Source: an uncultured Anaerolineae bacterium (GTDB lineage: Bacteria; Chloroflexota; Anaerolineae; VGOG01). Taken from it: a DNA stretch of 64,000 bases. Positions 1-64,000 of this stretch are shown here, one piece after another. Made by a program: the position numbers and the translations under genes. The notes under the pieces were generated by a model. It searched no databases. It was given only the letters and a program-made list of their open reading frames with translations, and was not told the DNA's origin. Positions within the stretch are counted from its first letter, which is position 1. Each line of letters begins with the position of its first letter. Location of the stretch: positions 3,638-67,637 of the forward strand of contig CAZEBW010000004.1 of NCBI GenBank assembly GCA_964510205.1. Direction: 5' to 3'.

Positions 1-894
1 GCGGGGGAGGCCGTGGTGCCGCTGCGCACCCAACTGCCGGTGGACAGGCACGAGGGCGTGACTCTGTTCATGCCCGCCTATCTTTCGGACAGCGATGACC
101 TGGGAGTCAAGATCGTCTCTGTCTTCCCCCGCAATCTGGACAAGCGTCTTCCTACCATCTTCGCCTTGGTGATCGTGGTGGAGGCCGCTACCGGCCGGCC
201 GCTGGCGGCGATGGACGGCGCTTATCTGACCGCCCTGCGCACGGGCGCGGCTTCGGGGGCGGCTACCGACCTGTTGGCCAGGGAGGACGCCGGGGCAGCG
301 GCCATCTTCGGGGCGGGAGCGCAGGGGCGCACCCAGCTTCTGGCCGTTTGCGAGGCGCGGGACATCGAAACAGCCTGGGTGTACGACGTCAACCTCCAGG
401 CGGCGGAGAAATACGCCCAGGAAATGGCGGGAAAGGGGAGGGTTCCCGCTGATGTCCGGGTCGCCTCCTCCCCAGCGGAAGCGGTCCGCGAGGCCGATGT
501 CATCTGCGCGGCCACCACTTCCAGCACGCCCGTCTTCGCCGACGGCGACCTCAAGCCCGGCGCCCACATCAACGCCGTGGGGTCTTTCACGCCGCAGATG
601 CAGGAGGTGCCGGAGCAGACGGTCGCCAGGGCCAGGCTGGTGGTAGGCTCGCGGGAGGGATGCCTGGCCGAGACGGGCGACCTGATCATCCCCATCCAGA
701 AGGGCCTGATCACCGAACACGATATCTACGCCGAGCTGGGGGAAATCGCTGCGGGGCTCAAGCCGGGGCGCGACCATGCCGACCAGATCACGCTCTTCAA
801 GTCGGTGGGCAATGCTGTGCAGGACGTGTCGGTGGCCCGCGCGGTGCTGACGCAGGCCGAGGCGCTGGGGCTAGGTATTGAGGTGGAACTGTGA
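1..894 (+). CDS. Ornithine cyclodeaminase / mu-crystallin family protein (5' end runs off the window)
   Basis: Track ORF 13..894 starts at an internal GTG and the frame stays open to base 1. It has a Rossmann GAGAQG motif and the DGAYLTALRTGAASG and INAVGS blocks typical of the OCD/mu-crystallin family. Confidence 0.8.
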   Translation, partial: AGEAVVPLRTQLPVDRHEGVTLFMPAYLSDSDDLGVKIVSVFPRNLDKRLPTIFALVIVVEAATGRPLAAMDGAYLTALRTGAASGAATDLLAREDAGAAAIFGAGAQGRTQLLAVCEARDIETAWVYDVNLQAAEKYAQEMAGKGRVPADVRVASSPAEAVREADVICAATTSSTPVFADGDLKPGAHINAVGSFTPQMQEVPEQTVARARLVVGSREGCLAETGDLIIPIQKGLITEHDIYAELGEIAAGLKPGRDHADQITLFKSVGNAVQDVSVARAVLTQAEALGLGIEVEL

Positions 895-901
895 GGCGCG
901 C

Positions 902-1711
902 TCAAGAGGCGAATTTGAGGAGCAGCGCCAGGCCGATCAGCCCCACCGCAGCGAACTCGATGACAATCCGCCGATTGAGGGCCTCCAGCAACCCCTGGCG
1001 GGCGAGGCCAGTGGTCAGGTAGAAGACGAGCAGCAGCAGGATGCCAGCGGTCAAGCTGTGCATCTGCAAGTGGCTCAAGGCCCAGAGGATTTCCCCCATG
1101 ACCAGGCCCACGATCAGCGCGTAGAGACCGCTTCGCCGCAGGCCCTGCTCGGTGCTGTGCAGCAGAGTGAGAGCCAACAGGCTGCTCCCGACCATCGCTG
1201 CCACCGACGAGAGCAGCGGGCGGTCCGCGCCCTCGTGGATGAGCGTGAAAAGAACGAGGGCCATGAGATAGGCGATGAAGTTCAGGCCCAAGTGAGTGAC
1301 GTTGTGGAACGAGGCGGTAGGATCAACGGAACGATACTCAGCGGAGATGATCAATGGAAGAACGATTCCCATCGCGGCCAGACCGCCCAGAGTGTAGATT
1401 GCATTTGGAGCCTTGGGCAGCAGAATCGCGGCCAGCAGCGTGGCCAGGCTGGGTAGGATGCAGGGAACGAAGGTGTGTTTGGACAGGGGATGGAGGCGCA
1501 TGATGGATGCGGCGCCGCTGTAGGCCAGGCCGGTCAGCAGCGCCGCCGTCAGCCAGTGCGCCAGTTCCCTGGCCGCGGAGAGTCGGATCGTCACAGGGAT
1601 GCTCAGCACGGCGAAGCCGAAAGTCCTCTGCGGCAAGACGACGAACAGCGAGAGGGCCAAACAGAGCAGTATCACACTTACCACCACGCTGAGCTTGTCG
1701 TAGTTGGGCAT
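902..1711 (-). CDS. Polytopic membrane protein, function unknown
   Basis: A 269-aa ORF that is almost entirely hydrophobic helices. No recognisable catalytic motif. Confidence 0.55.
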   Translation of the reverse strand: MPNYDKLSVVVSVILLCLALSLFVVLPQRTFGFAVLSIPVTIRLSAARELAHWLTAALLTGLAYSGAASIMRLHPLSKHTFVPCILPSLATLLAAILLPKAPNAIYTLGGLAAMGIVLPLIISAEYRSVDPTASFHNVTHLGLNFIAYLMALVLFTLIHEGADRPLLSSVAAMVGSSLLALTLLHSTEQGLRRSGLYALIVGLVMGEILWALSHLQMHSLTAGILLLLVFYLTTGLARQGLLEALNRRIVIEFAAVGLIGLALLLKFAS

Positions 1712-1756
1712 AGGCTCATTCTACAACTACCCCTCGTTTTTGTCAAACAGTTCTCT

Positions 1757-1832
1757 GGGGTCAGGGAATCAGGGAATCGGGGAATCGGGGAGCTGATTCT
1801 GATCCCTGATCACTGATTCCTGATTCCCTGGT
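1757..1832. repeat. Heptamer tandem array GGGAATC followed by its reverse complement (foldback-capable)
   Basis: The sequence tcagggaatcagggaatcggggaatcgggga is followed by ctgattctgatccctgatcactgattcctgattccctg. It lies between divergent genes. Confidence 0.8.
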
Positions 1833-1839
1833 CACTTGA

Positions 1840-3929
<2,090 letters not shown>

Positions 3930-3930
<1 letters not shown>

Positions 3931-3963
3931 AACGGATTGGAGGAAGGAAATCCGTTCTTTTCT
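3930..3963 (+). terminator. Rho-independent terminator after ligA
   Basis: Stem gaacggatt / aatccgttc followed by ttttctt. Confidence 0.6.
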
Positions 3964-3995
3964 TAATCTGTTGTAGTGTTGTTGCGAGGAATGCC

Positions 3996-5183
3996 ATGCC
4001 ACAAGTCGTCCTGAAACGAGGCCGTGAAAAACCTATCCTGAATCGTCACCCCTGGATCTTCTCCGGGGCCATCCAGCGCGTCGAGGGGGAGTGTGATGAC
4101 GGGGATGTGGTGGAGGTGGCCGACCAGCGGGGGCGCTTCCTGGCGCGAGGCTACCTAAACCGCCGCTCTCAGATCGCGGTGCGTCTCCTCACCTGGGATG
4201 AGGACGAGGTCATCGGGACGGACTTCTGGCGGCGTCGGCTGGAGCGGGCCTTCGCCAGCCGGCAGGCCCTGGCCGCTGATCCCTCCACCGACGCCTACCG
4301 CCTGGTCAACGCCGAGTCCGACCTACTGCCCGGCCTGGTTCTCGATCGCTACGGCGATTACCTGGTGGCCCAGTTTCTAACGCTGGGAATCGAGCGGTGG
4401 AAGGCCGAACTGGTTGGCCTGGCGGCTGATCTGCTGCAGCCCAGGGGCGTCTACGAGCGGAGTGACGCGGAGGTGCGGGAGAAAGAGGGATTGGCTGCGG
4501 TCAGCGGCCTGCTGCACGGCGAGCAGCCGCCGGACCTGGTGGACATAATGGAGAACGGCCACCGTTTCTGGGTGGACATAAAGGCGGGGCACAAAACCGG
4601 CTTCTATCTCGACCAGCGGGAGAACCGTGCCAAGCTGACCAGGTACTGTGCGGGCAAAGCGGTGCTCAACGGCTTCGCCTACACGGGGGCTTTCGCCGTC
4701 TACGCCGCTGCGGCGGGGGCGGGGCGCATCACCAATGTGGAATCCTCGGCCGAGGCCCTGGCGCTGGCCCGGCGCAACATGGCCCTCAACGGTTTCGCCG
4801 ACCGCGACGACGGGTACATTGAGGGGGACGTTTTTCAGGTGCTGCGGGGGTATCGCGATCAGGGGCGGACCTTTGAACTGGTCATCCTCGATCCGCCGAA
4901 GTTCGCCCACTCCAAGGCCCAGGTGCAGTCAGCCTGCCGGGGCTACAAGGACATCAACTTGCTGGCCATGCAGCTCCTGGCCCCCGGCGGCGTCCTGGCC
5001 ACCTTCTCTTGCTCAGGCCGGGTGAGCGCCGATCTCTTCCAGAAGGTGCTCTTCGGGGCCAGCGTGGACGCCGCCCGCGATGTGCAGATCATCGAGAAGC
5101 TGTCCCAGTCCTCCGATCACGCCATCCTGCTCACCTTCCCTGAGTCGGAGTACCTGAAGGGGTTTGTGTGTCGGGTGTTTTGA
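3996..5183 (+). CDS. rlmI: Class I SAM-dependent rRNA methyltransferase, RlmI/YccW-like (PUA + MTase)
   Basis: N-terminal PUA-like region, then a SAM methyltransferase core (LNGFAYTGAF, ILDPPKF). GAGGA RBS lies 6 nt upstream of the ATG. Confidence 0.8.
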   Translation: MPQVVLKRGREKPILNRHPWIFSGAIQRVEGECDDGDVVEVADQRGRFLARGYLNRRSQIAVRLLTWDEDEVIGTDFWRRRLERAFASRQALAADPSTDAYRLVNAESDLLPGLVLDRYGDYLVAQFLTLGIERWKAELVGLAADLLQPRGVYERSDAEVREKEGLAAVSGLLHGEQPPDLVDIMENGHRFWVDIKAGHKTGFYLDQRENRAKLTRYCAGKAVLNGFAYTGAFAVYAAAAGAGRITNVESSAEALALARRNMALNGFADRDDGYIEGDVFQVLRGYRDQGRTFELVILDPPKFAHSKAQVQSACRGYKDINLLAMQLLAPGGVLATFSCSGRVSADLFQKVLFGASVDAARDVQIIEKLSQSSDHAILLTFPESEYLKGFVCRVF

Positions 5184-6229
5184 AATGCGGTGACCGCGCC
5201 CTGCTGTCCCACCTCACCCTCTATCTCAAACGCTACATCTAAGAACTGTTCTACCACCCAGATATTGGTCAGCAAGTGCTGGGTGATCTCGCAGGTGGTG
5301 AAAGCTGACGGGCCAGAGGCTAGGGCCAGGGGCAGAATCAACTGATCGGCCAGGTACTTGCCCAGGCAGGCGCCGCTTTGGTGGTAGGCCATGAACTCGC
5401 GGCAGGCATCCTCGGCCACTTTCTCGGCAGGCTTGCCGCGCTTTCCCAAAGAGGAGAAGCCGGCCACTGCATTCTCGTACTCCGCCGCGAGAAAGAGGAC
5501 GGTGCCTTTGCCTGGCGAGGGCGCGTCCACGATCTCTACCTGCGGCTCGAAACCGCGCTCTCGCAGATATCCCTCCGCGCGCTTCTGCTGCCTCTGTCCG
5601 ATGTGGGCGGGCAGGTTGGAGGCCGCGGAGACGCCCCACAGGCGCTTCAGTTCGCCCCGCTGGGTCAAATCCAGGCCCGAAAGTTCGCTCTCTCCTCGGC
5701 CCTGGATTGCCACCGTCATCTCCCCTCCGCCTATGGGATACCAGCCCCACTTCTCGACCTCGGCTTTAGCTTCCAGGCCCGTGCGGGCCAGGGTGGGCAG
5801 GTAGACGTGTTTGAGGTAGTGAAAAGAGGGGCTCCAGGCCACGTGGGTGCCGCCGCGTACGGTCAGGCGGGATGAGCCGGAGGCGAAGGCCAGGGGCAGC
5901 AGCAGGGTTTGGGCGACCAGACTGGTTGCGCCCGCGCTTCCGCCCTTGCGGGCCTCGGCCACGTCGAATAAATACTGCCCAGCGCGAGGCGACGACCGAG
6001 GCTTGAAAGTCAGCTCCAGGGAGCCCAGGCTGGCGCCTTCTAGCTCGGCCTGGCAGACTTGAGCTGTGGCCCGGACCCCGGTGAGGTGTTGGGCTTGCAG
6101 GCCGGGCCTGCGGCGCTGAGCGCGGACGTTCTCGATGCGTGTGGGTTGGCCCAGGATCGCGGATAGGGTCAGGGAAGTGCGCAGCACCTGCCCGCCTCCC
6201 TCGCCATAAGAGCCATTGATGACGATCAT
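5117..6229 (-). CDS. rtcA: RNA 3'-terminal phosphate cyclase RtcA
   Basis: N-terminus MIVINGSYGEGGGQVLRTSLTLSAI and collinear RtcA-like sequence. Start placed at ATG 6229 (GGAGGA RBS) rather than the track start 6301. The 3' end overlaps convergent rlmI by 67 nt. Confidence 0.85.
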   Translation of the reverse strand: MIVINGSYGEGGGQVLRTSLTLSAILGQPTRIENVRAQRRRPGLQAQHLTGVRATAQVCQAELEGASLGSLELTFKPRSSPRAGQYLFDVAEARKGGSAGATSLVAQTLLLPLAFASGSSRLTVRGGTHVAWSPSFHYLKHVYLPTLARTGLEAKAEVEKWGWYPIGGGEMTVAIQGRGESELSGLDLTQRGELKRLWGVSAASNLPAHIGQRQQKRAEGYLRERGFEPQVEIVDAPSPGKGTVLFLAAEYENAVAGFSSLGKRGKPAEKVAEDACREFMAYHQSGACLGKYLADQLILPLALASGPSAFTTCEITQHLLTNIWVVEQFLDVAFEIEGEVGQQGAVTAFQNTRHTNPFRYSDSGKVSRMA

Positions 6230-6383
6230 CGTTCCTCCTTCTTCCCTCAGTGGCAGATGCAAATACCATACCACATTGTCCCCAAAAGTCAAATGGGTCA
6301 TTTTTCGCCTGGCAAAAACGCTCAGCCATTGGCCATCTCTCCAACGTGTATTTCAATTTGGGGGCAAGACCGAGAGACAGCGT

Positions 6384-6478
6384 CATGTGTCATTGCGAGG
6401 AGCGGAGCGACGAAGCAATCCCCTACGCACATTGGAGATTGCTTCGGGCGCACACACCGCGCCCTCGCAATGACATTT
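6384..6478. repeat. Palindromic (MITE/REP-like) element, copy 1
   Basis: Terminal inverted repeats tgtcattgcgag / ctcgcaatgaca with an inner stem gaagcaatc / gattgcttc. A near-identical left half recurs at 42154-42240. Confidence 0.75.
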
Positions 6479-6516
6479 GCCCTAGAACTGAAACGCACAT
6501 CTCTCCAAATCGCTTT

Positions 6517-6545
6517 TTGCGTTGAATCCGACTATCGTGTATAAT
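6517..6545 (+). promoter_or_regulatory. Putative sigma-70 promoter for the Flp pilin gene
   Basis: TTGCGT (6517-6522), 17-nt spacer, TATAAT (6540-6545), about 40 nt upstream of the start codon. Confidence 0.4.
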
Positions 6546-6586
6546 AAGGCAGTGTGTCCTTTACCACCTGAAGAGGAGGTCAATAA

Positions 6587-6739
6587 GTGATACCATTTCT
6601 GTCACGTGAAGAAGGACAGGGGCTCATTGAGTATGCCCTGATCATCGTCTTGGTAGCCATAGTCGTCACTGCCATCTTGCTGTTGCTGTGGGACAAGATA
6701 TACGTCTTGCTGAACCAGTTTATCAACTTCATTAGCTGA
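6587..6739 (+). CDS. flp: Flp/Fap-family type IVb (Tad) pilin, 50 aa (absent from the ORF track, below its size cut-off)
   Basis: GTG start with a GAGGAGG RBS 7 nt upstream. Translation is VIPFLSREEGQGLIEYALIIVLVAIVVTAILLLLWDKIYVLLNQFINFIS. The G/LIEYAL motif plus a hydrophobic helix is the Flp signature. Confidence 0.7.
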   Translation: MIPFLSREEGQGLIEYALIIVLVAIVVTAILLLLWDKIYVLLNQFINFIS

Positions 6740-6923
6740 CTCGTCGTCTTCGTGCACTCGACCTGACATTTGCCGTGTTTTTTCTTGCTTCAGTGGATCC
6801 AGATTCTGAGCAGAGCGGACCTTCGCGCCATTCGGCTGCGTGCGCTCAGGCCCGTGCTGATCCGGCCGCAATGACAGGCATGGGGGCCGCCTCTGCTGGA
6901 AATCCTGGCAGGCCAGGGGAAAC

Positions 6924-7628
6924 TTGACCGCTTTAGATTTGGTGCAGGGAATCAAAAGAGGTCTCCTGGATTTGCTGTTCCCCCCTCGCTGTGCGAGCTG
7001 TCGAGAGGTGGGGAGTTTGCTCTGTGCCAAGTGCCTCGATGAGTTCGAGTTGATTGAACCGCCCCTCTGCCCCCGCTGTGGTCGCCCCAGGTCCAACGGT
7101 CGCCTTTGCCCCCTTTGCCAACGCGGCCCGCTGCGAATAGACGGTGTTCGTGCTGTGGCCTATTTTGATGGAACCTTGCGCGATACCATTCACCGCTTCA
7201 AGTACTCAAACCTGCGGGATCTGGCCATCCCCTTGGGCAAGCTGATGGGCGACTATTGGGAGAAGAGCCCCCTTCCGGCTGACATCATTGCCCCCGTGCC
7301 CTTGCATCCAGCCCGACTGCGTGAGCGCGGCTACAATCAGGCGGCGCTCCTGGCCAGAGAGTTGGGGAAAAGCATCGGGTTGCCGGTCGTAGAGCACAGC
7401 TTGGTGCGCGTGCGGGCCACTCGCCCCCAGGTGGAGTTGGGTGCGCTGGAGCGCAAGGAGAACGTTCAGGACGCTTTTCGCTGCCCGAACGCCGAGCTGG
7501 GGGGCAAGCGAATCCTGTTGATTGACGACGTGTGCACCACCGGCGCCACGTTGGAGGCTTGCAGCATCGCCTTGCAGCAGGTCGGCGCTCGTTCCGTTTG
7601 GGCCTTCACCTTAGCCAGGGCCAGATGA
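6924..7628 (+). CDS. comF: ComF family protein (zinc ribbon + phosphoribosyltransferase fold)
   Basis: N-terminal CxxC pairs (CASC..CAKC, CPRCG..CPLC) and a C-terminal PRTase motif ILLIDDVCTTGAT. Confidence 0.8.
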   Translation: MTALDLVQGIKRGLLDLLFPPRCASCREVGSLLCAKCLDEFELIEPPLCPRCGRPRSNGRLCPLCQRGPLRIDGVRAVAYFDGTLRDTIHRFKYSNLRDLAIPLGKLMGDYWEKSPLPADIIAPVPLHPARLRERGYNQAALLARELGKSIGLPVVEHSLVRVRATRPQVELGALERKENVQDAFRCPNAELGGKRILLIDDVCTTGATLEACSIALQQVGARSVWAFTLARAR

Positions 7629-7742
7629 GCAGTGATCTGAAACGGCTTGCCTCATGCTGGCGGCGGATGATAAATCGCCAGTTCCAGGGCGGGCTGAGGC
7701 CGATGGTAGGACGCAAAACCGATTAAGGAAAGGAGATGTCAA

Positions 7743-8288
7743 ATGCAGTTGATCATCCAGGGTAAGAACATTGACGTGACCGATCGCTTGGAGGAGTACA
7801 TTGAGAAGAAAGTGGGCAAGCTGGACCGCTATCTGCCCACCATAAGCGAGGCGCGGGTAGAGCTGGCTGTTGAGGACACCAAGAGCGCTAAGGATCGCCA
7901 GGTAGCGCAGTTGACCGTGCGGAGCAAGGGCACATTTTTGCGGGCCGAAGAGAGAACTGCTGATATGTTCTCCTCGATTGACGTTGTTACGGACAAGATG
8001 TACCGCCAGATCGTTCGCTACAAGGGCAAACGCTATGGCCGAGGTCGCGGGCCAGGTGAGATGCCGCCAGTGGAGGACTTCGCATTTGAAGAGGAAGAAG
8101 AATCGTCTCGCATCGTCAGAACCAAGCGTTTCCAGTTGGCTCCCATGGATGCAGAAGAGGCCATCGAGCAAATGGAGCTTCTGGGCCACGACTTCTTCCT
8201 GTTCTTCAATGTTTACAACAATGCCATAAACGTCGTCTATCGGCGTAAGGATGGCAACTACGGGCTGCTTGAGCCGGAGCTGGCGTAG
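7743..8288 (+). CDS. hpf: Ribosome hibernation promoting factor, long form
   Basis: MQLIIQGKNIDVTDRLEEYIEKKVGKLDRY N-terminal S30AE domain plus a C-terminal dimerisation domain. Confidence 0.9.
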   Translation: MQLIIQGKNIDVTDRLEEYIEKKVGKLDRYLPTISEARVELAVEDTKSAKDRQVAQLTVRSKGTFLRAEERTADMFSSIDVVTDKMYRQIVRYKGKRYGRGRGPGEMPPVEDFAFEEEEESSRIVRTKRFQLAPMDAEEAIEQMELLGHDFFLFFNVYNNAINVVYRRKDGNYGLLEPELA

Positions 8289-8325
8289 AGACGAAACTGT
8301 CGGCGCTCAAAAGGAAAGTCAGCAA

Positions 8326-8787
8326 ATGAAGACCATACTTATCGTCTGCACGGGCAACATCTGCCGTTCACCTATGGCCATGGGGCTGCTGCGGGACAAG
8401 CTGCGGGAGGAGGGATTAGAGGACCAGTACGCGGTATCGTCGGCGGGCGTGTGGGGGCTGGATAGCCAACCGCCTTCCGCGTACGCCATTCAGATGATGG
8501 CGGAGCGAGGTATTGACATCAGCGATCACCGCAGCCGCGACCTCAGCTCGGCGGATGTGGAGGAGGCCGACCTCATTTTGACCATGGAGCGCGGGCAGGC
8601 CGAGGCCATCCGGGTGGAGTTCCCTCAACACGCTCACAAAGTTCATTTGCTGAGCCAGATGGCCGGGCGGCACTACGACGTCCGCGATCCCTACGGCGAC
8701 CCTTTGCCCGAATACCGCCAATGCGCCAACGAGATCGAAAGGTTGATCGGGGAGGGCTATCCGCGCATCATGCAGTTGGTGGGCTGA
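8326..8787 (+). CDS. Low-molecular-weight protein tyrosine phosphatase
   Basis: CTGNICRS P-loop (C-X5-R-S) and a downstream DPYG motif. Start placed at MKTILIVCTGN. Confidence 0.85.
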   Translation: MKTILIVCTGNICRSPMAMGLLRDKLREEGLEDQYAVSSAGVWGLDSQPPSAYAIQMMAERGIDISDHRSRDLSSADVEEADLILTMERGQAEAIRVEFPQHAHKVHLLSQMAGRHYDVRDPYGDPLPEYRQCANEIERLIGEGYPRIMQLVG

Positions 8788-8797
8788 GTGCAGCCGA

Positions 8798-8904
8798 AAT
8801 CCAAAAGAGTGTGGCTAAAATCTGTGGAAGGTAGTAGCGACTTCAGTCGCTTGGAACGACTAAAGTCGTCACTACCACAAGTTTTAGCCACACCCAATCC
8901 AAAA
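8798..8904. mobile_element. MITE-like hairpin element with flanking 9-bp direct repeat
   Basis: 12-bp terminal inverted repeats gtgtggctaaaa (8809-8820) and ttttagccacac (8882-8893), with an internal stem tagtagcgacttcagtcg / cgactaaagtcgtcactac. AATCCAAAA lies 2 nt outside both ends (8798-8806 and 8896-8904). Confidence 0.45.
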
Positions 8905-8906
8905 AG

Positions 8907-8937
8907 GGGAGACCGCCGGCGGTCTCCCCTTTTCTCA
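8907..8937. terminator. Bidirectional rho-independent terminator between convergent genes
   Basis: Perfect stem ggggagaccgcc / ggcggtctcccc, flanked by an A-tract upstream and a T-tract downstream. Confidence 0.7.
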
Positions 8938-8950
8938 TTCTCTTCAGTCG

Positions 8951-9466
8951 TCACCATCCCTCTATGAACTGCTGCCAGTCGGCGTTTTCTTTGACGTAAC
9001 GGCCAAAGAGGTAGGTACTCGTGGCAGCGGGTTCGTAAGGGCGCCGCAGCAACTGCATGTGGGCCTCTTGGAGCGTTCGTCCGCCCTTTCGATGGTTGCA
9101 GTCCGGGCACGCGCTCACCAGGTTCTCCCACTCGTGCTGTCCCCCATTGTGACGTGGGTTGACGTGATCCACGGTCAGGTTTTTGGTCTGTTTCCCGCAG
9201 TATTGGCAGGTGTAGTTGTCTCGCCGGAAGATCTCTTTTTTGGTGAGCTTGACCCGGGGGCGAGGCCGCTTGATCAGGCAGGCCAGCTTGATCACCGAAG
9301 GGCACTGGAAAGTGGTGGAAGGGGTGCGGATGACGCCCCGGCTGTTCTCCAGGACGTCGGCCTTGCCCACCACGACCAGGGTGATGGCCCTCTTGACGCT
9401 GCAAACATTCAGAGGTTCGTAATTTAGGTTAAGCACGAGAACAGGATAATCTAGCAAGCCTCTCAA
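8951..9466 (-). CDS. HNH endonuclease
   Basis: CQYCG...DHVNPRHNGG...N...CPDCNHRKG HNH/zinc motif. Confidence 0.85.
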   Translation of the reverse strand: MRGLLDYPVLVLNLNYEPLNVCSVKRAITLVVVGKADVLENSRGVIRTPSTTFQCPSVIKLACLIKRPRPRVKLTKKEIFRRDNYTCQYCGKQTKNLTVDHVNPRHNGGQHEWENLVSACPDCNHRKGGRTLQEAHMQLLRRPYEPAATSTYLFGRYVKENADWQQFIEGW

Positions 9467-9524
9467 CGATGCCTCCTCTGGCTTTTCGATCCAGTACCGA
9501 TTATAACACGACCTGGCGATTAGG

Positions 9525-10298
9525 TCAAGCTTGCCCTTGCCACAGCCGCCTCAGGCGCAGGTACATCACCAGATTGTAATAAGCCATCAACAGGCTTAGG
9601 AGTAATCCGTGGAAGCCGTCCTTGTAGCCCTCCAGCGAGACGTAGCGCCGCTTGAACTCCCGGAGGGGCTGCAGGATGAAGTTATGCGGCTTGGGCCGGA
9701 CGCCTTGCTCAAACATGATCTTGGCTTCGTAGTCAGTGTAGCGGTTCTGCCTCTGGATGAATTGAGCCAGGGTGTCGTAGTTGTAGTGGATCAGGGGATG
9801 TTCCAGATGCCCCGCTTCGCCGTCCAGGATGACGACCTCGTGGACCTCCCGCTGGGGATCGTAGCGGGCTTGGCCCTGCCGCAGGAGGCGCAGTTGATAG
9901 TCGGGATACCAGCCGGCGTGGCGGATCACGCGGCCGAAGATGTAGTTGTGGCGCGGCGCCCACCAGCCCGACCGCGATTCGTCCTGGATGGCGCGGCGTA
10001 TCTCGGCCGCCAGCTCCGGTGTAGCGCGTTCGTCGGCGTCCACGAAAAACACCCAATCGCTGTCCACGGCATCCAGGGCGGCGTTGCGCTGCTGGGCGAA
10101 ATTCTGAAACGGGTGCTGGAGCACCGTCGCCCCCGCCTCTCGTGCCACCGCCACCGTGCCGTCCTGGCTGAACGAGTCGAAGACCACCACCTCGTCGGCC
10201 CATTTCACGCTGGCGATGCAGTCGGCGATGTTCTTCTCCTCGTCCTTGGTGAGAATGATGACACTCAGCTTCGACCGAGATTGGCTATTTGTCCTCAA
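9525..10298 (-). CDS. Glycosyltransferase family 2
   Basis: LSVIILTKDEEKNI...VVVFDSFSQDGT...FFVDADE (DxD) pattern. Confidence 0.85.
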   Translation of the reverse strand: MRTNSQSRSKLSVIILTKDEEKNIADCIASVKWADEVVVFDSFSQDGTVAVAREAGATVLQHPFQNFAQQRNAALDAVDSDWVFFVDADERATPELAAEIRRAIQDESRSGWWAPRHNYIFGRVIRHAGWYPDYQLRLLRQGQARYDPQREVHEVVILDGEAGHLEHPLIHYNYDTLAQFIQRQNRYTDYEAKIMFEQGVRPKPHNFILQPLREFKRRYVSLEGYKDGFHGLLLSLLMAYYNLVMYLRLRRLWQGQA

Positions 10299-10311
10299 GC
10301 AATCACTCCCT

Positions 10312-11268
10312 TTACGACATCTCCGCCACAGTCCGATACGCTGCCAGGCGTCCTTCTAGTTCCGCTTCGCTGATCTCACCGTGCTCGTGGGCGGCCATCG
10401 CTCGACGCTTCTCCGCTCGCAGTCCCAGCCGCACCATGCGGCGCACAGTCCACTGATAGAAACGGCCATAGTGCTTCTCGAACAGCAGATAGCGGCTCTT
10501 CCACAGGGCCGCAAACATCTCGCCCCGCACCTGCCGGGTGCTCCTGGCCTCGTGGTGCACCACCTCAGCCTGGGGCACGCAGTAGACGCCCCAGCCCGCT
10601 TTCTTCATCCGCAGGCACCAATCAATCTCCTCGCAGTAGATGAAAAACCGTTCGTCCAGCAGTCCCACCTCTTGGATGGCCTCCCCCCGCCCCATCAGCG
10701 CTGCTCCGAGGGGATGGTCAATAGCGAAGGGCTGCCCGCGCTCGTACAGTCGGCGGGGATAGCGGCCGTTGAGGCGGGAGTTGAGCAGGCGGTGATGGAG
10801 GGGGAAAAAGTCGAGAAAGGCCTGGGCCAGGGTGGGGAAGGCGAAGGCCGAGTGCTGCAGGCTGCCGTCGGGATAGAGCAGCTTGGCCCCGGCCACGCCG
10901 GCGCGGGGATTCTCGTCCAAAAAGCGCACCATCGTGGCCAGCGCGTCGCCCAGCACCTCCGTATCGGGATTCAGCAGCAGAACATAGCGGGGCTGCTCGT
11001 GACGCTTGACGGAGGCAAACCCCATCCCCCGCAGCGCTTGGTTGTTGGCCGCGGCAAAGCCCACGTTCGTCTCGTTGGCCATCAGCCTGGCCTGGGGGAA
11101 GCGCTCCCGCACCATCTCGATACTCCCGTCCGTGGAGGCGTTGTCCACTACCCAAACCTCGGCCGTCAGATTCGAGCGTTGCAGGCTGCCATAAACCGAG
11201 GTCAGGCAAGCTGCCAGCAGCCCCCGCACGTTCCAATTGACGATGATGATGGCCAGGTTCGAGTTCAA
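10312..11268 (-). CDS. Glycosyltransferase family 2 (rhamnosyltransferase-like)
   Basis: AIIIVNWNVRGLL...VVDNASTDGS...LLNPDTE pattern. Confidence 0.85.
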   Translation of the reverse strand: MNSNLAIIIVNWNVRGLLAACLTSVYGSLQRSNLTAEVWVVDNASTDGSIEMVRERFPQARLMANETNVGFAAANNQALRGMGFASVKRHEQPRYVLLLNPDTEVLGDALATMVRFLDENPRAGVAGAKLLYPDGSLQHSAFAFPTLAQAFLDFFPLHHRLLNSRLNGRYPRRLYERGQPFAIDHPLGAALMGRGEAIQEVGLLDERFFIYCEEIDWCLRMKKAGWGVYCVPQAEVVHHEARSTRQVRGEMFAALWKSRYLLFEKHYGRFYQWTVRRMVRLGLRAEKRRAMAAHEHGEISEAELEGRLAAYRTVAEMS

Positions 11269-11400
11269 GCCTCCCTCCTGCAGAAGCGACGTGTGCTACT
11301 GGCCTAGATTATACTCGTGGTGGGGTAAAAGGCAAGCTCTGGTTGGGGAGAAAAGAAAGAGGCCATCCCGGTGGGTGAGGGGTGGGATGGCCCGGTCAAT

Positions 11401-11430
11401 TTGACAAGATTAGAACATGTGTGCTATAAT
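11401..11430 (+). promoter_or_regulatory. Near-consensus sigma-70 promoter
   Basis: TTGACA (11401-11406), 18-nt spacer ending in TGc, TATAAT (11425-11430). A GAGGAGGGA RBS precedes ATG 11486. Confidence 0.55.
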
Positions 11431-11485
11431 CAATCTCGAAAAACCGTTCTGTTACTTACGCTTCTAATGCAGAGGAGGGAGTGAA

Positions 11486-11725
11486 ATGGGTTTGGATATT
11501 TGGTTCAAGGAAGACATTAGGAACATTCTATTGGGTGTGGAGTTGGCCAATGGGCATCTGGCCAGTCGCTACAGTGATGACGAAGTGCGGGCTTATCGTG
11601 AGGGGTTTAAGGCTGCTCTGGCAGCGACGGCGGTGAGTTTTGGGATCTATCAATTCGGACCGCGGGCGGAAGCGCATCGCATTGGGAGCCAAACTGCGCT
11701 CTCCACAATTGCAGAGCAGCCTTGA
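11486..11725 (+). CDS. Small hypothetical protein (79 aa)
   Basis: ORF with a strong RBS and promoter. No recognisable domain. Convergent with the 3' end of the island operon. Confidence 0.5.
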   Translation: MGLDIWFKEDIRNILLGVELANGHLASRYSDDEVRAYREGFKAALAATAVSFGIYQFGPRAEAHRIGSQTALSTIAEQP

Positions 11726-11840
11726 ACCCGGCTGATTGATTCTTAACCCCGATGCCATTCTCCACTGGGACGCCAGGCATGCTTTGTGCAAGGCGTGTCT
11801 GCTGCTGGTCTCGGTAGAGCGGTTGCGATGCCCCCACTTT

Positions 11841-13340
11841 TCATGGAAGCGGTGGCAGTAGTATCCTATTGATGGTTATGCCCCACTGGTCACTTCTTCG
11901 TTCAAGCCCTTCCATTAGTTGCTGGCATGCTGTGGCCTTGTTCGGCGGATCATGTACATCCTGTTGCCTGTATCCACATAACGCCTCATTCAGGAGCACG
12001 GCCATTTCCTGCACGATTTCTTTGTCCCAAATAGTCTTCATGTCGGCTTCGGTCAGTTTTTTCTTCTTGGTCTTCTTGTGGTTATTCTCACCAGATTCTC
12101 TAAAGAAGTGAGGTGCATGAACCGCTTTTTCCTTATTGACCTGGTAGTAAACTACTGGGGCAAGCTGCAAGACCCCATCTGCTAGTGCGACTTTCTGTTT
12201 GGGGCAACGGCATCTCAGCTCCATGGTCGGGATTACAGCTTGAATTTGGCTGTACAAGGGAAGCTGAAGAATACTTTGACCTTCTTCCAGCACCCTGATT
12301 TCGCGACTGTCTCCGATCACAGCAATCCTGTCGGGTGGGACGGTGAAGGTGAACGCCCTGTATCCAACGAGCACCAGAAGGACAAGCAAGAGTGGCAAGG
12401 CCGTACCCGCGGCAGTCAAGACAACGATGTGCAGTGAACTGCGCACGGAAAGCAGTATGCTCGCCAGCAGCATCAGTAGTACAATGACCACAAAGCCTGC
12501 CAACGCGCTGACAAAGGCGAGCACAGGGCTGGACAGTATTAGGTTGATGGCATCGCGAGCGTATGTGAGCAATGTCTCGAGTTGAATAGCAAGCGATGGT
12601 GGAGATTGCTCCGCCGCTCCGTCCTTCTCCTGCTCTGACGGCCTCATGCCTTGCGGACTGGCGTCTCCAGGTGGAAGGGATTCTTCGTCAATGTCCTCTG
12701 AGTTCATGGCTAGTCGTTCCGTCGTTTGCTCAGGCATACTCTCTTCACCCTCCTCTTGTTTTTGCTTCGCCTCTTGGCCTGACGGCTCCGTTTGTACGGG
12801 ACCAGCTCTTCCACGTCGAAGCGGTCCTCCGCCGGTATCTCCTGAATCCATGGCTACTTGTTGGTCTCGCAGGATCTTCCGGTATCGTGACTCGACTGTG
12901 CGCCTTAGGCGGCGGTCCATGTCCTGCAGCAGTTCCAGGCTGCGTGAACAGGCTTGACTTGCCTTGAGCCATTTGCCTTGGGCCTCGCACACCGTGGCCA
13001 ATCCAAAGAGGGCTACTGCTTGACTATGTTTGTCACTCAGAAAGAAGCGAGTGCTCTCTTGATACTTGTTGGCTGCCTCATCCAAGTGTTCCTGAGCGTG
13101 AAAGATAGCTGCGAGGTGAATAAGGGCTACCCCTTGAGCATATGAGTCATCCAACATGTCCAATTCGAGAGATCCTCTTGCTGATCTAATGCTTTGCTCA
13201 GCTATCGATTGGGCTGCTTTGTACCGGCCAGCTCGTCGCAGTTTGTCGGCCTCCTTGTTGAGCACGGTACCGCGATTAGTTCGTTCTCTTAGTTGGCGTA
13301 TGATCTGGTTGGCTTGTCGGTGGTAAGGATCGGATGTCAT
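11841..13340 (-). CDS. TPR-like N-domain / acidic linker / 2 TM / divergent SPFH (band-7)-like C-domain protein
   Basis: N-terminal helical-repeat region (AAQSIAEQS...LFGLATVCEAQGKWLKA), an E/S/P-rich linker and two hydrophobic helices. The C-terminal pattern (RIAVIG..REIRVLEEGQ...VVYYQV...WGITINRILLPP) is collinear with the SPFH fold. Start set at MTSDPY (ATG 13340). Confidence 0.55.
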   Translation of the reverse strand: MTSDPYHRQANQIIRQLRERTNRGTVLNKEADKLRRAGRYKAAQSIAEQSIRSARGSLELDMLDDSYAQGVALIHLAAIFHAQEHLDEAANKYQESTRFFLSDKHSQAVALFGLATVCEAQGKWLKASQACSRSLELLQDMDRRLRRTVESRYRKILRDQQVAMDSGDTGGGPLRRGRAGPVQTEPSGQEAKQKQEEGEESMPEQTTERLAMNSEDIDEESLPPGDASPQGMRPSEQEKDGAAEQSPPSLAIQLETLLTYARDAINLILSSPVLAFVSALAGFVVIVLLMLLASILLSVRSSLHIVVLTAAGTALPLLLVLLVLVGYRAFTFTVPPDRIAVIGDSREIRVLEEGQSILQLPLYSQIQAVIPTMELRCRCPKQKVALADGVLQLAPVVYYQVNKEKAVHAPHFFRESGENNHKKTKKKKLTEADMKTIWDKEIVQEMAVLLNEALCGYRQQDVHDPPNKATACQQLMEGLERRSDQWGITINRILLPPLP

Positions 13341-13419
13341 TGAAGTCCCCCCATAGAAGGAAAGCCCACCGGGATGCAGGAGAGTTGGGCCGGATAAACT
13401 AAGGTGTTCTGCGATATCG

Positions 13420-14727
13420 CTATGGGCTGCCAGGCGGCAATGCAATCGCTGATCTTATGGATTGCAGAGTGGCCATCACGTCGGAAGGCAGAAGGATCTT
13501 GGTCGCTGGATCGGAGGCCATTTTCTCCAGAGCTTCAATGAAACGCAAGGCTATGAATTGTGGAATCGGGATGTTCTTAGTCTCCATCTGACGGAAGCCT
13601 TCGGTGATGGCTATGATCATTCTAGTTTGAGCTTGTGCTCTGGCAACCTCAATCAGGTTATATACTTCAGCCTGTGCCTCGCCTTCAGTGATGAGGACTT
13701 GCTTGCGACTCTCCGCCATGCGCGCTTCCCAGTCTACTTGCCATTTCTTTTGCATTCCTTCCCTAATTTCCGGAGGCACCTCAATATTCAGCATCTGAAA
13801 GCTTATGATAGTGCCTCCCCAGCCTTCGGCTATCTTTCGCAGGGAATCTCGGACACGCTGCTTGATGTCGCTTTGAGGGAACGTGTTGGGATCCAGTGGG
13901 TCAAAGATATCATCCAAGTAACGTTTGCCAATCTCGTCGCGAAGCAGATTCTTGGCTACTTCGATAGTGGCGATTTCCCAGTCATAGCTATCGTAGGTAG
14001 CTTTGAGGACCGCCTCTCTAGAGAATGGATAGGGCTTCTCTGGGTTCCACACCTTGGCTGGATCCTGCGCGATGCGGAATAGAACGCTATAGTGGATGGT
14101 CACCGGTATGCCATCTTTGGTTGAGGCATTATCTAGCGTTCCTCTCCTGAACCGTTTCCGTGTGACGATGACCTTCCTGATACTTTCAAAAGGCTTGGTG
14201 CGCACTGCACCGGGCCCCTCAATGCGAGTGAATTTCCCCATCCGCTCGAAGACAACGGCTTGCTCGTTGCGTATTACGATCAAATTGGCTACCTTGAAGC
14301 CGGCGAGTGCGCCTTTGGACTTCACCTCGTCCACTTGGCCATCTTCAACGATGATGTAGCTTCCCAGGAATAGCTCTCCGGTGACAAAAGAGAGTAAATA
14401 CCGAAAGCAGTCCCACTGATTGCCGCCCCGGCTGACCAGTATGAGTTGCGAGGCCAGAAACAGGAGACTGCCTGTTAAGAATAGATAGACAGCCAGCCCC
14501 AATACTGCCCCCGTCAGGCCTCTCGTGACGAAGGAGAAGGTCAGAAACACCCCACTTGCAGTGAAGAATATCGCCAGCGCCACGCCCTTGCTCTGGCCCA
14601 TCCTGACAAGACACCCAAGGGAGACCACAGCGAGCCATACTAGGCCCCATTTGGGCTCGTGAACTACAGAGACTAAAATCAGTAGTGGAAGCAGGGCTAC
14701 GGACAACACAAGCAAGATCTTCTTCAT
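13420..14727 (-). CDS. SPFH/band-7 (stomatin/prohibitin-like) membrane protein
   Basis: Four N-terminal TM helices, then VIRNEQAVVFERMGKF...TKDGIPVTIHYSVLFRI...GWGGTIISFQMLNIEVP and a coiled-coil tail. AAGGAGAG RBS precedes ATG 14727. Confidence 0.75.
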   Translation of the reverse strand: MKKILLVLSVALLPLLILVSVVHEPKWGLVWLAVVSLGCLVRMGQSKGVALAIFFTASGVFLTFSFVTRGLTGAVLGLAVYLFLTGSLLFLASQLILVSRGGNQWDCFRYLLSFVTGELFLGSYIIVEDGQVDEVKSKGALAGFKVANLIVIRNEQAVVFERMGKFTRIEGPGAVRTKPFESIRKVIVTRKRFRRGTLDNASTKDGIPVTIHYSVLFRIAQDPAKVWNPEKPYPFSREAVLKATYDSYDWEIATIEVAKNLLRDEIGKRYLDDIFDPLDPNTFPQSDIKQRVRDSLRKIAEGWGGTIISFQMLNIEVPPEIREGMQKKWQVDWEARMAESRKQVLITEGEAQAEVYNLIEVARAQAQTRMIIAITEGFRQMETKNIPIPQFIALRFIEALEKMASDPATKILLPSDVMATLQSIRSAIALPPGSP

Positions 14728-14903
14728 AGCACAAGCTCTCCTTGTTTCTGTCAGCACTCTTAAGGTACGTGAGACTGCCGTCCAGTGCGTTCAACACGAG
14801 CTTATCTGACGGCGCCACAGGTATCACCCAGTTTCCATAGATCGAGGCAAAACCAAAAGGCCGCGGCTCGATATCGAAAACGTTTTGCAATGAGGGTGCT
14901 CAC

Positions 14904-16418
14904 TCAGCTCTGGGCGATCAAAATGGGGGAAGCCCAAGTCAAGTCATCCTTATTACGCATTGCCAGCTCTCGCCGGGCATCCAGCAGTGCCAGTTCAGGG
15001 CTGCCGTGCTGGAGCATAGAACGATAGAACGCCAGTGCCATTTCCTTGGCGCTCACTGCCGGCACTGACCACCTGTAGCCCAAAACAGACGGCACCCCTG
15101 ATTGGATAATTCCATCAGCGATACCCAGGTAGTCATCGTCCAGCAAATCAACCGGGCTGCCGGTACGAGTGCCCTCGCAGCACGTCAGGTGAAACAAACG
15201 GGTGTCAGAATCTTCCAACAGCCATCTCAGCTCATTTCCGGTCATTGGCTTTATATTCCCTGACCGGTTGCTGTCTTCCCAGAAGAACAATCTGCTCTGT
15301 TCCGGAGACCCCTCGTGAAAGACTCCGTGACCAACATAATGCACGATGTGATGCTTACACCCACGGAGCATTTCTTGCACTGCACTGTATGTAGCTGCTT
15401 CGGTTCTGACATGAGTCAAATCCAACCAGTTCAGTGGCGACAGCAAATCCACCAACTCTTCTCCGATTTTGTCAATCAGATCAATGCGTGGCTCAGTGTT
15501 GGACACGAGCAGTAGAACACGCAGGTTCTCGCCTGAACTGGCGAGACGTCGTATGAGTTCAGCAGAGATGGGTTCACGCCTCGTCACTACGCCTCGAATT
15601 TGGCGGACCATTGGATGGAGCAGTGTAAGGTAATCACCAGCCTCATCGGAAAAGATGAACTCCAGTGGCAATCCTGCCAGATCTCGGGTGGATTCAAACA
15701 CGAGGTGCAAGTATTGGTTCATTTGCGTCCTACCGAGTGCTCGGTGATACCCGTTGAGTACCGCAGAGTGCTGTTCGAACAGCAGGCGGTATAGCTCCCG
15801 TCCCACGTCTTTGATCAGAAAGCGGCGGTCTGCTGTGCTCATCATGCGTTCGCTTCCCCAGCGTGCAAAACGTGGAGCGTCGAGGCTTAGTGGATTGACA
15901 GAGGTGTATGTGAAGCGGATGTTGCCACGGCCCCGCACAAGAAGTCGCTGCCCTGGCTCTAGCGAGATTGTAATTTCGCACTCTTGGCTCGGCTCAAAGA
16001 CCGGCAATTGCCATTTCAATGACCTACTGATCACGCTATCCATCACTTTAACCACATCTTCTATCATGGTCTTTGGGAGGTACTCGGCTACAAGTCGCCG
16101 TCCAGTTGCATCAGGTTCCAGGGCGCGCCTCATCGTGTCAGGGGTACCATAGCCGGTGATAATGACAATCGGGAGCCCAGGGAATCGTCGTTTAAGCTCA
16201 GCAGCTAGATCAAGGCCTTCTAGGTTGCCTTCATCTGTCTCGTCCAAGCGCATGTCAAGTAGGGCTGCGTCGAAATGCTCTCGGTCAGACAAATCCAGGG
16301 CTCGCGCAACACTGGCAGCCGTTTTGGTTGCGTAGCCCTCGTCAATCAAGAGTTGTGAAAGGGTCACTCGCCAGTCAAACAAATCATCTACGATAAGCAC
16401 CTGGATTTGTTTAGTCAT
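14904..16418 (-). CDS. Response-regulator receiver fused to CHAT (caspase-like) peptidase domain
   Basis: REC features: VLIVDD...LLDMRLDE...ITGYG...LPK. CHAT features: HIVHYVGHG (His), LFHLTCCEG (Cys), SVLGYRWSV. The ATG overlaps the stop of the upstream kinase by 8 nt. Confidence 0.85.
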   Translation of the reverse strand: MTKQIQVLIVDDLFDWRVTLSQLLIDEGYATKTAASVARALDLSDREHFDAALLDMRLDETDEGNLEGLDLAAELKRRFPGLPIVIITGYGTPDTMRRALEPDATGRRLVAEYLPKTMIEDVVKVMDSVISRSLKWQLPVFEPSQECEITISLEPGQRLLVRGRGNIRFTYTSVNPLSLDAPRFARWGSERMMSTADRRFLIKDVGRELYRLLFEQHSAVLNGYHRALGRTQMNQYLHLVFESTRDLAGLPLEFIFSDEAGDYLTLLHPMVRQIRGVVTRREPISAELIRRLASSGENLRVLLLVSNTEPRIDLIDKIGEELVDLLSPLNWLDLTHVRTEAATYSAVQEMLRGCKHHIVHYVGHGVFHEGSPEQSRLFFWEDSNRSGNIKPMTGNELRWLLEDSDTRLFHLTCCEGTRTGSPVDLLDDDYLGIADGIIQSGVPSVLGYRWSVPAVSAKEMALAFYRSMLQHGSPELALLDARRELAMRNKDDLTWASPILIAQS

Positions 16419-17205
16419 GGCTGCTATCCGTGGGAGTTTCTATGGCTTTGATCACAGGGAGTGTGATCGCTATCGTCGTGCCGTGGCCAATCTCAGTATG
16501 TTTTACACTAATCTCTCCACCAAACCTGGCAAGTATCAAATGCGCTAACCAGAGACCCAGGCCCTTGTTGGTCCCGGTTGACGGAATCGGACCCTGAAAA
16601 AGATCGGCAAGAATGAGTTGCGGTATCCCTGTTCCGTTATCTGCAATCTCTACTCGCACTGTGTTGTCCGCGTCCACGTACTGGGTATGGATGTCAATAT
16701 GTCCGGGTTTTTTGCTTGTTGCTTGGATCGAGTTTTCGAGCACCGCCCGGAAAACCTCCGCGAGCAAGTGGCTATCAGCACGCACGGGAGGGACATCCTC
16801 TGGAAAATCAAAACTCACCCGTACTGTCTTGGAAGTGTGGCTAGCAGAAAGTTCTTCCCAGACCTCATACAGCAGTGAGTTTACGTCTAAGGGCATAGGC
16901 GGCTCACTCGGCTCTCTGAGTACTTCGACGGCGGCACTTAATTCGCTCAAACTGCTAATGGTCTTTTCTATGGCTGTGACCAGGTCGAGGGCGGCTCTAT
17001 CGTTGCTATTGATGTATTCCTTAAGACGACCGACTCGAACTCCCAGCAACCCAGTCAAGTTGGAGAGCTGGTGCAGTAATGCAGCAGAAGCCATCCCCAG
17101 TGCAATGAGGCTGGCCTCCTCCCCGTGGCTACGGTTAGGATGTGCACTTTCTTGCGGTAGGGGTGGATTTGGTCTCTGACTTTCCCGGTCATTTGGTGGA
17201 CTCAT
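16411..17205 (-). CDS. Sensor-less cytoplasmic histidine kinase (DHp + HATPase_c only)
   Basis: H-box-like AALLHQLSNLTG. ATPase N/G boxes VLENSIQAT, IADNGTGIP, GLGLWLAHLI. No TM or sensor domain. Confidence 0.8.
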   Translation of the reverse strand: MSPPNDRESQRPNPPLPQESAHPNRSHGEEASLIALGMASAALLHQLSNLTGLLGVRVGRLKEYINSNDRAALDLVTAIEKTISSLSELSAAVEVLREPSEPPMPLDVNSLLYEVWEELSASHTSKTVRVSFDFPEDVPPVRADSHLLAEVFRAVLENSIQATSKKPGHIDIHTQYVDADNTVRVEIADNGTGIPQLILADLFQGPIPSTGTNKGLGLWLAHLILARFGGEISVKHTEIGHGTTIAITLPVIKAIETPTDSSHD

Positions 17206-17241
17206 TTGTCGGATTCTCCCAAGCGCGGCGCGTCCTTCAGT

Positions 17242-18717
17242 TCACTCCTGATGAATCAAGATAGGCGACAACCAGGTTGGATCGTTTCTGTCCATAGCGG
17301 CCAGCTCGCGCCTTGCGCTCCAGAGGGCGAACTCCGGCCCCCCTTGCTCCAATAAGGACTGGTAGAAAGCCAACGCCAGCCGACGGGCTCCATCATCTGA
17401 CACAGGCCAGCGGAAGCCCAGCACCGAGGGTGCGCCGGCCTGCGCGACAGCGTCGGCCAGCCCAAGGAAATCGTCATCCAGCAAAGCAGCCTGAGCGCCG
17501 CTGGCTGTGCCATAGCAACTGCTCATGTACACCAGACGTGCTTCCGAGCGCCTGAGTAGCATCTTTAGTTCGGTTGCTTTCATCGGCATGACGCCACCTT
17601 GCTTATTCTCCTGGGCCCAGAAGTATAGGCTGCTATCTTCAGGGGACTCGGTCCTGTACGAGCCATGTCCTGCGTAATGTACAATGTCGTAACTGGGCTT
17701 CCCCAACTCTGATCTTACGCGCTCATACGTGGCGCGCTCCGTGGGGATGAGTTTAACACTGACAGGGATGCAGTCCTGGCTCTTTAAGTACTCGTACAGT
17801 GCCTGCGCCTCGGCATCTACGCCGTCTATTGGAGGCTGTGTGTTAGAGGCGATAATCAGAATTCGCAATTCCTGAGTCAGTGCCAGCAGCGAAGGGGAAA
17901 TCAGGCTGCGTTTCGGGGTAGCATTGTATAGAAAACGGGCGAGGGGGTGTTGAAGTACCAGGTACTCTGGAGGATCATCCGAGCGCATAAATTCCAATGG
18001 TAGTCTGAGAAATTCCCTGGGCGTCTCAAAAAGCATTGAAAACGACTGGCTCTTGGCGCGCGCTTCCACATAGGCTTTTTCGGCTTCAGGGTGCTCAGTA
18101 AATATGTCACGCCACAGACTGTGGCCGATCTCCCCAACCTGGAAACGCAAATTGCTCACGTCTCTTCTGGCGAGTTCTGTCCGCCTTGCATAGCGTTCGA
18201 GTGCCACACGCAACACTTTCCACGAGCGCAAGGAACAGACGTGGCGACCGCGCGCCCTGATCACCAGAGGCTGTCCGGCTGTGAGTGATAGAGATAGCTG
18301 GGTAGCATCACCTGTCTTCTCAAACCTCGGCTTGGTTGCCTCCTGGCGTGCTTTCGCGATAGTCTCCAGAACTTGTTCAGCCACATCCGGGGTTTTTTCG
18401 ATGAAGTCAACTACTCCGAGATATCGAATCGCGCGTACAATTTGCTTGGTTCTCGGGTAGCGTGTGAGCAGGATGACGCGAACCCGCGGATTGAGGGCGC
18501 GGAATGCCATCGCCAGGCTCAATCCGCTTTCGTCCTCTTCATCATCTCCGTGCAGGCGCACGTCAATGAGAGCAAAGTCGAACGGTTCTTGCGTGACAGC
18601 AACCAGGGCTTGTTCCTCGTTGGCCGCTGACCGGACGGTGTATCCTTCATCGGAAAGTCGCCCTGCTAACGTGGTACAGAAATCGGCATGGTCATCTACT
18701 ATCAGAATCTTGCACAT
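17242..18717 (-). CDS. Response-regulator receiver fused to CHAT (caspase-like) peptidase domain
   Basis: REC features: ILIVDD...LIDVRLHGDDEEDE...LLTRY...IEK. CHAT features: DIVHYAGHG (His), LVYMSSCYG (Cys), SVLGFRWPV. Start chosen at MCKILIVDD (ATG 18717, GAGGG RBS); upstream in-frame ATGs at 18732 and 18768 are possible. Confidence 0.85.
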   Translation of the reverse strand: MCKILIVDDHADFCTTLAGRLSDEGYTVRSAANEEQALVAVTQEPFDFALIDVRLHGDDEEDESGLSLAMAFRALNPRVRVILLTRYPRTKQIVRAIRYLGVVDFIEKTPDVAEQVLETIAKARQEATKPRFEKTGDATQLSLSLTAGQPLVIRARGRHVCSLRSWKVLRVALERYARRTELARRDVSNLRFQVGEIGHSLWRDIFTEHPEAEKAYVEARAKSQSFSMLFETPREFLRLPLEFMRSDDPPEYLVLQHPLARFLYNATPKRSLISPSLLALTQELRILIIASNTQPPIDGVDAEAQALYEYLKSQDCIPVSVKLIPTERATYERVRSELGKPSYDIVHYAGHGSYRTESPEDSSLYFWAQENKQGGVMPMKATELKMLLRRSEARLVYMSSCYGTASGAQAALLDDDFLGLADAVAQAGAPSVLGFRWPVSDDGARRLALAFYQSLLEQGGPEFALWSARRELAAMDRNDPTWLSPILIHQE

Positions 18718-18757
18718 TGCTACCCTCTTCATCAACTGTCTGATGGGACGCTCCGGG

Positions 18758-19639
18758 TCATCCAGCATTCCCCCAATTTGCCTGTATGTAACTCGTTGTC
18801 GCCTTTACGTCCAGGCTGCGAGTCGAATTGCCAATACGCACCCAGAACTTGTGAACATCGCCCGTCGCCAGGAACACCGGCTTTGGGCTTTTTTCAATCG
18901 CAACGATGCAGACGTGTTTACCATCTATGGGTTCGAAGCGTGTGCGAATGTATGGCATATATTCTAGACCCACATAGGTCTTGACAATATCCGTCAATGC
19001 CAATTGAAACCCATCGGTATTTGGCTTGCGCAGAGTTTGTAAGTCTTTTTCAATACCTAGCACCGTGCCATCGTCAGCGACGCCAATGAGTAGGGTCCCA
19101 CCCTTGCTGTTCAACATTCCTGTGATTGCCACGGCGATCGTTTCCTGCAGGCTCTTGTTAGTTGTGTTTTTCTTGAAATCCCAGCGGATACTGGACTTGA
19201 ATTCCACGTGGTCATTTTCACCTTGGGCAATCAAATTGAGTACCGAGCGTTCAAATGCGCGGTTCACGTACTCCGGCAGTTGGTCTACTTCAGATTTTTC
19301 CAGGAAGCCAAACGCTGGTGATACTCCCTCGCGATCAGGTTGAAGGACCTCCCTCACCATCCTGACGTTTGCATAGCCGGTCAAGATAATGATGGCCACA
19401 TGGGGGTCCTTCTCTCTGATCTCGCGCATAAGCAAGATGCCATCTTGGTTGTCCTCGTCGGCCTCGTCCAAGCGCACGTCCAGAACTGCGACGTGAAAAC
19501 GCTCGGCGTCCAACATTTGCAGAGCCTCAACTCTGCTGGATGCCGAGCGTACTTCATAGCCTTCGTCTGACAAAAGGCCCGACAATGTTGCGCACACGTC
19601 GGGCAGGTCATCTACTACGAGAACGCGACCTTTGTACAT
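18758..19639 (-). CDS. Response-regulator receiver fused to AlbA_2 (Schlafen-like, putative nucleic-acid-binding) domain
   Basis: REC features: VLVVDD...VLDVRLDEADEDN...LTGYA...LEK. C-terminal features: GENDHVEFKSS...MLNSKGGTLLIGVADDGTVLGI, matching the AlbA_2/divergent-AAA pattern. AGGAG RBS precedes ATG 19639. Confidence 0.75.
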   Translation of the reverse strand: MYKGRVLVVDDLPDVCATLSGLLSDEGYEVRSASSRVEALQMLDAERFHVAVLDVRLDEADEDNQDGILLMREIREKDPHVAIIILTGYANVRMVREVLQPDREGVSPAFGFLEKSEVDQLPEYVNRAFERSVLNLIAQGENDHVEFKSSIRWDFKKNTTNKSLQETIAVAITGMLNSKGGTLLIGVADDGTVLGIEKDLQTLRKPNTDGFQLALTDIVKTYVGLEYMPYIRTRFEPIDGKHVCIVAIEKSPKPVFLATGDVHKFWVRIGNSTRSLDVKATTSYIQANWGNAG

Positions 19640-19665
19640 GGCACTCCTGCCGATTGCATCTTGTC

Positions 19666-20067
19666 TTATCGTGCCAACACTTCCTGTACTATCTTGACCA
19701 ACTCTTCGGTCTGGGTTTTCGGGATATAGTTCGCTACAAGTCTCCGGCCCTGCGTATCTGGCTCCATTGCCCGTCTCATGGTATCCGGCGTGCCGTAGCC
19801 TGTGATCATTACGACTTCGGTAGTGGGCCAATGTTGTTTGATCTCATCCGCCAGGTCCAGCCCCTCGGTGTTACTCTCGTCCGTCTCGTCCAGGCGCATG
19901 TCCAGTACTGCCAGATCAAAATGGCTGGTTTTGAGCAACTCCAATGCCGCAGGCGAAGACTCGGCAACCTGGACATCGTATCCCGCGTCCTCCAACAAGC
20001 CACCGAGCGTCGTGCGCCAATCTAGCAGGTCATCTACCACCAGAATCTTCTGCCGTTTGTTTGTCAT
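19666..20067 (-). CDS. Stand-alone response-regulator receiver
   Basis: ILVVDD...VLDMRLDETDESN...ITGYG...IPK. Closest in sequence to the REC of the 14904-16418 protein. Shows an ATGA start/stop overlap with the upstream gene. Confidence 0.9.
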   Translation of the reverse strand: MTNKRQKILVVDDLLDWRTTLGGLLEDAGYDVQVAESSPAALELLKTSHFDLAVLDMRLDETDESNTEGLDLADEIKQHWPTTEVVMITGYGTPDTMRRAMEPDTQGRRLVANYIPKTQTEELVKIVQEVLAR

Positions 20068-20453
20068 TCTCTTACTCCTTCGTGCTTACCATGGCGATTA
20101 CGCGGCACCTGTGGAAACAGAATGATCTCCCTGACCTGCTCGAAGAGATCCTCGCTTCCGAAAGACTTGGCGAAGTAGCGCATGGCTCCCAACCGGTAGG
20201 CCGCAAGCGCCTCTTGGGTCGTGGGTTGTACTGTTGTTACGACCACCCGCTTATCAGAGTATTTCTCAGCGATGACTGCAAGCACGTCCAGGCGGCGGGA
20301 GCTTGCGATGACCAGGTCGAACTGATCCGCTTCGAGTTCAGCGAGTGCTGCCTTGGTGTCAGGCGCAACGACGATTTCAAACTTGTTGAGATCGCTCTTG
20401 GCGAACTCAATCCAGCGAGGTTCGTCGTCAATGATCAGAATGCGAGTTTTCAT
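20064..20453 (-). CDS. Atypical (pseudo-)receiver domain protein; phospho-acceptor Asp replaced by Ser
   Basis: ILIIDDE...FDLVIASSRR...VVVTT...FAKSF. The acidic pair, Thr and Lys are kept, but the D57-equivalent reads S. AGGAGG lies 7 nt upstream of ATG 20453. Confidence 0.7.
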   Translation of the reverse strand: MKTRILIIDDEPRWIEFAKSDLNKFEIVVAPDTKAALAELEADQFDLVIASSRRLDVLAVIAEKYSDKRVVVTTVQPTTQEALAAYRLGAMRYFAKSFGSEDLFEQVREIILFPQVPRNRHGKHEGVRE

Positions 20454-20455
20454 GA

Positions 20456-23400
20456 TCACACCTCCTTTCCCGTCCCCGGCGCTGGGATCTGAACCAGCAT
20501 TGTTGTTCCAGTGGGATCGGTCTCTTCTATTATAGCATCACCGCCAATACTTTGCAACATCAGTCGGCTGAGCCAGAGACCCAGACCTGCCCCTCCGCCT
20601 GGCTCCTTGGATGGGACTGGTTTGACGAAGAGACGTTGCTGGACTTGCAGTGGGATGCCCGGTCCTGTATCCTGAACCCGCACACAGATATTACTGTCGG
20701 TCAGACGACTGGTAACTGCTAACTGGCCACCCGCCTTCATTGCTCGGTAGGCATTGTCAACCAAGTTGTAGAAGACCTCAGCGATCTGACCGATCGGGGC
20801 CCGAATCTGCGGCAGCGATTGATCCAGGTCTAGGGTATGTTCGATCGTTGATCGAATGGGATCCGTTCGCCACTGTTCTCTCACTTTACCCACCACGTCA
20901 CTCAGCACTGCGTTAATGTCCACATCCTGATCCTCGACCTCTCGCAGCGGTTCTTGAATGCGCGCGATGATATCCGACGTATAGCGGGCGTTACGTTCGA
21001 TGATGTCAAGGATCTCTGCAATCGTATCATTCGACATATCAACGCGCTTCCGCAGGCGCGTCACGTTGGGAACGATGATGTTGAAGGTATTATTGACACG
21101 ATGTTGTAAAGCTGCGATGGCCGTGCCCAGTGTGGCCAAGCGCTTGGTCGCGATGACTTCACTGCGTGCCTCCTCATATAACCGGGCATTCTCAAGGGCA
21201 ATGGCTGCCTGGTTGGCCATAGAGGAGATGACCTGCAAGTCCTGTTCATCGTAGGCCTGCTCTCTTTCCCAGTCGTAGATAGCGATCACGCCCAGAACCC
21301 TATTCTCCAGAACCATCGGGACACCTATCCAAGATTTGGCGACACGCCCGATGAACTCTTGATGTCCGGGCTGTCCATACCACGCTTTAGATTCCACTTG
21401 GGTGCGATGCAGGATTGGCTTCTTGGTAAGGATGACTTCTTCGGTCTTACCCCGCTTCTCCATATCAGCCTTGCGGGGATCGTAATGCACCTGCTCACCG
21501 TGCTCCGTTGCCAGACCGAAGCGGATCATCCCTGTTTCCTCGTCATACAGCGCGATGTACATGTCCTGTGCGCCGGTCAACTCCCTGGCCTGCTCGTAGA
21601 TTAGCTCCAGAATCTCATCTTGCTTCAGACGAATACCGGAGGTTAGTGCCTGTCCTACCTCATTCAGTGCCGCCAACGCCTGAACGCGCCGTGCGAGCTG
21701 CTGGTTGATCTCGTAGTAAAGCGTTGCATTATCCAACGCGATTGCCGCTTGGTTGGCCACAGAGGAGATGACCTGCAAGTCCTGTTCATCGTAGGCCTGC
21801 TCTCTTTCCCAGTCATAAATGGCGATCATACCCAGTACCTTCTCACCTGTGACCATGGGAACGCCCAAGTAAGAAGGCTGAACACGCCCGATGAACTCTT
21901 GATGTCCGGGCTGTCCATACCACGCTTTAGATTCCACTTGGGTGCGATGCAGGATTGGCTTCTTGGTAAGGATGACTTCTTCGGTCTTACCCCGCTTCTC
22001 CATATCAGCCTTGCGGGGATCGTAATGCACCTGCTCACCGTGCTCCGTTGCCAGACCGAAGCGGATCATCCCTGTTTCCTCGTCATACAGCGCGATGTAC
22101 ATGTCCTGTGCGCCGGTCAACTCCCTGGCCTGCTCGTAGATTAGCTCCAGAATCTCATCTTGCTTCAGACGAATACCGGAGGTTAGTGTCTGTCCCACCT
22201 CGTTCACTGCCTGTATAGCTTTATACAAGCGTGCGCTTTTAATAGCAACCGCTGCTGCCCCAGCTAGGGCCTCAACCAGACGCATGTGATCGTCTGTAAA
22301 GGCTCCGATTTGGGTACTCTCCAGATTGAGCGTTCCAATCACTCTGTCACGGTGTATCAACGGTGTTGTGAGTTCGGATTGTACTTCCTCAAACCACTCC
22401 TTGTAGTACGGATCGCTTTTGATATCGTTGCAAAGATATGTCTTTCTACTCAAGGCAACGTGTCCGTTGATGCTCGTCTCGTCTAGGGGTAGTCTCGTGA
22501 GGGTTCGCGTCGGCGTCTCATCCCTCTTGTTTCTCGCCCCAAATCGCAGTTCACGTGTCCGCTCGTCCAGCAACCAAATACTCGTATACTTGGCTGGCGT
22601 CAGCCTGGCCGCTTGCTCTGCGATTTGCTCCAGCAGATCCTCTAGGGAAGCAGTGCCAATGAGCGCGTATAGGTTCTGAAGAGCTCTGATATCATCAATT
22701 CGCTCTTGTAGGCTAGTCTGAGCCTCTTCGTACACACGGGCGTTATAGATAGCTGTCGCCGCTTGATTAGCGAACAGCTCGATAGCCCCCCGTTGCTCAG
22801 GAGTGAAGGGTTGTCGGCTCCGGTAATTGACGAACATAGCGCCCACGGTTTCGCCTGCTGCTTCGAGGGGGACGGCGGCTGACGATAGGATTCCCTCGCG
22901 CACTACAAAGCGCTTTTCCGGGCGCTCAGGGCGCTCTACGGTGAATGGGCCGGTGAGCAGGGTATCCGTCTGAGTATCGGGAGAGTAGAGGGGCTCTCCA
23001 CCCTCGACCACTTTCACAACGACATCATCCTTGAATATTTCGTCCTTGACAACTGTGGGGTCTCGGCGCTCTCCTTCCAAGATAGGTGGCATGATGTAAC
23101 GGTCATCCGCCTCAACGTACTGGTACACATCCACGAGATCGGCACCCAATACACTCCTGGCACTTCGCGCCACCTGACGCAATACCTCTCTCAACCCCTG
23201 TGCCGAAAGCTCAGCCGAGAGTATTCGTCCCCCAATCTGGTGCAGCCTCTGCAAGACTGCAGCCCGGCTGGTTGCCTGCTCAAGAAGTTGAGCATTGTGT
23301 ACAGCCACGGCGGACTGGCTGGCCACCGCCTCTAACAGCATCTGATCGTGCTCGTCAAAGCCGCTCAGCCCGTCCATATCAGCAGAGATCACCCCAATAA

Positions 23401-24193
23401 CCTCGTCTTGCAAGATTATGGGCGCCAGCACCATTGAGCGCTCGACGATGTCTGACGACAAACCGGGGACAAACTGAGGGTGCTTGACCGCATCCGGGAC
23501 GAGTTCTGATTGCTTGGTTTGGGCTACCCACCCGGCCAACCCGACCCCTTGGGCGAACTGCTGTCGTGCGATGCCTGCTGACGAGGCAGCTTCCAACGCT
23601 AGGTCACCGCTCTTATCCACTAGAAAAACGCTGATGTGCTTGCAATCCAGCACTCTTTCTGCGGCTTGCATAATGCGTGCGAAAAGATCGGCACGGCGCA
23701 ATTCGGAACTGATCAAGAGGCTCACTGCGTTCAGGGTCGCCAGATCCTGAATTCGACGCTGCGTGGCAGCCACTTGAGCGGAAGAACTCTCAATCAGCGC
23801 CTTCTCGAAATCAGTGAAATCCCTTGCCTCACGGGTATAAACGTCAAGCACACCAACGATTTTCCTTTTTACTCGTAGTGGTACCACCATAGCCGACTTC
23901 AGTCCCATAGCGGTGGTTTCTGGTTTGTACTTCCAGCGAGCATCGGTGTCAACGTCTGTCACGACGATTGCCTGTTCAGTCGCAAAAACGTCAGACGCGA
24001 CACTGGGCTCATCCAGGCGCAGAAACGCATCGCGAACGTATTCCTCTGACAACTCTGTCGCTGCAGCGATCCGGAGGGTTTCCCCCGTTTCATCGGCAAG
24101 CCAGATACAGGCCGGCAGTCCCAGAGTCTGGCTTATGGTCTCCACCACGGGTTGAAAGAACTGCTTTTTATCAAGTTCTTGAGAGGGGATCAT
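20456..24193 (-). CDS. Multi-GAF cytoplasmic histidine kinase (HisKA_2-like H-box + HATPase_c)
   Basis: 1245 aa with about five to six GAF-like modules judged by periodic motifs (e.g. VPL...VIGVL...). The C-terminus has AALQHRVNNTFN (an HRVxN-type H-box) plus LVDNAYRAM, VQDTGPGIP, GLGLWLSRLM. No TM segment. AAGGAGAG RBS. Confidence 0.9.
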   Translation of the reverse strand: MIPSQELDKKQFFQPVVETISQTLGLPACIWLADETGETLRIAAATELSEEYVRDAFLRLDEPSVASDVFATEQAIVVTDVDTDARWKYKPETTAMGLKSAMVVPLRVKRKIVGVLDVYTREARDFTDFEKALIESSSAQVAATQRRIQDLATLNAVSLLISSELRRADLFARIMQAAERVLDCKHISVFLVDKSGDLALEAASSAGIARQQFAQGVGLAGWVAQTKQSELVPDAVKHPQFVPGLSSDIVERSMVLAPIILQDEVIGVISADMDGLSGFDEHDQMLLEAVASQSAVAVHNAQLLEQATSRAAVLQRLHQIGGRILSAELSAQGLREVLRQVARSARSVLGADLVDVYQYVEADDRYIMPPILEGERRDPTVVKDEIFKDDVVVKVVEGGEPLYSPDTQTDTLLTGPFTVERPERPEKRFVVREGILSSAAVPLEAAGETVGAMFVNYRSRQPFTPEQRGAIELFANQAATAIYNARVYEEAQTSLQERIDDIRALQNLYALIGTASLEDLLEQIAEQAARLTPAKYTSIWLLDERTRELRFGARNKRDETPTRTLTRLPLDETSINGHVALSRKTYLCNDIKSDPYYKEWFEEVQSELTTPLIHRDRVIGTLNLESTQIGAFTDDHMRLVEALAGAAAVAIKSARLYKAIQAVNEVGQTLTSGIRLKQDEILELIYEQARELTGAQDMYIALYDEETGMIRFGLATEHGEQVHYDPRKADMEKRGKTEEVILTKKPILHRTQVESKAWYGQPGHQEFIGRVQPSYLGVPMVTGEKVLGMIAIYDWEREQAYDEQDLQVISSVANQAAIALDNATLYYEINQQLARRVQALAALNEVGQALTSGIRLKQDEILELIYEQARELTGAQDMYIALYDEETGMIRFGLATEHGEQVHYDPRKADMEKRGKTEEVILTKKPILHRTQVESKAWYGQPGHQEFIGRVAKSWIGVPMVLENRVLGVIAIYDWEREQAYDEQDLQVISSMANQAAIALENARLYEEARSEVIATKRLATLGTAIAALQHRVNNTFNIIVPNVTRLRKRVDMSNDTIAEILDIIERNARYTSDIIARIQEPLREVEDQDVDINAVLSDVVGKVREQWRTDPIRSTIEHTLDLDQSLPQIRAPIGQIAEVFYNLVDNAYRAMKAGGQLAVTSRLTDSNICVRVQDTGPGIPLQVQQRLFVKPVPSKEPGGGAGLGLWLSRLMLQSIGGDAIIEETDPTGTTMLVQIPAPGTGKEV
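21211..22200. repeat. In-frame 540-bp tandem duplication (one GAF module) inside the kinase gene
   Basis: 21342-21648 is identical to 21882-22188 (307/307 by eye). 21221-21274 is identical to 21761-21814. The roughly 65 bp between the two blocks are strongly diverged. Confidence 0.9.
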
Positions 24194-24228
24194 GGGTCAC
24201 TCTCCTTGTCATCTGTAAATGGGCAGAT

Positions 24229-25569
24229 TCAATTATGAGGTTGGTGTCTCCAGACTTCCAATGACTCCCTATATCCCGCTTCCGAAAATGCTAACCCCTT
24301 CTCCCTCAGCATCATAGCGGTGAGAAGGTGAGGTAATCCTTTCTTCTTTTCCAGGAAGACGATTTGTGGGCCGGAAAGCGTACGCCTACCATTCTTCTTC
24401 AGGAATTGCATGAGCTGGCGACGTCCGCGCTCAACGGTCTTTAAGAAACGCTGTGCCTCGGTTGAGAAATAGGATTCCAGTTTCTCCTCGTCCTCCGGCG
24501 CCGCTCGCGAAGCGTTGCGCACTGTTTGGGAAATGCAATCTATCAGTGTGGGTAGAAACCCCCTGGTTTCGATGCCCAGAACAATCTGCCGCGTTACGAC
24601 ACCTCGAATCAATAGCTTAATGAGACGCTCTCGCCCATTCTTACCTGGAGGTGGAGCGCCATCTGCGACTAGGAAATACAGCGCCTTTAGATAATCTGCC
24701 ATCACATGTTCGCTGGCAGTGATCAACGATTCTGGCAGGTCAGGTGCGCGAACGAGACTATGTATGGTGTCTGTGATCGGTTGGTAACTACTTATCTCAA
24801 ACACTGATTGAGCATCTTGCAGGATCATTGCCACGCGCTCAGTGCCAATCACCGTTTCGAAGAAAGGCTCCGTCATCGGTTGGAGCCTTTGGGTCTTAGT
24901 GTCTATCTCGGTGCTGACAAAGAGTGAATTGGCGAATTCAACGAACCGACCGCACTGGCAAGGCGGCCGACAATCGGGGCCGCAGCCAAAGACCGCGCCT
25001 CGATCAAAGAACATCTCAGTATTGGGCCCGCATTTACGATAGCGAACTACCCCTTCAATGCCATTTCCTTGTTTCCAGAGGTTGTCCTTGACTCCCAGAC
25101 CTATGATCTGCTCTTCAGGCATCCCGATACTCCGCCAAGCTTGATGAGCCTCTACATCCTCGTCAAACGCATGCTTTGAAATCTTACCCCCGGCGAAATA
25201 AGTGACCCATATGTTGTCTGGCTTGATTCTCAGGTTTGAGGTCATGAACTCCCACATTTGCTGGATAACAGTTGCCTTGCTGAGAGCATTAAAGGAAAAA
25301 GCGGCGGGCATTTCAAACAAGCTTAGGTGCACATTGTCGGTTCCAACGGTGTCAATGTCGAAATATCTGAAGCACTTTTGCACCAGTGCATACTTATGCC
25401 CGGCACGCTTGCCCATCTGATCAAGAGCCTTTTCAAATTGCGGTAATCCAGCACTCATTACGAACGACATAGGAATAGAGGGATGCAACAGCGAGGCACT
25501 AGGCAGAACGGAGAATCCTTTGCCCTGGTAATAATCGAGGAACGTTTGGCTAATGGCTGGGGATCGCAT
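24229..25569 (-). CDS. Alanyl-tRNA synthetase catalytic-core paralog (aminoacylation + tRNA-recognition domains only; no editing or C-Ala domains)
   Basis: 446 aa, collinear with roughly the first 450 residues of bacterial AlaRS. Matching blocks: FLDYYQGKGF, VMSAGLPQF (vs FTNAGMNQF), QKCFRYFDIDTVG (vs QRCVR..NDLENVG), LFEMPAAFSF (vs FFEMLGNFSF), KCGPNTEMFFD (vs GPCGPCTEIFYD), ETVIGTERV (vs DTGMGLERI), YFLVADGAPPPGKNGRE (vs AFLIADGVMPSNENRGY). Confidence 0.8.
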   Translation of the reverse strand: MRSPAISQTFLDYYQGKGFSVLPSASLLHPSIPMSFVMSAGLPQFEKALDQMGKRAGHKYALVQKCFRYFDIDTVGTDNVHLSLFEMPAAFSFNALSKATVIQQMWEFMTSNLRIKPDNIWVTYFAGGKISKHAFDEDVEAHQAWRSIGMPEEQIIGLGVKDNLWKQGNGIEGVVRYRKCGPNTEMFFDRGAVFGCGPDCRPPCQCGRFVEFANSLFVSTEIDTKTQRLQPMTEPFFETVIGTERVAMILQDAQSVFEISSYQPITDTIHSLVRAPDLPESLITASEHVMADYLKALYFLVADGAPPPGKNGRERLIKLLIRGVVTRQIVLGIETRGFLPTLIDCISQTVRNASRAAPEDEEKLESYFSTEAQRFLKTVERGRRQLMQFLKKNGRRTLSGPQIVFLEKKKGLPHLLTAMMLREKGLAFSEAGYRESLEVWRHQPHN

Positions 25570-25621
25570 TTTCTAGCTCCAAATCACGCGATACACCGAA
25601 CGTTATTGTAGATGCATGAAT

Positions 25622-25650
25622 ATTATATCAAACCTGTCCTTAAATGTCAA
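25622..25650 (-). promoter_or_regulatory. Perfect consensus sigma-70 promoter for the island operon
   Basis: The minus strand reads TTGACA (25650-25645), an exact 17-nt spacer, then TATAAT (25627-25622), set in an AT-rich gap. About 50 nt of 5'UTR with a GGAG RBS precedes ATG 25569. Confidence 0.65.
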
Positions 25651-25704
25651 GGCATCCAAAATACTGGATAGACATACACCGTATCGTTCAAGGAGTTGGG
25701 GTAA

Positions 25705-26070
25705 TCACACATTCGGGTGATGGCACTTCTTCCCAGTCGAAAATATCTCTAGCGAAGGGGCATCATATCGAGGCCCTCCTTCGAAGTCCCTAACGAACCG
25801 GTAAAACTCGTCAATGAAGCTGACTAATTCATCAGTATGCTCACTGATCGCCTTGACATCAGGGGAGATGTTCTCCTTGAGTTCCCTCTTGAACTTTTCA
25901 TCCTTCTCCTCAAGAGCAGCCCAATCCCAAGCCCCGTCAAGGTACTTGCGAATCTCCCCTAGCACATGATCTCGTGCGAGTGTGAGATCAGATGGGCAAT
26001 CTTTTGCCTTTAATCTACGATAATCTAATTCCATTTCCCTGCAAAGGGCTGGCGCATGGTCTCTGTCCAT
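25705..26070 (-). CDS. Hypothetical protein; possibly the C-terminal part of a frameshifted lipoprotein gene
   Basis: 121-aa ORF. Its frame is open upstream to 26124 and it overlaps the 26025-26249 ORF. Confidence 0.4.
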   Translation of the reverse strand: MDRDHAPALCREMELDYRRLKAKDCPSDLTLARDHVLGEIRKYLDGAWDWAALEEKDEKFKRELKENISPDVKAISEHTDELVSFIDEFYRFVRDFEGGPRYDAPSLEIFSTGKKCHHPNV

Positions 26071-26249
26071 CCCCTCGAAACTCTCAACACGTGAGTCAAA
26101 TTCATTGAGCGATTGACCAGCTCACAGGCATATTCCCTTACCAATTTGACATCAGCAGGTTTTGAGGATGTCTGCTCAGGGCTGCAGGCCATGACCACCG
26201 GCATTAGAAAACAAAACAGAAGTAGCAAGACAATCTTTTTCATGAGCAC
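26025..26249 (-). CDS. Lipoprotein signal peptide ORF (74 aa); possibly the N-terminal part of a frameshifted gene
   Basis: MLMKKIVLLLLFCFLMPVVMACS is a lipobox signal. The ORF ends 45 nt after the next ORF begins in another frame. Confidence 0.4.
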   Translation of the reverse strand: MLMKKIVLLLLFCFLMPVVMACSPEQTSSKPADVKLVREYACELVNRSMNLTHVLRVSRGWTETMRQPFAGKWN

Positions 26250-26440
26250 TCTACCTCCTCAGATGGTGTGGCAGATCGTAGTGCCGGCAGGTCAGAGCCA
26301 GAAGCTGATTGGCCCCGACATTTCATAGATTAGTTAGGGCTCTAGAAGAGTGTAATCCATTCGCCACGGTTCATTTACGGGGGTTACCTGCGTCATGCTT
26401 CCACCCCTCTACACGGCGGTTGCGCCCCCCCAAAAAACGC

Positions 26441-27730
26441 CTACTCGTTCCAAGCCCCCCCACTAGCCACATCAACCGTGATCAGCACGGGGTCAACCCG
26501 GTCCTGGACGATTTCGACGCCCTCGTGGATCAGGCCCGCCCAGACGTAGAAGGGGTTGCGCGGGGGCTTGTCCAATATCTGGATGGCGCCGGCGATGGTC
26601 ACTCTCTGGCCGGGCATGAGGTAGTGGAATACGTCGTCTCCCTTGACCACCGCCTCTAGTTCGTCGTGCTGGCCTAGGGACCAGCGGAAGGGGTAGGGAT
26701 AGGCGGGGTTCTCTTCGAAGTCTAGGCCGAAGCGCCAGGCGCCGTCCGATTGGTGCCACTCCAGGGTGCTGAAGTTCTGACGGCTGGTGTAGGTGGCGCC
26801 CGGCTCGGGGCCGGTGGTGCGAACGGGGGTGTCGCCGTAGTTCTCCACGGTGGCGGTGAAGTACAGCGTCCCGCTCAGGGGGATGGTGAGAGAGGTGAAA
26901 TCGCCCCGCAAGCCCTCGTCGGTGGCATACTCCACCACGGCGTTGATGATGTCGGCGCGGGGCACCCCGCCGTGCTGGATGGTCAGGGTGCTTCGCTCCT
27001 CCACCCGCTGGCCCAAGATGTCCTCGGCGATGGCCGTCACGGTGTAGGTGCCATCGGGCGGGGGGACGGACCCCAGATCAACGCCGCCCTCGTAGTCGTA
27101 CTCGTGCAGGCCCACCTCTCCCGGCTCGATCCGCTGCGATACTTTCTCTGGAATGAAGAACTTCTCCCCTTCGTCGTTGAGGAGATAGACGCGCACGGTG
27201 GCCGGCTTGGGGAGGAAGTAGTTGATGGTCACGTGGTCGCCAACGCCGTCGCGGTTGGGGCTGAAAACCTGGGGGGAGACGGAGAAGCCTCTCAGCTCAG
27301 GAAGGCTGGTGTCAGCGTCAACGATGGTCAGGCTGCCCTCCGCCTTCTGGGTGTGGCCGTCCTCGCCGGTGGCCTCGACGACCCAGGCGTACTGCCCATT
27401 GGGCAACATGCGCCGCTTGACCGAACCGCCGTCAGCCACGTCCACCACCCCGCCGAATAGGGTCCAGTAGGTCTCGTCCTGGGCCGAGCGTCGCTCTTCC
27501 TTTCGATGGTAGTGCCGCTCGCCGGCCTGGTCAATGAAGTAGATGGACACGCTGGCGTTGCGGGAGAGCTTGTAAAGGATGTTGGCGGCGTCGTCGTGCC
27601 CGTCGGCATTGGGCGAGATCACGTCGGGATAGAACTCCACGTCGTAGAGCAGCGGGCGGGACGAGCAGCCGGTCATGCTGAGCCCCGTCAGGATCAATGC
27701 GATCACCAGCGCGATAGACAAGTGTTTCAA
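26441..27730 (-). CDS. Secreted lipoprotein with tandem FlgD-Ig-like domains
   Basis: Lipobox LSMTGCS. Repeated ISPNADGHDD / FSPNRDGVGD motifs, each followed by a beta-rich segment. Confidence 0.65.
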   Translation of the reverse strand: MKHLSIALVIALILTGLSMTGCSSRPLLYDVEFYPDVISPNADGHDDAANILYKLSRNASVSIYFIDQAGERHYHRKEERRSAQDETYWTLFGGVVDVADGGSVKRRMLPNGQYAWVVEATGEDGHTQKAEGSLTIVDADTSLPELRGFSVSPQVFSPNRDGVGDHVTINYFLPKPATVRVYLLNDEGEKFFIPEKVSQRIEPGEVGLHEYDYEGGVDLGSVPPPDGTYTVTAIAEDILGQRVEERSTLTIQHGGVPRADIINAVVEYATDEGLRGDFTSLTIPLSGTLYFTATVENYGDTPVRTTGPEPGATYTSRQNFSTLEWHQSDGAWRFGLDFEENPAYPYPFRWSLGQHDELEAVVKGDDVFHYLMPGQRVTIAGAIQILDKPPRNPFYVWAGLIHEGVEIVQDRVDPVLITVDVASGGAWNE

Positions 27731-27759
27731 ATCAGCGGCACCTCCTTAACGTTGTGAGT

Positions 27760-27872
27760 TCTCCCGGAAAGTGCTCGAAGCCCCGTCCTCGGGGCGGCTT
27801 TCGTAGCGCAGCTACGCCAGCGACGCCCCCGGGGACGGGGGCTGGGAGCATCTTCAAAGACTTTCCGGGAGA
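27760..27872. repeat. Nested multi-hairpin intergenic element
   Basis: Outer stem tctcccggaaagt..gaag / cttc..actttccgggaga. Inner stems ccccgtcc..ggggc, cgtagcgcagctacg and gcccccggggacggggg. Confidence 0.6.
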
Positions 27873-27920
27873 TCTCTTGTCAGCCTGAAGTTTACCAGAT
27901 TGTGGATGAATAGTCAAGAC

Positions 27921-27975
27921 GGTTCACTTTTCACGTTTTTTACGTTTCACGTTTCACGCTTCACGCATCACGTAG
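27921..27975. repeat. Heptamer tandem array TTTCACG (about 7 imperfect copies)
   Basis: ggttcacttttcacgttttttacgtttcacgtttcacgcttcacgcatcacgtagg. Confidence 0.8.
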
Positions 27976-28123
27976 GTATCTTGCTTAAGCAGGTAGCGAT
28001 TTGTCATGCAGCTTTCTCTATCTCCTGATCTCTGGTTTTCGCATGATTTTACTTTTTCCCCCAGTTGGTATAAAATACAAGGCCGAAGTTCAAAGGCCAC
28101 CCGTTGGGATCGGATGACGAGAT

Positions 28124-29482
28124 ATGCTAACCTACCAAGACGCGCTCGACTACATCTACGGCTTCACCGATTACGAGAAGAAGATCTCCTACCTATACTC
28201 GCCGGAGCACTTCGATCTGGCGCGCGTGGAAAAGCTGTTGGCCTCGCTCGATGACCCCCACCGACGCTTTAAGTCCATTCACATCGCTGGCACCAAGGGC
28301 AAGGGTTCAGTGGCGGCGATGAGCGAATCTGTCCTGCGGGCGGCGGGCTACCGCACGGGTCTCTACACTTCGCCGCACCTGCACACTTTTCGAGAGCGGA
28401 TTCAGGTCAACGGCCAGTTGATTCCCGAGGAAGCGGTGGCTTCTCTCACCGAGCGATTGCAGCCCCTGGTGAGCCAGATCGAGGGCATCACCACCTTCGA
28501 GATCATGACTGCCCTGGGCTTTCTCTTTTTCGCCGAGCAGGGCGTGGAGCTGGCCGTTCTGGAGGTGGGCATGGGCGGCCGACTGGACGCCACCAACGTC
28601 GTGGATCCTCTGGTAGCCGTCATTACCTCCATTAGTTACGATCACACGCGTGTGCTGGGGGAGACCCTGCCCCTGATCGCACGGGAGAAGGCGGGCATTA
28701 TCAAGGACAAGGCTTTGGTGGTCAGTGCGCCCCAGGCGCCGCCGGCCATGGCCGTCATCGAAGAGGTGTGCAGGGAGCGCGATGCCGAGCTGATGGTCGT
28801 CGGCCGAGACTGGACGTGGGAGGCCGGGGAGGCCAACCTGGACGGGCAGTGGTTTGGAGTAACGAGTACCGAGGGACGAGTACCGAGGGACGAGTTCTGG
28901 ATTCCTTTGCTGGGCAGGCACCAGGTGGATAACGCCACCGTCGTCGTGGCCGCTGTGGACAAGCTGCGCCAACGAGGCGTCAACATTCCCCAGGCCAGCA
29001 TCGCCGAGGGCCTGCGGCGGGTTCGCTGGCCGGGACGGCTGGAGATTCTGGGCCGCGAACCCTGGCTGGTGGTGGACGGGGCGCACAACGGCGATTCGGC
29101 GAACAAGTTGGTGGCGGCGATCAAGGCCTTGTTTCCCTATCGGAAGCTGATTCTGGTGTTCGGCGCCCTGGCGGGCCACAGCGCGTCCGATATGCTGCGT
29201 GCCCTCTTGCCAGCGGCGGATGAGGTGATCCTCACCCAGGCCCATCGCATCAGGGCCGTGGCGACATCGGATTTGCTCCGAGAGGCGGAGGCCGTCTCCA
29301 CTTCCAAGACGAAGGCGGCAGTGGTCGCTGAAACAGTGGCCGAGTCCTTAGAACGCGCGTTGGCCCTGGCCGGCCCTGATGATCTGATTTGCGCCACCGG
29401 CTCGTTTTCCATCGTGACTGAAGTGCGCGAGGCCTGGGCCGAGAGGCAGGGCGCGGAGACGCCAGAGCGCGATGTGGGGTAG
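28124..29482 (+). CDS. folC: Folylpolyglutamate synthase / dihydrofolate synthase
   Basis: HIAGTKGKGS P-loop, Mur-ligase-family collinearity and the typical N-terminus YQDALDYIY. Confidence 0.9.
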   Translation: MLTYQDALDYIYGFTDYEKKISYLYSPEHFDLARVEKLLASLDDPHRRFKSIHIAGTKGKGSVAAMSESVLRAAGYRTGLYTSPHLHTFRERIQVNGQLIPEEAVASLTERLQPLVSQIEGITTFEIMTALGFLFFAEQGVELAVLEVGMGGRLDATNVVDPLVAVITSISYDHTRVLGETLPLIAREKAGIIKDKALVVSAPQAPPAMAVIEEVCRERDAELMVVGRDWTWEAGEANLDGQWFGVTSTEGRVPRDEFWIPLLGRHQVDNATVVVAAVDKLRQRGVNIPQASIAEGLRRVRWPGRLEILGREPWLVVDGAHNGDSANKLVAAIKALFPYRKLILVFGALAGHSASDMLRALLPAADEVILTQAHRIRAVATSDLLREAEAVSTSKTKAAVVAETVAESLERALALAGPDDLICATGSFSIVTEVREAWAERQGAETPERDVG

Positions 29483-29502
29483 AGAGCGATAACGGAGGAG
29501 AG

Positions 29503-31119
29503 TTGATGAAAGCTATACTGTCTCCAAGTGGCAGACGTAAAACGTCAAGCGTGAAACGTGAAACGTCAAACGTAGAACGTCAAGCGTCAGGTGCCAGGGG
29601 TCAAACGTTGAGGTTCAAAGCTATCTTGGCGACCTTGCTGATAAGCTTGGGGGCGCTGATCTTGTGCCAATCCCTGAGGGTGGAAGGGTCGCCCGTCCCC
29701 GCCTCTCCTGTCCTCCAGACTGAGGAGGAGAGGACGGCGGCGAGCGACGCGCCGTATCGGGCCCGCATCGTGATCAGCACTTCCTCTGACTGGACGCGGC
29801 TCTACGTTCGAGGTGGAGAGCGCATTTTGAACGCCAAAACTGCTATCCTGCAGGGCGACGCCGCCACGACGAAAGCGGAGTGGGACGGCGACGAGCTCTA
29901 TTTGGAACAGCCTCTGGCCAATGCTCCAGCCCAGACGGTCAAAGTGCAGTACGATCTGGTGATGACGGGCCTGGACAGTGACGGCCACGTCTTCTTCGAG
30001 AGCCAGAAAGGCGATTTGGGCGTCACCACCACGGAGTTCTACAATTACAGCTCATCTTCCGCTACTCCCATCGCCTCCTGGTCCAATCTGCTGGACAAAG
30101 CGGGCGATCCTTCCAATCCCTTCTCTTTTTCCATAGCCAGTTCCCATTTCACAACGGGTGGTCCCCTGCCCCTGCGGCACGTCTCGCCCAGATTGGTTTT
30201 GGCCTTTTATTATCCCTGGTACGATCTCGATTCCTGGTCGAGCCCAGTTCTCGAGGACCATCCGCTCATGCCTGCTAGTTCCGGCGACGTGGAAGCCATC
30301 ACCAGGCACGTCACCTGGGCACAGCAGCATGGCATTCACGGCTTCATCTCGTCCTGGTGGGGTTCGGGCAACTACCGCGATGCCAATTTCGCCAAGTTGC
30401 TCTCCGTGGCGGAAGGCACCGATTTCAAAGCAACTATCTACTTCGAAACCCTGGGCGAACGTTTCAGGACCCCCCAGGACGTTGTTCATCAGTTGGAGTA
30501 CGTCCTGGATTCCTACAGCGATCACCCCAACTTCCTGCGCTATCGGGGCCAGCCGGTGATTTTTCTTTACGCTGTGGACCACGTAGCCAGAGAGCCCGGC
30601 CAACCCCCCCTTCAGTCCTGGCAAGCCATACTGGGGCAGATGCGGGCTGATGGTTACGATGCAGTGTGGCTCGGCCAGACCTTCGATCCCAGCTATCTGC
30701 AGGTGTTCGACGGCCTGCACGCCTACGGCTTCTATGCCCCAGATATGGCTGAGGTGTACGCTTCGGTTTCGGGCCAGGTGAGGAGCTATCAATTCCTGCA
30801 CGACCCGACCGCCGAGCGGAAGATCTGGGCGCCAGCGGTCATGCCGGGCTATGACGACGACCTGTTGGGCCGCCCAGGTTCCTGGTATCTGGATCGAGCC
30901 GGTGGGGACGCCTACGGCTTCACTTTCCAAGCGGCCATTCAGTCCCAGGCCGATTGGATCGTCATCACCAGCTTCAACGAGTGGTGGGAGCACACTCACA
31001 TCGAGCCCAGCGACCGCTACGGGTTCACTTATCTGGGGCTGACTAAGGAGTGGTCGGACGCTTTTCTGGCTGGAGCTCCTCAACTCACTTTCCTGCCCCT
31101 GATCACCAAGAACTGGTAG
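29503..31119 (+). CDS. Membrane-anchored glycoside hydrolase, GH99-like
   Basis: N-terminal TM anchor. LAFYYPWYDLDSW and ITSFNEWWEHTHIEPS resemble GH99 endo-alpha-mannosidase blocks (recalled from memory). An alternative TTG start at 29608 would exclude the repeat-encoded tail. Confidence 0.5.
   Translation: MMKAILSPSGRRKTSSVKRETSNVERQASGARGQTLRFKAILATLLISLGALILCQSLRVEGSPVPASPVLQTEEERTAASDAPYRARIVISTSSDWTRLYVRGGERILNAKTAILQGDAATTKAEWDGDELYLEQPLANAPAQTVKVQYDLVMTGLDSDGHVFFESQKGDLGVTTTEFYNYSSSSATPIASWSNLLDKAGDPSNPFSFSIASSHFTTGGPLPLRHVSPRLVLAFYYPWYDLDSWSSPVLEDHPLMPASSGDVEAITRHVTWAQQHGIHGFISSWWGSGNYRDANFAKLLSVAEGTDFKATIYFETLGERFRTPQDVVHQLEYVLDSYSDHPNFLRYRGQPVIFLYAVDHVAREPGQPPLQSWQAILGQMRADGYDAVWLGQTFDPSYLQVFDGLHAYGFYAPDMAEVYASVSGQVRSYQFLHDPTAERKIWAPAVMPGYDDDLLGRPGSWYLDRAGGDAYGFTFQAAIQSQADWIVITSFNEWWEHTHIEPSDRYGFTYLGLTKEWSDAFLAGAPQLTFLPLITKNW
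29534..29590. repeat. Heptamer tandem array GAAACGT (reverse complement of the TTTCACG family)
   Basis: gacgtaaaacgtcaagcgtgaaacgtgaaacgtcaaacgtagaacgtcaagcgtcagg. It lies in the 5' end of the 29503 ORF and is encoded as RRKTSSVKRETSNVERQAS. Confidence 0.8.
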
Positions 31120-31160
31120 GTCAATCTAGACTCTACTGAAAGAAGGTGAACTGCTGGCAA

Positions 31161-31207
31161 GACCCTAAAGGTTTCCAAAACCTTTAGGGTCTCCACGCTG
31201 CTTTTTT
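31161..31207 (+). terminator. Rho-independent terminator
   Basis: 14-bp perfect stem gaccctaaaggttt / aaacctttagggtc, with a T-run (gcttttttc) a few nt downstream. Confidence 0.6.
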
Positions 31208-31247
31208 CGGGGGAGTCAATCTATCAAACTATTGGAGGCTTAGCTGA

Positions 31248-33704
31248 ATGTCGGATACCGATATGGACAAACTTCTTGAGGAGGGAGGCTTCTTGGCCGT
31301 CAGTGGCCGGCGAGCCGAAGGAGTCCTTCAGAATGCTTGGGAGGAGGTGCGTGAAGCAACCAACGAAATCGCTGAATATCCCTTGCTTCCCCTGCGCGAT
31401 ACGGTGGTTTTCCCGCACATGGTCACCCCGCTCTTTGTGGGCCGCGATCGCTCGCTGAAGGCTGTGGAGGCGGCGATGGCTACCGATGGCATCATCGTCG
31501 TGGCGGCCCAGAAGGATGCCGAAATCGAAGAGCCAGGCTGTGATGACATCTACGCCGTCGGCACCGAGATGACTATCGCCCGCATGTGGCACCTGCCCGA
31601 CGGCACGACCAACATCTGGGGGAAGGGCACGCGAAGGGTCGAGATCCTCAATTGCGTGCACGTTGACCCCTACATCAAAGTGAGAGTCAGGAACATAGTG
31701 GAACCCAGCGAGGAGGATCTGTCCACTCAGGCCCTGATGCGCGCCGTGCTGGCTCTGTTCGAAAAGTGTGTGCAACTGGACCGCAATCTGCCCGAAGACG
31801 CTTACGTGATCGCCCTGAACATTGACGAGCCGGGGTGGTTGGCAGACCTGGTTGCTTCTGCCCTGAACATAGATATCGAAAAACGCCAGGAAGTGCTGGA
31901 GACCATTCAGCCGCTCAGCCGCCTGCAGCGATTGAGCATCCTTCTGGCCCAGGAGCTGGACGTCCTGGAGCTGGAGGACCGCATCCACGCTCAGGTCCAG
32001 GAAGAGGTGGACAAGTCTCAGCGCGAGTATTTCCTGCGCCAGCAAATGAAGGCCATCCAGACCGAGTTGGGCGAGATTGATGGCCAGTTCCAAGAGGTCA
32101 ACGAGCTGAAGGAGAAGATCGCCGCCATCGGGATGCCGCAGGAGGTGCGCGAGAAGGCGGAGAAGGAGCTTGGCCGTCTCTCTTCCATGCCCGTCGCCTC
32201 TCCTGAGGTGAGCGTCATTCGCACCTACCTCGATTGGTTGATCGAATTACCGTGGAGCGAGGACACCAACAATAACATGGACATCGCGGCTGCAGCCCAG
32301 GTGTTGGAAGAAAGCCACTATGGCCTGGACAAAGCCAAGGAGCGCATTTTGGAATACATGGCCGTCCGCAAGCTGGCCGGCGAGAAAATGCGCAGCCCGA
32401 TCTTGTGCTTCGTGGGGCCGCCGGGAACGGGCAAGACCTCCCTCGGCAAAGCCATCGCTCAGGCGTTGGGAAGGAAGTTCGTGCGGGTCAGCCTGGGCGG
32501 CGTCCGAGATGAGGCGGAGATACGGGGGCACCGGCGCACTTACGTGGGCTCTATGCCGGGCCGCGTCATCCAGACCATGCGCCGCGCCGGAACCCTCAAC
32601 CCCCTCTTCATGCTGGACGAGATAGACAAAATGGGCGTTGACTTTCGGGGCGATCCCTCGGCCGCCCTGCTGGAGGTGTTAGACCCTGAGCAGAACCACG
32701 CTTTCTCCGATCACTACCTGGACGTGAACTATGACCTGTCAAAAGTGATGTTCATCACCACGGCCAATATCCTCGACCCCGTCCCGCCTGCCCTGCGTGA
32801 CCGTATGGAGGTCATCGAGTTCCCCGGCTACATCGAGGAGGAGAAGCTGGAGATCGCCAGGCGATTTCTCTGCCCCCGGCAGTTGACGGAAAATGGCTTG
32901 GACGATACGGAGCTCCACTTTTCAGATGAAGCATTGCGTCACATCATCCGCGAGTATACTTACGAAGCTGGGGTGCGCAATCTGGAGCGAGAGATCGCCA
33001 ATGTGTGTCGCAAAGTAGCCCGGCGAGTGGCTGATGGCGGGCCGCCCGCCCAGCGCGTCACCATCCAGTCGCTGCCCAAATATCTAGGCCCGCCGCAGTT
33101 TACCTACGGCCTGGCTGAGGAAGAAGACGAGATCGGGGTGGCTATGGGCATCGCCTGGACGGAGGCTGGCGGAGACATCATGCCCGTGGAAGTGAGCCTG
33201 ATGGAGGGCAAGGGGAATCTCATGCTGACTGGCCAGTTGGGCGAGGTGATGCAGGAGTCGGGCCAGGCGGCGCTTTCCTATGCCCGTTCTCACGCCGAGG
33301 CGTTGGGCATCCAGGGGCAGGACTTCGATAAGCTGGACATCCACATCCACGTGCCAGAAGGGGCCATCCCCAAGGACGGGCCTTCGGCGGGAATCACCAT
33401 GTCCACGGCCCTCATCTCGGCCTTAGCCCACCGTCCCGTCCGCCACGATGTGGGCATGACGGGCGAGATCACCCTGCGGGGGCGGGTGCTGCCCGTGGGC
33501 GGCATCAAGGAGAAGGTGCTGGCCGCCCACCGCGCCGGGCTGAAAACCGTCATCCTGCCCAAGAGAAACGAAAAGGACATGGTCGAAATTCCTAACAAGG
33601 TCAAACGGGACCTGGAGTTCATCTTCGTGGAGCGAATGGATGAGGTGCTGGCCGCGGCTCTGCTGCCGGCAGACAAGAAGCGCAAGAAGAGGTCCCTACA
33701 CTGA
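31248..33704 (+). CDS. lon: ATP-dependent Lon protease (endopeptidase La)
   Basis: N-terminal LON domain, Walker [10 protein letters not shown], and the PKDGPSAG catalytic Ser region. Confidence 0.95.
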
Positions 33705-33781
33705 GAGGCGCGCAATCGAGCGTGATCCTGCCTGGGTGAAGGGGCAGCGGCTGGCACGGGCGATTTACGAAAGGCGGAACA

Positions 33782-34810
33782 ATGATATCGGTCATTAGAA
33801 AAGCAGTTCTCCTGGGCGTGGTACTGGGCCTGCTGAGCCTTGCTGGCTGCGACTTCGGCGACCTGTTGGCAGGGAGAGGGACGCCGACGCCGAACATACC
33901 TGATCTCAGTGAGCTGGTCCCCGATGACTGGACCATCGAGAAAAGAGTGGAAGTAGACGTTGACGGGGACAGCGAGGTCGAGTGGCTCGTCATCTACCGC
34001 TACGACAAATCTCCCAGAGGCTTCGGCGGCCCTCTGGGGGGCGTGATTTATGACCGCCAGCCCGACAGGTCGCCCGAGAATCTGGCCACGCCGGAGCCGT
34101 ACCGGCCGTCCATTCTGGTGGCTTACCACCTCTTGCCGGGGAAGGGCGGAAAGGGCTATTTGGGGGAAAACCTGGGCGGCGAGGATACGCCCTGGCCTAG
34201 AGTGGCGCAATATGATGCCAACGGGGATGGCCGCGAGGAACTGGTGATCCTGGGCTACTCCTTTCCCGGTTTCCCCACTAGCCTGGCCATCTTCCGTTGG
34301 GTGGATAGGCAGAGAGGCTATGAGACTCTGATCCGCACAGAGGGCGAGGGCGCAGACGTGCTGTGGGGCGATGCCGGGGTCGAGCTGAAACCCGCCTTTG
34401 GCGAGGGGCCTATAGGAACGGTCATCGTGAGAAGCAGGCTGCATCACCCCTACTGGTATCTGCGTAGTCAGATTGGCCGCCGAATCGTTTACGAGTGGGA
34501 TGATGCCCAGACGAAGCTGGTGAAGAAATCCGAAAACATTGATTTCGTCTTTGGTCGCCCTCGGGGCGCCGAGCAGTCCAAGCAGAAGCAGTACCCCGTG
34601 GCCTATCCCGAGGCTGCCGTGCTGGCGTACTACGAAGATGGGCGCATAGAGGACATCGTTGCTGTGCAGGAAAACGAGGACGGGGAGGCTAAGGTGAACG
34701 TGCGACTGACGGTTGATGGCCAGCTTGTGGAGGATGTCTGTAGCCTCACCAGGAAATCCACCGGAAAGGTGAAGGACGTGACAAAGTGGGAGGTGAGTTG
34801 TCCGGAATGA
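33782..34810 (+). CDS. Hypothetical lipoprotein
   Basis: Signal plus lipobox LLSLAGCDF. No recognisable domain. Confidence 0.6.
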
Positions 34811-34815
34811 TGTCT

Positions 34816-34882
34816 GTGATTCGTAGGTTCGTAGATTCGTAAATTCGTGGGTTCGTAGATTCGTAAGTTCGTAGATTCGTGT
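34816..34882. repeat. Octamer tandem array TTCGTAGA (about 8 imperfect copies)
   Basis: gtgattcgtaggttcgtagattcgtaaattcgtgggttcgtagattcgtaagttcgtagattcgtg, immediately upstream of eno. Confidence 0.85.
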
Positions 34883-34902
34883 TACCGACTGGAGGAGGCT
34901 GA

Positions 34903-36216
<1,314 letters not shown>

Positions 36217-36344
36217 TGATTTGACATCAGGCCCGATTAACGGTACAATAGAAGGTGATGTTATATTCTCTTGCTTGGGCTCGGTCTGAGACCTTCGCCC
36301 AACGGAGGATGTCGGTTCTGGGCTGTCCAAGTTAGGAGGATCAC

Positions 36345-36695
36345 ATGCGAGCTACTTTACCCAAAATACCCCAGAGTGTGGAGCGAACCCTCGGCCCAGA
36401 GGCGACGGGTGACTTGAGCCAGTGGTTCGAGATTGTTCTGGTTGAACACGCCGTGCGTCGTGACGAGTATCGTGAGGTGCTTTCACGTCTGGACATCCTA
36501 GAGCACGACGTCGCCGATGTGAAGGACGGAATCACCGACCTGCACCGCACAATGGATGATCGCTTCGATCGGATGAACGAGCGCTTCGATGAAATGTACA
36601 GGCACATCAGCACCATGACCCGCTGGACGGTGGGGACGCTGGCTCTGTTGGGCACCATCATGACCATCCTGATGGCTATCGCTCAGTTCACCTGA
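36345..36695 (+). CDS. Tail-anchored coiled-coil protein, function unknown
   Basis: 116 aa, with a heptad-rich middle (LDILEHDVADVKDGITDLHRTMDDRFDRMNERFDEMY) and a C-terminal TM helix. Confidence 0.55.
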   Translation: MRATLPKIPQSVERTLGPEATGDLSQWFEIVLVEHAVRRDEYREVLSRLDILEHDVADVKDGITDLHRTMDDRFDRMNERFDEMYRHISTMTRWTVGTLALLGTIMTILMAIAQFT

Positions 36696-36740
36696 TTACA
36701 ACTAGCTTCTTGCATAAACGGCAGGGATTTCATCCAGAAA

Positions 36741-36778
36741 AGCCACCAGAGGTCTTACCTCTGGTGGCTTTTTGTCTT
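36741..36778 (+). terminator. Rho-independent terminator
   Basis: Stem agccaccagagg / cctctggtggct with loop tctta, followed by ttttgtctt. Confidence 0.7.
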
Positions 36779-36783
36779 GGAGA

Positions 36784-36960
36784 GCCCACCCTCCCCTAGC
36801 CCCTCCCTGTGAGGGAGGGGAACATCATGCTCCTCCCCCTCGGAGGGGGAGGCTGGGTGGGGGAGCTTCAGTAGATCACAGTCGCTCGCGGTGGATTGCC
36901 AAATCCACCGCCAAACCGCTGGATCTGGCGATCCAGCGGGAGCAAATTGTGATGTACTGA
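36784..36960. repeat. Composite nested-hairpin elements
   Basis: First half: cccaccc..gggtggg enclosing cccctccct/gggagggg and cctccccctc/gggggagg. Second half: outer stem gcttcagtagatcaca / tgtgatgtactgagc enclosing gcggtggatt/aatccaccgc and cgctggatc/gatccagcg. The 5' part recurs at 57545-57600. Confidence 0.6.
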
Positions 36961-36973
36961 GCTTCGATGATTT

Positions 36974-38437
36974 CTAGACAGACTCTTCCAGCTCCGGACG
37001 AGCCTCTTCTGTCAGCCTGGCGGCAGCCACCGCCAAACCGATGTACAGCCAGAACAGGGCCACGGCGTGGGGGAAGCTGAAGAGGTAATGGTCGAGGATG
37101 CCGCCTATCAGTCCCCCCACCACGGCTGTTTGAAGACCCAACAGGATGGCCTCCAAACGCGGATCGTGCTCCATGTTTTTCCAACTGCGCCAGGTATACC
37201 TGAAGAAGATGGCCATGATGACCAAGAACACGCCCAGCCCCACCAGGCCCATCTCCTCGGCGATGAGCAGGTAGAGGCTGGATACGCCCAGGTAGATGTC
37301 TATATCGGGCGTGCCGATGAAGCCTACGCCGATCCAGGGGTAGCGGCTGATGAGGATGAAGGCGTCTTTGTACTCCCCCAGACGCATTTGGCTGGCCAGG
37401 TCTTGAAACTGCACTCCCTCGGTGAAGTGTATGACGTATTCTCGCGTCTGCGGCAGGAGCAGGACGAGCAGGCCCGCAGCAGCCAGCACGGGCAACAGGC
37501 GGCGATACTTGATCACGGCCAGCAGGACCAGGGCGCAGCCGAGGCCGGCCATTGAGCCTCGCGAGAAGGTCAGAATCAGACAGAGGCCCATCGCCGCCAA
37601 CATGGGTGCGGCCAATGTGCGCTTCAGGAGCGGGCGCCGCGTGAAAAGCTGGGGGACGGTCAGCGACGCCACCAGGATCAACAGGCCGCCCAAAATGTTG
37701 GGGTCCACGGAGGTGCCGATGGCCCGCATGGGCAGCGAGGGGTCGTCGCGGATGAAGCGCAGCACCCCCCAGCCGGCCGGGTAGTTGAAGACGCGCAGGG
37801 CGGAGAGGAGGCGGACGGTGAGGGCGCGGGGCAGGAGATAGAGCACCACGCCAATCAGGGCTTCCCCGAAGCCGGCCAAGATGATGACCAGCACCAACTG
37901 CTCCAGCTCCTTGCGGGTGCGCACGCAGTTGACCGTTACGAAAAACAGGGCGATGCCCATGATGATCTCGGCGAAGCGGCGCACGGCGTTGGGCGTGGGA
38001 CTGGCGTGGGCCAGGCCGGCCACGAAGGAGACGAAGGCCAGGAACAGGAAAATGACGATGGGCAGGGCCAAAGGGGAGGTCACGAACTCCTGCTGCTGGC
38101 CGGTGACCAGGTGGGCCAGCCAGACGGCGAACAGCACCGCCAGCACCAGGTTCGGAAAAGTGGGGGTGAAGCCGATCTTGATGGGCAGGGCGCCGAAGGG
38201 CAGCAGGCAGACGATGCCGATGAGGGCCATGAAGCCGAATTGAGTGCTCTGCAACATCATCAGTCCGCTGACAAGCGCCATCACCAGGGCCGCCGTGATC
38301 AGCGGGCCGGGATAGGCGATCAGCCATCCCCCGATGATTCCCAGCGCCAGGCAGAGGGCTATCACCGCCAGGGCCACCACCCAGCGCTTGTCGGATACGA
38401 AAATGGATTGTAGGCGGTTGTAGGTGGAGTTTTGCAT
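36974..38437 (-). CDS. O-antigen ligase / polymerase family (Wzy_C-like) membrane protein
   Basis: About 12 TM helices, with a loop LTFSRGSMAGLG typical of the O-antigen ligase family. Confidence 0.7.
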   Translation of the reverse strand: MQNSTYNRLQSIFVSDKRWVVALAVIALCLALGIIGGWLIAYPGPLITAALVMALVSGLMMLQSTQFGFMALIGIVCLLPFGALPIKIGFTPTFPNLVLAVLFAVWLAHLVTGQQQEFVTSPLALPIVIFLFLAFVSFVAGLAHASPTPNAVRRFAEIIMGIALFFVTVNCVRTRKELEQLVLVIILAGFGEALIGVVLYLLPRALTVRLLSALRVFNYPAGWGVLRFIRDDPSLPMRAIGTSVDPNILGGLLILVASLTVPQLFTRRPLLKRTLAAPMLAAMGLCLILTFSRGSMAGLGCALVLLAVIKYRRLLPVLAAAGLLVLLLPQTREYVIHFTEGVQFQDLASQMRLGEYKDAFILISRYPWIGVGFIGTPDIDIYLGVSSLYLLIAEEMGLVGLGVFLVIMAIFFRYTWRSWKNMEHDPRLEAILLGLQTAVVGGLIGGILDHYLFSFPHAVALFWLYIGLAVAAARLTEEARPELEESV

Positions 38438-38447
38438 AAAGACCTCC

Positions 38448-38580
38448 GGGGTTCGTAGATTCGTAAATTCGTAAATTCGTAAATTCGTAGATTCGTAGAT
38501 TCGTGGGTTCGTGGATTTGATCCCGAATTTATGAGTCCCGAGTCTACGAATCTACCAGTTTCACGTTTCACGTTTTACGG
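38448..38580. repeat. Octamer array TTCGTAGA (about 9 copies), one inverted unit, then TTTCACG heptamers
   Basis: ggggttcgtagattcgtaaattcgtaaattcgtaaattcgtagattcgtagattcgtgggttcgtgg ... tctacgaatcta ... cagtttcacgtttcacgttttacgg. Confidence 0.85.
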
Positions 38581-38800
38581 TAATGGTGACAGGCAGTAGG
38601 ATTCTGTTGTCCTTTATCTCTCCATCATCTCCCAAGATTGGCAATCGTTGCTCTGTCGCCAGTTCGTACATTCCGACCTCCAGCCAATGTGGTCCCGCTG
38701 GAGTGTCCTCTCGGACAGTCAGGATGTACTCGTCTTCGATGACCTCGCCGACGTCCCAGACGGAAGTGGGATAATCGCCCTCCAAAGGCTGGCTGTCCAT
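38561..38800 (-). pseudogene. Detached C-terminal half of the second C-terminal module of the 38882-40990 GT-C protein
   Basis: In the same frame as the upstream ORF, 27 sense codons after its TAA. YPTSVWDVGEVIEDEYILTV...LEVGMYELATEQRLPIL...NRILL aligns with the ends of the paralogs. Confidence 0.7.
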
Positions 38801-38821
38801 CTGCCCCCAGATGTGCGCCGC

Positions 38822-38893
38822 GACGTCATGTGATGAAGCCGCCGCGACGTCATATGATGAAGCGGCCTCGACGTCATATGATTAAGCGGCCTC
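38822..38893. repeat. 24-bp tandem repeat, 3 copies
   Basis: gacgtcatgtgatgaagccgccgc / gacgtcatatgatgaagcggcctc / gacgtcatatgatTaagcggcctc. The third copy carries the stop codon of the GT-C ORF. Confidence 0.9.
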
Positions 38894-40990
38894 GTCAATC
38901 AGGTGGGTGAAGATGGTGTAATCGGTGTCCATCTCTGCCTCAGCTCGCCAGTAGAGGGTCAGGTGGATCTCCTCGTCTGGCCTAAGCTCGACTTTGTCCA
39001 CTTTGTATCCGATCAGAGTGACCTTGTTATCCAGGTTGAAATCCAACGGGTTATCAATCGCTACCTCCCGACGTTCTCGCGGGAGCATCTTCAACTGACC
39101 GATGACGACGCTTGGGGGATCAAGTTTTGAACCAGTGGTGGGGTCGTAGTGCCCCACCTCAACTCGCACGAGGCTGGGCGCTTGGGCGTCCTCGCTGATG
39201 GGCAGCCGATAGGCGTCGGCGATGATCCCCCCTGGGGCCCACAAGCTGGTGGGATACGAACCCCAACCGGGATAGGTGTCCTCAGATCCCACTAGTTCGC
39301 CCCCGCGCCCCAGCAGGTGGATAAACAGGTAGTAGTCCTTCTCCTCCATCTCCGCCAGCCCCTGCCAGTAGAAAGTGACGCCCAGCGTCTCGCCCGGCCT
39401 GACCGTCTCTCTATCTAGTTTGAAACCGAGCAGTCGGATTTTCTCTCCAAAATCGTGGACCACCCCTGGCGGGACCTCGCTGGGGGAGACGATGGGCGGC
39501 CTGGCGTAGGCAGGGTGGATGTAGACAAATGGACAGAGGGCGGCGAAGGCGAACATGGCCAGACCTATCACCGTCACCAGGATGTTAACGTATCTCCCAG
39601 ATACCAGTTGGCTCAGGCCCAGCATCAGCAGGACGGATATGGCGGAGATGGCGGGAAATAGCAGCCGTCCCTGGCTGGCGGGCGTCGTCCACGTCCAGCG
39701 AACTAGTCCCGCGAAGACGATGCCCAGCCAGAGGATGAGGACAAAGAAACCAGGTTTTTCCCGTTTCACAGTACTTCCCTGGGCGTTTGGAGTGTTCGTA
39801 AACTGGTGTGTTTTGGGTCCAAAGGATGCGAAAAACCTGGTTTCTGACAACCAACGCCGTCTCACAAACCAAATCCCCAAGCCCACCAGGGCCAGCAAGC
39901 TTACCACGTCCAGGATGGCGTAGGCGGCGGGCGCAACCAAGATGCTGAACCAGCCAAACAGCGCCCAGAAAGACATGCGCAGGCCCCGAAACTCGCCCCA
40001 CAGTTCTGACAGATTCGATGGCCCACTATCTCGGCCCACCACGGCCAGCATGGCGTTGAGGCCGGTCGGGTCCCCGTAAAGCTGCCAATTCCTGACGTAC
40101 CACCAGCCAGCCACCGCCAGCACTACGGCAAGGACGATCAGCCCCCCGATCAACGGCCTCGCCGACCGGCGGCGGTAGGCTTGCACGACGAGGACGACGG
40201 CGGTCAAGATCAACAGGCCCAGGCCGCTGAGCTTGGAGAGGCAGGCCAAACCTAGGACGAGGCCCAACAACACGTAATACGCAATACGCAATACGAACAG
40301 GCGGCGTGTTGCGTACTGCGTATTGCGTATTTCGTATTGCGTATTGCGTACCAACAGAAGCAGCGTCAGTGACGATAGGAAGACCACTAGATTGTCGTTG
40401 TTGATGGAGCTGCTGATGAACAAGAACTGCGGGATGAAGGCGTTGATGGCTGCGGCGCCGAGGGCGAGGTGTTCGCGGTCAGGGAAGACCTCCAGAGCGA
40501 GTCTATGCGTCAAGAACACGGTGCCTGCCCCCAGGAGCACCGACAGCAGGCGGACGAGGTGCACCGCCAAAGCTGTGCCCTGAAAGGGGAAACTCTCCCG
40601 CCGGGTATGGACGATCACGTTCTTGTTGCCTGCATCCAGCGGCGTGCCGACGTTGCGCTGGGGATTGTACCAGAGTAGGTCCTCCGCCTCGCTGGTATCG
40701 CTCCAGAAAGTGGTCAGTGCGCCGATCAGGTAATACAGAGGCGGCTGGCTGCCCTCCTGCTCCCACAATCCCGGCTCTTCGGGGTTCTGCACCGGCAGTC
40801 CCTTCCCATCAGCAAGATGCTTGATGAAGAAGTAGTGGTAGATCTCATCGGGCGCCTCGAAGATGGGCGTGACCAGGCTGTAGGTGATGCCCAGGGCGAT
40901 GAACGTGGTTAGAATTAGGGTTATGGCCCAGTGTTGTCTCATAGTGCAAAGTCCTACGTCCCACGTCCTACGTCTCACGTCCGAAGTCAT
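38882..40990 (-). CDS. GT-C fold glycosyltransferase (PMT/ArnT-like, GT39/83 type), paralog 1; truncated by an in-frame TAA
   Basis: N-terminal loop FEAPDEIYHYFFIKHLADGKGLP (acidic DE motif), about 11 TM helices, and C-terminal LTLYW-type modules. ATGA start/stop overlap with paralog 2. Confidence 0.8.
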   Translation of the reverse strand: MTSDVRRRTWDVGLCTMRQHWAITLILTTFIALGITYSLVTPIFEAPDEIYHYFFIKHLADGKGLPVQNPEEPGLWEQEGSQPPLYYLIGALTTFWSDTSEAEDLLWYNPQRNVGTPLDAGNKNVIVHTRRESFPFQGTALAVHLVRLLSVLLGAGTVFLTHRLALEVFPDREHLALGAAAINAFIPQFLFISSSINNDNLVVFLSSLTLLLLVRNTQYEIRNTQYATRRLFVLRIAYYVLLGLVLGLACLSKLSGLGLLILTAVVLVVQAYRRRSARPLIGGLIVLAVVLAVAGWWYVRNWQLYGDPTGLNAMLAVVGRDSGPSNLSELWGEFRGLRMSFWALFGWFSILVAPAAYAILDVVSLLALVGLGIWFVRRRWLSETRFFASFGPKTHQFTNTPNAQGSTVKREKPGFFVLILWLGIVFAGLVRWTWTTPASQGRLLFPAISAISVLLMLGLSQLVSGRYVNILVTVIGLAMFAFAALCPFVYIHPAYARPPIVSPSEVPPGVVHDFGEKIRLLGFKLDRETVRPGETLGVTFYWQGLAEMEEKDYYLFIHLLGRGGELVGSEDTYPGWGSYPTSLWAPGGIIADAYRLPISEDAQAPSLVRVEVGHYDPTTGSKLDPPSVVIGQLKMLPRERREVAIDNPLDFNLDNKVTLIGYKVDKVELRPDEEIHLTLYWRAEAEMDTDYTIFTHLIDEAA
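40273..40351. repeat. Inverted pair of heptamer arrays AATACGC / GCGTATT inside a CDS
   Basis: gtaatacgcaatacgcaatacgaa...ttgcgtactgcgtattgcgtatttcgtattgcgtattgcgtac, translated as VRNTQYEIRNTQYATRRLFVLRIAYY. Confidence 0.85.
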
Positions 40991-41024
40991 TGACTTAGGA
41001 CCTCGGACTTAGGACCTAGGACTA
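40951..41024. repeat. Inverted heptamer arrays GTCCTAC(G) / GGACCTA spanning a gene junction
   Basis: gtcctacgtcccacgtcctacgtctcacgtcc and ggacctcggacttaggacctaggac. These encode the N-terminus of paralog 1 and the C-terminus of paralog 2. Confidence 0.75.
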
Positions 41025-43332
41025 TTCTCACTTTGCTCAACAGGATTCGGTTGCCCATCAGCCGGCCGTCCTGGTCGAGGAGGTCTAAGCGATTCCCGGT
41101 CTCAGCCAGGTAGAGCCCCACCTCGATCTCGTAGACGTCGGGAGGGGCGTCGGGGGCGATGTCTAGCTCGTATTGGTCCACGACGATTTGCCCCCTGGCC
41201 CAGGCGGAAGTGGAAGGCTGCGGCTGGCGGTCCGCTCCTGCCCAGATCTGATCTCCCTCTCTCAGCAGGTGGACGAAGACGGTGTAGGCGTCCCTCATCT
41301 CGGCCAGGCTCTGCCAGTACAGAGTAAGGTGGATGGCTTCGCCCGGCTCGGCCTTTCTGCGGTCCATCTCGTAGCCCACCAGGGCGATCTGGCCCCCAAA
41401 GTTGAAATGCACCGGATTGGGCAGCCCGGTTTCGGACCTGGGCAAGACCCCGATTTTCCCGAAGCGCACGTTATCTCCCGCAAGTTCTCCATTGGCCCCG
41501 TACACGGGTAGGCGTTCGCCCGTCGCAGCGTCGTAAGGCCCCACCTCCAGTTGGGCCGAACTGGGGGCGTAGGTCGTCTCTGGCAGCGTCAGGGTGTAGG
41601 CGTCCGCGATGGCGTCGCCGGCCTGCCACAGCGTGGTAGGGAAGCTGCCCAGTCCGGGGAAGGTGTTCCTCTGGGCTATGACGAGATCGTTTTCGTCCAG
41701 CAGGTGAACGAAGACGGCGTAGTCCCGGTTCATCTCGGCCAGGGATTGCCAGTACAGGGTGACGGTTAGCGAATCGCCGGGTTGCAGGTTGTAGGTTGTA
41801 GGTTGCAGGTTGTAGCCCAGCAGCTTCATCACTCCGCCGAAGTTCATATCCAGGCGATTTGGGATGGCCTCGATCTGTTCGGGAGAGAGCAGGGGCGGCC
41901 TGGCGTAGGCTGGGGCGATGTAGGCCACGGGACAGATGCAGGCGAACACGAACATCGCTCCGGCCAGCAGGGCTGTGGCCTTGCCTCGCCAGCGGGTGGG
42001 AATGAGTTGTAACCATCCCAGCAGGGGCAGGATGGCGAGGGACGCAGTGGCTGGGAAGAGGTGCCGCCCAGAGGGTGCAAAGACCCACTGCAGCCAGCGC
42101 AGCAGGGCGGCGAAGACCAGTAAGCTCCACAGCAGGAGCAGGGCTAAGCCCTGCCATGTGTCATTGCGAGGAGCGGAGCGACGAAGCAATCTCCTCCTTG
42201 CGGCTTGGGGATTGCTTCGCTTCGCTCGCAATGACACATCCGTGAGTTTGGTCCCGTTTCTAACGACTAGAACTAACAGCCCCAGGGCGCCCAGGCGCAC
42301 CACAATTCGCAGGACGGTGTAGATCCAAGGGTGGACGTGGACATTGCCCCAGCCGAAGGCGGCCCAAAAGGACAGCTCCATCTGAGAGAACTCGTGGATC
42401 AACTCGCCGAGGGTGAGCTGCGGCCGGCCGGGGCCCACGATGGCTTGGTGGATCTGCACCCCCAGCGGGTCGCCGTGCAATCGCCAATTCAAAGTATACC
42501 ACCATCCGGCTACGATGGCAACAACAGCAAAGACGATCAGGCATGCCTTGAGAAAGGCCCACCCAGAGCCTCTGCGCCAGGCGGCCATGGCGATGGCCAC
42601 GACCGCAGCAGGCAGCAGGGCCAGCGCGCTCGCTTTGGTGATGAGGGCCAATCCCACGGTCAGCCCCAGCCAGACCAGACGGCGGGTGGAGAGGCCCCTT
42701 CTCCTCAGGCGGACCATGAGCCACAGGGCCAGGGTGCACAGGGCCGACACTGCGCTGTCGTTGCTCACTGCACTTGATATAAAGATGAACTGCGGATTGA
42801 AGGCCACCAGGCCCGCTGCACCAGCGGCGAAAGAACGTTGCCGGGGGAACAACTCCAGCGCAATCAGATAGGTGGCCAAGACGGTGGTTGCTCCCCAGAG
42901 CACCGACACCAGGCGGGCCATACGAACGGCCAACACCGCGCCGCGATAGGGGAAGCGTTCCTCGTTGGTGTGAAGCACTCGGTTTTTGTTGTCGTTGACC
43001 GTGCCAGGCGCGCTGTAGCCCCAGAAAGGATTGAGCCACGCCAGGTTCTGCCAATCGTCGTCTTCGATCCAGAACGTAGCCAAAGCCGCCGTGACATAAT
43101 ACAGTGGGGGCTGGGTGGCCTCCTGTCTCATCAGAGGCTGCGTTTGCGCCAGGCTCTGCACCGGCAGACCTTTCCCGTCGCCCAGCCATTTGACGTAAGG
43201 GTAATGCCACAACTCGTCGGGCTTCTCGAAGAGGGGCGTGGCTGCGTTGTAGGCGATGCCCAGGGCGAAAAACGCGGTTAGGATTAGGATGATGGCCCAA
43301 TGTTGTTTGATGGTCCGAGGTCCCCTATCCAT
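40987..43332 (-). CDS. GT-C fold glycosyltransferase (PMT/ArnT-like), paralog 2
   Basis: FEKPDELWHYPYVKWLGDGKGLP, multi-TM core, and two C-terminal modules of about 120 aa (TVTLYWQSLAEM..., HLTLYWQSLAEM...). Confidence 0.85.
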   Translation of the reverse strand: MDRGPRTIKQHWAIILILTAFFALGIAYNAATPLFEKPDELWHYPYVKWLGDGKGLPVQSLAQTQPLMRQEATQPPLYYVTAALATFWIEDDDWQNLAWLNPFWGYSAPGTVNDNKNRVLHTNEERFPYRGAVLAVRMARLVSVLWGATTVLATYLIALELFPRQRSFAAGAAGLVAFNPQFIFISSAVSNDSAVSALCTLALWLMVRLRRRGLSTRRLVWLGLTVGLALITKASALALLPAAVVAIAMAAWRRGSGWAFLKACLIVFAVVAIVAGWWYTLNWRLHGDPLGVQIHQAIVGPGRPQLTLGELIHEFSQMELSFWAAFGWGNVHVHPWIYTVLRIVVRLGALGLLVLVVRNGTKLTDVSLRAKRSNPQAARRRLLRRSAPRNDTWQGLALLLLWSLLVFAALLRWLQWVFAPSGRHLFPATASLAILPLLGWLQLIPTRWRGKATALLAGAMFVFACICPVAYIAPAYARPPLLSPEQIEAIPNRLDMNFGGVMKLLGYNLQPTTYNLQPGDSLTVTLYWQSLAEMNRDYAVFVHLLDENDLVIAQRNTFPGLGSFPTTLWQAGDAIADAYTLTLPETTYAPSSAQLEVGPYDAATGERLPVYGANGELAGDNVRFGKIGVLPRSETGLPNPVHFNFGGQIALVGYEMDRRKAEPGEAIHLTLYWQSLAEMRDAYTVFVHLLREGDQIWAGADRQPQPSTSAWARGQIVVDQYELDIAPDAPPDVYEIEVGLYLAETGNRLDLLDQDGRLMGNRILLSKVRIVLGPKSEVLSQ
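41779..41816. repeat. Heptamer array GGTTGTA/GGTTGCA inside a CDS
   Basis: gggttgcaggttgtaggttgtaggttgcaggttgtag, translated as YNLQPTTYNLQP. Confidence 0.85.
42154..42240. repeat. Palindromic (MITE/REP-like) element, copy 2, in-frame inside the GT-C paralog 2 CDS
   Basis: catgtgtcattgcgaggagcggagcgacgaagcaatc...gattgcttcgcttcgctcgcaatgacacatc, translated as a loop ...DVSLRAKRSNPQAARRRLLRRSAPRNDTW... Confidence 0.8.
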
Positions 43333-43418
43333 AGTCCATAGTCCTAGGTCCGATGGAAGGCGGCCTCGGACCTAGCGCGATTTCACAAAACAGGCATTGA
43401 TTCTTGAGACAGCGTCCG

Positions 43419-43530
43419 CCAGGGGCTCCGCTGCGCTCAAGCCCCTGGCTCAGTCTACAAAGCCCCCGCTGGGGCTGGGGTCGTCAGGCCGCAGGCCTTT
43501 GTACCTGAGCCCGGCGGCTTCAGCCCCGGG
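43419..43530. repeat. Intergenic nested-hairpin element
   Basis: gccagggg...cccctggc, and ctcagtctacaaagcc...ggcctttgtacctgag enclosing gcccc/ggggc stems. Confidence 0.4.
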
Positions 43531-43583
43531 CGGAGTGGCGGCGGAGTCAACCTTTGTTGTGTGATGCAGTGCTAGGCTTGGAT

Positions 43584-45926
43584 TTATTTGACTCGTACTT
43601 TGCTCAACAGCACGCGGTCGTCCAGCAGCCGCCCGCCCTCCCCCACGATTCTCAGGCGGTCGCCTGTCTCCGCCAGGTAGAAGCCTATCTCGACGTCGTA
43701 CACGTCGGCGGGAGTGTCGGCATAGATGGTAAGTTCGTATTCGTCCACTATCGTCTGGCCGGGCTGCCAAGTCGAAGTGGGGGACTTGCCGTCCAGGGGC
43801 CAGCTATCCTCTTGGGCCCAGATGCGGTTCTCTTCTCCCAAAACGTGGGTGAACACGGAGTAGTCTTCTTTCATGTCAGCCAGCCCCTGCCAGTAGAGGG
43901 TCAGGTGGATGGTCTCGCCGGGCGCGGCCGTCCGTCGGTCCATATCGTATCCGACGAGGGCGATCTTGTTTGCGAAGTTGAAGTGGACGGGGTTGGGCGC
44001 CTCTGCTTCAGCTCGGGGCAGGATCTCGAATTGGTGGAAGCGGACGTTGTCGCCCAGGGCCTCTCCATTGGGAGCGTAGGCCGACAGCCGCTCCCCGGTG
44101 TCGAAGTTGTAGAGTCCCACGGCCAGTTGGGCTTGGTTGGGGGCGAAGGCCGTCTCTGGCAGGATGAGGACGTAGCGGTTGGCGATGGCCTCTCCTGGCG
44201 ACCAGAGGCTGGTGGGATAGAGGCCCTGTCCGGGGTACATGTCTCGTTGGGCGACGATGAGCTCGGTTTGGTCGAGCAGGTGGACGAAGGTGCTGTAGTT
44301 CTCGTTCATTTCGGCCAGGGCTTGCCAGTAGAGGGTGACCTCCAGTGAATCGCCAGGTTTCAGGTGACTGGGTATTGGGTATTGGGTATTGGGTATTGCG
44401 TAGCCTAGCAGCTTGATCACTTCGCCGAAGGAGACGTCGAGGCGGTTGGGGATGGCCGCGATCTCTGCTGGTGAGAGGGGTTGGGGTTTGGCGTAGGCGG
44501 GGGCGATGTAGCGGAAGGGGGTGGCGGCGGCGATGATGAACATCAGGCTGCCCAGCAGGCAGGCCAGCGTTTTGGTGTAAGCGAAGCGGCGGTTTTTGTA
44601 AGCGAAGCGACGGCGTCGGGGCACGAACTGGCTCAGGCCCAAGAAGAGCAGGATGGAGAGGGCCGAGATAGCTGAAAAGACCAGTCGCCCTTGAGAGGAC
44701 CAGGTCAGCAGCGCCCAGCGGATCAGGGATATGAACACGATGGCCGGCCAGGCCAGCAGCAGCGCTACTTTGATCCAGGCCTCTGGCCGTGGTTTGTCTC
44801 CAATCAATTTGCGAATCAGGAAGGCGATCACCCCCAGGGCGGCTGCTATGGCCATGAGATTCAGCAGGTCGTAGACCCAGGCATCCATGGGCACGTTCAC
44901 CCCGCCGAACAGGCCCCAGTACGACATGGCGAAGCCCTCACGCTCCCCCCACAATTGACGGAGGGTGGCGGGCGGGTGGCGCCGGCCCAGAATGTCCAGG
45001 AACACGTTTAGCCCCAGGGGGTCGCCGTAGAGCTTCCAATTCCTGACAAACCACCAGCCTGACAGGAGTGCAGCCAGACCCACCACGATGAGGCCGCCTT
45101 GCAGGAGAGTTCGCCAGGAGCGTTGACGGTAAGCAGCGTAGGCGACGGTCAGGCCCGCCAGCGCCAGGAGACCGATGGCGCTCTCTTTGGTCAGGATGGC
45201 CAATCCTATGACCAGCCCCAGCCATGCCCAATCGCGGTTTGCGGTTTGCGGTTTGCGATTTGCGATTTGTGGTTTGCGATTTGTGATTTTGACCATCATC
45301 AGCAGGGCCAGGCTGCACAAGGGCACCACCAAGTTGTCGTTGTTGATCGCGCCGCTGACGAACAGGAACATGGGAGTGAAGGCGTTGACGGCGGCTGCGC
45401 CCAGGGCCAAGTCCTCGCGGCCGGGGAAGATCTCCAGAGCGAGCAGGTAAGTCAGCAGCACCGTGGCCGCTCCCATCAACACCGAGAGGAAGCGTATGAG
45501 GTGCACGGCCAGGGCCGTCCCATGCCAGGGGAAGGCCTCTTGTTCGGAGTGTATGACCAAATTGGTGTTGCCGTCGGCGGTCAGCACGCCGTTATCCACG
45601 TGGGGGTTGGGCCATAACAGGGGCGGCTGGCCGTGGTAGGCGTCGTCGGTGTCAATCCAGAAAGTGGCCAGGGCGCCCAGGGCGTAGTACAGGGGCGGCT
45701 GGCTCCCCTCCTGCCGCCAGGGCTGATCAATGCCGGGATCCTGCACGGGTAGACCGTGGCCGTCCGCCAGGTGCTTGACGAAGGGGTAGTGCCACAACTC
45801 GTCGGAGGCCTCGAAGATGGGTGTGACTACGCTGTAGGCAACGCCCAGGGCGATAAACGTGGCCAGGATGAGGGCGATGGCTAAAGGTTGTAGGTTGTAG
45901 GTTCTAGATTTTAGGGTTGCGTTCAT
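43584..45926 (-). CDS. GT-C fold glycosyltransferase (PMT/ArnT-like), paralog 3
   Basis: FEASDELWHYPFVKHLADGHGLP, multi-TM core, and two C-terminal modules. ATGA overlap with paralog 4. Confidence 0.85.
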   Translation of the reverse strand: MNATLKSRTYNLQPLAIALILATFIALGVAYSVVTPIFEASDELWHYPFVKHLADGHGLPVQDPGIDQPWRQEGSQPPLYYALGALATFWIDTDDAYHGQPPLLWPNPHVDNGVLTADGNTNLVIHSEQEAFPWHGTALAVHLIRFLSVLMGAATVLLTYLLALEIFPGREDLALGAAAVNAFTPMFLFVSGAINNDNLVVPLCSLALLMMVKITNRKPQIANRKPQTANRDWAWLGLVIGLAILTKESAIGLLALAGLTVAYAAYRQRSWRTLLQGGLIVVGLAALLSGWWFVRNWKLYGDPLGLNVFLDILGRRHPPATLRQLWGEREGFAMSYWGLFGGVNVPMDAWVYDLLNLMAIAAALGVIAFLIRKLIGDKPRPEAWIKVALLLAWPAIVFISLIRWALLTWSSQGRLVFSAISALSILLFLGLSQFVPRRRRFAYKNRRFAYTKTLACLLGSLMFIIAAATPFRYIAPAYAKPQPLSPAEIAAIPNRLDVSFGEVIKLLGYAIPNTQYPIPSHLKPGDSLEVTLYWQALAEMNENYSTFVHLLDQTELIVAQRDMYPGQGLYPTSLWSPGEAIANRYVLILPETAFAPNQAQLAVGLYNFDTGERLSAYAPNGEALGDNVRFHQFEILPRAEAEAPNPVHFNFANKIALVGYDMDRRTAAPGETIHLTLYWQGLADMKEDYSVFTHVLGEENRIWAQEDSWPLDGKSPTSTWQPGQTIVDEYELTIYADTPADVYDVEIGFYLAETGDRLRIVGEGGRLLDDRVLLSKVRVK
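44368..44405. repeat. Heptamer array GGGTATT inside a CDS
   Basis: ctgggtattgggtattgggtattgggtattgcgtagcc, translated as IPNTQYPIPS. Confidence 0.85.
45229..45293. repeat. Heptamer array GGTTTGC/GATTTGC (about 8 copies) inside a CDS
   Basis: cgcggtttgcggtttgcggtttgcgatttgcgatttgtggtttgcgatttgtgatttt, translated as KITNRKPQIANRKPQTANRDW. Confidence 0.85.
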
Positions 45927-48900
45927 TGCACTTGCACCTTGCTCAACAGAATGCGGTCGCCGGGCAAAGGTTCGCCCTGTTCATCGAAAGCGGGAAGTCG
46001 CTGCATGGTCTCCAAATCGTACATCCCCACTTCGATCTGGTACTCGCCGGCCGGTGCGGCCGCGTCCACGATGATCTCGTATTCGTCTACCACGACCTCG
46101 CCGGGAAGCCAGCTCGTCGTCGGATGCGCGCCCCTCATGGGAAGGTTATCTTTTTGCCCCCAGGTGCGATTCTGGGCGTCTACGAGGTGGGTGAAGACGG
46201 TGTAGCTGGTCTCCATTTCTTGCTGTAAGCGAAGCGGCGCTTGCCAGTAGAGGGTGAGGTGCAGCGTGCCGCCTGGCTTCACGGTGGTCTTGTCGAGATC
46301 GTAGCCGAGGAAGGCCACCTTGTCAGCCAGGTTCGCTCGCAAGGGATGTTGGATGTCGGTGGGCGCGGTGAAAAGCCGCTCAGGGGCGATTACCGACAAT
46401 GTCGCCAGAGGTTGGAAGTCGGAAGTTGGAGATTGGAGGTTGGAAGGTTGAATTTTGAAGTTTAAGCTTTGCTCGCCCGTTGGAGCAGCGGCATCAACCG
46501 CCAGGTCGTATTGGCCGCGAATGACCTCGCCTTCCTTCCAGCGGCTGGTGGGGTATTCTTCGTTGGCCAATGGGAACTCTCCCCTGGCCCAAACGTTTCC
46601 CGTGCTGTCTTGCATCTGTAGATGAAGGCGGTAGTCGCTTTCCATCGAGCGCAGCGCCCGCCAGAAGAGCGCGGCTCGCATTGTCTCCCCCGCCCGCGCT
46701 TCGGTGGACGACAGGTCGTAGCCCAGGAGTTCCACCTGGCCGTCGAAGTCGTGACGCAGGGGGTGGGGGATGGCCAGCTCCTCGATGGTCGGCGGCACGC
46801 TGGGGCTGGCTACGGCGACTGTCCCCAAGGCGTACTCCGTACCCGCTGGCGCGTTCCTTTCGTCCAAGATGCGCAGGCTTTGCAGCGTGTCCACATCATA
46901 AACGACCAGCTCCACTTGATAGCGGCCCGGCGGGATGCCAGGCAGCAGGGAGAGGGTATGATGCCTCTCCACGATCCCGCCCACCTCCCAGGCATAGGTC
47001 GCCAGGCCGTCTTCGTTCTCCAGCCATTCGTCTGTTTGGCTCCAAAGGCGCCCCTGTTCGTCCACCAGGCGGAGGGAGAGGGCGTAGCCCTCCTGCATCT
47101 GCGCCTGGGTCTCCCACCGAAGGGCGACCCCCAACTGCTTTCTGTACTCGATGATGTCCCCGGTGAAGCCGTGGCCCGTCAGCCGCAAGCGGTTGCCGAA
47201 ATTGACGTTAGCCTGGACCTGGATGGGGCTCAAATCCAGGTCCAGAGGAGAGGTGAGGAGATAGCGAGAGACGGTGGTATGGGGAAGGGCCTCTCGGCCG
47301 ATGAGCAGGGCATGGGTATTCAGTTGGTAACTGATCCAATTGCCCATATCGCTTTCTGGGTAGGCCACGTACCATAGCTGTCGGGGCGCGGCGGACTCTG
47401 TTAGCTTGTCGGTCATGTCGGTCCAGCCCTGGCTATCGGAGACGACGTAGTAGGTCAGCGGCCCTTGATAATGCTTGACGAAGGGCGAGTCGGCGTCGAG
47501 CAGCACGACGTCGTCCGGCTGAGCCTGGCTCTCCAAATAGGCGATCAGCTCTTGGTAGTAAGTGTTGGGATAGATCCAGGCGTAGTCCACGCCGCGAATC
47601 TTGACCACGTGCTCTGGCTGCTGTTGACCGTGGAGAGCCGCTGTGACGGGCGAGTCTTGCTGCACATCGCTGACGTAGAGCACGGCGTAATCGGCGGTAG
47701 CTGTGTTGTGCTCCGTCAGTGCTTCCGTCTGGCCCTTGAACAGGGGGGCGAACCCTGGGATGTCCCAGGTGGCAACGCGAAGGTCTGTTGCATTCTCCTT
47801 TTGATTCAAATATCTGGCCGCCAGATCCATGCCCTCGCCCCAGCCCGCGGGCAGGATTTGGATGGCTCTGGATGTGCCGCCCAGCAGGGGGTTGGCGTAG
47901 GCCAGATAGTAGGGATGGTAGGGCAAGGCGAGAGCAGCCTGGAGGAGCACCACTAAGCTCAGAGCCAGCTCGATCCCCCATCTCCAATGCCTGGATAGGA
48001 AGGCTTCGATGAAATAGACCCACCCAACAGCGGCCAGGATGTCAAGGGCCAGAAAGGCGGGCAATAGATACCGCTCGAACTTCTTGGCCCCCACGGCCAG
48101 AGTGATCGTGACCAGGGAAACGTAGACGAGCAGGGCGAGTACCTCGAACCACTTCGAACCTCTTTTCTTTACGATGGCCCAAAATGCTGCTGCCAGTAGG
48201 CCCAGCCAGACGAGGGGCGTCGTCCTGAAGAGCAGGCTGAAGGGATAGAACCAGGGGCCTGGGTCGGAGACGGACTGACCGAGGAAGAAGTTGACGGGGT
48301 GAGGGGTGGCGGCGAAGCGGTGGGCGAGTCCGAAGGTGCCGCGCAGGGTCTCGACGGGAGAGACCCACATAGCTGGCCAAAGGGCCACAAAAGCGATAAC
48401 CGCTACCATGCACCACACCGAGAGGGACCGTAGCGAACTGAAAATCGGCTTGGCCCACGCCTGCCCTGAGCCTTGTCCTGAGGCCGCTTCGCCTACAGTC
48501 GAAGCGTGTCGCCGGAGGATTGCCGACTTCGTGAGACCCTCGAAGCTGAGCAAAAGGGCGGCGAAGGGTAGCAGAGCGAAGGCGGTGGCCTTGGTCAGAA
48601 AGGCCAGGCCGGCTAGGCACCCTGAGAGGCCGAGGTAAACAAGGGAGCGATTATGCCTCAGGTAGACGAGAAGGCTCAGGACGGACAGGATCATCAGGTT
48701 GGCCGCCGCCCCGTCGGTGTGGAAGACTCGCGAATGGGCCAGGTGGAAGGGGTCGAAGCAAATCAAGAGCGCGGCCAGGAGGGCCACCCTCCCCCCGAAG
48801 AGTTTCCTGGTCAGGAGGTATACCCCCACCGCGCTCGCTGCGCCGAGGAGAACGAGTGGGAGCTTGGCTGCCACCAGGAAGAGGGCCAGGCGGCGCAGGG

Positions 48901-49234
48901 CAGCTACGTTGTACAAATCAAGCGTGGCTAGCTGTTGCAGCCAGTTCCACTCGGCCGCCCCTTGCCCCAGCAGGAGCTGGCCGGCTGCCCCCAAAGCCCC
49001 GGCCCACATGATGGTCACCCCAGGCGCCCCCACCTGGAAGGTATCGGCGAAGCGCCCGCTCTCTATGGCAGAGAGGAAGCGGAGCGAGCGGTAGACCCAC
49101 ATTGGCTCGTCCCAGGTGATGAAGGTGTTGAGGGCCAGGATGCGGGGCAGCAAGGCCAAAACGAAAAGGCCCAGGCAGATGAGCGTTTGTCGCTTCTTGT
49201 TACGAAATCGCATTCGCCGCTGGCTCATTTTCAA
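45923..49234 (-). CDS. GT-C fold glycosyltransferase (ArnT/PMT-like), paralog 4, 1103 aa
   Basis: ITWDEPMWVYRSLRF N-loop, multi-TM core, a central soluble region and three C-terminal modules. Confidence 0.8.
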   Translation of the reverse strand: MKMSQRRMRFRNKKRQTLICLGLFVLALLPRILALNTFITWDEPMWVYRSLRFLSAIESGRFADTFQVGAPGVTIMWAGALGAAGQLLLGQGAAEWNWLQQLATLDLYNVAALRRLALFLVAAKLPLVLLGAASAVGVYLLTRKLFGGRVALLAALLICFDPFHLAHSRVFHTDGAAANLMILSVLSLLVYLRHNRSLVYLGLSGCLAGLAFLTKATAFALLPFAALLLSFEGLTKSAILRRHASTVGEAASGQGSGQAWAKPIFSSLRSLSVWCMVAVIAFVALWPAMWVSPVETLRGTFGLAHRFAATPHPVNFFLGQSVSDPGPWFYPFSLLFRTTPLVWLGLLAAAFWAIVKKRGSKWFEVLALLVYVSLVTITLAVGAKKFERYLLPAFLALDILAAVGWVYFIEAFLSRHWRWGIELALSLVVLLQAALALPYHPYYLAYANPLLGGTSRAIQILPAGWGEGMDLAARYLNQKENATDLRVATWDIPGFAPLFKGQTEALTEHNTATADYAVLYVSDVQQDSPVTAALHGQQQPEHVVKIRGVDYAWIYPNTYYQELIAYLESQAQPDDVVLLDADSPFVKHYQGPLTYYVVSDSQGWTDMTDKLTESAAPRQLWYVAYPESDMGNWISYQLNTHALLIGREALPHTTVSRYLLTSPLDLDLSPIQVQANVNFGNRLRLTGHGFTGDIIEYRKQLGVALRWETQAQMQEGYALSLRLVDEQGRLWSQTDEWLENEDGLATYAWEVGGIVERHHTLSLLPGIPPGRYQVELVVYDVDTLQSLRILDERNAPAGTEYALGTVAVASPSVPPTIEELAIPHPLRHDFDGQVELLGYDLSSTEARAGETMRAALFWRALRSMESDYRLHLQMQDSTGNVWARGEFPLANEEYPTSRWKEGEVIRGQYDLAVDAAAPTGEQSLNFKIQPSNLQSPTSDFQPLATLSVIAPERLFTAPTDIQHPLRANLADKVAFLGYDLDKTTVKPGGTLHLTLYWQAPLRLQQEMETSYTVFTHLVDAQNRTWGQKDNLPMRGAHPTTSWLPGEVVVDEYEIIVDAAAPAGEYQIEVGMYDLETMQRLPAFDEQGEPLPGDRILLSKVQVQ
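46409..46468. repeat. Heptamer array GGTTGGA/AGTTGGA (about 8 copies) inside a CDS
   Basis: gaggttggaagtcggaagttggagattggaggttggaaggttgaattttgaagtttaagc, translated as LNFKIQPSNLQSPTSDFQP. Confidence 0.85.
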
Positions 49235-49276
49235 CTCCGAGGTAATGCGTTTCTCCCGCTATTCTTGTGCCTGCTC

Positions 49277-50302
49277 TCAATCTGGCTCTGCGGTGAGGGC
49301 TGAGCTCTCAACGGCAGCCTCGTGCGAAGCGCCTGCCCGCTCAATCAACTCAAATCCTTCCCGCGAGAGATAGAAGTAGCCCAAGGCCAGGGGGAGTATG
49401 TGAGTGGCCCGAAAAAGGAGGGCGAAGGCTAGTGCATCGCTCCTGTCGGCGGAGAAGACCGCGAGTATGCCGGCGAAAACGAATTCCAGAGTACCCACTT
49501 TGCCAGGCAGAGCCGGGACGAGGCTTGCCAAGTTGAAGATGACCAGCAGAAGGACATAGATGTATCCGGACAGGGATATGCCTAACGAGGCGCCGGTCAG
49601 AAGAAAGGTGATCAGCATAAGAGACCAAGCCGAAAACGATAGAAGGACTGAGAGCGCCATCCCTCTTCCCTCTTTCAAAATCAACATCCCTTTGCTGAAG
49701 GAGGCCAACAGGTTCTTGGCTTTGGAGGCCAGAGAGGGAGAGATTTTGGCCAACCCCGTGGTCAGCAGATGGGTGATGTCTTCCCCTCGGTGATACCAGC
49801 TCGCCAGGAGAAGGAGGCCGACGGCAAATAGAAGGCCGGCCAGACCACCCACGTACATGATCCAGTCGGGCAGCGGGAAAAGACGGAGGAGCACCAGCAG
49901 GCCAAAGAGTAGAATCAGCACATCGAGCATCCTCTCCACGACGATGGTCGCCAGAACCGTGCTGGTCCGCAGGCTTTCCCCTCTTGCCAGCGCGAAAGCG
50001 CGCAACAACTCGCCCGATTGGACGGGTAGAAAGTAGTTGCCGAAATAACCAATCAAAATCCTGGGCAGCAGAATGCGGACCCTCAAATCCTTAACCGGCC
50101 TGAGAAGATACTTCCAACGGGCGGCTCGCAAGCCGAAAGCCCCCAGGCGAAGCAAATTGGCCAGAACCAGATAGGAGTAGTCAGCTCCTCGCAGGGCCAA
50201 CGCGAGCTTTCCCGCCTCGATATTTCTCACGACCAGGAACAATAGGAGAAGGCTGATTCCAGTTCCGATCAGCAGCCGATATCTTTTCACCGTCAACCCC
50301 AA
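49277..50302 (-). CDS. Lysylphosphatidylglycerol-synthase-TM-like (flippase-like, UPF0104) membrane protein
   Basis: N-terminus RYRLLIGTGISLLLLFLVVRNI...LRAARWKYLL and about 8 TM helices, typical of the LPG_synthase_TM family. Confidence 0.7.
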   Translation of the reverse strand: MGLTVKRYRLLIGTGISLLLLFLVVRNIEAGKLALALRGADYSYLVLANLLRLGAFGLRAARWKYLLRPVKDLRVRILLPRILIGYFGNYFLPVQSGELLRAFALARGESLRTSTVLATIVVERMLDVLILLFGLLVLLRLFPLPDWIMYVGGLAGLLFAVGLLLLASWYHRGEDITHLLTTGLAKISPSLASKAKNLLASFSKGMLILKEGRGMALSVLLSFSAWSLMLITFLLTGASLGISLSGYIYVLLLVIFNLASLVPALPGKVGTLEFVFAGILAVFSADRSDALAFALLFRATHILPLALGYFYLSREGFELIERAGASHEAAVESSALTAEPD

Positions 50303-51981
50303 TACCCCAGCCCTTTGAGCCTCTCCTCGATCAACGCGCTATCTTCCTGGGAATAGGCGCCAGCCTGGCCTCCCCGTTCCTCAGGGGCCTCGGTGTAGAG
50401 CACAGGATTGGAGACAAGAAAATCTTCCTGGAGGGCTTCTTTTAGCACTTTCCCATCCATGTCCACAGGCACGGGCAGACCCAGCAGATGTAGGATGGTG
50501 GGAGCGACGTCTATGATCTGCGCTCCCGTGATGGTCTCGTTCTCTCTGATGCCGTCACCCATCAGGGCAATCAAGCCGTTCATCCTATGGTCGCCGGAAT
50601 TGCCGAAGACATCCTCGATGATATGACGGGACGCAAACTCCAATATGCCCAGTGGCTTATATCTCATGTCCCTAGCTATAAAGGAGATATCGGGGGCTTT
50701 GTCAACGTATGGGCCATTGTAGAACTCTTCTTTGGTCAAGATCTCGCCGATAATCTTCTCACCAGTCTGAGGATCTCTAAACTGGCGCAAATCATGTACG
50801 ATTTTATCCCGAAGCTCCTCGTATTCGCGGCCAGGCTCGACAATGCCCTGGGGCTCCCTACCTTTGAGATTGATGAAGATCTGACCGTAGTTGCCTCTGG
50901 AATAGGCCCTTGTTGTGGACCAGTCCACCGACGACATGGAGAGGAACATGGCTTTCAGCAGACGAATCAGTTTGTGGCGTTGAACCAACCCGCCGGAAAG
51001 CCTCAATTTGGCCAGACCGAGCTCCATAGCCAGCCTGTATAGGAGACCGGGGGTGAACCCTCTGCTGAAAAGGGCGTACTTGGCCTTGGTGATGAAATCC
51101 TGTTTCAACCTTAAATAGCCTGACTCCATCAGCCAGATGTTGAAGTTGACGAATTTGTGAATAGGCCCAAAGCCATGATCAGACATTAAGATCACCACGG
51201 TCTCGTCGCCCGCGCTCTGAATCAACTGTTGCAGGCCGGCATCCACCTCCTTGAGAAAGGACATGATCCGACCCTCGAATTTCGCCGCCTCACTGTGGTT
51301 GTGCTTGGGATGGGTGGGATCGAAGATGTGCCACAGTTCGTGTTGGAGCCGATCCATGCCCGAGAAATGCACCATGAAGAAATCCCAATCGTAGTGCTCG
51401 AGAAGGTAGCGGCTCGTGTTAAGCCTGTACTCGAAAACCTGAAAGAGTTCCTCGATGACATGGCCGACTCGCCCTGGGCTGTAGACCTCGGTGTGCAGCA
51501 GGCGGTACTTTCCAAACTTCCTCTCCAGCTCGGGTATCAAAGTCTTGGGGTAGGAAAAGCGCCTATCTCCGGGCGGCGTCAGCATGCCGCTTATGAGGAA
51601 ACCATTGACCTGGCGCGGTGGATAGGTGACCGGCACATTGACCGTTCCTACCTTCTTACCCGCCTCGCTCACCAGGTCCCAGATCGCCTGACCGCTGCAC
51701 ATGTCGGCGCTGACGGGCTCTCGATCGAAGCTCTCTCCGTGGCGAAGGAGGAATTCGAAAACCCCATGTTTGCCGGGGTTTTTGCCCGTCATGAAGGACG
51801 CCCAGGCGGCTGCCGTCACGGGGGGAAAGACGGTGTGCAATTCACCTGCTGCCCCATTCTCAAGCATCTTTCTCAGAACAGGGAGGTGGCCCTCCTTAAT
51901 CAAGGGGTTGAGCAAATCCAAAGTCGCCCCATCGAGGCCGATGACCAAGACCCTGCGATGATTCACGTTCTCCTCTTTCAA
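50293..51981 (-). CDS. Alkaline-phosphatase-superfamily protein (type I phosphodiesterase/nucleotide pyrophosphatase family)
   Basis: VLVIGLDGATLDLL...PPVTAAAWASFMTGKNPGKHGV...ILMSDHGFGP metal/nucleophile motifs. Confidence 0.8.
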   Translation of the reverse strand: MKEENVNHRRVLVIGLDGATLDLLNPLIKEGHLPVLRKMLENGAAGELHTVFPPVTAAAWASFMTGKNPGKHGVFEFLLRHGESFDREPVSADMCSGQAIWDLVSEAGKKVGTVNVPVTYPPRQVNGFLISGMLTPPGDRRFSYPKTLIPELERKFGKYRLLHTEVYSPGRVGHVIEELFQVFEYRLNTSRYLLEHYDWDFFMVHFSGMDRLQHELWHIFDPTHPKHNHSEAAKFEGRIMSFLKEVDAGLQQLIQSAGDETVVILMSDHGFGPIHKFVNFNIWLMESGYLRLKQDFITKAKYALFSRGFTPGLLYRLAMELGLAKLRLSGGLVQRHKLIRLLKAMFLSMSSVDWSTTRAYSRGNYGQIFINLKGREPQGIVEPGREYEELRDKIVHDLRQFRDPQTGEKIIGEILTKEEFYNGPYVDKAPDISFIARDMRYKPLGILEFASRHIIEDVFGNSGDHRMNGLIALMGDGIRENETITGAQIIDVAPTILHLLGLPVPVDMDGKVLKEALQEDFLVSNPVLYTEAPEERGGQAGAYSQEDSALIEERLKGLGYWG

Positions 51982-51995
51982 ATCAGATCAATCTC

Positions 51996-53678
51996 CTAAG
52001 CTATGTAGCCCAGTCCCTTCAGCCGCTCCAGGATCAGCTCCCTGTCCTCTCCGACGTAGTCCTGGCTGCTCTCCGCTTTTTCCAAAGAGGGCTCGCCATA
52101 AGTTACCCGATGGGATTTCAGGAATCCGGGAGTAAAAGCCTTCTGCAAAACCTTGCCTTCCAGGTCGGAGGGTAGAGGTAGCCCCATAGCGTAAAGGATG
52201 GTGGGAGCGAGGTCAATGATCTGAGCCTCGTCTAAGCTCTCGCCGGCTTTGACACCTCCGCCGTGTAGGATCAATATACCATCCATACTGTGATGGCCCG
52301 TCTGTCCATAGCTGGGCTCGATGACGCGATTTGAACCGAAATCCGCATGGCCGAAGGAAACGTACTTGGAGCGCTCAGTATGCAGAACCAGATCGGGCAT
52401 CCTGTCCAGGCTTTTCCCCTGGAATATCTCCTCTTTTCTATAAGCCCTTTTGATCACCTTCTCGCCGCTTTGAGGATCGCGCAAGCTCTGCGCTTCGCCG
52501 ATTAACCTGTCTCGCAGCCTCTCGTACTCCCGCCCCGGCTCGACAATTCCCTGCGGGTACTTTTCCTTGAGATTGATGTAGACCTGCCCGAAGTTGCCCA
52601 CGGCGAAGGCCCTGGTCTTCGACCAGTTGACATCGGAGAAGGAGAGGAAGAGCTTTTTCAGGAGGCCGAGGGATTTCCCCCGTTTCACGTTTGCCCGCAG
52701 GCCGCTTAGGCCCAAATACGTCGCTAGCTTCAGGATATTCATGGGGGTGAATCCCGCCTGGAACATAGCATACTTGGCCAGGCTGAGCGGATCTTTCTTC
52801 AGGCTCAGCAAGCCCAATTGGCGCAGCCAGTTGTTGACGTGGAAGAAACGATGGAAGGGACCGAATCCGTGATCCGACATCACCACAACGATGGTATCCT
52901 CGTCCGCTTGAGCCAGAATCCGACCCAGGTGGCGGTCAATCTCCCGATAGAAGCTCAGGATGGACTCCCTGTGCAGATCTGCCTGGATGGGATCGTATAG
53001 AGGGTGCTTTTCGTCGAGGAGATGCCAGAGCTCATGTTGCAGCAAATCCACCGATTCGAAGACAGAGACGAAGAAATCCCACTCCCTGTTCTCCAGCAGG
53101 TAAAGCACAGCCTCGACTCTTTGGGCCTCGAACGCTTTCACATCCTCAACGAAACGTTCAATGTTACCAGATCGGTTGCCCTCAGGCGGGGAGAGCGGGA
53201 AATCCCCCACCTTTCGCCGCAGCTCTTCCCTGAGCGAAGGGGGATAGGTGTAATCGCTATCGGGACCAGGGGCCATAAAAGAGCTGACGATGAAGCCGTT
53301 CACCGCCTCGGGGGGATAGGTGACGGGAAAGCTCACTAGCCCCACCTTGCAGCCAGCATCGCTGATGAGATTCCACAGCGTCCTTGAGGTTCTGAAGGTG
53401 GCGTTGGCGACAGATACCTGATAGCTGCCAGGGCGGGGAAAGACGAAATCCACCAACCCGTGTTGTCCAGGGTTCTTGCCCGTGGCGAAGGATGTCCAGG
53501 CCGAGGCCGAGACGGGAGGGATGGTGGTGGTCAGGGCTCCGACCGTCCCTTCGCTCATCAACCTTTGCAGGGTAGGCAATTTGCCGTCCCTGGCCCAAGG
53601 CCGGAGCAGGTCGAAAGTGGCGCCGTCCAGTCCTATTACCAACACTCTTCTGTTCTCCGCGGCGTTCTCAGCAAACAT
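51996..53678 (-). CDS. Alkaline-phosphatase-superfamily protein, paralog
   Basis: VLVIGLDGATFDLL...PPVSASAWTSFATGKNPGQHGL...VVMSDHGFGP. Collinear with the neighbouring gene. Confidence 0.8.
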   Translation of the reverse strand: MFAENAAENRRVLVIGLDGATFDLLRPWARDGKLPTLQRLMSEGTVGALTTTIPPVSASAWTSFATGKNPGQHGLVDFVFPRPGSYQVSVANATFRTSRTLWNLISDAGCKVGLVSFPVTYPPEAVNGFIVSSFMAPGPDSDYTYPPSLREELRRKVGDFPLSPPEGNRSGNIERFVEDVKAFEAQRVEAVLYLLENREWDFFVSVFESVDLLQHELWHLLDEKHPLYDPIQADLHRESILSFYREIDRHLGRILAQADEDTIVVVMSDHGFGPFHRFFHVNNWLRQLGLLSLKKDPLSLAKYAMFQAGFTPMNILKLATYLGLSGLRANVKRGKSLGLLKKLFLSFSDVNWSKTRAFAVGNFGQVYINLKEKYPQGIVEPGREYERLRDRLIGEAQSLRDPQSGEKVIKRAYRKEEIFQGKSLDRMPDLVLHTERSKYVSFGHADFGSNRVIEPSYGQTGHHSMDGILILHGGGVKAGESLDEAQIIDLAPTILYAMGLPLPSDLEGKVLQKAFTPGFLKSHRVTYGEPSLEKAESSQDYVGEDRELILERLKGLGYIA

Positions 53679-53848
53679 ATCTTACCTCAGTGGACGGATT
53701 ATAGACGAAAGCGTGGGTAAAGTCAATGCAGGCCAAACAGCATTTTCCCCCTCGTTGTAGAGGGGGATGACGATAGATCCGTCTGCTTTCACCTCTGCGA
53801 CCCTCCCGCAGACTCTGAGCCTGCGGGAGGGTGTTATTGGCTGTCGGT

Positions 53849-56074
53849 CTATGGCCCGAAGTTCTTGAGCACCAGCGGCAAATAGACGTGGTAGGCGGAT
53901 GTCGGCGTTGTCGTGGATGTGGCAGTGCTGGTTGCGGTAGGCGTAGGTGTGCGGGTGGCCGTTGGTGTGTTGGTCAGCGTTGGAGTCAGCGTGTTTGTAG
54001 GCGTTGGTGTGTTAGTCGGTGTTGAGCTTGGCGTGGCGGTAGAGGTTGATGTAGAGGTGGGCGTCGGCGTAGGCTCGTCTGTGATGCGCAAGATGAGGAG
54101 GCCACCTGCGTTATCGGCCACGTAGACGTAGTCCCCGGCCACCTGAACGCCTCTGGCATCGCCGGGCGTGTCAAAGGCCCCAACTTCGATGGGATTTTCC
54201 TTGTCAGCCACGGAGACGATCCGCAGGCCAGCGCTTCCATAGGCCACGTAGGCGAGGTTTCCTACGACCTGAACGTCGAAGGCCCAGCCACGGATGTCAA
54301 ATGAGCCGACCTCGGTGGGATGGGCCTTGTCGGCCACCGAGATGATCCGCAGACCGCCCCCCCGATCGGCGACGTAGGCATAACTGCCAGCCACGTGCAC
54401 ACCGCTTGCCCGGTCGGGTGTATCGCAGAAGCCTTCCTCTGTAGGATTGGCCTTGTCGGCAATGGAGATGACGCGCAGCCCGCTTTCTCCGTCGGCGACG
54501 TAAGCGTGGTTGCCGACCACGTGCACGCCGCTTGCCTGGTCGGGTGTATCGCAGAAGCCTTCCTCTGTGGGATTGGCCTCATCGGCAACGGAGATGATGC
54601 GCAGCCCGCTTTCTCCATCGGCGACGTAGGCATAAGCCGCTGTCGCTTCCGAGGCCGCTGCCGCTTCGCCCACTACATGAACGCCTTTGGCGTCATCGGG
54701 CGTCTCGGCGAAGCTGACTTCGGTGGGGTTTGCTTTGTCCGAAACGGAGATGACGCGCAGCCCAGCCACGCCATCGGCGACGTAGGCGTAAGCCGCTGCC
54801 GCTTCCGAGGCCGCTGTCGCTTCCGAGGCCGCTTCTGCTTCCGAGTCACCCACCACGTAAACGCCCTTAGCCGAACCAGTGGTATTCCAGAAGCCTTCTT
54901 CTGTAGGATTGGCCTTGTCGGCCACCGAGATGACTCTAAGTCCCTCGTCCCACTCAGCGACGTAGGCATAGTTCACTTCCGAGGCCGCTTCCACATAAAC
55001 ATCCCTTGCCTCGCCAGCGGTGTCGAAGAAGCCTTCCTCTGTCGGACTGGCCTTGTCGGCCACGGAGATGACTCGGAGGCCGCCTGTCTCATCGGCGACG
55101 TAAGCGCGGTTGTCAGCTACGTGAACGTCGAACGCTCGGTCGGGTGTGTCACAGGAACCGACTTCAGTGGGATTCTCCTTGTCGGCCACCGAGATGACCC
55201 GCAGCCCGCCGTAGTTGTGGGCGATGTAGGCATGGTCGCCCACAACGTGGACCTTCCTGGCATAGCCAGATAGGTCCAGATGGCCAGTCTCAGAAGGATT
55301 CTGCTTGTGGGCGACTGAGATCACCCGCAGACCTCTATCCCAATTGGTGACGTAGGCGTGGGCCGCTCCCGCTTCCGAGTCGTCCATGACGTGAACGCCA
55401 TTGGCCGAGCCTGGCATATCGAAGAAGCCGACCTCGGTGGGGTTGGCCTTGTCGGCGACGGAGATGATCCGAAGCCCTCCGGTTCCAGCAGCGACGTAGG
55501 CGTAGGCTCCCAAAACGTGGACGTCTTCTGCCGAGTCGGGCGTGTAGAGGGAGCCTACCTCGGTTGGATTCGCCTTGTCAGCAACGGAAATGATCCGCAG
55601 CCCGCTCCACTCGTCGGCCAGGTAGGCGTACTCGCCAACGACATGAACGCTGTGGGCACGGTCCAAATCTAGGTGACCTACCTCAGTGGGGTTGCCTTTG
55701 TCGGCAAGCGAGATGATCCTTAGGCCCCCGTCCCCAGCGGCGATATAAGCGTAGGCCGTTTCCACTTCCGAGTCCCCTTCCACGTGGATGTCCCTCACGA
55801 TGCCGGGGAGCGCTTCAGTGCGTCCCATCTCGGTGGGGTTGGCCGGATCGGAGACATCCACGATGACCAGCTTCAGCCCGTTGCCGACATAAGCGTACTG
55901 TCCGGCGACGTGAACGGCGTGAGTCGCTCCCCTAATCTGGCCCACTAACTCCAGCGCCAAACCGTTCTGGGCGCCCTGGGGCGGAAGGGCCAGCCCCGAA
56001 AGGGAAGTGCCCGCCAGGATAAGTGCGAGGCTGATGACGACCGGGGCAATCTTCCAGAGATGTTCTTTGTTCAT
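53849..56074 (-). CDS. Secreted LVIVD-repeat (beta-propeller) protein with Thr/Pro-rich linker and short conserved C-terminal tail
   Basis: Signal-anchor MNKEHLWKIAPVVISLALILAG. At least 12 repeats of GLR(I/V)ISVADKANPTEVG...DVHV.G.YAYVA. The C-terminal section is PTPTPTSTSTS... followed by YLPLVLKNFGP. Start taken at ATG 56074; 56086 is possible. Confidence 0.8.
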   Translation of the reverse strand: MNKEHLWKIAPVVISLALILAGTSLSGLALPPQGAQNGLALELVGQIRGATHAVHVAGQYAYVGNGLKLVIVDVSDPANPTEMGRTEALPGIVRDIHVEGDSEVETAYAYIAAGDGGLRIISLADKGNPTEVGHLDLDRAHSVHVVGEYAYLADEWSGLRIISVADKANPTEVGSLYTPDSAEDVHVLGAYAYVAAGTGGLRIISVADKANPTEVGFFDMPGSANGVHVMDDSEAGAAHAYVTNWDRGLRVISVAHKQNPSETGHLDLSGYARKVHVVGDHAYIAHNYGGLRVISVADKENPTEVGSCDTPDRAFDVHVADNRAYVADETGGLRVISVADKASPTEEGFFDTAGEARDVYVEAASEVNYAYVAEWDEGLRVISVADKANPTEEGFWNTTGSAKGVYVVGDSEAEAASEATAASEAAAAYAYVADGVAGLRVISVSDKANPTEVSFAETPDDAKGVHVVGEAAAASEATAAYAYVADGESGLRIISVADEANPTEEGFCDTPDQASGVHVVGNHAYVADGESGLRVISIADKANPTEEGFCDTPDRASGVHVAGSYAYVADRGGGLRIISVADKAHPTEVGSFDIRGWAFDVQVVGNLAYVAYGSAGLRIVSVADKENPIEVGAFDTPGDARGVQVAGDYVYVADNAGGLLILRITDEPTPTPTSTSTSTATPSSTPTNTPTPTNTLTPTLTNTPTATRTPTPTATSTATSTTTPTSAYHVYLPLVLKNFGP

Positions 56075-56099
56075 CTTTCCTTCCATTCGCTTCTCTTGC

Positions 56100-57305
56100 T
56101 CAGGTGATCTGATCTTGCAGAACTCTCTCGTAAAGCGCACCTGTTTTCTCAGCGATCTTCTCCCAGGTGAAGCTCTGGGCTAGTCTGGCCGCCCCCTCGC
56201 CCAGGCGCCGCCGCAGCTCGGCGTTCGACGCCAGTCTGGCAATGGCCTCGGCCAGCGCGACCGGGGCGTCGGGGGGGACGAGGAGGATGTTCTCTCCATG
56301 CACAAGCTCAGGCACGTCCGCTCGTGGGCGGGTGCTGACGGTGGGCAGGCCATGGGCCAGGGCGGCCATGAAGCTCCCCCGCCGGAACGAGGCCCCGTCC
56401 CGGTAGGGCAGCACGCAGATGTCGGAGGCCAGCAAGTTGGCTGAGACCTCGGCCTGGGGAGTGTAGCCCGTCCAAAACACGCTATCCGTCAGGCCCAGCT
56501 CCGCGATCAAACCTTCGACCCTCTTCAGATAGGCCAGGTTGGTGGGATCGCTGGAGCCTACTTTGCCCCCTACCATCATCAGTTGGAGGTTGGAGGTTGA
56601 TTGCATCAGCCTAGCCAGGGCACGTATCAGGGTTTCGGCTCCTTTGCTCTTGTTGAGGAAGCCGAAGTAGGAGAGCAGGATGTCATCCGGTCCCACGCCC
56701 CAACGGGCTCGCCAGGCCTCGCGGTCGTAGTCCGCCGGCGGTGCGGGGCTGATGTTGGAGCCGATGGGGATCAGCGATAGGGAGCGGATGGACGAATAAT
56801 CGGACAGCCTGGCGAAATCCTCGGCGTTGGTGGCGATGACGGCGTCGCTCCAGCGGGCCAGGGCCAGGTTCACCCACCAGCGCAGGGGGCCGGCTTTGGG
56901 GAAGAGGTAGGGCACCTTTAGATCGTGGAAGGTGACTACGGTCAACGGATGGTCTTTGGAAGAACGGGACGCGAGGCGCAGCGGCAGGAGATTGATGGCC
57001 GGGTGCATGTCGTAGGCGGCTGTCTGGTATTGGATGTTGACGATGTCGGAGCGGGTCTCGTTCAGTAGCTCGATGATGCGTCGCCAGGAGCCCCAATCCC
57101 ATTTCTCGATGATAGGGAAAAGGGACAAGTGACCAGTGACAAGGGGCAGCCCTGATCCCTTGTCCCTAGTCCCTAGTCCCTTGACCGAGGTGATAACGCT
57201 GACCTCAACTCCCAGCTCGGCCAGCGCCTTACCCAGCTCGTTGGTGAAATCTCCCACACCGCCTTGCATGGGTGGGAACTCGCCGCTGATTAGACACACT
57301 TTCAT
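56100..57305 (-). CDS. Glycosyltransferase family 4 (GT-B)
   Basis: MKVCLISGEFPPMQGGVGDF N-terminus and a C-terminal E-x7-E-type region (GSFMAALAHGLPTV...ELV). Confidence 0.85.
   Translation of the reverse strand: MKVCLISGEFPPMQGGVGDFTNELGKALAELGVEVSVITSVKGLGTRDKGSGLPLVTGHLSLFPIIEKWDWGSWRRIIELLNETRSDIVNIQYQTAAYDMHPAINLLPLRLASRSSKDHPLTVVTFHDLKVPYLFPKAGPLRWWVNLALARWSDAVIATNAEDFARLSDYSSIRSLSLIPIGSNISPAPPADYDREAWRARWGVGPDDILLSYFGFLNKSKGAETLIRALARLMQSTSNLQLMMVGGKVGSSDPTNLAYLKRVEGLIAELGLTDSVFWTGYTPQAEVSANLLASDICVLPYRDGASFRRGSFMAALAHGLPTVSTRPRADVPELVHGENILLVPPDAPVALAEAIARLASNAELRRRLGEGAARLAQSFTWEKIAEKTGALYERVLQDQIT
57122..57187. repeat. Imperfect inverted heptamer arrays (GGGACAA.. / CCCTAGT) inside the GT4 CDS
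   Basis: gggacaagtgaccagtgacaagggg...cccttgtccctagtccctagtcccttg, translated as KGLGTRDKGSGLPLVTGH. Confidence 0.7.
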
Positions 57306-57334
57306 GCTTCGGTCCTGCTTTCGAGAACACGGAT

Positions 57335-57518
57335 GTACAGGGTAGTCCCCCTCTTGGGTGTTGTTGATTGGCCCTCGGTCTGAAGACCTCGGCTGATACA
57401 GGAAATCCGTTGAAACGGATTCAGAACAAATGCGATTTATCGCATTTTATGTCTCAGCCGGGCAATTCATTGCTCGGCAAGGCCAGCAACACTCTACGGG
57501 GGGACTACCGAGTACAGG
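57335..57518. mobile_element. MITE-like multi-hairpin element flanked by a GTACAGG direct repeat
   Basis: Outer inverted repeats gtagtccccc (57342-) and gggggactac (-57508). Internal stems cctcggtc/gacctcgg, gaaatccgtt/aacggattc, aatgcgat/atcgcatt and ccgggcaat/attgctcgg. GTACAGG occurs at 57335-57341 and 57512-57518. Confidence 0.45.
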
Positions 57519-57544
57519 ATTTACGGATTTTGCCTCAAGCTGGG

Positions 57545-57600
57545 TAGCTTCAGTAGATCGCGGTCGCTCCCGTTGAATTGCCAAACCGACTGAGCTTGAT
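57545..57600. repeat. Partial copy of the 36865-36960 hairpin element
   Basis: gcttcagtagatcgcggtcgctcccgttgaattgccaaaccgactgagc compared with gcttcagtagatcacagtcgctcgcggtggattgccaaatcc... Confidence 0.6.
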
Positions 57601-57603
57601 CCG

Positions 57604-58539
57604 TTAATCCTGCGAATCCGCCGTTATCCTCCCTAACACTTGCCAATACGACTTAATCCGCGCTGCTCGCAGCGGTCGCTTGTGCCCCACCAGCCACTTG
57701 AGGGCTTCTACGATCAGTTGATAGAAATAGGTGACTAGGATAAACAACCGCAACGCCTCTGCTTGCCACGGGCCGTGATGCTTGCGGAAATAGCGGATTT
57801 TGCTGCGCTGGAATTGGATGTGCTGGAAGGATTTGACCTGCTCGCTCGATTGCCCCCCGTGGTGGACCACTTTGGCCGTGGACAGGTAGATTATCTTCCA
57901 GCCTCGCTCCTGGGCTCGACGGCACCAATCCAATTCCTCAGAGTACATGAAGAAGCCTTCGTCTAGTGGCCCCACCTGTTCGATGGCCTCGCGGCGGGCC
58001 AGCAAGCAGGCTCCAGTGACCCAGTCCACCTCTTGCACCTCGTCGTCCGGGCGGTCTGCGATGTAGTAGCGTCCGGCGACGCGGTTGTGGGGGAACCACT
58101 GCTGCATGATCGTGCTTTCCAGGAAAGCGGTGGTCAGGGTCGGGAAGCGGCGGCGCGAGGACTGGATGCTGCCGTCGGGGTTCAGGAGCTGCGGCCCCAG
58201 CGCGCCCACTTGAGGATGCTCGTCCATGTACTCGACCATCGTCGCCAGCGCGTCGCCGACCACTTCCGTGTCCGGGTTCAGCAGCAGGACGTATCGCCCC
58301 CGGCTGACGGCGATGCCCTGGTTGTTGCCCACGGTGAAGCCCACGTTCTCGCGGTTGGCGATGAGCCGCACCTGGGGGAACTCCTTTTCAACCATCGCTG
58401 CGCTGCCATCTGAGGAAGCGTTGTCTACTACGATGACCTCGAGCCGGAAGTTGGAAGGTGGAAGGTGGAAGATGGAATCGAGACAACGCTTCAGGAGGTC
58501 TCGTACATTCCAGTTCACGATCACAATGGACAGATCCAT
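57604..58539 (-). CDS. Glycosyltransferase family 2
   Basis: LSIVIVNWNVRDLL...VVDNASSDGS...LLNPDTE. Start taken at MDLSIV (ATG 58539); the track start at 58623 lies in a repeat array. Confidence 0.85.
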   Translation of the reverse strand: MDLSIVIVNWNVRDLLKRCLDSIFHLPPSNFRLEVIVVDNASSDGSAAMVEKEFPQVRLIANRENVGFTVGNNQGIAVSRGRYVLLLNPDTEVVGDALATMVEYMDEHPQVGALGPQLLNPDGSIQSSRRRFPTLTTAFLESTIMQQWFPHNRVAGRYYIADRPDDEVQEVDWVTGACLLARREAIEQVGPLDEGFFMYSEELDWCRRAQERGWKIIYLSTAKVVHHGGQSSEQVKSFQHIQFQRSKIRYFRKHHGPWQAEALRLFILVTYFYQLIVEALKWLVGHKRPLRAARIKSYWQVLGRITADSQD

Positions 58540-58587
58540 TCTAACCTTCGACCTCCAATCTCCAACCTCTAACCTCCAACCTCCATT
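58446..58587. repeat. Inverted heptamer arrays GGAAGGT/GGTGGAA and CCTCCAA bracketing the GT2 start codon
   Basis: ggaagttggaaggtggaaggtggaagatgg (58446-58476, in the CDS, encoded as HLPPSNFRLE) and ccttcgacctccaatctccaacctctaacctccaacctcc (58545-58585, in the 5' leader). Confidence 0.8.
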
Positions 58588-58706
58588 TGCTAAGACGGCG
58601 GCTTCTAGGCCGCCGCGTCTCAAACATCTATCCCCAAGTTACCAATTCAGGACTCTCACCCCTCACCGCAAGACAGATGGCCGCCACCTCTCATTGCCTC
58701 GTTGCC

Positions 58707-59684
58707 TCATTCTCGCCGCTCTACCACAAAATTGGCTAGGTCGAGCATGGCCTGGCGGTATTCGTTGGGGGGCAGGAGCGTGAGGGCCTCGCGGCTCTTG
58801 GCGGCGAAACGCTTGGCTTCGGCCGTGGAAGACTCAATCGCTCCCGATTCCTTGATCGCTTTCAGCGCTTGCGCCTCATCGCCTCCCCGATCTCGCCCGT
58901 TCAGCACGCTGGTCACTGTCTCGTCCTCTGGATGGGCCTCCAGGAAATAGAGAGTGGGCAGGGTGAGGATGCCCTGGCGCAGGTCGCTGCCGACAGGCTT
59001 TCCCAGCACATCCTCGTTGCCTGCGAAGTCGAGGATGTCGTCCACGATTTGAAAGGCCATTCCCAAGTTGTAGCCATAATCGCGCAGGGCTTGTATTTCT
59101 GGCTCCGGTGCGCCGCTCAGGACGCCCCCCGCCTCCGTTGAGGCGGCGAAGAGAGAGGCGGTCTTGCTGTAAATGCGTTGGTAGTAGTATTCCCTAGCGG
59201 TAGCCGTTGTTCGCTCCCCCTCTTTGCTGTCAAAGATCTGATTCAACTCGCCGCTGCAGATCGTCATCAGGGTTTGGGCGAAGATGGAGACCACGCGCAC
59301 GCTCTCGGTCTCGGCGGCAAACGCCGCTGATCTGGCGAAGAGGTAATCACCGGTCAGCACCGTCGCTGCGCTGTTCCACATGGTATTCAGGGTGGGGTTG
59401 CCGCGGCGTAGAAAAGCGTTGTCTATCAAATCGTCGTGGACGAGAGTGGCTGTGTGCAGCGTCTCCACGGCTGCGGCCAGGGAAGTGACCTTTTCGGCGT
59501 CGGCGGGATAGAACTTGCTCGATAGGAGAACCAGAGCAGGGCGCATCCGCTTGCCGCCGCCGCTCAGCAGATAGTCCAGTATGGTCCTCATTTGTTCGTA
59601 TTCGATGCGGTAGACTTCGCGCATCTTGCGCTCTACACGCTCCAGGTCCTGGCGGATGATTTTGAAGATGGGGATGACCTTCAA
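58707..59684 (-). CDS. Polyprenyl diphosphate synthase (trans-IPPS, hepta/octaprenyl type)
   Basis: First and second Asp-rich motifs LVHDDLIDN and FQIVDDILDF. Confidence 0.9.
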   Translation of the reverse strand: MKVIPIFKIIRQDLERVERKMREVYRIEYEQMRTILDYLLSGGGKRMRPALVLLSSKFYPADAEKVTSLAAAVETLHTATLVHDDLIDNAFLRRGNPTLNTMWNSAATVLTGDYLFARSAAFAAETESVRVVSIFAQTLMTICSGELNQIFDSKEGERTTATAREYYYQRIYSKTASLFAASTEAGGVLSGAPEPEIQALRDYGYNLGMAFQIVDDILDFAGNEDVLGKPVGSDLRQGILTLPTLYFLEAHPEDETVTSVLNGRDRGGDEAQALKAIKESGAIESSTAEAKRFAAKSREALTLLPPNEYRQAMLDLANFVVERRE

Positions 59685-59700
59685 GGCTGTTTCCTTTCGT

Positions 59701-60489
59701 TCAGAGATCTAATGCAAATAGTGCTCGCGCATTGTCCGAGGTAATTCGCGCCACTTCTTCTACCGACATCTCCTTTAGGCGGGCGATGGCCTGAGCCACC
59801 AGCTTTACGTAAGCAGGCTCGTTGCGTTTCCCTCGATGGGGATGGGGCGTCAGGTAGGGACAATCGGTCTCCACCAGCAGCTTTTCCAGGGGCAGTTGAC
59901 GGACCAAGTCCCGCAGGCGTCGGGCATTGTCAAAAGTCACGGGGCCGGCGACGGAGATATAGAAACCCAGTTCGATGGCCTCTTGCGCCATAGCCAAATC
60001 GCCGGAGAAGCAGTGCAGAACCCCCGCTGGCTGATGGCTGCTCTTGGCCCAACGGCGCAGAGTGGCCATAATCTCTTCGTGGGCTTCGCGATCGTGGATG
60101 ATAACCGGTTTCCCCACTTCGCTCGCCAGGGCCAACTGCTGTTGGAATGCCCGGCGCTGCTGATCTCGGGGCGAGAGATCGCGATAGAAGTCCAGCCCGA
60201 TTTCGCCGATGGCGACCACTTTGGGATGGAGCGCCAAGGCCCCCAGCTCTTCCAGCATTCTCCTCGTCACGGTCTTGGCGTCGTGAGGGTGCACACCTAC
60301 CGCTGCGTAGACCTGGGGGTAAGCCTCGGCCAGGGCCACCGCCGCCTGGCTGGAAGCCAAGTCGGCTCCGACATTGACGATAGTCCTCACCCCAGCGGCC
60401 TGGGCTCGCTCGATGACTCGCTTCCGATCGTCGTCGAATTGGGGGAAGTCGAGATGGGTGTGGGTATCAACCAGCAGCGTGTCTGGCAT
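59701..60489 (-). CDS. tatD: TatD family metal-dependent hydrolase
   Basis: VDTHTHLDF...IGEIGLDFY...HCFSG...ETDCPYL motifs. Confidence 0.9.
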   Translation of the reverse strand: MPDTLLVDTHTHLDFPQFDDDRKRVIERAQAAGVRTIVNVGADLASSQAAVALAEAYPQVYAAVGVHPHDAKTVTRRMLEELGALALHPKVVAIGEIGLDFYRDLSPRDQQRRAFQQQLALASEVGKPVIIHDREAHEEIMATLRRWAKSSHQPAGVLHCFSGDLAMAQEAIELGFYISVAGPVTFDNARRLRDLVRQLPLEKLLVETDCPYLTPHPHRGKRNEPAYVKLVAQAIARLKEMSVEEVARITSDNARALFALDL

Positions 60490-60907
60490 CTCGTCGTTTC
60501 CTGGGCTGAATGAAAGTGGTCTCGTGCTCCTCGAAGATCACCCGGAAGGTCTCAAGGAAGTCCTGCCTGCCCAGCAAAGGGGGGATGTCATCCCTGTCCA
60601 GGAAGCCAAGCGGGATATGCCTCTCCCAGCGACCAAGCTTGACCGTCACATCACGGCATAGATAAATTGTCTCGCTGCCGCCAATGCCGTGGGTACCGTG
60701 TTCTATGCAATCCACATTGACATCTATCCCCAGTAGAGGAGCATACCGTTTGGGCATAATGGTGTAATCGGCTCCGGTATCAACTATCATGCTGACGGAT
60801 ACCCAATTGTCCTGCTCTTTCGTCTGGACCAGAACGTCAGCAACAGGGCGATACACGACGCCGAAGAGATCGGAGGGCACGGCTTTGTGACGGAATTTTA
60901 GAGCCAT
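60467..60907 (-). CDS. Retropepsin-like aspartic peptidase
   Basis: MIVDTGADYTIMP D-T-G active-site motif, about 146 aa. The 3' end overlaps the tatD start by 23 nt. Confidence 0.7.
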   Translation of the reverse strand: MALKFRHKAVPSDLFGVVYRPVADVLVQTKEQDNWVSVSMIVDTGADYTIMPKRYAPLLGIDVNVDCIEHGTHGIGGSETIYLCRDVTVKLGRWERHIPLGFLDRDDIPPLLGRQDFLETFRVIFEEHETTFIQPRKRRDARHAAG

Positions 60908-61125
60908 AGGATGTATAGCTCCTCTTTCGTGACATAGGTTAGCAGAGGGATTCTACCTGGATGTTTCTTCCTGACCTCTTCCAACAGTCGTACCCCCTGT
61001 TCTTCGTCCTCAATTTCGTGTATCTCCTCGCCGATCACGAGGACATGCTTTCCCCTGAACTCTTCTTCTCTTGCCTGAAGGGTTTGATGTTCCAGTGAGA
61101 AATCGGTTTGCATTTCCATTATCAA
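60898..61125 (-). CDS. Small acidic protein (DUF5678-like), partner of the retropepsin-like gene
   Basis: 75 aa with FRGKHVLVIGEEIHEIEDEE...IPLLTYV. 10-nt overlap with the downstream peptidase gene. Confidence 0.5.
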   Translation of the reverse strand: MIMEMQTDFSLEHQTLQAREEEFRGKHVLVIGEEIHEIEDEEQGVRLLEEVRKKHPGRIPLLTYVTKEELYILWL

Positions 61126-61135
61126 TCCTCCCTCA

Positions 61136-62560
61136 TTAAGGTTCCAGCCCCGCCAGCCTCATCCCCTCCTCCAGGAGGGGCCTCACCTTGTCCTGGTGCG
61201 TTGTCTCGCAGTAGATGCGGAGCAGGCCGGGCTCGGTGCCGGAGAAGCGCATCAAAAGCCAACCGCCGTCCTCCAGGCTGAACTTGTAGCCATCGGTGGT
61301 GTTAAGGTCTGTCACCTCGAGGCCAGCCACGGACTCCGGCCTAGCCTCATCCACGCGCCGCTGCACAGTTTCTCGCTCTTCACGCGGGAAGTAGTGGTCA
61401 ATGCGGTCGTAGTAGTAGCGAGCGCCGACGACTTCGTACAGGTGGTCCAGGAGCTGGGAGGGGGTCTTGCCCGTTTGCACCATGAAATCGAGGAAGTAGA
61501 GATTGGCCAGGATGCCGTCCCGGTCGGGGACGTTGCCCCGAAAGGCGTAGCCTCCACTCTCCTCCCCGCCGATCATGGCCTCCACCTCCAGCATCTTGGG
61601 GGCCACGTACTTGAAGCCTACCCCGGTCTGGTATACCGGCACGTCGTAGATCTGCCCCAGCTTCTCCAGAACCGAGGTGGTGGAGAGGGTTTTCACAATC
61701 GGACCCCGCCAGCCTCGCACTTCCAGCAGGTACAGCGCCAACAGGCCGTAGACCTGCAACTGGTTGACGAAGCGGCCATGCTCGTCGCCTATGCCGATGC
61801 GGTCGGCGTCGCCGTCGTTGATGATGGCCACGTCGGCTCCTAGCTCCACTACCGTGGCCAGGCACGGGTCCACGTTGGGGGGGATGGGCTCGGGTCGAAC
61901 CATGTCGGGGAAGAGGGGATTGCGCAGGTTGTGGATCTCGATGATCTCTGTGCTGCCGCCCCCCAGGATGCGCGGGAACCAGCCGATGCCGTTGCCCCAC
62001 ATGGGATCCGCGACGATGGTCAGGCCAGCGGCTTTGATAGGCTCGACGTCAATCAGGTCTCGCAGGTGGGCCAGATAGGCCGGCGCCGGGTCGAAGCGCT
62101 CCACTAGGCCCTGATCCTCGGCCTCGTCCAACGCCAGGCGTTTCACCTCCTCAATGGGCGGGATGTGAGCCTCGATCTCTTTTAGCCCATCGGGAGCGAT
62201 GGCGCCCCCGTGCTCGTCCCGCACCTTGAAGCCGTTGTCGGTGGGCGGATTGTGGCTGGCGGTGATGTTGACCGCTCCCGCCGCCCCCAGCGCCACCACG
62301 CTGTGGCCGATGACCGGGGTGGGGGTGGCCCCCTCGGTGAGGTGGACGCGGATGTCGTGGGCGGCCATCACCTCGGCCACGGCAGCGGCGAAGTGCTCCG
62401 AGGCGAAGCGGCGGTCGTGGCCCACTACCACGCCCTTTTCGGAGCCGCCATTGTCGAGCAGATAGCGGGCGAAACCTTGGGCGCAGCGCCGCACATTGTC
62501 GAAAGTGTAATCCTCGGCGATTTGAGCACGCCATCCGTCGGTGCCAAATTTGATCTTCAT
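61136..62560 (-). CDS. Phosphoglucomutase/phosphomannomutase family protein
   Basis: KFGTDGWR, phosphoserine loop [14 protein letters not shown], and Mg site INDGDADR. Confidence 0.9.
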
Positions 62561-62964
62561 TCGTCTTCTAATCCTTTCCTCACCATCGCCAGGACCTCGG
62601 AGGCCAGGCTGATAGCTTCTGCGGCATCCTGTTCGTCGTAGACTTCAGCTGGCACCCCGCCTGGCAAGGCATTGGGGTAGCGAGTGGGAATGTAGAAACG
62701 GTCCAGTTTGCCTGCCGATCCAGCGAGGTCAGCGAAGCTCTTCTCGTACTCTCTGCAGCGACGGCTGAGCTCAGCCACCGAGTGCCCCACTACCACCCGC
62801 TCTCCTTGAGCGAACAGGAAGGCTTTAAGGGCCTTCTCTGCTGCTTGCTGGGCGCTGAAGCAGGCTATCGAGTAGTATTCCCCGTCCGCATTGTGTTCAG
62901 CAGCTCGGAGGTCGTATTCGGCTTGCTTCAGCCAGCGCTCTGCTTCACCCTTAGGGTCTTTCAT
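62557..62964 (-). CDS. HEPN domain protein (toxin-like component of a MNT-HEPN pair)
   Basis: Helical protein of about 135 aa with the [14 protein letters not shown] motif of the HEPN family. The stop overlaps the pgm start by 4 nt. Confidence 0.75.
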
Positions 62965-63292
62965 AGATGACGACTCCTTCTTTCAGTACCATTTCGATAA
63001 AGGGATTTCTCCGCTCTTGCATCTCGGCGAACTCTTGAGGGGTGTAGACCAATACGTCCATAGCGAAAGTGGGTTTGACGAGTTCATACACCCTTCCCAG
63101 TCTGTCCAGAAAGCGCTCCTGGGTCTCTTTGATGATCACCAAGTCGAGGTCGCTGTATTCATCCTCATCTCCGCGGGCCCAGGAGCCGAAAAGGATCACC
63201 TGCTGGGGGTCGTATGCTTCTAGCGAGGCAATGACGTGAGAGATTCCCTCTCGTCTTGAAACGGTTTCCATGTTATCAAAGATCTTTCTCAT
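62951..63292 (-). CDS. Minimal nucleotidyltransferase (MNT) domain protein
   Basis: ILFGSWARGDEDEYSDLDLVII (GS-x-RG...DxD). 14-nt overlap with the HEPN gene. Confidence 0.8.
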   Translation of the reverse strand: MRKIFDNMETVSRREGISHVIASLEAYDPQQVILFGSWARGDEDEYSDLDLVIIKETQERFLDRLGRVYELVKPTFAMDVLVYTPQEFAEMQERRNPFIEMVLKEGVVIYERP

Positions 63293-63552
63293 TGCTCTTT
63301 CCCGTAAAGGTAGCGATCGTGCTCTACAGCAGCGTTTGGCAGTCGGCCAGGTTGGGCATCACGTCCCAGGGAGCGAAAAACCTCCCAACCCCTTGGTGAT
63401 TCTTTTCGCTTAGCTTCATCCGGCACGGGCAAAATGCGAATCTCCCCTGGCCGCACTACTACCTGCAAACGGGTGCCCAATCCAGCATTGCGAATCCAGT
63501 GTTCGTCAATCCAGATCCCCTGTTGAACCTCTAGCATCTTTTGATTAGGCAT
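63289..63552 (-). CDS. Small hypothetical protein, possibly AbrB/SpoVT-like
   Basis: 87 aa with LQVVVRPGEIRILPV, which is swapped-hairpin-like. 4-nt overlap with the MNT gene. The domain call is weak. Confidence 0.4.
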   Translation of the reverse strand: MPNQKMLEVQQGIWIDEHWIRNAGLGTRLQVVVRPGEIRILPVPDEAKRKESPRGWEVFRSLGRDAQPGRLPNAAVEHDRYLYGKEQ

Positions 63553-63569
63553 AGTTTTGTTCTCCTCTC

Positions 63570-64000
63570 CTATCTCAGATAGTTTTCCTTCTTCAGCGCT
63601 TCCAGATCGGCATCCACCATGATCTGGATCAGCTCCTCAAAAGTGACGGCAGGCTCCCAGCCCAGCTTGGTGTGGGCCTTGTTGGCATCAGCCACCAGAC
63701 AGTCCACGTCGGCAGGGCGAAGGAATCTGGGATCGACCACCACATGGTCTTGCCAGCCCAGATCGAGGTAGCTGAAGGCCACCTCGCAGAGATATCGCAC
63801 TGAGTGAGTTTGCCCGGTACCCACCACGTAGTCGTCCGGCTCGTCCTGCTGGAGCATGAGCCACATGGCTTTGACATAGTCTCCGGCGTAGCCCCAATCT
63901 CGTTGGGCCTCTAAGTTGCCCATCCTCAGTTCATTGTCCAGGCCCAGTTTGATGCGGGCTGCGCCGTAGGTCACTTTATGGGTTGAGAACTCCAGGCCTC
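63570..64000 (-). CDS. gmd: GDP-mannose 4,6-dehydratase (3' part; 5' end beyond the window)
   Basis: [45 protein letters not shown] matches the Gmd C-terminal half. The frame is open to base 64000. Confidence 0.9.

Follow-up and report, generated by a model that had tools for sequence, protein, structure and literature searches.

A ten-gene Chloroflexota operon encoding two histidine kinases and a family of receiver proteins, two of them fused to CHAT domains

Results

Gene content and genomic setting

We analyzed a 64,000-nucleotide stretch of DNA from an uncultured Anaerolineae bacterium (hereafter, the window). At positions 14904-18717, on the minus strand, the open reading frames and Pfam matches reveal a REC-CHAT protein of 491 amino acids (aa), a histidine kinase of 264 aa and a second REC-CHAT protein of 504 aa, where an initial annotation had placed them. 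Strong domain E-values, together with a synteny that independent genomes and metagenomes preserve, place this trio far beyond chance. The trio does not stand alone: it represents genes 6-8 of a ten-gene minus-strand operon running from 25650 to 11841, which encodes three more receiver proteins. In operon order, the features are:

25622..25650, minus strand: promoter-like site, TTGACA-17-TATAAT with TG extension (sigma-70 consensus match only)
24229..25569, minus strand: truncated AlaRS-like paralogue, 446 aa; Pfam tRNA-synt_2c, E=5e-70
20456..24193, minus strand: cytoplasmic six-GAF sensor histidine kinase, 1245 aa; DHp (H1031 in LQHRVNN) and HATPase_c
20064..20459, minus strand: sREC1, stand-alone pseudo-receiver, 131 aa; overlaps the GAF-kinase stop by 4 nt
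19666..20067, minus strand: sREC2, stand-alone receiver, 133 aa; D-D-D-T-K intact
18758..19639, minus strand: REC-Schlafen/AlbA_2, 293 aa; Response_reg E=1.2e-18, SLFN_AlbA_2 E=2.8e-18
17242..18717 (ORF reaches 18768), minus strand: REC-CHAT C, 491 aa; phospho-acceptor D52, dyad H351/C401
16411..17205, minus strand: sensor-less mini histidine kinase, 264 aa; HATPase_c E=5.5e-18
14904..16418, minus strand: REC-CHAT A, 504 aa; phospho-acceptor D55, dyad H364/C414
13420..14757, minus strand: SPFH/Band 7 protein, first of two SPFH-type membrane proteins, 445 aa (435 aa from the ATG at 14727); Band_7 E=9e-18
11841..13445, minus strand: TPR protein, second of the two, 534 aa (499 aa in the public gene call); Pfam TPR_12

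The predicted promoter is a perfect sigma-70 consensus about 50 nt 5' of the first gene. Every gene of the operon is accounted for by the ORF list and Pfam, and none is Cas-like; a Pfam search at E<=0.01 detected no EAD in the proteins of the window. The cassette forms a low-GC island (0.50-0.55 versus about 0.60 on either side). No integrase or tRNA gene lies beside this island in the window, and its flanks are housekeeping genes.

The REC-CHAT proteins retain their catalytic and phospho-acceptor residues

Both REC-CHAT proteins match Pfam models over their two parts (Response_reg E=1.9e-15 and CHAT E=4.4e-27 for A; E=8e-16 and E=1.5e-33 for C), and their CHAT scores (PF12770) of 95.7 and 117 bits compare with a gathering cutoff of 24. 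An alternative start at 18768 would extend REC-CHAT C to 508 aa. We favour the 491-aa form, to which the N-termini of the homologues (MC-KILIVDD) and a purine-rich stretch 5' of the ATG at 18717 both point.

To the initial annotation, both CHAT domains appeared to have an intact His/Cys dyad. The motifs are HYVGHG (residues 360-365) and LTCCEG (411-416) in A, and HYAGHG (347-352) and MSSCYG (398-403) in C. Across 48 homologues the His and Cys of the dyad (H364/C414 in A, H351/C401 in C) are invariant, as is D55. In an AF2 model, H364 and C414 follow strands 358-363 and 408-412, which is the canonical CHAT placement. In a family profile alignment they fall on chain positions 355/402 of SAVED-CHAT, that is, on H375/C422, whose double mutation abolishes protease activity. 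Sequence comparison thus supports the view that both domains retain the true catalytic positions, as the initial annotation had proposed.

The same AF2 model (pLDDT 88.8) matched Csx29/TPR-CHAT, separase, DdvA and SAVED-CHAT in Foldseek, with E=2e-10 to 3e-8 and a probability of 1.00 for Csx29, TPR-CHAT and separase. Most of what had been described as a linker domain of about 150 aa is the N-terminal half of the CHAT module: the Pfam CHAT match begins at residue 204, and the Foldseek alignments to Csx29 and separase span at least 389 columns. A small beta unit (residues 146-177) precedes this module in the REC-CHAT A model.

The receivers of both proteins keep the acidic pair (D11/D12), D55, T88 and K116 (A numbering), which supports their description as phospho-acceptor receivers. 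Taken together with the motifs of the mini-kinase described below, the intact dyads and receiver residues make phosphorylation-gated proteolysis the natural reading of these proteins.

The mini-kinase is coupled to REC-CHAT A

The mini-kinase consists of a variable tail predicted to be disordered (1-25), a DHp hairpin (26-95, with H45) and a CA domain (105-251). No Pfam domain other than HATPase_c was found in it and it has no sensor or transmembrane domain, in agreement with its first description as a kinase of DHp and ATPase domains only. Its model likewise shows a DHp+CA-only fold, with helices at 26-64 and 70-95 followed by an alpha/beta domain, and residues 1-35 have a pLDDT below 50. The alignments of NCBIfam kinase models begin at about residue 24-35. 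The full catalytic set is present: H45 (H-box), N158, D189xG191xG193 and G215xG217 are invariant and F203 nearly so, a set with which the protein may work as a kinase, as a phosphatase or as both. All 16 clusters of the family (16/16) encode proteins of 210-314 aa. Identity to the core of the GAF kinase is 30%, and helix 1 of the DHp diverges after the His.

The stop of the mini-kinase gene overlaps the start of REC-CHAT A by 8 nt (ATGACTAA; ...AGC CAT GAC TAA / ATG ACT AAA), a feature noted initially that can be read directly from the sequence. When we surveyed the coupling in other loci, L008 and L091 directly showed the same overlap; a terminal ..HD*, consistent with the same arrangement, is shared by most mini-kinase homologues. 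Among the loci compared, the mini-kinase always has a CHAT gene next on its 3' side and never occurs without one; in L090, this CHAT gene lacks any receiver.

Upstream receivers, GAF kinase and AlaRS-like protein

The remaining receivers differ in their phospho-acceptor residues. Equivalents of the acidic pair, Asp, Thr/Ser and Lys are present in the receivers of REC-CHAT C, REC-Schlafen and sREC2, but the set is incomplete in sREC1. In the alignment, sREC1 has a Ser in place of the phospho-acceptor Asp (IASSRR) and lacks the acidic insert. The Asp-to-Ser change recurs in 3/3 other aligned loci (L002, L004 and L017), and in L089 sREC1 is fused to sREC2. From its residues, we predict that sREC1 cannot accept phosphate, and sREC2 is a candidate phosphate sink (buffer). 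The REC-Schlafen/AlbA_2 protein retains the E-x4-E-F-K ... GVxDDG motif, and it aligns weakly to the structures of SLFN13 and SLFN12.

The receiver of REC-CHAT A is 58-61% identical to sREC2; the homologue P0002, with 97% identity in the CHAT part, has a receiver of the REC-Schlafen type instead. Receiver domains have therefore been swapped recently among the paralogues of the operon, as if they shared a phosphodonor.

Within the GAF-kinase gene lies a tandem duplication of 540 nt, whose 300-nt core is 100% identical. In every cassette examined, the AlaRS-like gene adjoins it. The AlaRS-like protein comprises only the catalytic and tRNA-recognition part (the editing and C-Ala domains are absent) and aligns to N-terminal AlaRS fragments in the PDB. 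We rejected its identification as a full-length alanyl-tRNA synthetase: its TIGR00344 score was 224 bits where the cutoff is 457, and the match covered only model positions 2-417 of 847. The family has an altered amino-acid pocket, with an invariant ETVIGTER where the AlaRS structure has DTGMGLER, and a four-Cys insert (C-x3-C-x3-C-x-C-GRFVEF). At E<=1e-60 we retrieved 600 clusters; the members of the best 120 of these 600 are nearly all about 445 aa long.

At the other end of the operon, the SPFH/Band 7 protein has a hydrophobic N-terminal region. The TPR protein is hydrophobic and membrane-like in its central region and weakly SPFH-like at its C-terminus; its residues ~360-530 show weak BLASTP similarity (E=0.009) to the SPFH core encoded by the neighbouring gene. 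The wider setting, which the initial annotation had missed, changes the likeliest identity of the system; it comprises the AlaRS-like gene, the two stand-alone receivers (the pseudo-receiver sREC1 and the buffer-like sREC2), REC-Schlafen and the SPFH pair.

A core cassette with exchangeable effectors

A core cassette (AlaRS-like protein, multi-GAF kinase, pseudo-REC, REC, REC-SLFN or REC-TCAD9, and REC-CHAT) was found in >15 Chloroflexota loci (L002/12, L004/11, L006, L007/10, L014, L017, L019, L021, L022, L026, L030, L032, L087, L088, L090 and L091). Filamentous Anaerolineae and other Chloroflexota account for most of its occurrences, and every host is an uncultured MAG. Most cassettes have one REC-CHAT, of which REC-CHAT C is the orthologue, and no mini-kinase. 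One metagenome contig, L091, has the entire operon as arranged in the window, with mini-kinase, second REC-CHAT, Band_7 pair and TPR protein. The mini-kinase and second REC-CHAT are an optional, translationally coupled add-on to the core cassette. Homologous SPFH genes lie beside the cassette in L017, L019, L021, L024, L088 and L091, and the Band_7 pair with the TPR protein is also found in L088.

Effectors are swapped between cassettes and include Schlafen, the kinase-like TCAD9, CHAT and EAD11-trypsin. For instance, L089 encodes REC-EAD11 plus EAD11-trypsin, and L087 encodes REC-EAD7-CHAT. Close relatives of the CHAT domains are fused to TIR, a bacterial Death-like domain, STAND/NACHT, HD-CE or GAF. 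An integrase and a primase neighbour the cassette in L004, and ParE does so in L002.

We found no paper or PADLOC model that describes the cassette, and this conserved ten-gene Chloroflexota operon is apparently undescribed so far. No PADLOC system model matched it; the only matches were weak ones of receiver or CHAT domains (SduA, PDC-M60B/C, BovA, SAVED_CHAT and PD-T4-6).

Comparison with known systems

In Detocs, the DtcA kinase, the DtcB buffer receiver and the DtcC receiver-effector are encoded together, and effectors are swappable between operons. The operon described here likewise combines a sensor kinase, a stand-alone receiver and receiver-effectors with exchangeable effectors, a resemblance of design only. 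Its sensor differs in being multi-GAF, cytoplasmic and always accompanied by the AlaRS-like protein. Several receiver-effectors occur per operon, with CHAT, Schlafen/AlbA_2 and TCAD9 in place of PNP, and there is an additional pseudo-receiver and, optionally, a second, sensor-less kinase. Pfam detected no PNP domain, and there was no Detocs-type match in PADLOC 2.0.0, whose set may not include Detocs models.

SAVED-CHAT (a type III-B CRISPR/CBASS hybrid) and TPR-CHAT/Csx29 (Craspase) also have a CHAT dyad gated by an N-terminal sensor module and are the best structural matches, with aligned dyad positions (H375/C422 with H364/C414). Their substrates are encoded nearby. Here, however, the gate is a phospho-receiver rather than a SAVED domain, which binds cyclic oligoadenylate, or a Cas7-11-bound TPR domain. 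An identification as Craspase (type III-E TPR-CHAT) was rejected, as the N-terminus is a receiver and the operon encodes no Cas7-11/gRAMP or Csx30 partner.

Separase and HetF share the two-lobed architecture of pseudo-protease and protease (Foldseek 5fc2 and 7nj1), and the HetF model gives a weak match. Identity to separase is only 11-16% (Foldseek), the HetF match is far below cutoff, no securin-like or cell-cycle context is present, and both lack the N-terminal receiver of the REC-CHAT proteins. PorX, which was among the structural matches, similarly fuses a receiver to an enzyme instead of a DNA-binding domain, with activity tied to phosphorylation and dimerisation. This match comes from the receiver only (TM about 0.22), and in PorX the fused enzyme is a PglZ phosphodiesterase rather than a protease.

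The conflict systems built on EAD or Death-like domains (Kaur, Burroughs, Iyer, Aravind 2020/2021) share with the cassette and its relatives the effectors CHAT, TIR, trypsin and APH/TCAD9 and the adaptors EAD7, EAD11 and bDLD1, and both are enriched in filamentous bacteria. In those systems, the switches are STAND, MoxR-vWA or GTPase proteins, receivers are reported as occasional effectors, and a histidine kinase was not found among the vWA-associated effectors. In this operon, by contrast, a histidine kinase is the switch.

Proposed function and alternatives

With a probability of roughly 0.55, we read the operon as a horizontally acquired, multi-output two-component conflict system, acting in abortive infection or programmed cell death with a Detocs-like logic. 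We favour a conflict system because of the effector exchange, the CHAT relatives fused to TIR, Death-like and STAND domains, the mobile or ParE neighbours in L004 and L002, and the low-GC island. The Detocs-like logic is suggested by Detocs itself, where a kinase works with a buffer receiver and a REC-effector whose effectors are swappable. Several elements of this reading are inferred: the phosphotransfer routes, the activation by oligomerisation, the nature of the substrates and of the trigger, and the role itself in defence or death.

In this model, the six-GAF kinase, always paired with the truncated AlaRS paralogue, would sense an intracellular signal, autophosphorylate and pass phosphate to the family of paralogous receivers. 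sREC2, probably together with sREC1, would buffer leaky signalling, and the effector-fused receivers would turn on the Schlafen/AlbA_2 domain and the two CHAT proteases. Phosphorylation of D52/D55 most likely drives dimerisation or oligomerisation of the REC-CHAT receivers, which would unite the CHAT domains and open the H351/C401 and H364/C414 active sites, as in SAVED-CHAT and caspases. The mini-kinase and REC-CHAT A would form an optional coupled second stage, either as a signal amplifier or as a second protease with different substrates.

How the two kinases are wired to the proteases may be seen differently. The initial annotation had suggested that the GAF kinase feeds one protease and the mini-kinase the other. 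In its strict form, the GAF kinase would serve REC-CHAT C along with the remaining upstream receivers, the mini-kinase would serve REC-CHAT A exclusively, and the two proteases would be gated independently. The coupling part of this idea holds in several lineages (the overlap in L008 and L091, with the ..HD* ends of most homologues), and the invariable position of the mini-kinase before a CHAT gene and its divergence from the GAF-kinase core, including DHp helix 1, fit as well. The insulation is doubtful, although it has a real chance of being right: the swapping of receivers makes a one-kinase-per-protease wiring uncertain, as exchanges such as that between the sREC2-type receiver in the window and the REC-Schlafen type in P0002 would be tolerated more easily if all receivers shared one phosphodonor specificity. 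In addition, an independent input is not evident for a kinase without a sensor, and the receiver-less CHAT protein of L090 does not fit. The initial annotation had further raised the possibility that the mini-kinase serves as a relay or is the target of a protease. It is very unlikely, in our view, that the proteins form a proteolytic cascade in which phosphorylated REC-CHAT C cuts the mini-kinase in its disordered N-terminal tail (or cuts a different protein of the operon), and the mini-kinase, once switched on in this way, activates REC-CHAT A. The gene order (C, mini-kinase, A), the variable tail and the precedent of SAVED-CHAT, a CHAT protease that activates the nearby-encoded second protease PCaspase, agree with such a cascade, but the tail has no conserved motif to serve as a cleavage site and most cassettes work with a single REC-CHAT and no mini-kinase.

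The operon may also serve housekeeping or developmental signalling, which we regard as unlikely. In that case the GAF kinase would respond to a metabolite or to the nutritional state, with the AlaRS-like protein as a reporter of amino-acid or tRNA status, and the REC-CHAT proteins would perform limited regulatory proteolysis without killing, for instance in filament or division control as for HetF in cyanobacteria and separase in eukaryotes. GAF domains are classic small-molecule sensors and GAF kinases usually sense metabolites, while HetF and separase are CHAT proteases that also have developmental roles, so a regulatory role is possible in filamentous Chloroflexota, where the cassette is concentrated; the weak NCBIfam match to HetF points the same way. 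The operon is chromosomal and lies among housekeeping genes; these flanks, the lack of an integrase or tRNA gene beside the island and the lack of a matching PADLOC system model also speak against a conflict role. Such signalling accounts poorly for the low-GC island, the modular exchange of effectors (including Schlafen, TCAD9/APH and EAD-trypsin), the TIR, Death-like and STAND fusions of near CHAT relatives, the integrase and primase beside the L004 cassette, and the buffered receiver layer, as in Detocs. A common role of SPFH proteins is to scaffold membrane proteases and regulate them (for example, HflK/C-FtsH), which would suit regulatory proteolysis; in the conflict system that we favour, the adjoining SPFH/TPR membrane proteins would be candidate partners or substrates.

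The three-gene block

The initial annotation had proposed two proteins joining a receiver to a CHAT domain (REC-CHATs) on either side of a histidine kinase. We recovered its open reading frames on the minus strand of the window, at 14904-18768, with lengths of 504, 264 and 508 or 491 aa. In Pfam, the 504-aa protein (REC-CHAT A) matched Response_reg (E=1.9e-15) and CHAT (E=4.4e-27), as did the 508/491-aa protein (REC-CHAT C; E=8e-16 and E=1.5e-33, respectively). HATPase_c was the sole Pfam domain in the middle protein, which agrees with its description as a minimal kinase without a sensor (hereafter the mini-kinase), and the stop of its gene and the start of the REC-CHAT A gene share ATGACTAA. 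Because the reading frames, the Pfam domains and the overlap are all as described, the original observation is correct. For REC-CHAT C, we favour the 491-aa start at 18717, based on the N-termini of homologues and the upstream sequence.

The trio constitutes genes 6-8 of a ten-gene operon, at the start of which lies a perfect consensus promoter match (25650-25622).

Genes of the operon (window coordinates, minus strand)
Gene 1, 24229-25569 (-): AlaRS-like protein, 446 aa
Gene 2 (-): six-GAF histidine kinase (GAF kinase), 1245 aa
Gene 3, 20064-20459 (-): stand-alone receiver sREC1
Gene 4, 19666-20067 (-): stand-alone receiver sREC2
Gene 5, 18758-19639 (-): REC-Schlafen/AlbA_2
Gene 6, 17242-18717 (-): REC-CHAT C
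Gene 7, 16411-17205 (-): mini-kinase
Gene 8, 14904-16418 (-): REC-CHAT A
Gene 9, in 11841-14757 (-): SPFH/Band 7 membrane protein
Gene 10, in 11841-14757 (-): TPR-membrane protein, its C-terminus weakly SPFH-like

The operon has a GC content of 0.50-0.55 (window about 11800-26000), compared with about 0.58-0.65 on both sides, which is consistent with horizontal acquisition. We found no tRNA in the window beside the operon and no integrase in a scan of ten flanking ORFs (7743-11307 and 25705-33704). Its neighbours at 31248-33704 (+) and 7743-8288 (+) have housekeeping functions (Lon protease, a Mur ligase-family protein, a GH99-like protein, a ribosome hibernation factor and an LMW phosphotyrosine phosphatase).

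Catalytic dyads and fold of the REC-CHATs

To assess the proposed His/Cys dyads, we aligned 48 REC-CHAT homologues. D55, H364 and C414 (504-aa numbering) are invariant, and T88 and K116 are nearly so; the counterparts in the 491-aa REC-CHAT C are D52, H351 and C401. Searches of the PDB by phmmer with both whole REC-CHATs returned receiver matches only, and a single CHAT-only sequence gave one marginal match; the dyad alignment required a 15-sequence profile. With this profile of the protease lobe, H364 and C414 aligned to positions 355 and 402 of the solved SAVED-CHAT chain 8TL0, which a constant offset of 20 turns into H375 and C422. According to the SAVED-CHAT paper, mutation of the H375/C422 dyad killed the activity, and the two residues lie about 4 Å apart. 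The dyads are thus real, being invariant in the 48 homologues and aligned with a dyad that has been mutated.

In the AlphaFold model of REC-CHAT A (pLDDT 88.8), the His and the Cys immediately follow the strands 358-363 and 408-412, and the closest structures are Csx29/TPR-CHAT, separase, DdvA and SAVED-CHAT. The 150-aa linker that had been placed between receiver and protease did not stand: it is mostly the N-terminal lobe of CHAT, given that the Pfam CHAT match begins at residue 204 and at least 389 columns align to Csx29 and separase. We also considered and rejected an adaptor of the EAD type for this region. The window proteins gave no EAD match, and EAD7 is found inserted at that place in a related locus (L087).

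The mini-kinase

The mini-kinase shares 30% identity with the catalytic core of the GAF kinase, H-box included. Its family comprises 16 clusters (210-314 aa), in whose alignment H45, N158, D189xGxG193 and G215xG217 are invariant and F203 nearly invariant. In the AlphaFold model, a disordered tail leads into a two-helix DHp hairpin and a CA domain. The last two residues before the stop are HD in most homologues, which fits the overlapping ATGAC-TAA junction, and the overlap itself was observed in loci L008 and L091. Judged by these sequence features, the mini-kinase is predicted to be a bona fide kinase without a sensor, translationally coupled to REC-CHAT A. It occurs together with a second CHAT gene in the window and in L004/L011, L008, L090 and L091.

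Receivers and wiring

sREC1 has Ser in place of the phospho-acceptor Asp (IASSRR) in each of the four aligned loci (window, L002, L004 and L017), so it is a conserved pseudo-receiver. The true receivers have in common an acidic insert after the Asp. In a receiver tree, sREC1, sREC2, REC-(SLFN/TCAD9) and REC-(CHAT C) form separate orthologous groups, and the receiver of the window REC-CHAT A lies within the sREC2 clade (58-61% identity to sREC2). The CHAT part of a close homologue of REC-CHAT A (P0002) is 97% identical to it but the receiver only 46%; that receiver is 66% identical to the one of the window REC-Schlafen protein. From the tree placement and these identities, receivers have recombined among operon paralogues, and recently. 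Such recombination is easiest to tolerate with a common phosphodonor. The initial annotation had suggested that each kinase might feed its own protease; receiver swapping makes a strict insulation of this kind less likely. We had attempted to pair kinases and receivers from the receiver phylogeny, an approach that we abandoned because the tree showed recombination and the pairing could not be inferred from it.

The AlaRS-like and Schlafen proteins

In the cassettes examined, the truncated AlaRS paralogue always adjoins the GAF kinase. At E<=1e-60, the search with the AlaRS-like protein gave 600 clusters, and almost all of the best 120 have a length of about 445 aa. The paralogue retains the arginines of the class II motifs. 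An invariant ETVIGTER stands in place of the DTGMGLER of the aligned AlaRS structure, and a 4-Cys insert (C-x3-C-x3-C-x-C) is followed by GRFVEF. NCBIfam gave generic kinase and receiver models for the window proteins and an alaS match below threshold.

Reading the REC-Schlafen/AlbA_2 protein by eye, we found E-x4-E-F-K and GVADDG (GVxDDG) kept at residues of about 139-191. We take this combination to correspond to the SLFN13 RNase triad, resembling the acidic triad of Schlafen tRNA/rRNA nucleases. Together with the AlaRS paralogue, the motif suggests, speculatively, a theme of trigger and effector centred on tRNA.

Conservation of the cassette

We surveyed 86 fetched loci by phmmer with the window proteins, along with precomputed gene calls. 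The core of the cassette (AlaRS-like protein, multi-GAF kinase, pseudo-REC, REC, REC-effector and REC-CHAT) is present in >15 Chloroflexota loci, its third receiver being fused to Schlafen/AlbA_2 or to TCAD9/APH. The CHAT arm also varies. For instance, L087 encodes a REC-EAD7-CHAT, and L089 has REC-EAD11 plus EAD11-trypsin in place of that arm, with sREC1 fused to sREC2. L091 contains the entire window operon, including the Band_7 pair and the TPR protein. An SPFH/Band 7 pair, often with a TPR protein, lies up- or downstream of the cassette in L017, L019, L021, L024, L088 and L091, and could act as partner or substrate for the proteases. Beyond Chloroflexota, MAGs of Deltaproteobacteria, Acidobacteriota, Bacteroidota and Myxococcota encode a minimal pair, in which a large kinase precedes REC-CHAT.

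The REC-CHAT family is sizeable, not rare: the search gave 3,622 clusters at E<=1e-30, and among the top 150, about 100 are full-length REC-CHATs. Close CHAT relatives carry other N-termini (STAND/NACHT, HD-CE, GAF, Death-like-REC and TIR-REC).

In related genomes, the cassette abuts a phage-type integrase and a DnaG-like primase in L004 (11582-17729) and a ParE toxin pair in L002 (11714-12185), and a 221-aa ORF with no Pfam match follows the last CHAT gene in L088 (15022-15687) and L090 (12322-12987).

Possible function

Like Detocs, the cassette combines a kinase, a stand-alone receiver, several receiver-effectors and exchangeable cell-damaging outputs. Detocs relies on a buffer receiver against auto-toxicity, and its effectors are swappable. 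Based on this design, the connections to EAD, Death-like, TIR and STAND domains and the island character of the locus, we judge that the locus is best explained as a conflict or programmed-death system, with a probability of roughly 55%. The main rival, in which the proteases serve regulatory or developmental proteolysis, seems to us rather unlikely. Beyond sequence, fold and synteny, we infer the mechanistic steps of a conflict or death system: receiver phosphorylation probably activates the CHAT proteases via oligomerisation, and the mini-kinase with REC-CHAT A may form an optional second stage.

We regard as unlikely a tRNA-centred immune or death pathway in which the AlaRS paralogue is the sensor or signal generator and phosphorelay from the GAF kinase unleashes Schlafen and CHAT. 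The paralogue would either track the status of tRNA or of aminoacylation, or produce a messenger derived from an aminoacyl-adenylate for the GAF domains to read, and the Schlafen-like tRNA/rRNA nuclease and the receiver-gated caspase-like proteases would be released simultaneously. If true, this would be a two-component bacterial counterpart of the eukaryotic responses that lead from translation stress to Schlafen and caspases, and would include the first phosphorylation-activated caspase-fold protease.

In PADLOC, the cassette had no match at the level of a whole system. The cassette and the REC-CHATs are absent from the Aravind-lab conflict-system papers and a 2025 modularity preprint, and our literature searches yielded no account of an AlaRS-like/GAF-kinase cassette or of any characterised REC-CHAT, although an earlier bioinformatic mention is possible. 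We class the cassette as a probable defensive-type two-component system with caspase-like effectors. To our knowledge, the triggers of caspase-fold proteases in bacterial immunity have so far been CRISPR complexes, cyclic nucleotides and TIR-made messengers. A receiver-gated CHAT protease would bring a new trigger, aspartyl-phosphorylation, and would directly couple caspase-like proteolysis to the largest signalling family of bacteria. The cassette is compact and testable, and its parts are unusual: an aminoacyl-tRNA-synthetase paralogue invariably beside the sensor kinase, a conserved pseudo-receiver, a buffer-like receiver, parallel effectors and an optional sensor-less kinase. If it serves defence or programmed death, it would carry the principle of Detocs into a new phylum and to new effector classes, and would bear on the evolution of apoptosis-like pathways in multicellular, filamentous bacteria.

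Additional features of the operon

Just past the 3' end of the operon, at 11401-11430 (+), a second sigma-70 consensus site (12/12, TG-extended) is directed into the operon; it may be a promoter, antisense or convergent, or a match by chance. Inside the GAF-kinase gene, one GAF domain has been added by a tandem duplication of 540 nt (21186-22181). The two copies are 100% identical over a 300-nt core (21342-21641 = 21882-22181) and 79% identical over the next 149 nt, which points to a very recent event (duplication or gene conversion) or to an artefact of assembly.

Follow-up and report, generated by a model that had tools for sequence, protein, structure and literature searches.

Can the receiver domain of a two-component system directly control a Schlafen-type nuclease? 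This question is raised by one gene (REC-Schlafen) in the stretch of DNA analysed here, which is 64,000 nucleotides long and is called the window below.

RESULTS

The gene encodes a receiver fused to a Schlafen-type domain

Pfam assigned two domains to the 293-aa protein, Response_reg and SLFN_AlbA_2. The same two-domain layout was found in more than 120 clusters of homologues of ~300 aa, and all the homologues in the sample came from uncultured MAGs or metagenome contigs. An RBS was found upstream of the ATG at 19639. A longer reading frame of 357 aa with a TTG start was rejected as the true gene, since the RBS, the N-termini of the homologues, and independent gene calls all favoured this ATG.

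The receiver domain scored 68.5 bits against PF00072 (cut-off 30.2). Foldseek showed that its (βα)5 fold is most like the receivers of the NtrX, NtrC1, and DctD class, with TM values of 0.8–0.88. The acidic pocket D10/D11, the phospho-acceptor D54 (codon 19478–19480), T87, and K115 align with D12/D13, D57, T87, and K109 of CheY. Among 87 homologues with 54–90% identity, D11, D54, T87, and K115 were present in all and D10 in 85. An unusual acidic insert, RLDEADEDNQDG, lies directly after D54.

The C-terminal domain scored 67.7 bits against PF04326 (cut-off 25.3), covering profile positions 1–117 of 118. Sequence and fold searches of the PDB with the whole protein returned receiver domains only, so the C-terminal domain was modelled and searched separately. 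This confirmed the Schlafen fold, with SLFN5 and the SAMD9–DNA complex (7ksp) among the top structural matches. The profile and fold results bore out the AlbA_2/Schlafen-like domain that an original prediction from the letters of the DNA had placed behind the receiver. The same prediction had described a direct fusion lacking a helix-turn-helix (HTH), and Pfam detected neither an HTH nor any other DNA-binding domain in REC-Schlafen.

The Schlafen domain carries the motif E141-x4-E146-x-K148 (E141-NDHV-E146-F-K148, at 19196–19219). In the same set of 87 homologues, E141 and D189 (codon 19073–19075) were kept throughout, and E146 and K148 were each kept in 86. The Ex4(E/D)xK motif was also present in 77 of 77 other proteins with the same Schlafen subtype. 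A phmmer comparison of the C-terminal domain with the PDB gave marginal Schlafen matches (E 0.065–1.5), among them one that aligned D189 with the second Asp of GVDDES in 5YD0. The EFK motif was out of register in these alignments, which were relied on solely for the GVxDD region. By an offset calculation, D189 may correspond to D248 in rat SLFN13, the third acidic residue of the mammalian triad.

The structures of REC-Schlafen were predicted as monomers, and the AF2 model of the full-length protein had a pLDDT of 89.3. DSSP placed a helix at residues 115–139 and a strand at 145–148, so that the linker helix leads from the receiver straight into the first strand of the Schlafen domain, which is the catalytic one. 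The protein has a single AlbA_2 stretch (141–276) and ends at residue 293, with no second lobe, linker, or helicase of the eukaryotic SLFN type. Taken together, these results confirmed that the gene encodes a two-component receiver fused to a Schlafen-type ribonuclease domain, in which both the phospho-acceptor and the catalytic residues are conserved.

One kinase is followed by several receivers in the operon

The features of the gene and its operon are collected in Table 1. Starts and stops overlap by 4–11 nt within the operon. Judged by its consensus match, the promoter-like site is likely the operon promoter, and the TPR-transmembrane gene probably closes the unit. The multi-GAF histidine kinase (GAF-HK) lies two genes upstream of REC-Schlafen in all related loci as well as in the window, and it is presumed to be the cognate kinase. 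The H..GHG and SC motifs of the adjacent REC-CHAT protein (17242..18768) were read off the sequence. Locus L010 carries the same short-kinase extension as the window, and SPFH gene pairs were found alongside the cassette in many loci. The window contains no second Schlafen domain, no second AlaRS, and no tRNA genes.

Table 1. Positions in the window of the REC-Schlafen gene, its domains, and the surrounding operon.
Feature	Position	Strand	Basis
REC-Schlafen response regulator gene, 293 aa	18758..19639	-	Translation, Pfam, AF2, homologues
REC domain, residues ~4–115	19295..19630	-	Pfam, Foldseek, residue alignment
Long alpha5/linker helix, residues 115–139	19223..19297	-	DSSP on model
Schlafen/AlbA_2 domain, residues 140–289	18773..19222	-	Profile, fold, motif
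Promoter-like site, TTGACA-17-TATAAT matched at 12/12 positions, with TG; 52 nt before the start of the AlaRS paralogue	25622..25650	-	Consensus match only
AlaRS catalytic-domain paralogue, 446 aa, lacks the editing and C-Ala domains; leads the operon	24229..25569	-	Pfam tRNA-synt_2c 2–426/552
Histidine kinase, six GAF + HATPase_c, 1245 aa	20456..24193	-	Pfam; directly downstream of the AlaRS paralogue in other loci too
Pseudo-receiver, 131 aa, Ser in place of the phospho-acceptor Asp; 4-nt overlap of its start with the kinase stop	20064..20459	-	Pfam, alignment
Stand-alone receiver, 133 aa, acceptor Asp intact, same acidic insert as effector receivers	19666..20067	-	Pfam, alignment
REC-CHAT response regulator (caspase-like protease); 11-nt overlap of its start with the REC-Schlafen stop	17242..18768	-	Pfam CHAT, E 1.5e-33
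Short second histidine kinase, 264 aa, HATPase_c	16411..17205	-	Pfam
Second REC-CHAT response regulator, 504 aa	14904..16418	-	Pfam
Membrane SPFH/Band-7 protein	13420..14757	-	Pfam
TPR + transmembrane protein, 534 aa, overlaps SPFH gene end	11841..13445	-	Pfam

REC-Schlafen had been described as the third output of a relay. Pfam found no Hpt domain (Hpt/Spo0B-like phosphotransfer protein) among the proteins of the operon, and the small receivers are one pseudo-receiver and one stand-alone receiver. A true His-Asp-His-Asp relay was accordingly rejected. The pathway looks like one kinase branching to many receivers. All four phosphorylatable receivers of the operon share the unique acidic insert, consistent with a single cognate kinase.

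The AlaRS paralogue tracks the kinase and is probably on the sensing side

The product of the first gene was aligned to E. coli AlaRS and to its own paralogues. It scored 224 bits with the NCBIfam alaS model (cut-off 457) and ends where the tRNA-recognition region ends. The ATP-binding motifs (R68 and E244/R245) are kept, and the alanine pocket is altered, with D235 and G237 of the E. coli enzyme replaced by Glu and Val, respectively. The protein also lacks 4 aa after R69 and has gained a 4-Cys insert. These pocket changes, the deletion, and the insert are invariant across the paralogue family. Failing the equivalog score, lacking the editing and C-Ala domains, and having an altered alanine pocket, the paralogue is not a canonical alanyl-tRNA synthetase.

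The AlaRS paralogue and the GAF kinase were also paired in operons without a Schlafen gene (L087–L089, L098, L103, and others). The paralogue thus tracks the kinase, not the Schlafen gene, and would sit on the sensing side. A role as a Schlafen-specific partner (antidote or substrate presenter) was rejected, as it is equally present in Schlafen-less operons. The presence of this gene had been the original argument for tRNA as a ligand; since the AlaRS–kinase link holds without Schlafen, it gives no specific argument of that kind. As a candidate substrate, tRNA is backed on other grounds, by experiments in which two prokaryotic Schlafens proved to be tRNases (PMC13056530, PMC13462974).

The operon is conserved in Chloroflexota with swapped effectors

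Every REC-Schlafen locus with enough flanking sequence (window/L001, L003–L010, L093, L096, L099, L102, L107, L108, L119, and L128) had the order AlaRS paralogue, GAF-HK, pseudo-REC, REC, REC-Schlafen, and then REC-CHAT or REC-TIR. In two distant lineages with 34–39% identity (L172 and L173), REC-Schlafen was also found directly after kinases. In related operons, the first effector slot was occupied by REC-Schlafen, REC-TCAD9/APH, HD-CE-REC, REC-EAD11 with EAD11-trypsin, or REC with an unknown domain of 150 aa, and the second by REC-CHAT, REC-TIR, or Nuc_deoxyrib_tr-CHAT. The operon is conserved in Chloroflexota, and polymorphic, swappable toxic effectors sit on a conserved sensor core. REC-Schlafen is one of several swappable outputs (RNase, caspase-like protease, and TIR) of an operon always led by the AlaRS look-alike. 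The same Schlafen subtype also served as a C-terminal module on GmrSD_N/DUF262, HsdR, HARE-HTH, SBP_bac_3-TM, and TM-anchored proteins.

Conservation was broad within one phylum, at 50–90% identity, and the REC-Schlafen family looks lineage-conserved in Chloroflexota rather than sporadic. The operon does not lie in a recognisable defence island. PADLOC detected no known defence system in the window, giving weak receiver or CHAT matches only. The flanks in the window are glycosyltransferase, FolC-like, and other housekeeping genes, and those of L003–L006 are different housekeeping genes. Searching viral contigs returned just two weak, unrelated Schlafen matches, thus giving no sign of a phage-borne cassette. 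No description of the REC-Schlafen fusion or of the operon joining the AlaRS paralogue to GAF-HK was found in the searchable literature, that is, outside subscription journals, and receiver fusions are unmentioned in the main text of PMC13056530. The signalling operon is apparently previously undescribed.

DISCUSSION

According to the above results, we consider it probable, by a modest measure, that REC-Schlafen is a phosphorylation-activated, metal-dependent endoribonuclease of the Schlafen type, most likely a tRNase, and belongs to a set of toxic effectors served in parallel by a single kinase, in a branched two-component system for conflict or growth arrest. In this reading, the transfer of phosphate, the activating role of oligomerisation, the choice of tRNA as substrate, and the trigger in the cell are inferred. 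The multi-GAF kinase, together with the AlaRS-like protein, would sense an intracellular cue and phosphorylate REC-Schlafen at D54 and, at the same time, the receivers of the CHAT protease or proteases. The stand-alone receiver might drain off phosphate or set a threshold, and the pseudo-receiver might serve as an adaptor bound to the kinase. Receivers of the NtrX/NtrC1/DctD class signal via alpha4-beta5-alpha5 and linker-helix dimers. Phosphorylation of D54 would alter receiver dimerisation, and the alpha5 helix, continuous with the catalytic strand that bears E141, E146, and K148, would then bring the Schlafen domains into a dimer or oligomer geometry suited to clamping and cutting RNA. Cleavage of tRNA would halt translation while a co-activated protease or TIR effector hits other targets. 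The outcome may be growth arrest or cell suicide in the filamentous Chloroflexota host, for example, upon infection or severe stress.

The same mechanism could serve an endogenous stress, starvation, or developmental programme (translation shutdown, dormancy, or programmed death of damaged cells) instead of anti-phage defence, with the AlaRS-like protein reporting tRNA or amino-acid status to the kinase, in analogy to the HisRS-like domain of GCN2. We regard this as a real possibility, though not the likelier one. The housekeeping flanks and the conservation along the lineage are as compatible with a physiological or stress role as with immunity. Chromosomal surroundings free of known defence genes, the breadth of conservation within one phylum, the near absence from viral contigs, the SPFH membrane-scaffold pairs, and the obligate AlaRS paralogue, with its ATP motifs kept and its amino-acid pocket remodelled, all point this way. 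However, fixed-slot effector swapping and the EAD/TCAD domains are hallmarks of conflict systems (Kaur et al. 2020, PMC7159879), and CHAT, TIR, and Schlafen are established immune effectors.

An active, receiver-controlled nuclease might also cut rRNA, mRNA, or DNA rather than tRNA, which we think unlikely. SLFN14 and SLFN13 cut rRNA too, the SLFN5 and SAMD9 domains bind DNA, and the C-terminal Schlafen subtype is fused to the DNA-targeting restriction modules GmrSD_N and HsdR; the AlaRS paralogue has no specific link to the Schlafen gene. But both characterised prokaryotic Schlafens cut tRNA loops. The activation of RorSlfn5 did not induce an SOS reporter (PMC13056530), and CbCash recognises the tRNA U-turn (PMC13462974).

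The original prediction had proposed phosphorylation-controlled binding or cleavage of nucleic acid. The proposal is supported: such control fits the invariant phospho-pocket, the conserved catalytic motif, and the adjacent kinase, and of its two arms cleavage is much better supported than mere binding. With a non-catalytic Schlafen/AlbA_2 domain, the protein would instead regulate the effector genes next to it under phospho-control, as a transcription factor or by binding RNA. Bacterial AlbA_2 proteins are often annotated as transcriptional regulators, a homologue from JGI bears the label "predicted HTH transcriptional regulator", and the top structural matches include DNA-bound SAMD9 and SLFN5 as a "DNA/RNA binding protein". 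Nevertheless, REC-Schlafen lacks a DNA-binding domain of the HTH or other kind, and E-x4-E-x-K and D189, needless for binding alone, are kept in 86–87 of 87 homologues. The same slot in sister operons holds enzymes or death-type adaptors (TCAD9/APH, HD-CE, and EAD11-trypsin) and never an HTH output, and restriction-type proteins (GmrSD and HsdR) carry this Schlafen subtype as an added domain. A mere binder is quite improbable, somewhat more so than a nuclease with another substrate. That the receiver serves solely for dimerisation or scaffolding, or is a switch that responds to nucleotides and needs no histidine kinase, seems very improbable: conflict-system receivers do occur without kinases (Kaur et al. 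2021, PMC8195603) and the operon includes one true pseudo-receiver, but all five phospho-chemistry residues are conserved in REC-Schlafen, unlike in that neighbour, and each of the loci examined, the two distant lineages included, has a histidine kinase next to the gene.

A phosphorylation-activated Schlafen tRNase would join two systems described recently. RorSlfn5 and CbCash are signal-activated tRNases that need the E/D/K motif and oligomerisation (PMC13056530; PMC13462974); the motif is defined as Ex4(E/D)xK in the former paper and given as E17/D22/K24 in the latter. The pSlfn proteins (RorSlfn5 and EcoSlfn7; Perez Taboada et al., Nat Microbiol 2026, PMC13056530) resemble REC-Schlafen in their single Schlafen domain, the Ex4(E/D)xK motif, and the fusion of the effector to a variable regulatory or sensor domain, and their tRNA cleavage is set off by a signal. 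In proteins of the EcoSlfn7-like DUF262/GmrSD_N-Schlafen architecture, the Schlafen domain is 49–51% identical to that of REC-Schlafen. Whereas pSlfn proteins sense phage proteins directly, REC-Schlafen is regulated by a two-component receiver that a separate kinase would feed, and the gene belongs to a multi-effector operon outside defence islands. The nuclease is C-terminal here and N-terminal in the characterised prokaryotic Schlafens, so the activation geometry may differ. Cash (CRISPR-associated Schlafen; Weickert et al., Nat Commun 2026, PMC13462974), represented by CbCash of a Chloroflexi bacterium and so of the phylum to which REC-Schlafen belongs, is a Schlafen tRNase with an E/D/K triad and Mg2+, inactive until its signalling domain rearranges the oligomers and aligns the catalytic interfaces. 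In Cash, a Csx15 Rossmann domain binds the signal, cA4, and filaments form, whereas the signal of REC-Schlafen is predicted to be aspartyl phosphorylation of the receiver, and its operon has no association with CRISPR.

Mammalian counterparts are SLFN11/12/13/14 and the SAMD9 tRNase domain. The mammalian proteins have a core of two lobes, a pseudo-dimer, along with linker and helicase domains, whereas REC-Schlafen has one lobe, so homo-oligomerisation would be needed. Their regulation is through Ser/Thr phosphorylation, compared with the predicted use of the receiver Asp here. Within the wider family, some AlbA_2/Schlafen proteins bind nucleic acid without cutting it, and SLFN5 and the SAMD9–DNA complex rank high among the structural matches, a point against the nuclease reading.

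Enzymatic outputs of response regulators include methylesterase, cyclase, phosphodiesterase, and phosphatase. In CheB, PleD/WspR, RpfG, and PorX (REC-PglZ), the receiver directly gates the enzymatic output, as in the design of REC-Schlafen; to our knowledge, none of these has a Schlafen-fold nuclease output.

The conflict systems of multicellular prokaryotes (Kaur, Burroughs, Iyer, Aravind, eLife 2020/2021; PMC7159879, PMC8195603) share with this operon the CHAT, TIR, trypsin, APH-like kinase, EAD7, EAD11, and TCAD9 domains, the swapping of effectors at fixed positions, and the enrichment in filamentous or multicellular lineages. Their cores are vWA-MoxR, STAND, or other NTPases, whereas the core here is a GAF histidine kinase with an AlaRS paralogue. 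Kaur et al. state that histidine kinases were not found among the effectors of vWA systems, and neither AlaRS nor Schlafen is mentioned in PMC7159879 or PMC8195603.

GCN2, the eIF2alpha kinase, offers an analogy only: it couples a catalytically altered aminoacyl-tRNA synthetase (aaRS) paralogue to a protein kinase whose output is translation shutdown, as the operon would. It is a single polypeptide with a Ser/Thr kinase and a HisRS-like domain, whereas here the AlaRS paralogue and the histidine kinase are separate. A bolder and rather doubtful extension is that the operon is a two-component "executioner" system of multicellular Chloroflexota, of a kind not recognised before. The remodelled AlaRS paralogue would act as a GCN2-like sensor of tRNA or of the aminoacylation state, or as the maker of a nucleotide signal for the GAF array; the histidine kinase, switched on in this way, would at once arm the Schlafen tRNase and a caspase-like or TIR effector via dedicated receivers, with the pseudo-receiver and the sink receiver setting the firing threshold.

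If aspartyl phosphorylation directly gates a Schlafen tRNase beside caspase-like and TIR effectors, this would be a new class of two-component output, extending such signalling from gene regulation and second messengers to the direct execution of cell arrest or death. It would also be a new regulatory mode for Schlafen nucleases, whose mode of activation is currently under study both in bacterial immunity and, for SLFN11 and SAMD9, in the antiviral and cancer biology of humans, and would offer a simple switch (BeF3- or D54E) for studying how oligomer geometry activates a Schlafen nuclease. The invariable coupling of the AlaRS-like gene to the kinase would make an aaRS paralogue a testable signalling input, which may be a bacterial counterpart of the GCN2 logic. 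The swapping pattern would further flag other unannotated receiver–effector fusions, namely REC with the unknown 150-aa domain, HD-CE-REC, and REC-TCAD9/APH.

REC-Schlafen joins a receiver to a Schlafen/AlbA_2 domain

Translation of the minus strand gave one gene, REC-Schlafen, exactly where the original prediction had placed it, running from an ATG at 19639 to a stop ending at 18758 and encoding 293 aa. A mechanical ORF list offered a longer frame from a TTG at 19831, over which the ATG was preferred. An AGGAG lay 4 nt before this ATG, directly behind the stop of the upstream gene, the N-termini of homologues coincided with it, and gene prediction in two independent assemblies of the same sequence also called the 293-aa product, indicating that ATG 19639 is the true start.

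Pfam placed Response_reg at residues 6-102 (E 6.8e-19) and SLFN_AlbA_2 (PF04326) at residues 141-276 (E 1.7e-18; 67.7 bits against a gathering score of 25.3; 117/118 profile positions), and detected no third domain in the whole protein, in particular no helix-turn-helix (HTH). The Schlafen domain matched the structures 3LMM (AlbA_2 protein DIP2311; 13.2), 7KSP (human SAMD9; 12.7), 7Q3Z and 7LRD (SLFN5 and SLFN12; 11.1), 2KYY (RecG-related N-terminal domain; 10.5), and 7FEX and 7ZEL (SLFN11; 10.2 and 10.1), and the Foldseek list was identical to that of the first structure search. Given the profile match and the agreeing lists, the assignment is far beyond chance. The predicted REC domain followed by an AlbA_2 domain without an HTH is borne out.

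The phosphorylation switch and the active site are conserved

Residue conservation was read from an alignment of 87 homologues that were 54-90% identical. The phospho-chemistry set of the receiver was complete (D10 in 85/87; D11, D54, T87, and K115 in 87/87), with positions that agreed with the CheY alignment, and the receiver fold was closest to the NtrX/NtrC1/DctD class in structure comparison. In the predicted model, the linker is a single 25-residue helix (115-139) that prolongs alpha5 and stops two residues short of the first Schlafen strand. This strand bears G-E141-N-D-H-V-E146-F-K148, an Ex4(E/D)xK motif, in which E141 was invariant and E146 and K148 were each kept in 86/87. Equally invariant was D189 of the GVADDG loop. 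In rat SLFN13 it aligned with GVDDES, at the second Asp, which by offset calculation we take to be the third catalytic residue D248; D189 would then be its counterpart. The (near-)invariance of the phospho-set and the catalytic motif indicates strong purifying selection on switch and active site alike. The Ex4(E/D)xK catalytic motif has been defined for SLFN11 and 5,930 prokaryotic Schlafens (PMC13056530), and in the cryo-EM structure of CbCash with tRNA the counterpart of E141/E146/K148 is the E17/D22/K24-Mg2+ centre (PMC13462974).

The operon encodes a probable branched two-component system

REC-Schlafen sits in a densely packed minus-strand operon, whose start/stop overlaps of 4-11 nt between several genes, including 4 nt between the pseudo-receiver start and the kinase stop, point to translational coupling.

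Positions of the operon genes and associated features in the window
Feature	Position	Strand	Remark
Candidate promoter	25622-25650	-	12/12 sigma-70 consensus match (TTGACA, 17-nt spacer with TG, TATAAT), 52 nt upstream of the AlaRS-paralogue start
AlaRS catalytic-domain paralogue	24229-25569	-	446 aa
Four-Cys cluster of the AlaRS paralogue	~24946-24984	-	C196-x3-C200-x-P-x-C204-x-C206
Histidine kinase	20456-24193	-	six GAF domains
Tandem duplication in the kinase gene	21186-22181		540 bp
Identical (100%) 300-nt stretches	21342-21641 and 21882-22181		within the duplication
Small receiver, pseudo-receiver	20064-20459	-	
Second small receiver	19666-20067	-	
REC-Schlafen	18758-19639	-	
Acidic insertion of REC-Schlafen	19442-19480	-	D54-V-R-L-D-E-A-D-E-D-N-Q-D-G
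REC-CHAT	17242-18768	-	
Short second kinase	16411-17205	-	264 aa
Second REC-CHAT	14904-16418	-	
SPFH membrane protein	13420-14757	-	
TPR/TM protein	11841-13445	-	
Second perfect sigma-70 consensus	11401-11430	+	points away from the far end of the operon

In the pseudo-receiver and in 12/12 orthologues, DD, T, and K are retained but the acceptor Asp is replaced, by Ser here (IASS) and by Ser or Asn in the orthologues; the protein is perhaps a kinase-bound adaptor or inhibitor. The acceptor Asp is present, together with an acidic insert, in the second small receiver, in REC-Schlafen, and in the receivers of the two CHAT proteins. This marks them as a single dedicated receiver clade, for which one kinase would be the simplest partner. 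The insertion, about 6 residues long and directly behind the acceptor, reads D-x-R-L-D-E-x-D-E-x-N-x-x-G in all four phosphorylatable receivers, and is missing from CheY and from the pseudo-receiver. REC-Schlafen had been predicted to be the third output of a relay. Since Pfam found no Hpt domain among the operon proteins, the pathway appears instead to be branched, one-to-many.

REC-Schlafen is an exchangeable effector on a conserved sensor core

Four REC-Schlafen homologues (54-70% identity) on long unrelated contigs had the same gene order as the window: AlaRS paralogue, multi-GAF kinase, receiver, receiver, REC-Schlafen, and a REC-effector, which was REC-CHAT, REC-EAD7-CHAT, or REC-TIR. 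The DNA outside the cassette was unrelated among these contigs. When one genome per species was scanned and the best 80 loci were inspected, the fusion was found in four Chloroflexota/Anaerolineae MAGs, all (4/4) with the same cassette and one also with the short kinase and second REC-CHAT of the window.

The AlaRS paralogue forms its own family of at least 120 clusters with 49-100% identity to the window protein; without the window's own, the clusters listed span 49-87% identity. All have ~388-485 aa, mostly ~445 aa. A search anchored on it tabulated 83 further loci, and in nearly every one with enough DNA it adjoined a GAF kinase. In the usual arrangement, the paralogue is succeeded directly by the kinase, then by pseudo-receiver and small receiver, whereas more divergent loci have a kinase upstream or on both sides. 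Slot 1, the first variable position after the small receivers, held REC-Schlafen in 8 loci, REC-TCAD9/APH kinase-like proteins in 4, HD-CE-REC in 1, REC with an unannotated ~150-aa domain in 5, and REC-EAD11 followed by EAD11-trypsin in 1; Schlafen and TCAD9/APH were mutually exclusive in the loci sampled. Slot 2 held REC-CHAT or REC-TIR. More distant versions carried REC-Nuc_deoxyrib_tr-CHAT or REC-TIR_2, plus a tandem-duplicated 920-aa AlaRS paralogue, and SPFH gene pairs lay closely upstream or downstream of the cassette in many loci. Because the slots vary behind a constant AlaRS paralogue/GAF kinase core, REC-Schlafen is one exchangeable effector cartridge, and the AlaRS paralogue is the input side that goes with the kinase. 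The paralogue does sit in the same operon, as predicted, but its link is to the sensor kinase and not to the Schlafen gene.

The slot-1 receiver proteins at L091 15547-16404, L104 12924-13781, and L117 7356-8225 (285-289 aa) gave no Pfam match in their C-terminal ~150 aa, a candidate new effector domain. The ~920-aa duplicated paralogues at L160 8585-11362, L161 3138-5897, and L164 1597-4359 have GAF kinases on both sides, and Pfam found two tRNA-synt_2c stretches in that of L164.

The AlaRS paralogue is remodelled

The paralogue covers only the aminoacylation and tRNA-recognition regions and scored far under the alaS equivalog threshold. Compared with E. coli AlaRS, motif-2 R69 and the motif-3 E-R pair are kept. 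Invariant in the family are a 4-residue deletion after R69, a 7-residue insert, E. coli D235 to Glu and G237 to Val, YDTYGFP to LEKxxGLP, and a new four-Cys cluster (...CG.DCRP.C.CGR...), which E. coli AlaRS lacks and which may be a Zn or redox site. The amino-acid pocket is remodelled, and the truncated coverage, low score, and family-invariant changes make an ordinary alanine-charging enzyme unlikely. Binding of ATP, and perhaps of tRNA, may nevertheless persist. That the paralogue is so strictly coupled to the kinase suggests that it senses or generates a signal, for which a GCN2-like tRNA sensor would be the most attractive, if speculative, analogy.

The same Schlafen subtype behaves as a portable C-terminal effector

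Relatives of the C-terminal domain (41-51% identity over ~155 residues) occurred in many phyla, always at the protein C-terminus and with the catalytic motif in 77/77. Pfam architectures in a sample of them comprised GmrSD_N/DUF262-(GmrSD_C)-Schlafen, type I restriction HsdR-Schlafen (1151 aa), HARE-HTH-Schlafen, and a periplasmic SBP_bac_3-TM-Schlafen sensor (Algibacter, L039 5448-6794), besides membrane-anchored proteins of ~265 aa in Roseibium, Erythrobacter, and Methylomonas. An exhaustive representative search agreed, with 406 representatives below 1e-30, proteins of 140-1176 aa, and the domain mostly C-terminal. About a dozen REC-Schlafen fusions were among the matches listed, some lineages being only 33-39% identical to the window protein. 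The two distant lineages looked up both lay directly behind histidine kinases: L172 behind GAF/PAS kinases and a REC-TIR_2 gene, and L173 as a simple TPR-kinase/REC-Schlafen pair adjoining an AAA_15/21 ATPase. These kinase-linked fusions and the many C-terminal architectures indicate that REC-Schlafen is a recurrent response-regulator class and that this Schlafen clade behaves as a portable effector.

In small proteins (~245-275 aa) of Halopseudomonas, Tropicimonas, and Aurantiacibacter (L014, L016, L027), Schlafen is the cytoplasmic C-terminal domain, preceded by a hydrophobic-looking N-terminal part that is apparently a two-TM membrane anchor. The TM-anchored and SBP_bac_3 proteins would act as transmembrane sensors of the one-component type, with an RNase as output.

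Proposed mechanism

NtrC1/DctD-like receivers use the standard alpha4-beta5-alpha5 and linker-helix dimer mechanism. The domains, the conserved residues, the conserved operon, and the swapping of effectors are direct observations. In the mechanism that we infer (phosphotransfer, activation geometry, substrate, and trigger alike), the GAF kinase would phosphorylate D54 and alter receiver dimerization. With alpha5 leading straight into the catalytic strand, the altered dimerization would shift or pair the Schlafen domains so that an active oligomer forms, much as SLFN11 dimers and Cash filaments become able to clamp tRNA. Activated REC-Schlafen would then cut tRNA and halt translation, while the same kinase would in parallel switch on the CHAT protease(s), or the TIR domain in sister operons. 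A plausible role for the stand-alone receiver is to draw off phosphate and so set a threshold that guards against accidental firing; for the pseudo-receiver, it is to bind the kinase. We consider this scheme probable as a whole.

With the molecular mechanism unchanged, the system could serve a stress or dormancy programme rather than immunity: the operon lies outside a defence island between housekeeping genes, PADLOC was silent, and the family looks phylum-conserved. We regard this as possible but not the more probable role; effector swapping and the CHAT/TIR/EAD/TCAD repertoire point to a conflict system. A nuclease with a substrate other than tRNA seems unlikely, and a non-catalytic DNA/RNA-binding regulator slightly more so, as the conserved active site, the kinds of domain that replace Schlafen in sister operons, and the lack of an HTH in Pfam all argue against the latter. 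The predicted phosphorylation-controlled nucleic-acid binding or cleavage is thus supported at the sequence level, cleavage more than mere binding given the conserved catalytic motif. A receiver independent of the kinase is very improbable, with the phospho pocket intact and a kinase always present in the loci.

Relation to known Schlafen systems

Two 2026 papers describe prokaryotic Schlafens as signal-activated tRNases (PMC13056530, PMC13462974). RorSlfn5, a Schlafen with an Ig-like sensor triggered by a T5 tail-assembly chaperone, cleaves the anticodon arm in a Mn2+-dependent manner and forms higher oligomers; EcoSlfn7, a DUF262-Schlafen fusion, is also phage-protective, and 55 Schlafen fusion architectures were catalogued (PMC13056530). 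CbCash, of a Chloroflexi bacterium, combines Schlafen with Csx15; its dodecamer is inactive, but cA4 binding leads to filaments in which the catalytic interfaces are aligned, and tRNA T and anticodon loops are cut (PMC13462974). A Schlafen effector with a regulatory domain is therefore of a known kind. The main texts of both papers mention no receiver, response-regulator, or two-component fusions (PMC13056530, PMC13462974). Conflict-system surveys defining the EAD/TCAD domains mention neither AlaRS nor Schlafen, and found no histidine kinases among the vWA-system effectors (PMC7159879, PMC8195603). In the literature searched, of partial coverage in which absence is no proof, neither the fusion nor the operon was described. 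What appears to be undescribed is the use of a receiver as regulator, the C-terminal topology, and most of all the multi-effector operon with its AlaRS paralogue and GAF kinase.

Additional features of the operon

The tandem duplication in the kinase gene doubles one GAF domain and is either a very recent expansion of the GAF array or an assembly artefact; kinase length across related loci ranges from ~600 to ~1930 aa. The module of short kinase and second REC-CHAT behind the first REC-CHAT recurs in one Anaerolineae MAG (L010 12006-14279) and is absent from most loci. One or two SPFH/Band-7 membrane genes often border the cassette, either ahead of the AlaRS paralogue or behind the effectors (L007, L008, L091-L096, L102-L107, L128, L168; window 11841-14757 (-)), and the C-terminal part of the TPR/TM partner in the window may be a divergent SPFH domain.

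Follow-up and report, generated by a model that had tools for sequence, protein, structure and literature searches.

A mosaic pair of GAF modules in a Chloroflexota sensor histidine kinase: probable ancient paralogues under episodic intragenic gene conversion

Two consecutive GAF modules of a single bacterial sensor gene share long blocks of sequence without a mismatch, and between these blocks lies a short patch in which the same two modules differ heavily. Does such a mosaic record a recent duplication followed by diversification of the patch, or an old pair of modules that has been overwritten in part? The gene in question lies on the minus strand of a stretch of DNA of 64,000 nucleotides (the window; all coordinates refer to it) and encodes a sensor histidine kinase of a Chloroflexota (Anaerolineae-like) host. 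In the public protein collection of NCBI, the protein occurs once, on a single 92-kb contig. The gene, its output domains and its flanking genes are the following.

20064..20459, minus strand: response-regulator receiver (REC) gene (Pfam Response_reg), its start overlapping the kinase stop
20456..24193, minus strand: sensor histidine kinase gene, 1245 aa (ORF list, translation and Pfam)
20480-20785, minus strand: HATPase_c (PF02518), aa 1137-1238, 63.5 bits (cut-off 26.4), 3e-17
21101-21103, minus strand: His1031 in LQHRVNN of the DHp-like helix (by reading of the sequence)
24229..25569, minus strand: tRNA-synt_2c-like gene, 446 aa, upstream of the kinase gene (Pfam, 5e-70)

The kinase consists of six GAF domains, followed by the DHp-like helix and HATPase_c. 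Using the Pfam GAF profiles PF01590, PF13185 and PF13492 at their curated threshold, we obtained six stretches of GAF matches, with 359.9 bits for GAF_2 (cut-off 28.6) and 310.8 bits for GAF (cut-off 22.4). Among the HisKA-type Pfam families, none matched the kinase at E 0.01; the LQHRVNNTF box with His1031 is kept in orthologues and presumably resembles the HRVKN box of HisKA_2/HWE kinases. The REC gene at 20064..20459 is the first of several downstream, and one or more REC genes follow the kinase gene in 9/10 relative loci with gene calls, the tenth (P0002, locus L087) ending 52 bp past the kinase gene. On the other side, the tRNA-synt_2c-like gene served as a synteny marker for orthologous kinase loci. 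It is found upstream of the kinase in 8/10 relative loci (P0002, P0003, P0006, P0020, P0027, P0028, P0038 and P0041), while P0005 and P0008 are on short contigs, with this position outside the view. Scanned against Rfam on both strands, 19500-26000 gave no non-coding RNA at E <= 0.1. Antisense ORFs inside the kinase gene, e.g., 21359-21604 and 21749-22144, are what one expects to arise opposite a long gene. Farther upstream, a 23-nt stretch at 25723-25745 (78%), listed as the third copy of repeat family D3, was judged a chance match; its host ORF (25705-26070) is without a Pfam hit.

The mosaic falls in the fifth and sixth GAF domains (GAF5 and GAF6). Alignment, HMM segmentation and a codon table give the following layout of the pair.

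21674..22213, minus strand: GAF5 unit, the upstream member (aa 661-840), with patch A1 (QPSYLGVPMVTGEKVLGM) and ending in the inter-unit linker
21134..21673, minus strand: GAF6 unit, the downstream member (aa 841-1020), with patch A2 (AKSWIGVPMVLENRVLGV) and ending in the linker to the kinase helix
21882..22188, minus strand: tract A, GAF5 copy, 307 nt identical to 21342-21648; probable donor
21342..21648, minus strand: tract A, GAF6 copy, 307 nt identical to 21882-22188; probable acceptor
21815..21881, minus strand: diverged patch of GAF5, version A1 (QPSY...GEKVLGM), 29/67 nt different from the GAF6 patch
21275..21341, minus strand: diverged patch of GAF6, version A2 (AKSW...LENRVLGV), predicted beta-hairpin, unit residues 112-133
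21761..21814, minus strand: tract B, GAF5 copy, 54 nt identical to 21221-21274, encoding DWEREQAYDEQDLQVISS
21221..21274, minus strand: tract B, GAF6 copy, 54 nt identical to 21761-21814
21186..21220, minus strand: first part of the GAF6 C-terminal helix (MANQAAIALENARLY); its GAF5 counterpart, 21726-21760, is similar, with many synonymous differences
21649..21715, minus strand: inter-unit linker (YEINQQLARRVQAL / AALNEVGQA), position-specific, kept among orthologues, and in no case homogenised with the linker next to the kinase

The repeat spacing is 540 bp, i.e., 180 codons, and keeps the frame. When 20900-22300 was compared with itself at this offset, tracts A (307 nt) and B (54 nt) were the only identical runs of at least 12 nt, and a separate repeat search gave a matching 540-bp spacing. 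In the 67-nt patch, 29 sites (43%) differ, and the GAF5/GAF6 pair encodes VAKSWIGVPMVLENRVLGV and VQPSYLGVPMVTGEKVLGM there. The original prediction, made from the window alone, had thus described the geometry correctly: the in-frame offset, both blocks without mismatch, and the diverged stretch between them with its two peptides. Similarity of the pair is limited to about 21186-21667 versus 21726-22207, roughly 480 of the 540 bp, and the last 39 nt of the unit, which form the linker, are 28% identical between GAF5 and GAF6. Segment by segment, identity of the two units runs 0.78, 0.99, 0.60, 0.98, 0.65 and 0.28. The alignable 501 nt of the pair contain 52 differences. In 100,000 random placements of these differences, the longest identical run averaged 40 nt and never exceeded 127 nt, and 1.6e-22 is the analytic upper bound on the probability of at least 307 nt in one run; a chance origin of the 307-nt identical run is excluded. 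No third copy of the tract was seen elsewhere in the 64-kb window.

The AlphaFold2 model of GAF6 (mean pLDDT 88.6) has a GAF fold, that is, an alpha/beta domain with a central antiparallel sheet and N- and C-terminal helices. Each of its 50 best PDB matches is a GAF domain (5w10, 3ci6, 2zmf, DosS and others), and 5w10 is the best of them both in structure (Foldseek E 5.5e-11, 24% identity) and in sequence (profile E 2.5e-11). In this model, the patch, which the original prediction had proposed to be ligand-proximal, is predicted to encode the central beta-hairpin of the fold, with strands at 114-122 and 125-134.

How old are the two units? The tracts look young, with a dS of 0.015 in tract A (unit aa 10-111) and of 0 in tract B. 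The patch, in contrast, gives an NG86 dS of 3.27 and a dN of 0.40, and 9/13 of its codons with an unchanged amino acid differ synonymously. In the C-terminal helix (aa 812-826 versus 992-1006), 33% of nucleotides differ, nine codons show synonymous-only differences, and dS is saturated; because of these many synonymous differences, the helix is old sequence that has not been converted. Both patches find closer kin in other genomes than in each other. The nearest nucleotide relatives of the GAF5 patch are the first units of P0002, P0020 and P0003 (0.82, 0.80 and 0.77, respectively), and those of the GAF6 patch are the units of P0038 (0.83) and the first unit of a diverged relative, L088 (0.81). 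The identity of the GAF5 and GAF6 patches, at 0.60, is below the match that either has in other genomes (0.82-0.83). These comparisons indicate that the patch divergence is old and predates speciation, and that versions A1 and A2 are both old and co-occur in related genomes.

The same conclusion is reached from the side of the family. A tandem pair of the GAF5/GAF6 unit type is present in 49/70 best homologues. The closest orthologues (P0005, P0013, P0008, P0002 and L088) all have the pair. Syntenic relative loci encode kinases with 4, 5, 6, 8 or 9 GAFs, and between species the GAF number ranges from 4 to 10. For 93/98 units, the C-linker has its nearest neighbour in another protein at the matching position. 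Since the pair occurs in 49/70 homologues, the loci are syntenic and the inter-unit linker is position-specific, we regard the pair as ancient and family-wide. The original prediction had spoken of a tandem duplication of one GAF module. Two in-frame tandem units are indeed there, but the pair recurs in 49 proteins, the unit ends are dissimilar and the similarity covers about 480 of 540 bp. It had also set one- against two-copy orthologues: the closest orthologues are all two-unit proteins, and the rare one-unit proteins resemble contractions, P0019 showing a contraction footprint. Change in copy number is seen across the family and not in this genome.

While the linkers keep to their positions, the cores behave differently. 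Within pairs, mean core identity is 0.70, compared to 0.56-0.58 between proteins (49 pairs, kinship among the proteins being ignored), and between proteins the identity is the same for same-position as for other-position units. An illustrative case is the closest orthologue, P0005, which matches our kinase at 72-89% in GAF domains G1-G4, 93% in DHp and 83% in CA but at merely 50-52% in the pair. Homotypic pairs (AA, BB) and heterotypic pairs (AB, BA) are all present in the family. Identical tracts in orthologues range from fresh to decayed: in P0038 the two units agree perfectly over 418 nt at offset 534, the patch being converted too, P0002 has a 102-nt tract, P0006, P0020, P0003 and P0008 show many identical runs of 20-59 nt, and P0005 shows no identical tract between its units. 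P0055 combines a unit that is A1-like over its whole length with one that is A2-like over its whole length, at 66% core identity. These patterns show concerted evolution in the family. Repeated duplication and loss might mimic part of this signal; the conserved inter-unit linker argues against it. For practical purposes, near-identity of sensor domains should not be taken for recent duplication, and domain trees of such GAF arrays will mislead.

The mosaic itself, with the same tract and the same two patch versions, is seen directly in the diverged relative L088. There, tract A is 85% identical to ours and 99% identical between its own two units (305 nt, 2 mismatches). It ends at the matching codon before the patch, and its start lies within about 3 nt of that of our tract. 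L088 carries both patch versions (0.81 and 0.73 to ours), in opposite units. Its linkers correspond to ours by position (0.82/0.77 for the same position, 0.26 for the other), so the linkers are positional. The swapped order of the patches cannot be produced by a single conversion, and it counts against the reading that we prefer, as laid out below.

We also asked whether the patch is spared across the family. In 15 type-A pairs, the homogenisation index (excess within-pair identity) drops from 0.5-0.6 at unit aa 26-105 to about 0.2 at aa 106-121, and at columns 113 and 116 partners differ more often than random units do. Over all 49 pairs, type B included, there is no such signal (patch 0.69 versus core 0.70, with equal identities for the same and the other position). 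Since this average is flat and the patch of P0038 has been converted, sparing of the patch is not universal. Nor did the Y-type patch significantly prefer the first unit (9 versus 4 pairs for the two orientations of Y-type and W-type patches, p = 0.27). In the close relatives P0027 and P0028, a candidate patch swap turned out not to be clean and looks like small patch-level exchanges.

Taken together, we think it quite likely that GAF5 and GAF6 are paralogues of ancient origin, between which gene conversion within the gene has acted in episodes and has left a beta-hairpin island unconverted. The alternative offered by the original prediction, ongoing gene conversion that spares a segment, is the one that agrees with the tract, boundaries and patch versions of L088 and with the dip in the 15 type-A pairs. 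GAF5 and GAF6 would then be old sensor modules directly upstream of the kinase helix, and homologous recombination between units 540 bp apart in one gene would have led to repeated non-reciprocal copying, the latest event or events making 307 bp and 54 bp identical. Conversion would have missed the patch, the linkers and the first part of the C-terminal helix, all of which retained their old divergence. Later conversions may start in the identical blocks and stop at the edges of the island, which would make the mosaic self-sustaining, and selection for two different hairpins may contribute. Both the recombination mechanism and the reason for the persistence of the patch are what we infer from the pattern; a homology barrier alone is an equally good explanation of the hairpin island as selection.

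The direction of the long transfer can be read from the kinship of its segments. Tract A shares 0.85-0.87 amino acid identity with A1-type units and just 0.66-0.70 with A2-type units, and GAF5's own patch is of the A1 type as well, like the matches of tract A. In GAF6, the segments differ in kin, tract A going with A1-type units and the patch with A2-type units. Because tract A matches A1-type units better, GAF5 was probably the donor and GAF6 the acceptor of the long tract. It is also plausible that the 307-bp repeat could generate in-frame variants with 5 or 7 GAFs, as the original prediction of a substrate for copy-number change implies; the varying GAF number in the family and the contraction footprint of P0019 speak for it.

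A further-reaching idea gives selection the leading part. Near-identical GAF scaffolds would be kept on purpose, with selection preserving one A1 and one A2 hairpin per protein, in either order, for two ligand specificities or because the two GAFs must make an asymmetric contact. Recombination would shuffle the hairpin, as a small exchangeable specificity cassette, among units and lineages, and conversion would keep the scaffold uniform. We consider this idea doubtful. If the hairpin difference is functional, the natural chimeras of one scaffold with two hairpins, in either order, are ready tests of GAF specificity.

Another possibility is full homogenisation of the units and a later re-import of one patch, the third donor being a paralogous multi-GAF gene at another place in the genome or foreign DNA that was taken up and recombined. 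Such an import would fit the different nearest kin of the unit segments (P0008, P0019 and P0002 for tract A, P0038 for the GAF6 patch), the phylogenetic incongruence of the whole pair cassette with the rest of the protein, the patch order that differs between our kinase and L088, and the small patch-level exchanges in P0027 and P0028. Against it, the 64-kb window holds no third copy, the same pair of versions in L088 is more simply explained as retention from a common ancestor, and pairs that are A1-like/A2-like throughout exist (P0055), so that an import is unneeded. We therefore rate re-import as unlikely.

Could the assembly itself have made the pattern? A short-read assembler that collapsed and re-threaded the repeat might have created the identity, the number of units or the assignment of the patches, with two units being real. 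K-mers and reads are usually shorter than the 307-nt exact repeat, the source is seen on one contig alone, and L088 has the two patches in the reverse order. Bubble-popping during short-read assembly could have inflated the identity to a perfect one, and the patch-to-unit assignment rests on spanning the 54-nt tract B. Nevertheless, the unique linker at 21649-21715 joins unit sequence on both sides, which requires at least two units, and the inter-unit linkers of relatives are its orthologues. With tract B at 54 nt, ordinary reads tie each patch to a position-specific helix. The design is moreover shared by independent assemblies of relatives: the two copies of L088 are resolved by 2 mismatches in 305 nt, P0038 has its 418-nt tract, and the P0006 sequence is identical in two independent assemblies. 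An artefact is thus, in our estimate, quite unlikely. In general, short-read assemblies of such genes need checking.

The weakest reading is the other one in the original prediction, a recent duplication of a single GAF module, in tandem and in frame, with rapid targeted diversification of the patch, which the spacing of exactly 180 codons and the 361 perfectly identical nucleotides would suit, but which is made very improbable by the saturated dS outside the tracts (patch and helix alike), the uneven similarity with unrelated unit ends, the match of both patch versions at 0.8 nucleotide identity in other genomes, and the pair in 49 relatives with no single-copy state among the closest orthologues. 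As for targeted mutagenesis, adenine mutagenesis of the DGR type was considered and rejected: the 29 patch differences span all 12 substitution types, with adenine in either copy at just 7/29 sites, and a Pfam scan of 20 window ORFs gave no reverse transcriptase match.

Gene conversion between an ancient pair, the reading that we prefer, is a known mechanism and mechanistically ordinary, of which GAF5/GAF6 is a new example. Duplicated tuf genes and rRNA operons are examples of prokaryotic concerted evolution by gene conversion. Primate red/green opsins and RHD/RHCE are tandem paralogues that were homogenised in several lineages save for a short, functionally distinct segment. Like these, the GAF pair consists of mostly homogenised sequence in which a short segment stays different; the opsin islands are explained by selection on known tuning sites, whereas for the GAF hairpin a pure homology barrier explains the island equally well. 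With gene conversion as surveyed in prokaryotic paralogues (Wang and Chen 2018, PMC6053082), the shared features are within-genome copies closer than orthologues, sharp-edged identical tracts and long recurrence. Different from such paralogues, we deal with two modules 540 bp apart in one ORF rather than separate genes, and conversion stays within the domain core, where position-specific linkers set its limits and an internal island is left. Full-text literature searches on gene conversion and concerted evolution returned no paper that connects either of them with GAF arrays or histidine kinases. We thus take the pair as a clean, datable case of concerted evolution on domain modules within one bacterial sensor gene. 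One operon shows, in different species, 4-9 GAFs and pairs from heterotypic to fully homogenised, with a short hairpin that recurrently escapes.

In its architecture, the pair is reminiscent of the tandem GAFs of cyclic-nucleotide phosphodiesterases (GAF-A/GAF-B) and of the cyanobacterial adenylyl cyclase CyaB2 (PDB 1ykd), with which, as with the cAMP-binding Lcd1 GAF (5w10), it shares the fold. In the phosphodiesterases and CyaB2, too, two GAFs with long joining helices sit directly upstream of an output domain. Those pairs, however, are anciently diverged without homogenisation, while the present pair follows four other GAFs and has a histidine kinase as its output. With regard to repeat number, a parallel is cagY of Helicobacter pylori, a surface protein under immune pressure whose repeat rearrangements were observed experimentally (PMC2194252). 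Both genes have long intragenic direct repeats, of a kind whose recombination would always stay in frame and alter the number of repeats. The GAF kinase, in contrast, is a cytoplasmic sensor, and its variation (4-10 GAFs) is seen between species alone.

A self-comparison of the window, shifted by 540 nt, accurately reproduced the repeat described in the original prediction, with its offset, its two perfect tracts and the diverged patch between them. Tract A (21342-21648 = 21882-22188, 307 nt) and tract B (21221-21274 = 21761-21814, 54 nt) contain no mismatch and are the sole long identical runs at this offset; 29 of the 67 nt in the patch differ. The two units, GAF5 and GAF6, show 52 differences over 501 alignable positions. 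By random placement (100,000 placements), the longest identical run was at most 127, and the analytic bound on the probability of a run of 307 is 1.6e-22. The mosaic repeat is a real feature, and no further copy of tract A was found in the 64-kb window. Two points of the earlier description needed correction: the gene sits on the minus strand, and although the offset is indeed 540 nt, the likeness is limited to ~480 of the 540 nt of the unit, the last 39 nt being 28% identical between GAF5 and GAF6. The features concerned are:

20456-24193, minus strand: multi-GAF kinase ORF, 1245 aa, holding both repeats
aa 661-840 of the kinase: GAF5, repeat unit
aa 841-1020 of the kinase: GAF6, repeat unit
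upstream of the kinase: tRNA-synt_2c-like gene, 446 aa

The kinase is laid out as six GAF domains, then a helix whose histidine (LQHRVNN) is conserved, then a HATPase_c domain; its stop codon is overlapped by a receiver-domain (REC) gene. A conserved operon covers 11841-25569 on the minus strand, in the order tRNA-synt_2c-like gene, multi-GAF kinase, two single-domain REC, REC-Schlafen/AlbA_2, REC-CHAT, HATPase_c-only protein, REC-CHAT, Band_7 and TPR. It also occurs at relatives' loci (L080 and L081-L091), with identical gene order downstream of the kinase in L080 and partial order at the other orthologous loci. Its predicted output set appears unusual, in that one kinase would feed several receiver-fused CHAT (caspase-like) and Schlafen-like effectors. 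For the exact kinase protein, the only known occurrence is a 92-kb contig from NCBI, and those homologues that bear names come from MAGs of Chloroflexota (Anaerolineae, Thermoflexales and others). Scanning 19500-26000 on both strands against Rfam gave no match at E ≤0.1.

To place the patch structurally, as the original prediction had proposed, we used an AlphaFold2 model of GAF6 built from a 26-sequence alignment (mean pLDDT 88.6), in which the patch (unit residues 112-133) is predicted to form a beta-hairpin with strands 114-122 and 125-134. Its changes fall before or at the start of the first strand (residues 112, 113, 115 and 116), in the turn (122-125) and at residue 129. The best solved relatives of GAF6 are the cAMP-bound Lcd1 GAF (5w10, 24% identity) and other GAF domains. 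In liganded GAFs, one face of the central strands forms the pocket floor, and the opposite face packs on both terminal helices (N and C).

A search of a large protein collection returned 159 relatives at E ≤1e-30, the best 45 of which carry 4-10 GAF domains per protein. Ten of their contigs were retrieved, nine with DNA. Eight of the ten loci are true orthologues, because the tRNA-synt_2c-like gene lies upstream of the kinase and REC genes lie downstream; for P0005 and P0008 the upstream gene is outside what the contigs show, and the P0002 locus (L087) ends 52 bp past the kinase. The GAF count is four in P0027 and P0028, five in P0008, six in P0005, P0020, P0038 and P0041, eight in P0002 and P0003, and nine in P0006. 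Comparison of copy states, likewise proposed at the outset, showed a tandem pair of GAF5/GAF6 type beside the kinase in 49 proteins among the 70 best homologues, and one, two or three such units per protein across the family.

GAF core identity within a pair averages 0.70, and between proteins it is 0.58 for first-first, 0.56 for second-second and 0.57 for first-second comparisons. Since the between-protein identity is the same whatever the position, and lower than that within pairs, deep positional orthology has been erased. The C-terminal linkers are position-specific: for 93 of 98 units, the closest match outside their own protein occupies the same position. As the inter-unit linker is conserved, the pair arrangement itself would be orthologous and not remade by independent duplications. 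These comparisons indicate that the GAF pair is ancient and evolves in concert; with its unit ends unlike, it is not the tandem duplication of one module announced originally. At the DNA level, the orthologues cover the whole span of tract ages: P0038 (L081) shows 418 nt without a mismatch at offset 534 (gene nt 1441-1858 versus 1975-2392, hairpin included), P0002 has 102 nt, P0006, P0020, P0003 and P0008 have many identical runs of 20-59 nt, and P0005 has none. The P0006 sequence is identical in two independent assemblies.

Comparison of the query with P0005, P0013, P0008, P0002, P0038 and P0020 suggests that the pair acts as a cassette with a history unlike the rest of the protein. The query and its closest orthologue, P0005, are 72-89% identical in G1-G4, with 93% identity across the DHp region and 83% across the ATPase domain; in the GAF pair the figure falls to 50-52%. 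Cassettes are of type A (motif YDWERE; query and others) or type B (YHPTRD; P0005 and others). Proteins with two cassettes of one type (AA or BB) predominate, and the mixed pairs (P0014, AB; P0036 and P0047, BA) show within-pair identities of just 41-56%. We also noted that the pairs of P0038 and P0020 are 70-80% alike to that of the query, with unrelated kinase domains (26-33%).

A single metagenome scan with a wobble-degenerate pattern for QDMYIALYDEETG returned one contig, the diverged relative L088 (~80-85% DNA identity to the query). Its units are 540 nt apart, as in the query, and 99% identical over tract A (two mismatches in 307 nt), the tract stopping at the query's codon before the patch and starting upstream within ~3 nt. 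L088 carries both query patch versions, AKSWLGVPMILEDRVPGV and QPSYLGVPMIVGERMLGM, in opposite units, and its helices and linkers are positional (0.77-0.82 to the query's same position versus 0.26 to the other). Tract A is 85% identical between the two genomes and 99-100% within each, so homogenisation must have carried on past the lineage split, with both hairpin versions surviving. For 15 type-A pairs, excess within-pair identity, expressed as an index, stands at 0.5-0.6 for unit residues 26-105, falls to ~0.2 at residues 106-121, rises to 0.3-0.4 and turns negative in the linker. Partners at columns 113 and 116 differ more often than random units (kinship ignored). The second explanation offered originally, gene conversion that spares a segment, is thus largely right, within limits. 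The L088 design and the type-A dip agree with it; the limits are that the dip is absent when averaged over all 49 pairs, that P0038 converted its patch too, its tract including the hairpin, and that the two versions occur in either orientation (9 versus 4 pairs, p = 0.27; raw counts, kinship ignored). The L088 sensor is broken at ~2171-2217 into two ORFs, one for an N-terminal multi-GAF protein that lacks the kinase and one for a protein of three GAFs plus kinase, which may mean a shifted frame or a genuine division of the gene.

The first explanation, recent duplication with targeted diversification, is ruled out by synonymous saturation. In the patch, 9 of 13 same-amino-acid codons differ synonymously and dS is 3.27 (dN 0.40; Nei-Gojobori), against 0.015 and 0 in the identical tracts; where the C-terminal helix begins (aa 812-826 versus 992-1006), 33% of nt differ and dS is saturated beyond estimate. 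Silent sites of conserved Gly, Val, Pro, Ala, Ile and Tyr codons have changed, so this is not a young duplicate diversified at chosen residues only. Retroelement-type mutagenesis of the patch is excluded because all twelve substitution types occur and adenine is not favoured.

The patch is instead an old island. By nucleotide identity, that of GAF5 is nearest to the first units of P0002 (0.82), P0020 (0.80) and P0003 (0.77), and that of GAF6 to the P0038 units (0.83), compared with 0.60 between the GAF5 and GAF6 patches. Tract A shares 0.85-0.87 amino acid identity with units carrying a GAF5-type patch and just 0.66-0.70 with those carrying a GAF6-type patch. Because of this better match, the simplest history would be an A1-type GAF5 and an A2-type GAF6, named for their patch versions, with GAF5 sequence then copied over most of GAF6. 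P0055 keeps one A2-like and one A1-like unit (core identity 66%).

The mosaic, the ages of its segments and the pattern across the family are observed; as the mechanism, we infer homologous recombination between the units. The two would recombine by intrachromosomal or sister-chromatid gene conversion, with non-reciprocal transfer. Since heteroduplex formation needs near-identity, events would begin within the homogenised blocks and break off on reaching the 40%-diverged patch or the linkers. This homology barrier alone could keep the island once present, and selection for two different hairpins may contribute. The 307-nt and 54-nt direct repeats would also be substrates for unequal exchange, giving in-frame five- or seven-GAF proteins. 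Changes in unit number do happen, as seen between family members and not within this genome. In P0019 (aa ~838-900), a single pair-type unit is followed by a fused linker of the inter-unit type (NATLYYETNQEL...) and the kinase-proximal type (LYEEARSEAIAAKQLATLG), which resembles the trace of a reduction from two units to a single one. Inter-unit spacings among orthologues are 516, 519, 534, 540 and 561 nt (linkers of P0002 and P0018 included), and the 561-nt spacing has a duplicated heptad (NRKLEDA-NRKLERR) in the helical linker that would preserve coiled-coil register. No single event gives the swapped hairpin order of L088; it could have come from expansion plus contraction, or from small patch-level exchanges such as those seen between P0027 and P0028.

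The two-unit structure is secure, because a unique inter-unit linker, orthologous to that of relatives, joins unit sequence on both sides. The zero-mismatch identity is as assembled, where bubble-popping can erase a few SNPs, and the assignment of each patch to its unit, also as assembled, rests on spanning the 54-nt tract B. The feature is explained by a known process on a new substrate: prokaryotic concerted evolution is well documented, as is in-frame recombination between repeats, and a full-text literature search found no paper on gene conversion or concerted evolution in GAF arrays or histidine kinases.

Tandem arrays of 7-nt or 8-nt units, short (5-8 copies) but numerous, also occur in the window and may be slipped-strand switches. 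Several lie inside PMT_2-family glycosyltransferase ORFs, in which adding or losing a single unit would change the reading frame.

27919-27973, 29535-29589, 34818-34880, 38452-38517, 40304-40350, 41780-41815, 44369-44402, 45234-45289, 58446-58477, 58543-58585: short tandem arrays
38882-49234, minus strand: four consecutive paralogous PMT_2-type membrane glycosyltransferase genes (702, 781, 780 and 1103 aa)
53849-56140, minus strand: 763-aa protein with 12 LVIVD repeats (beta-propeller)
54310-54635: 126-nt tandem repeat, 2.6 copies, 83%, inside the LVIVD-repeat gene

This last repeat is the DNA trace of 42-aa protein repeats.
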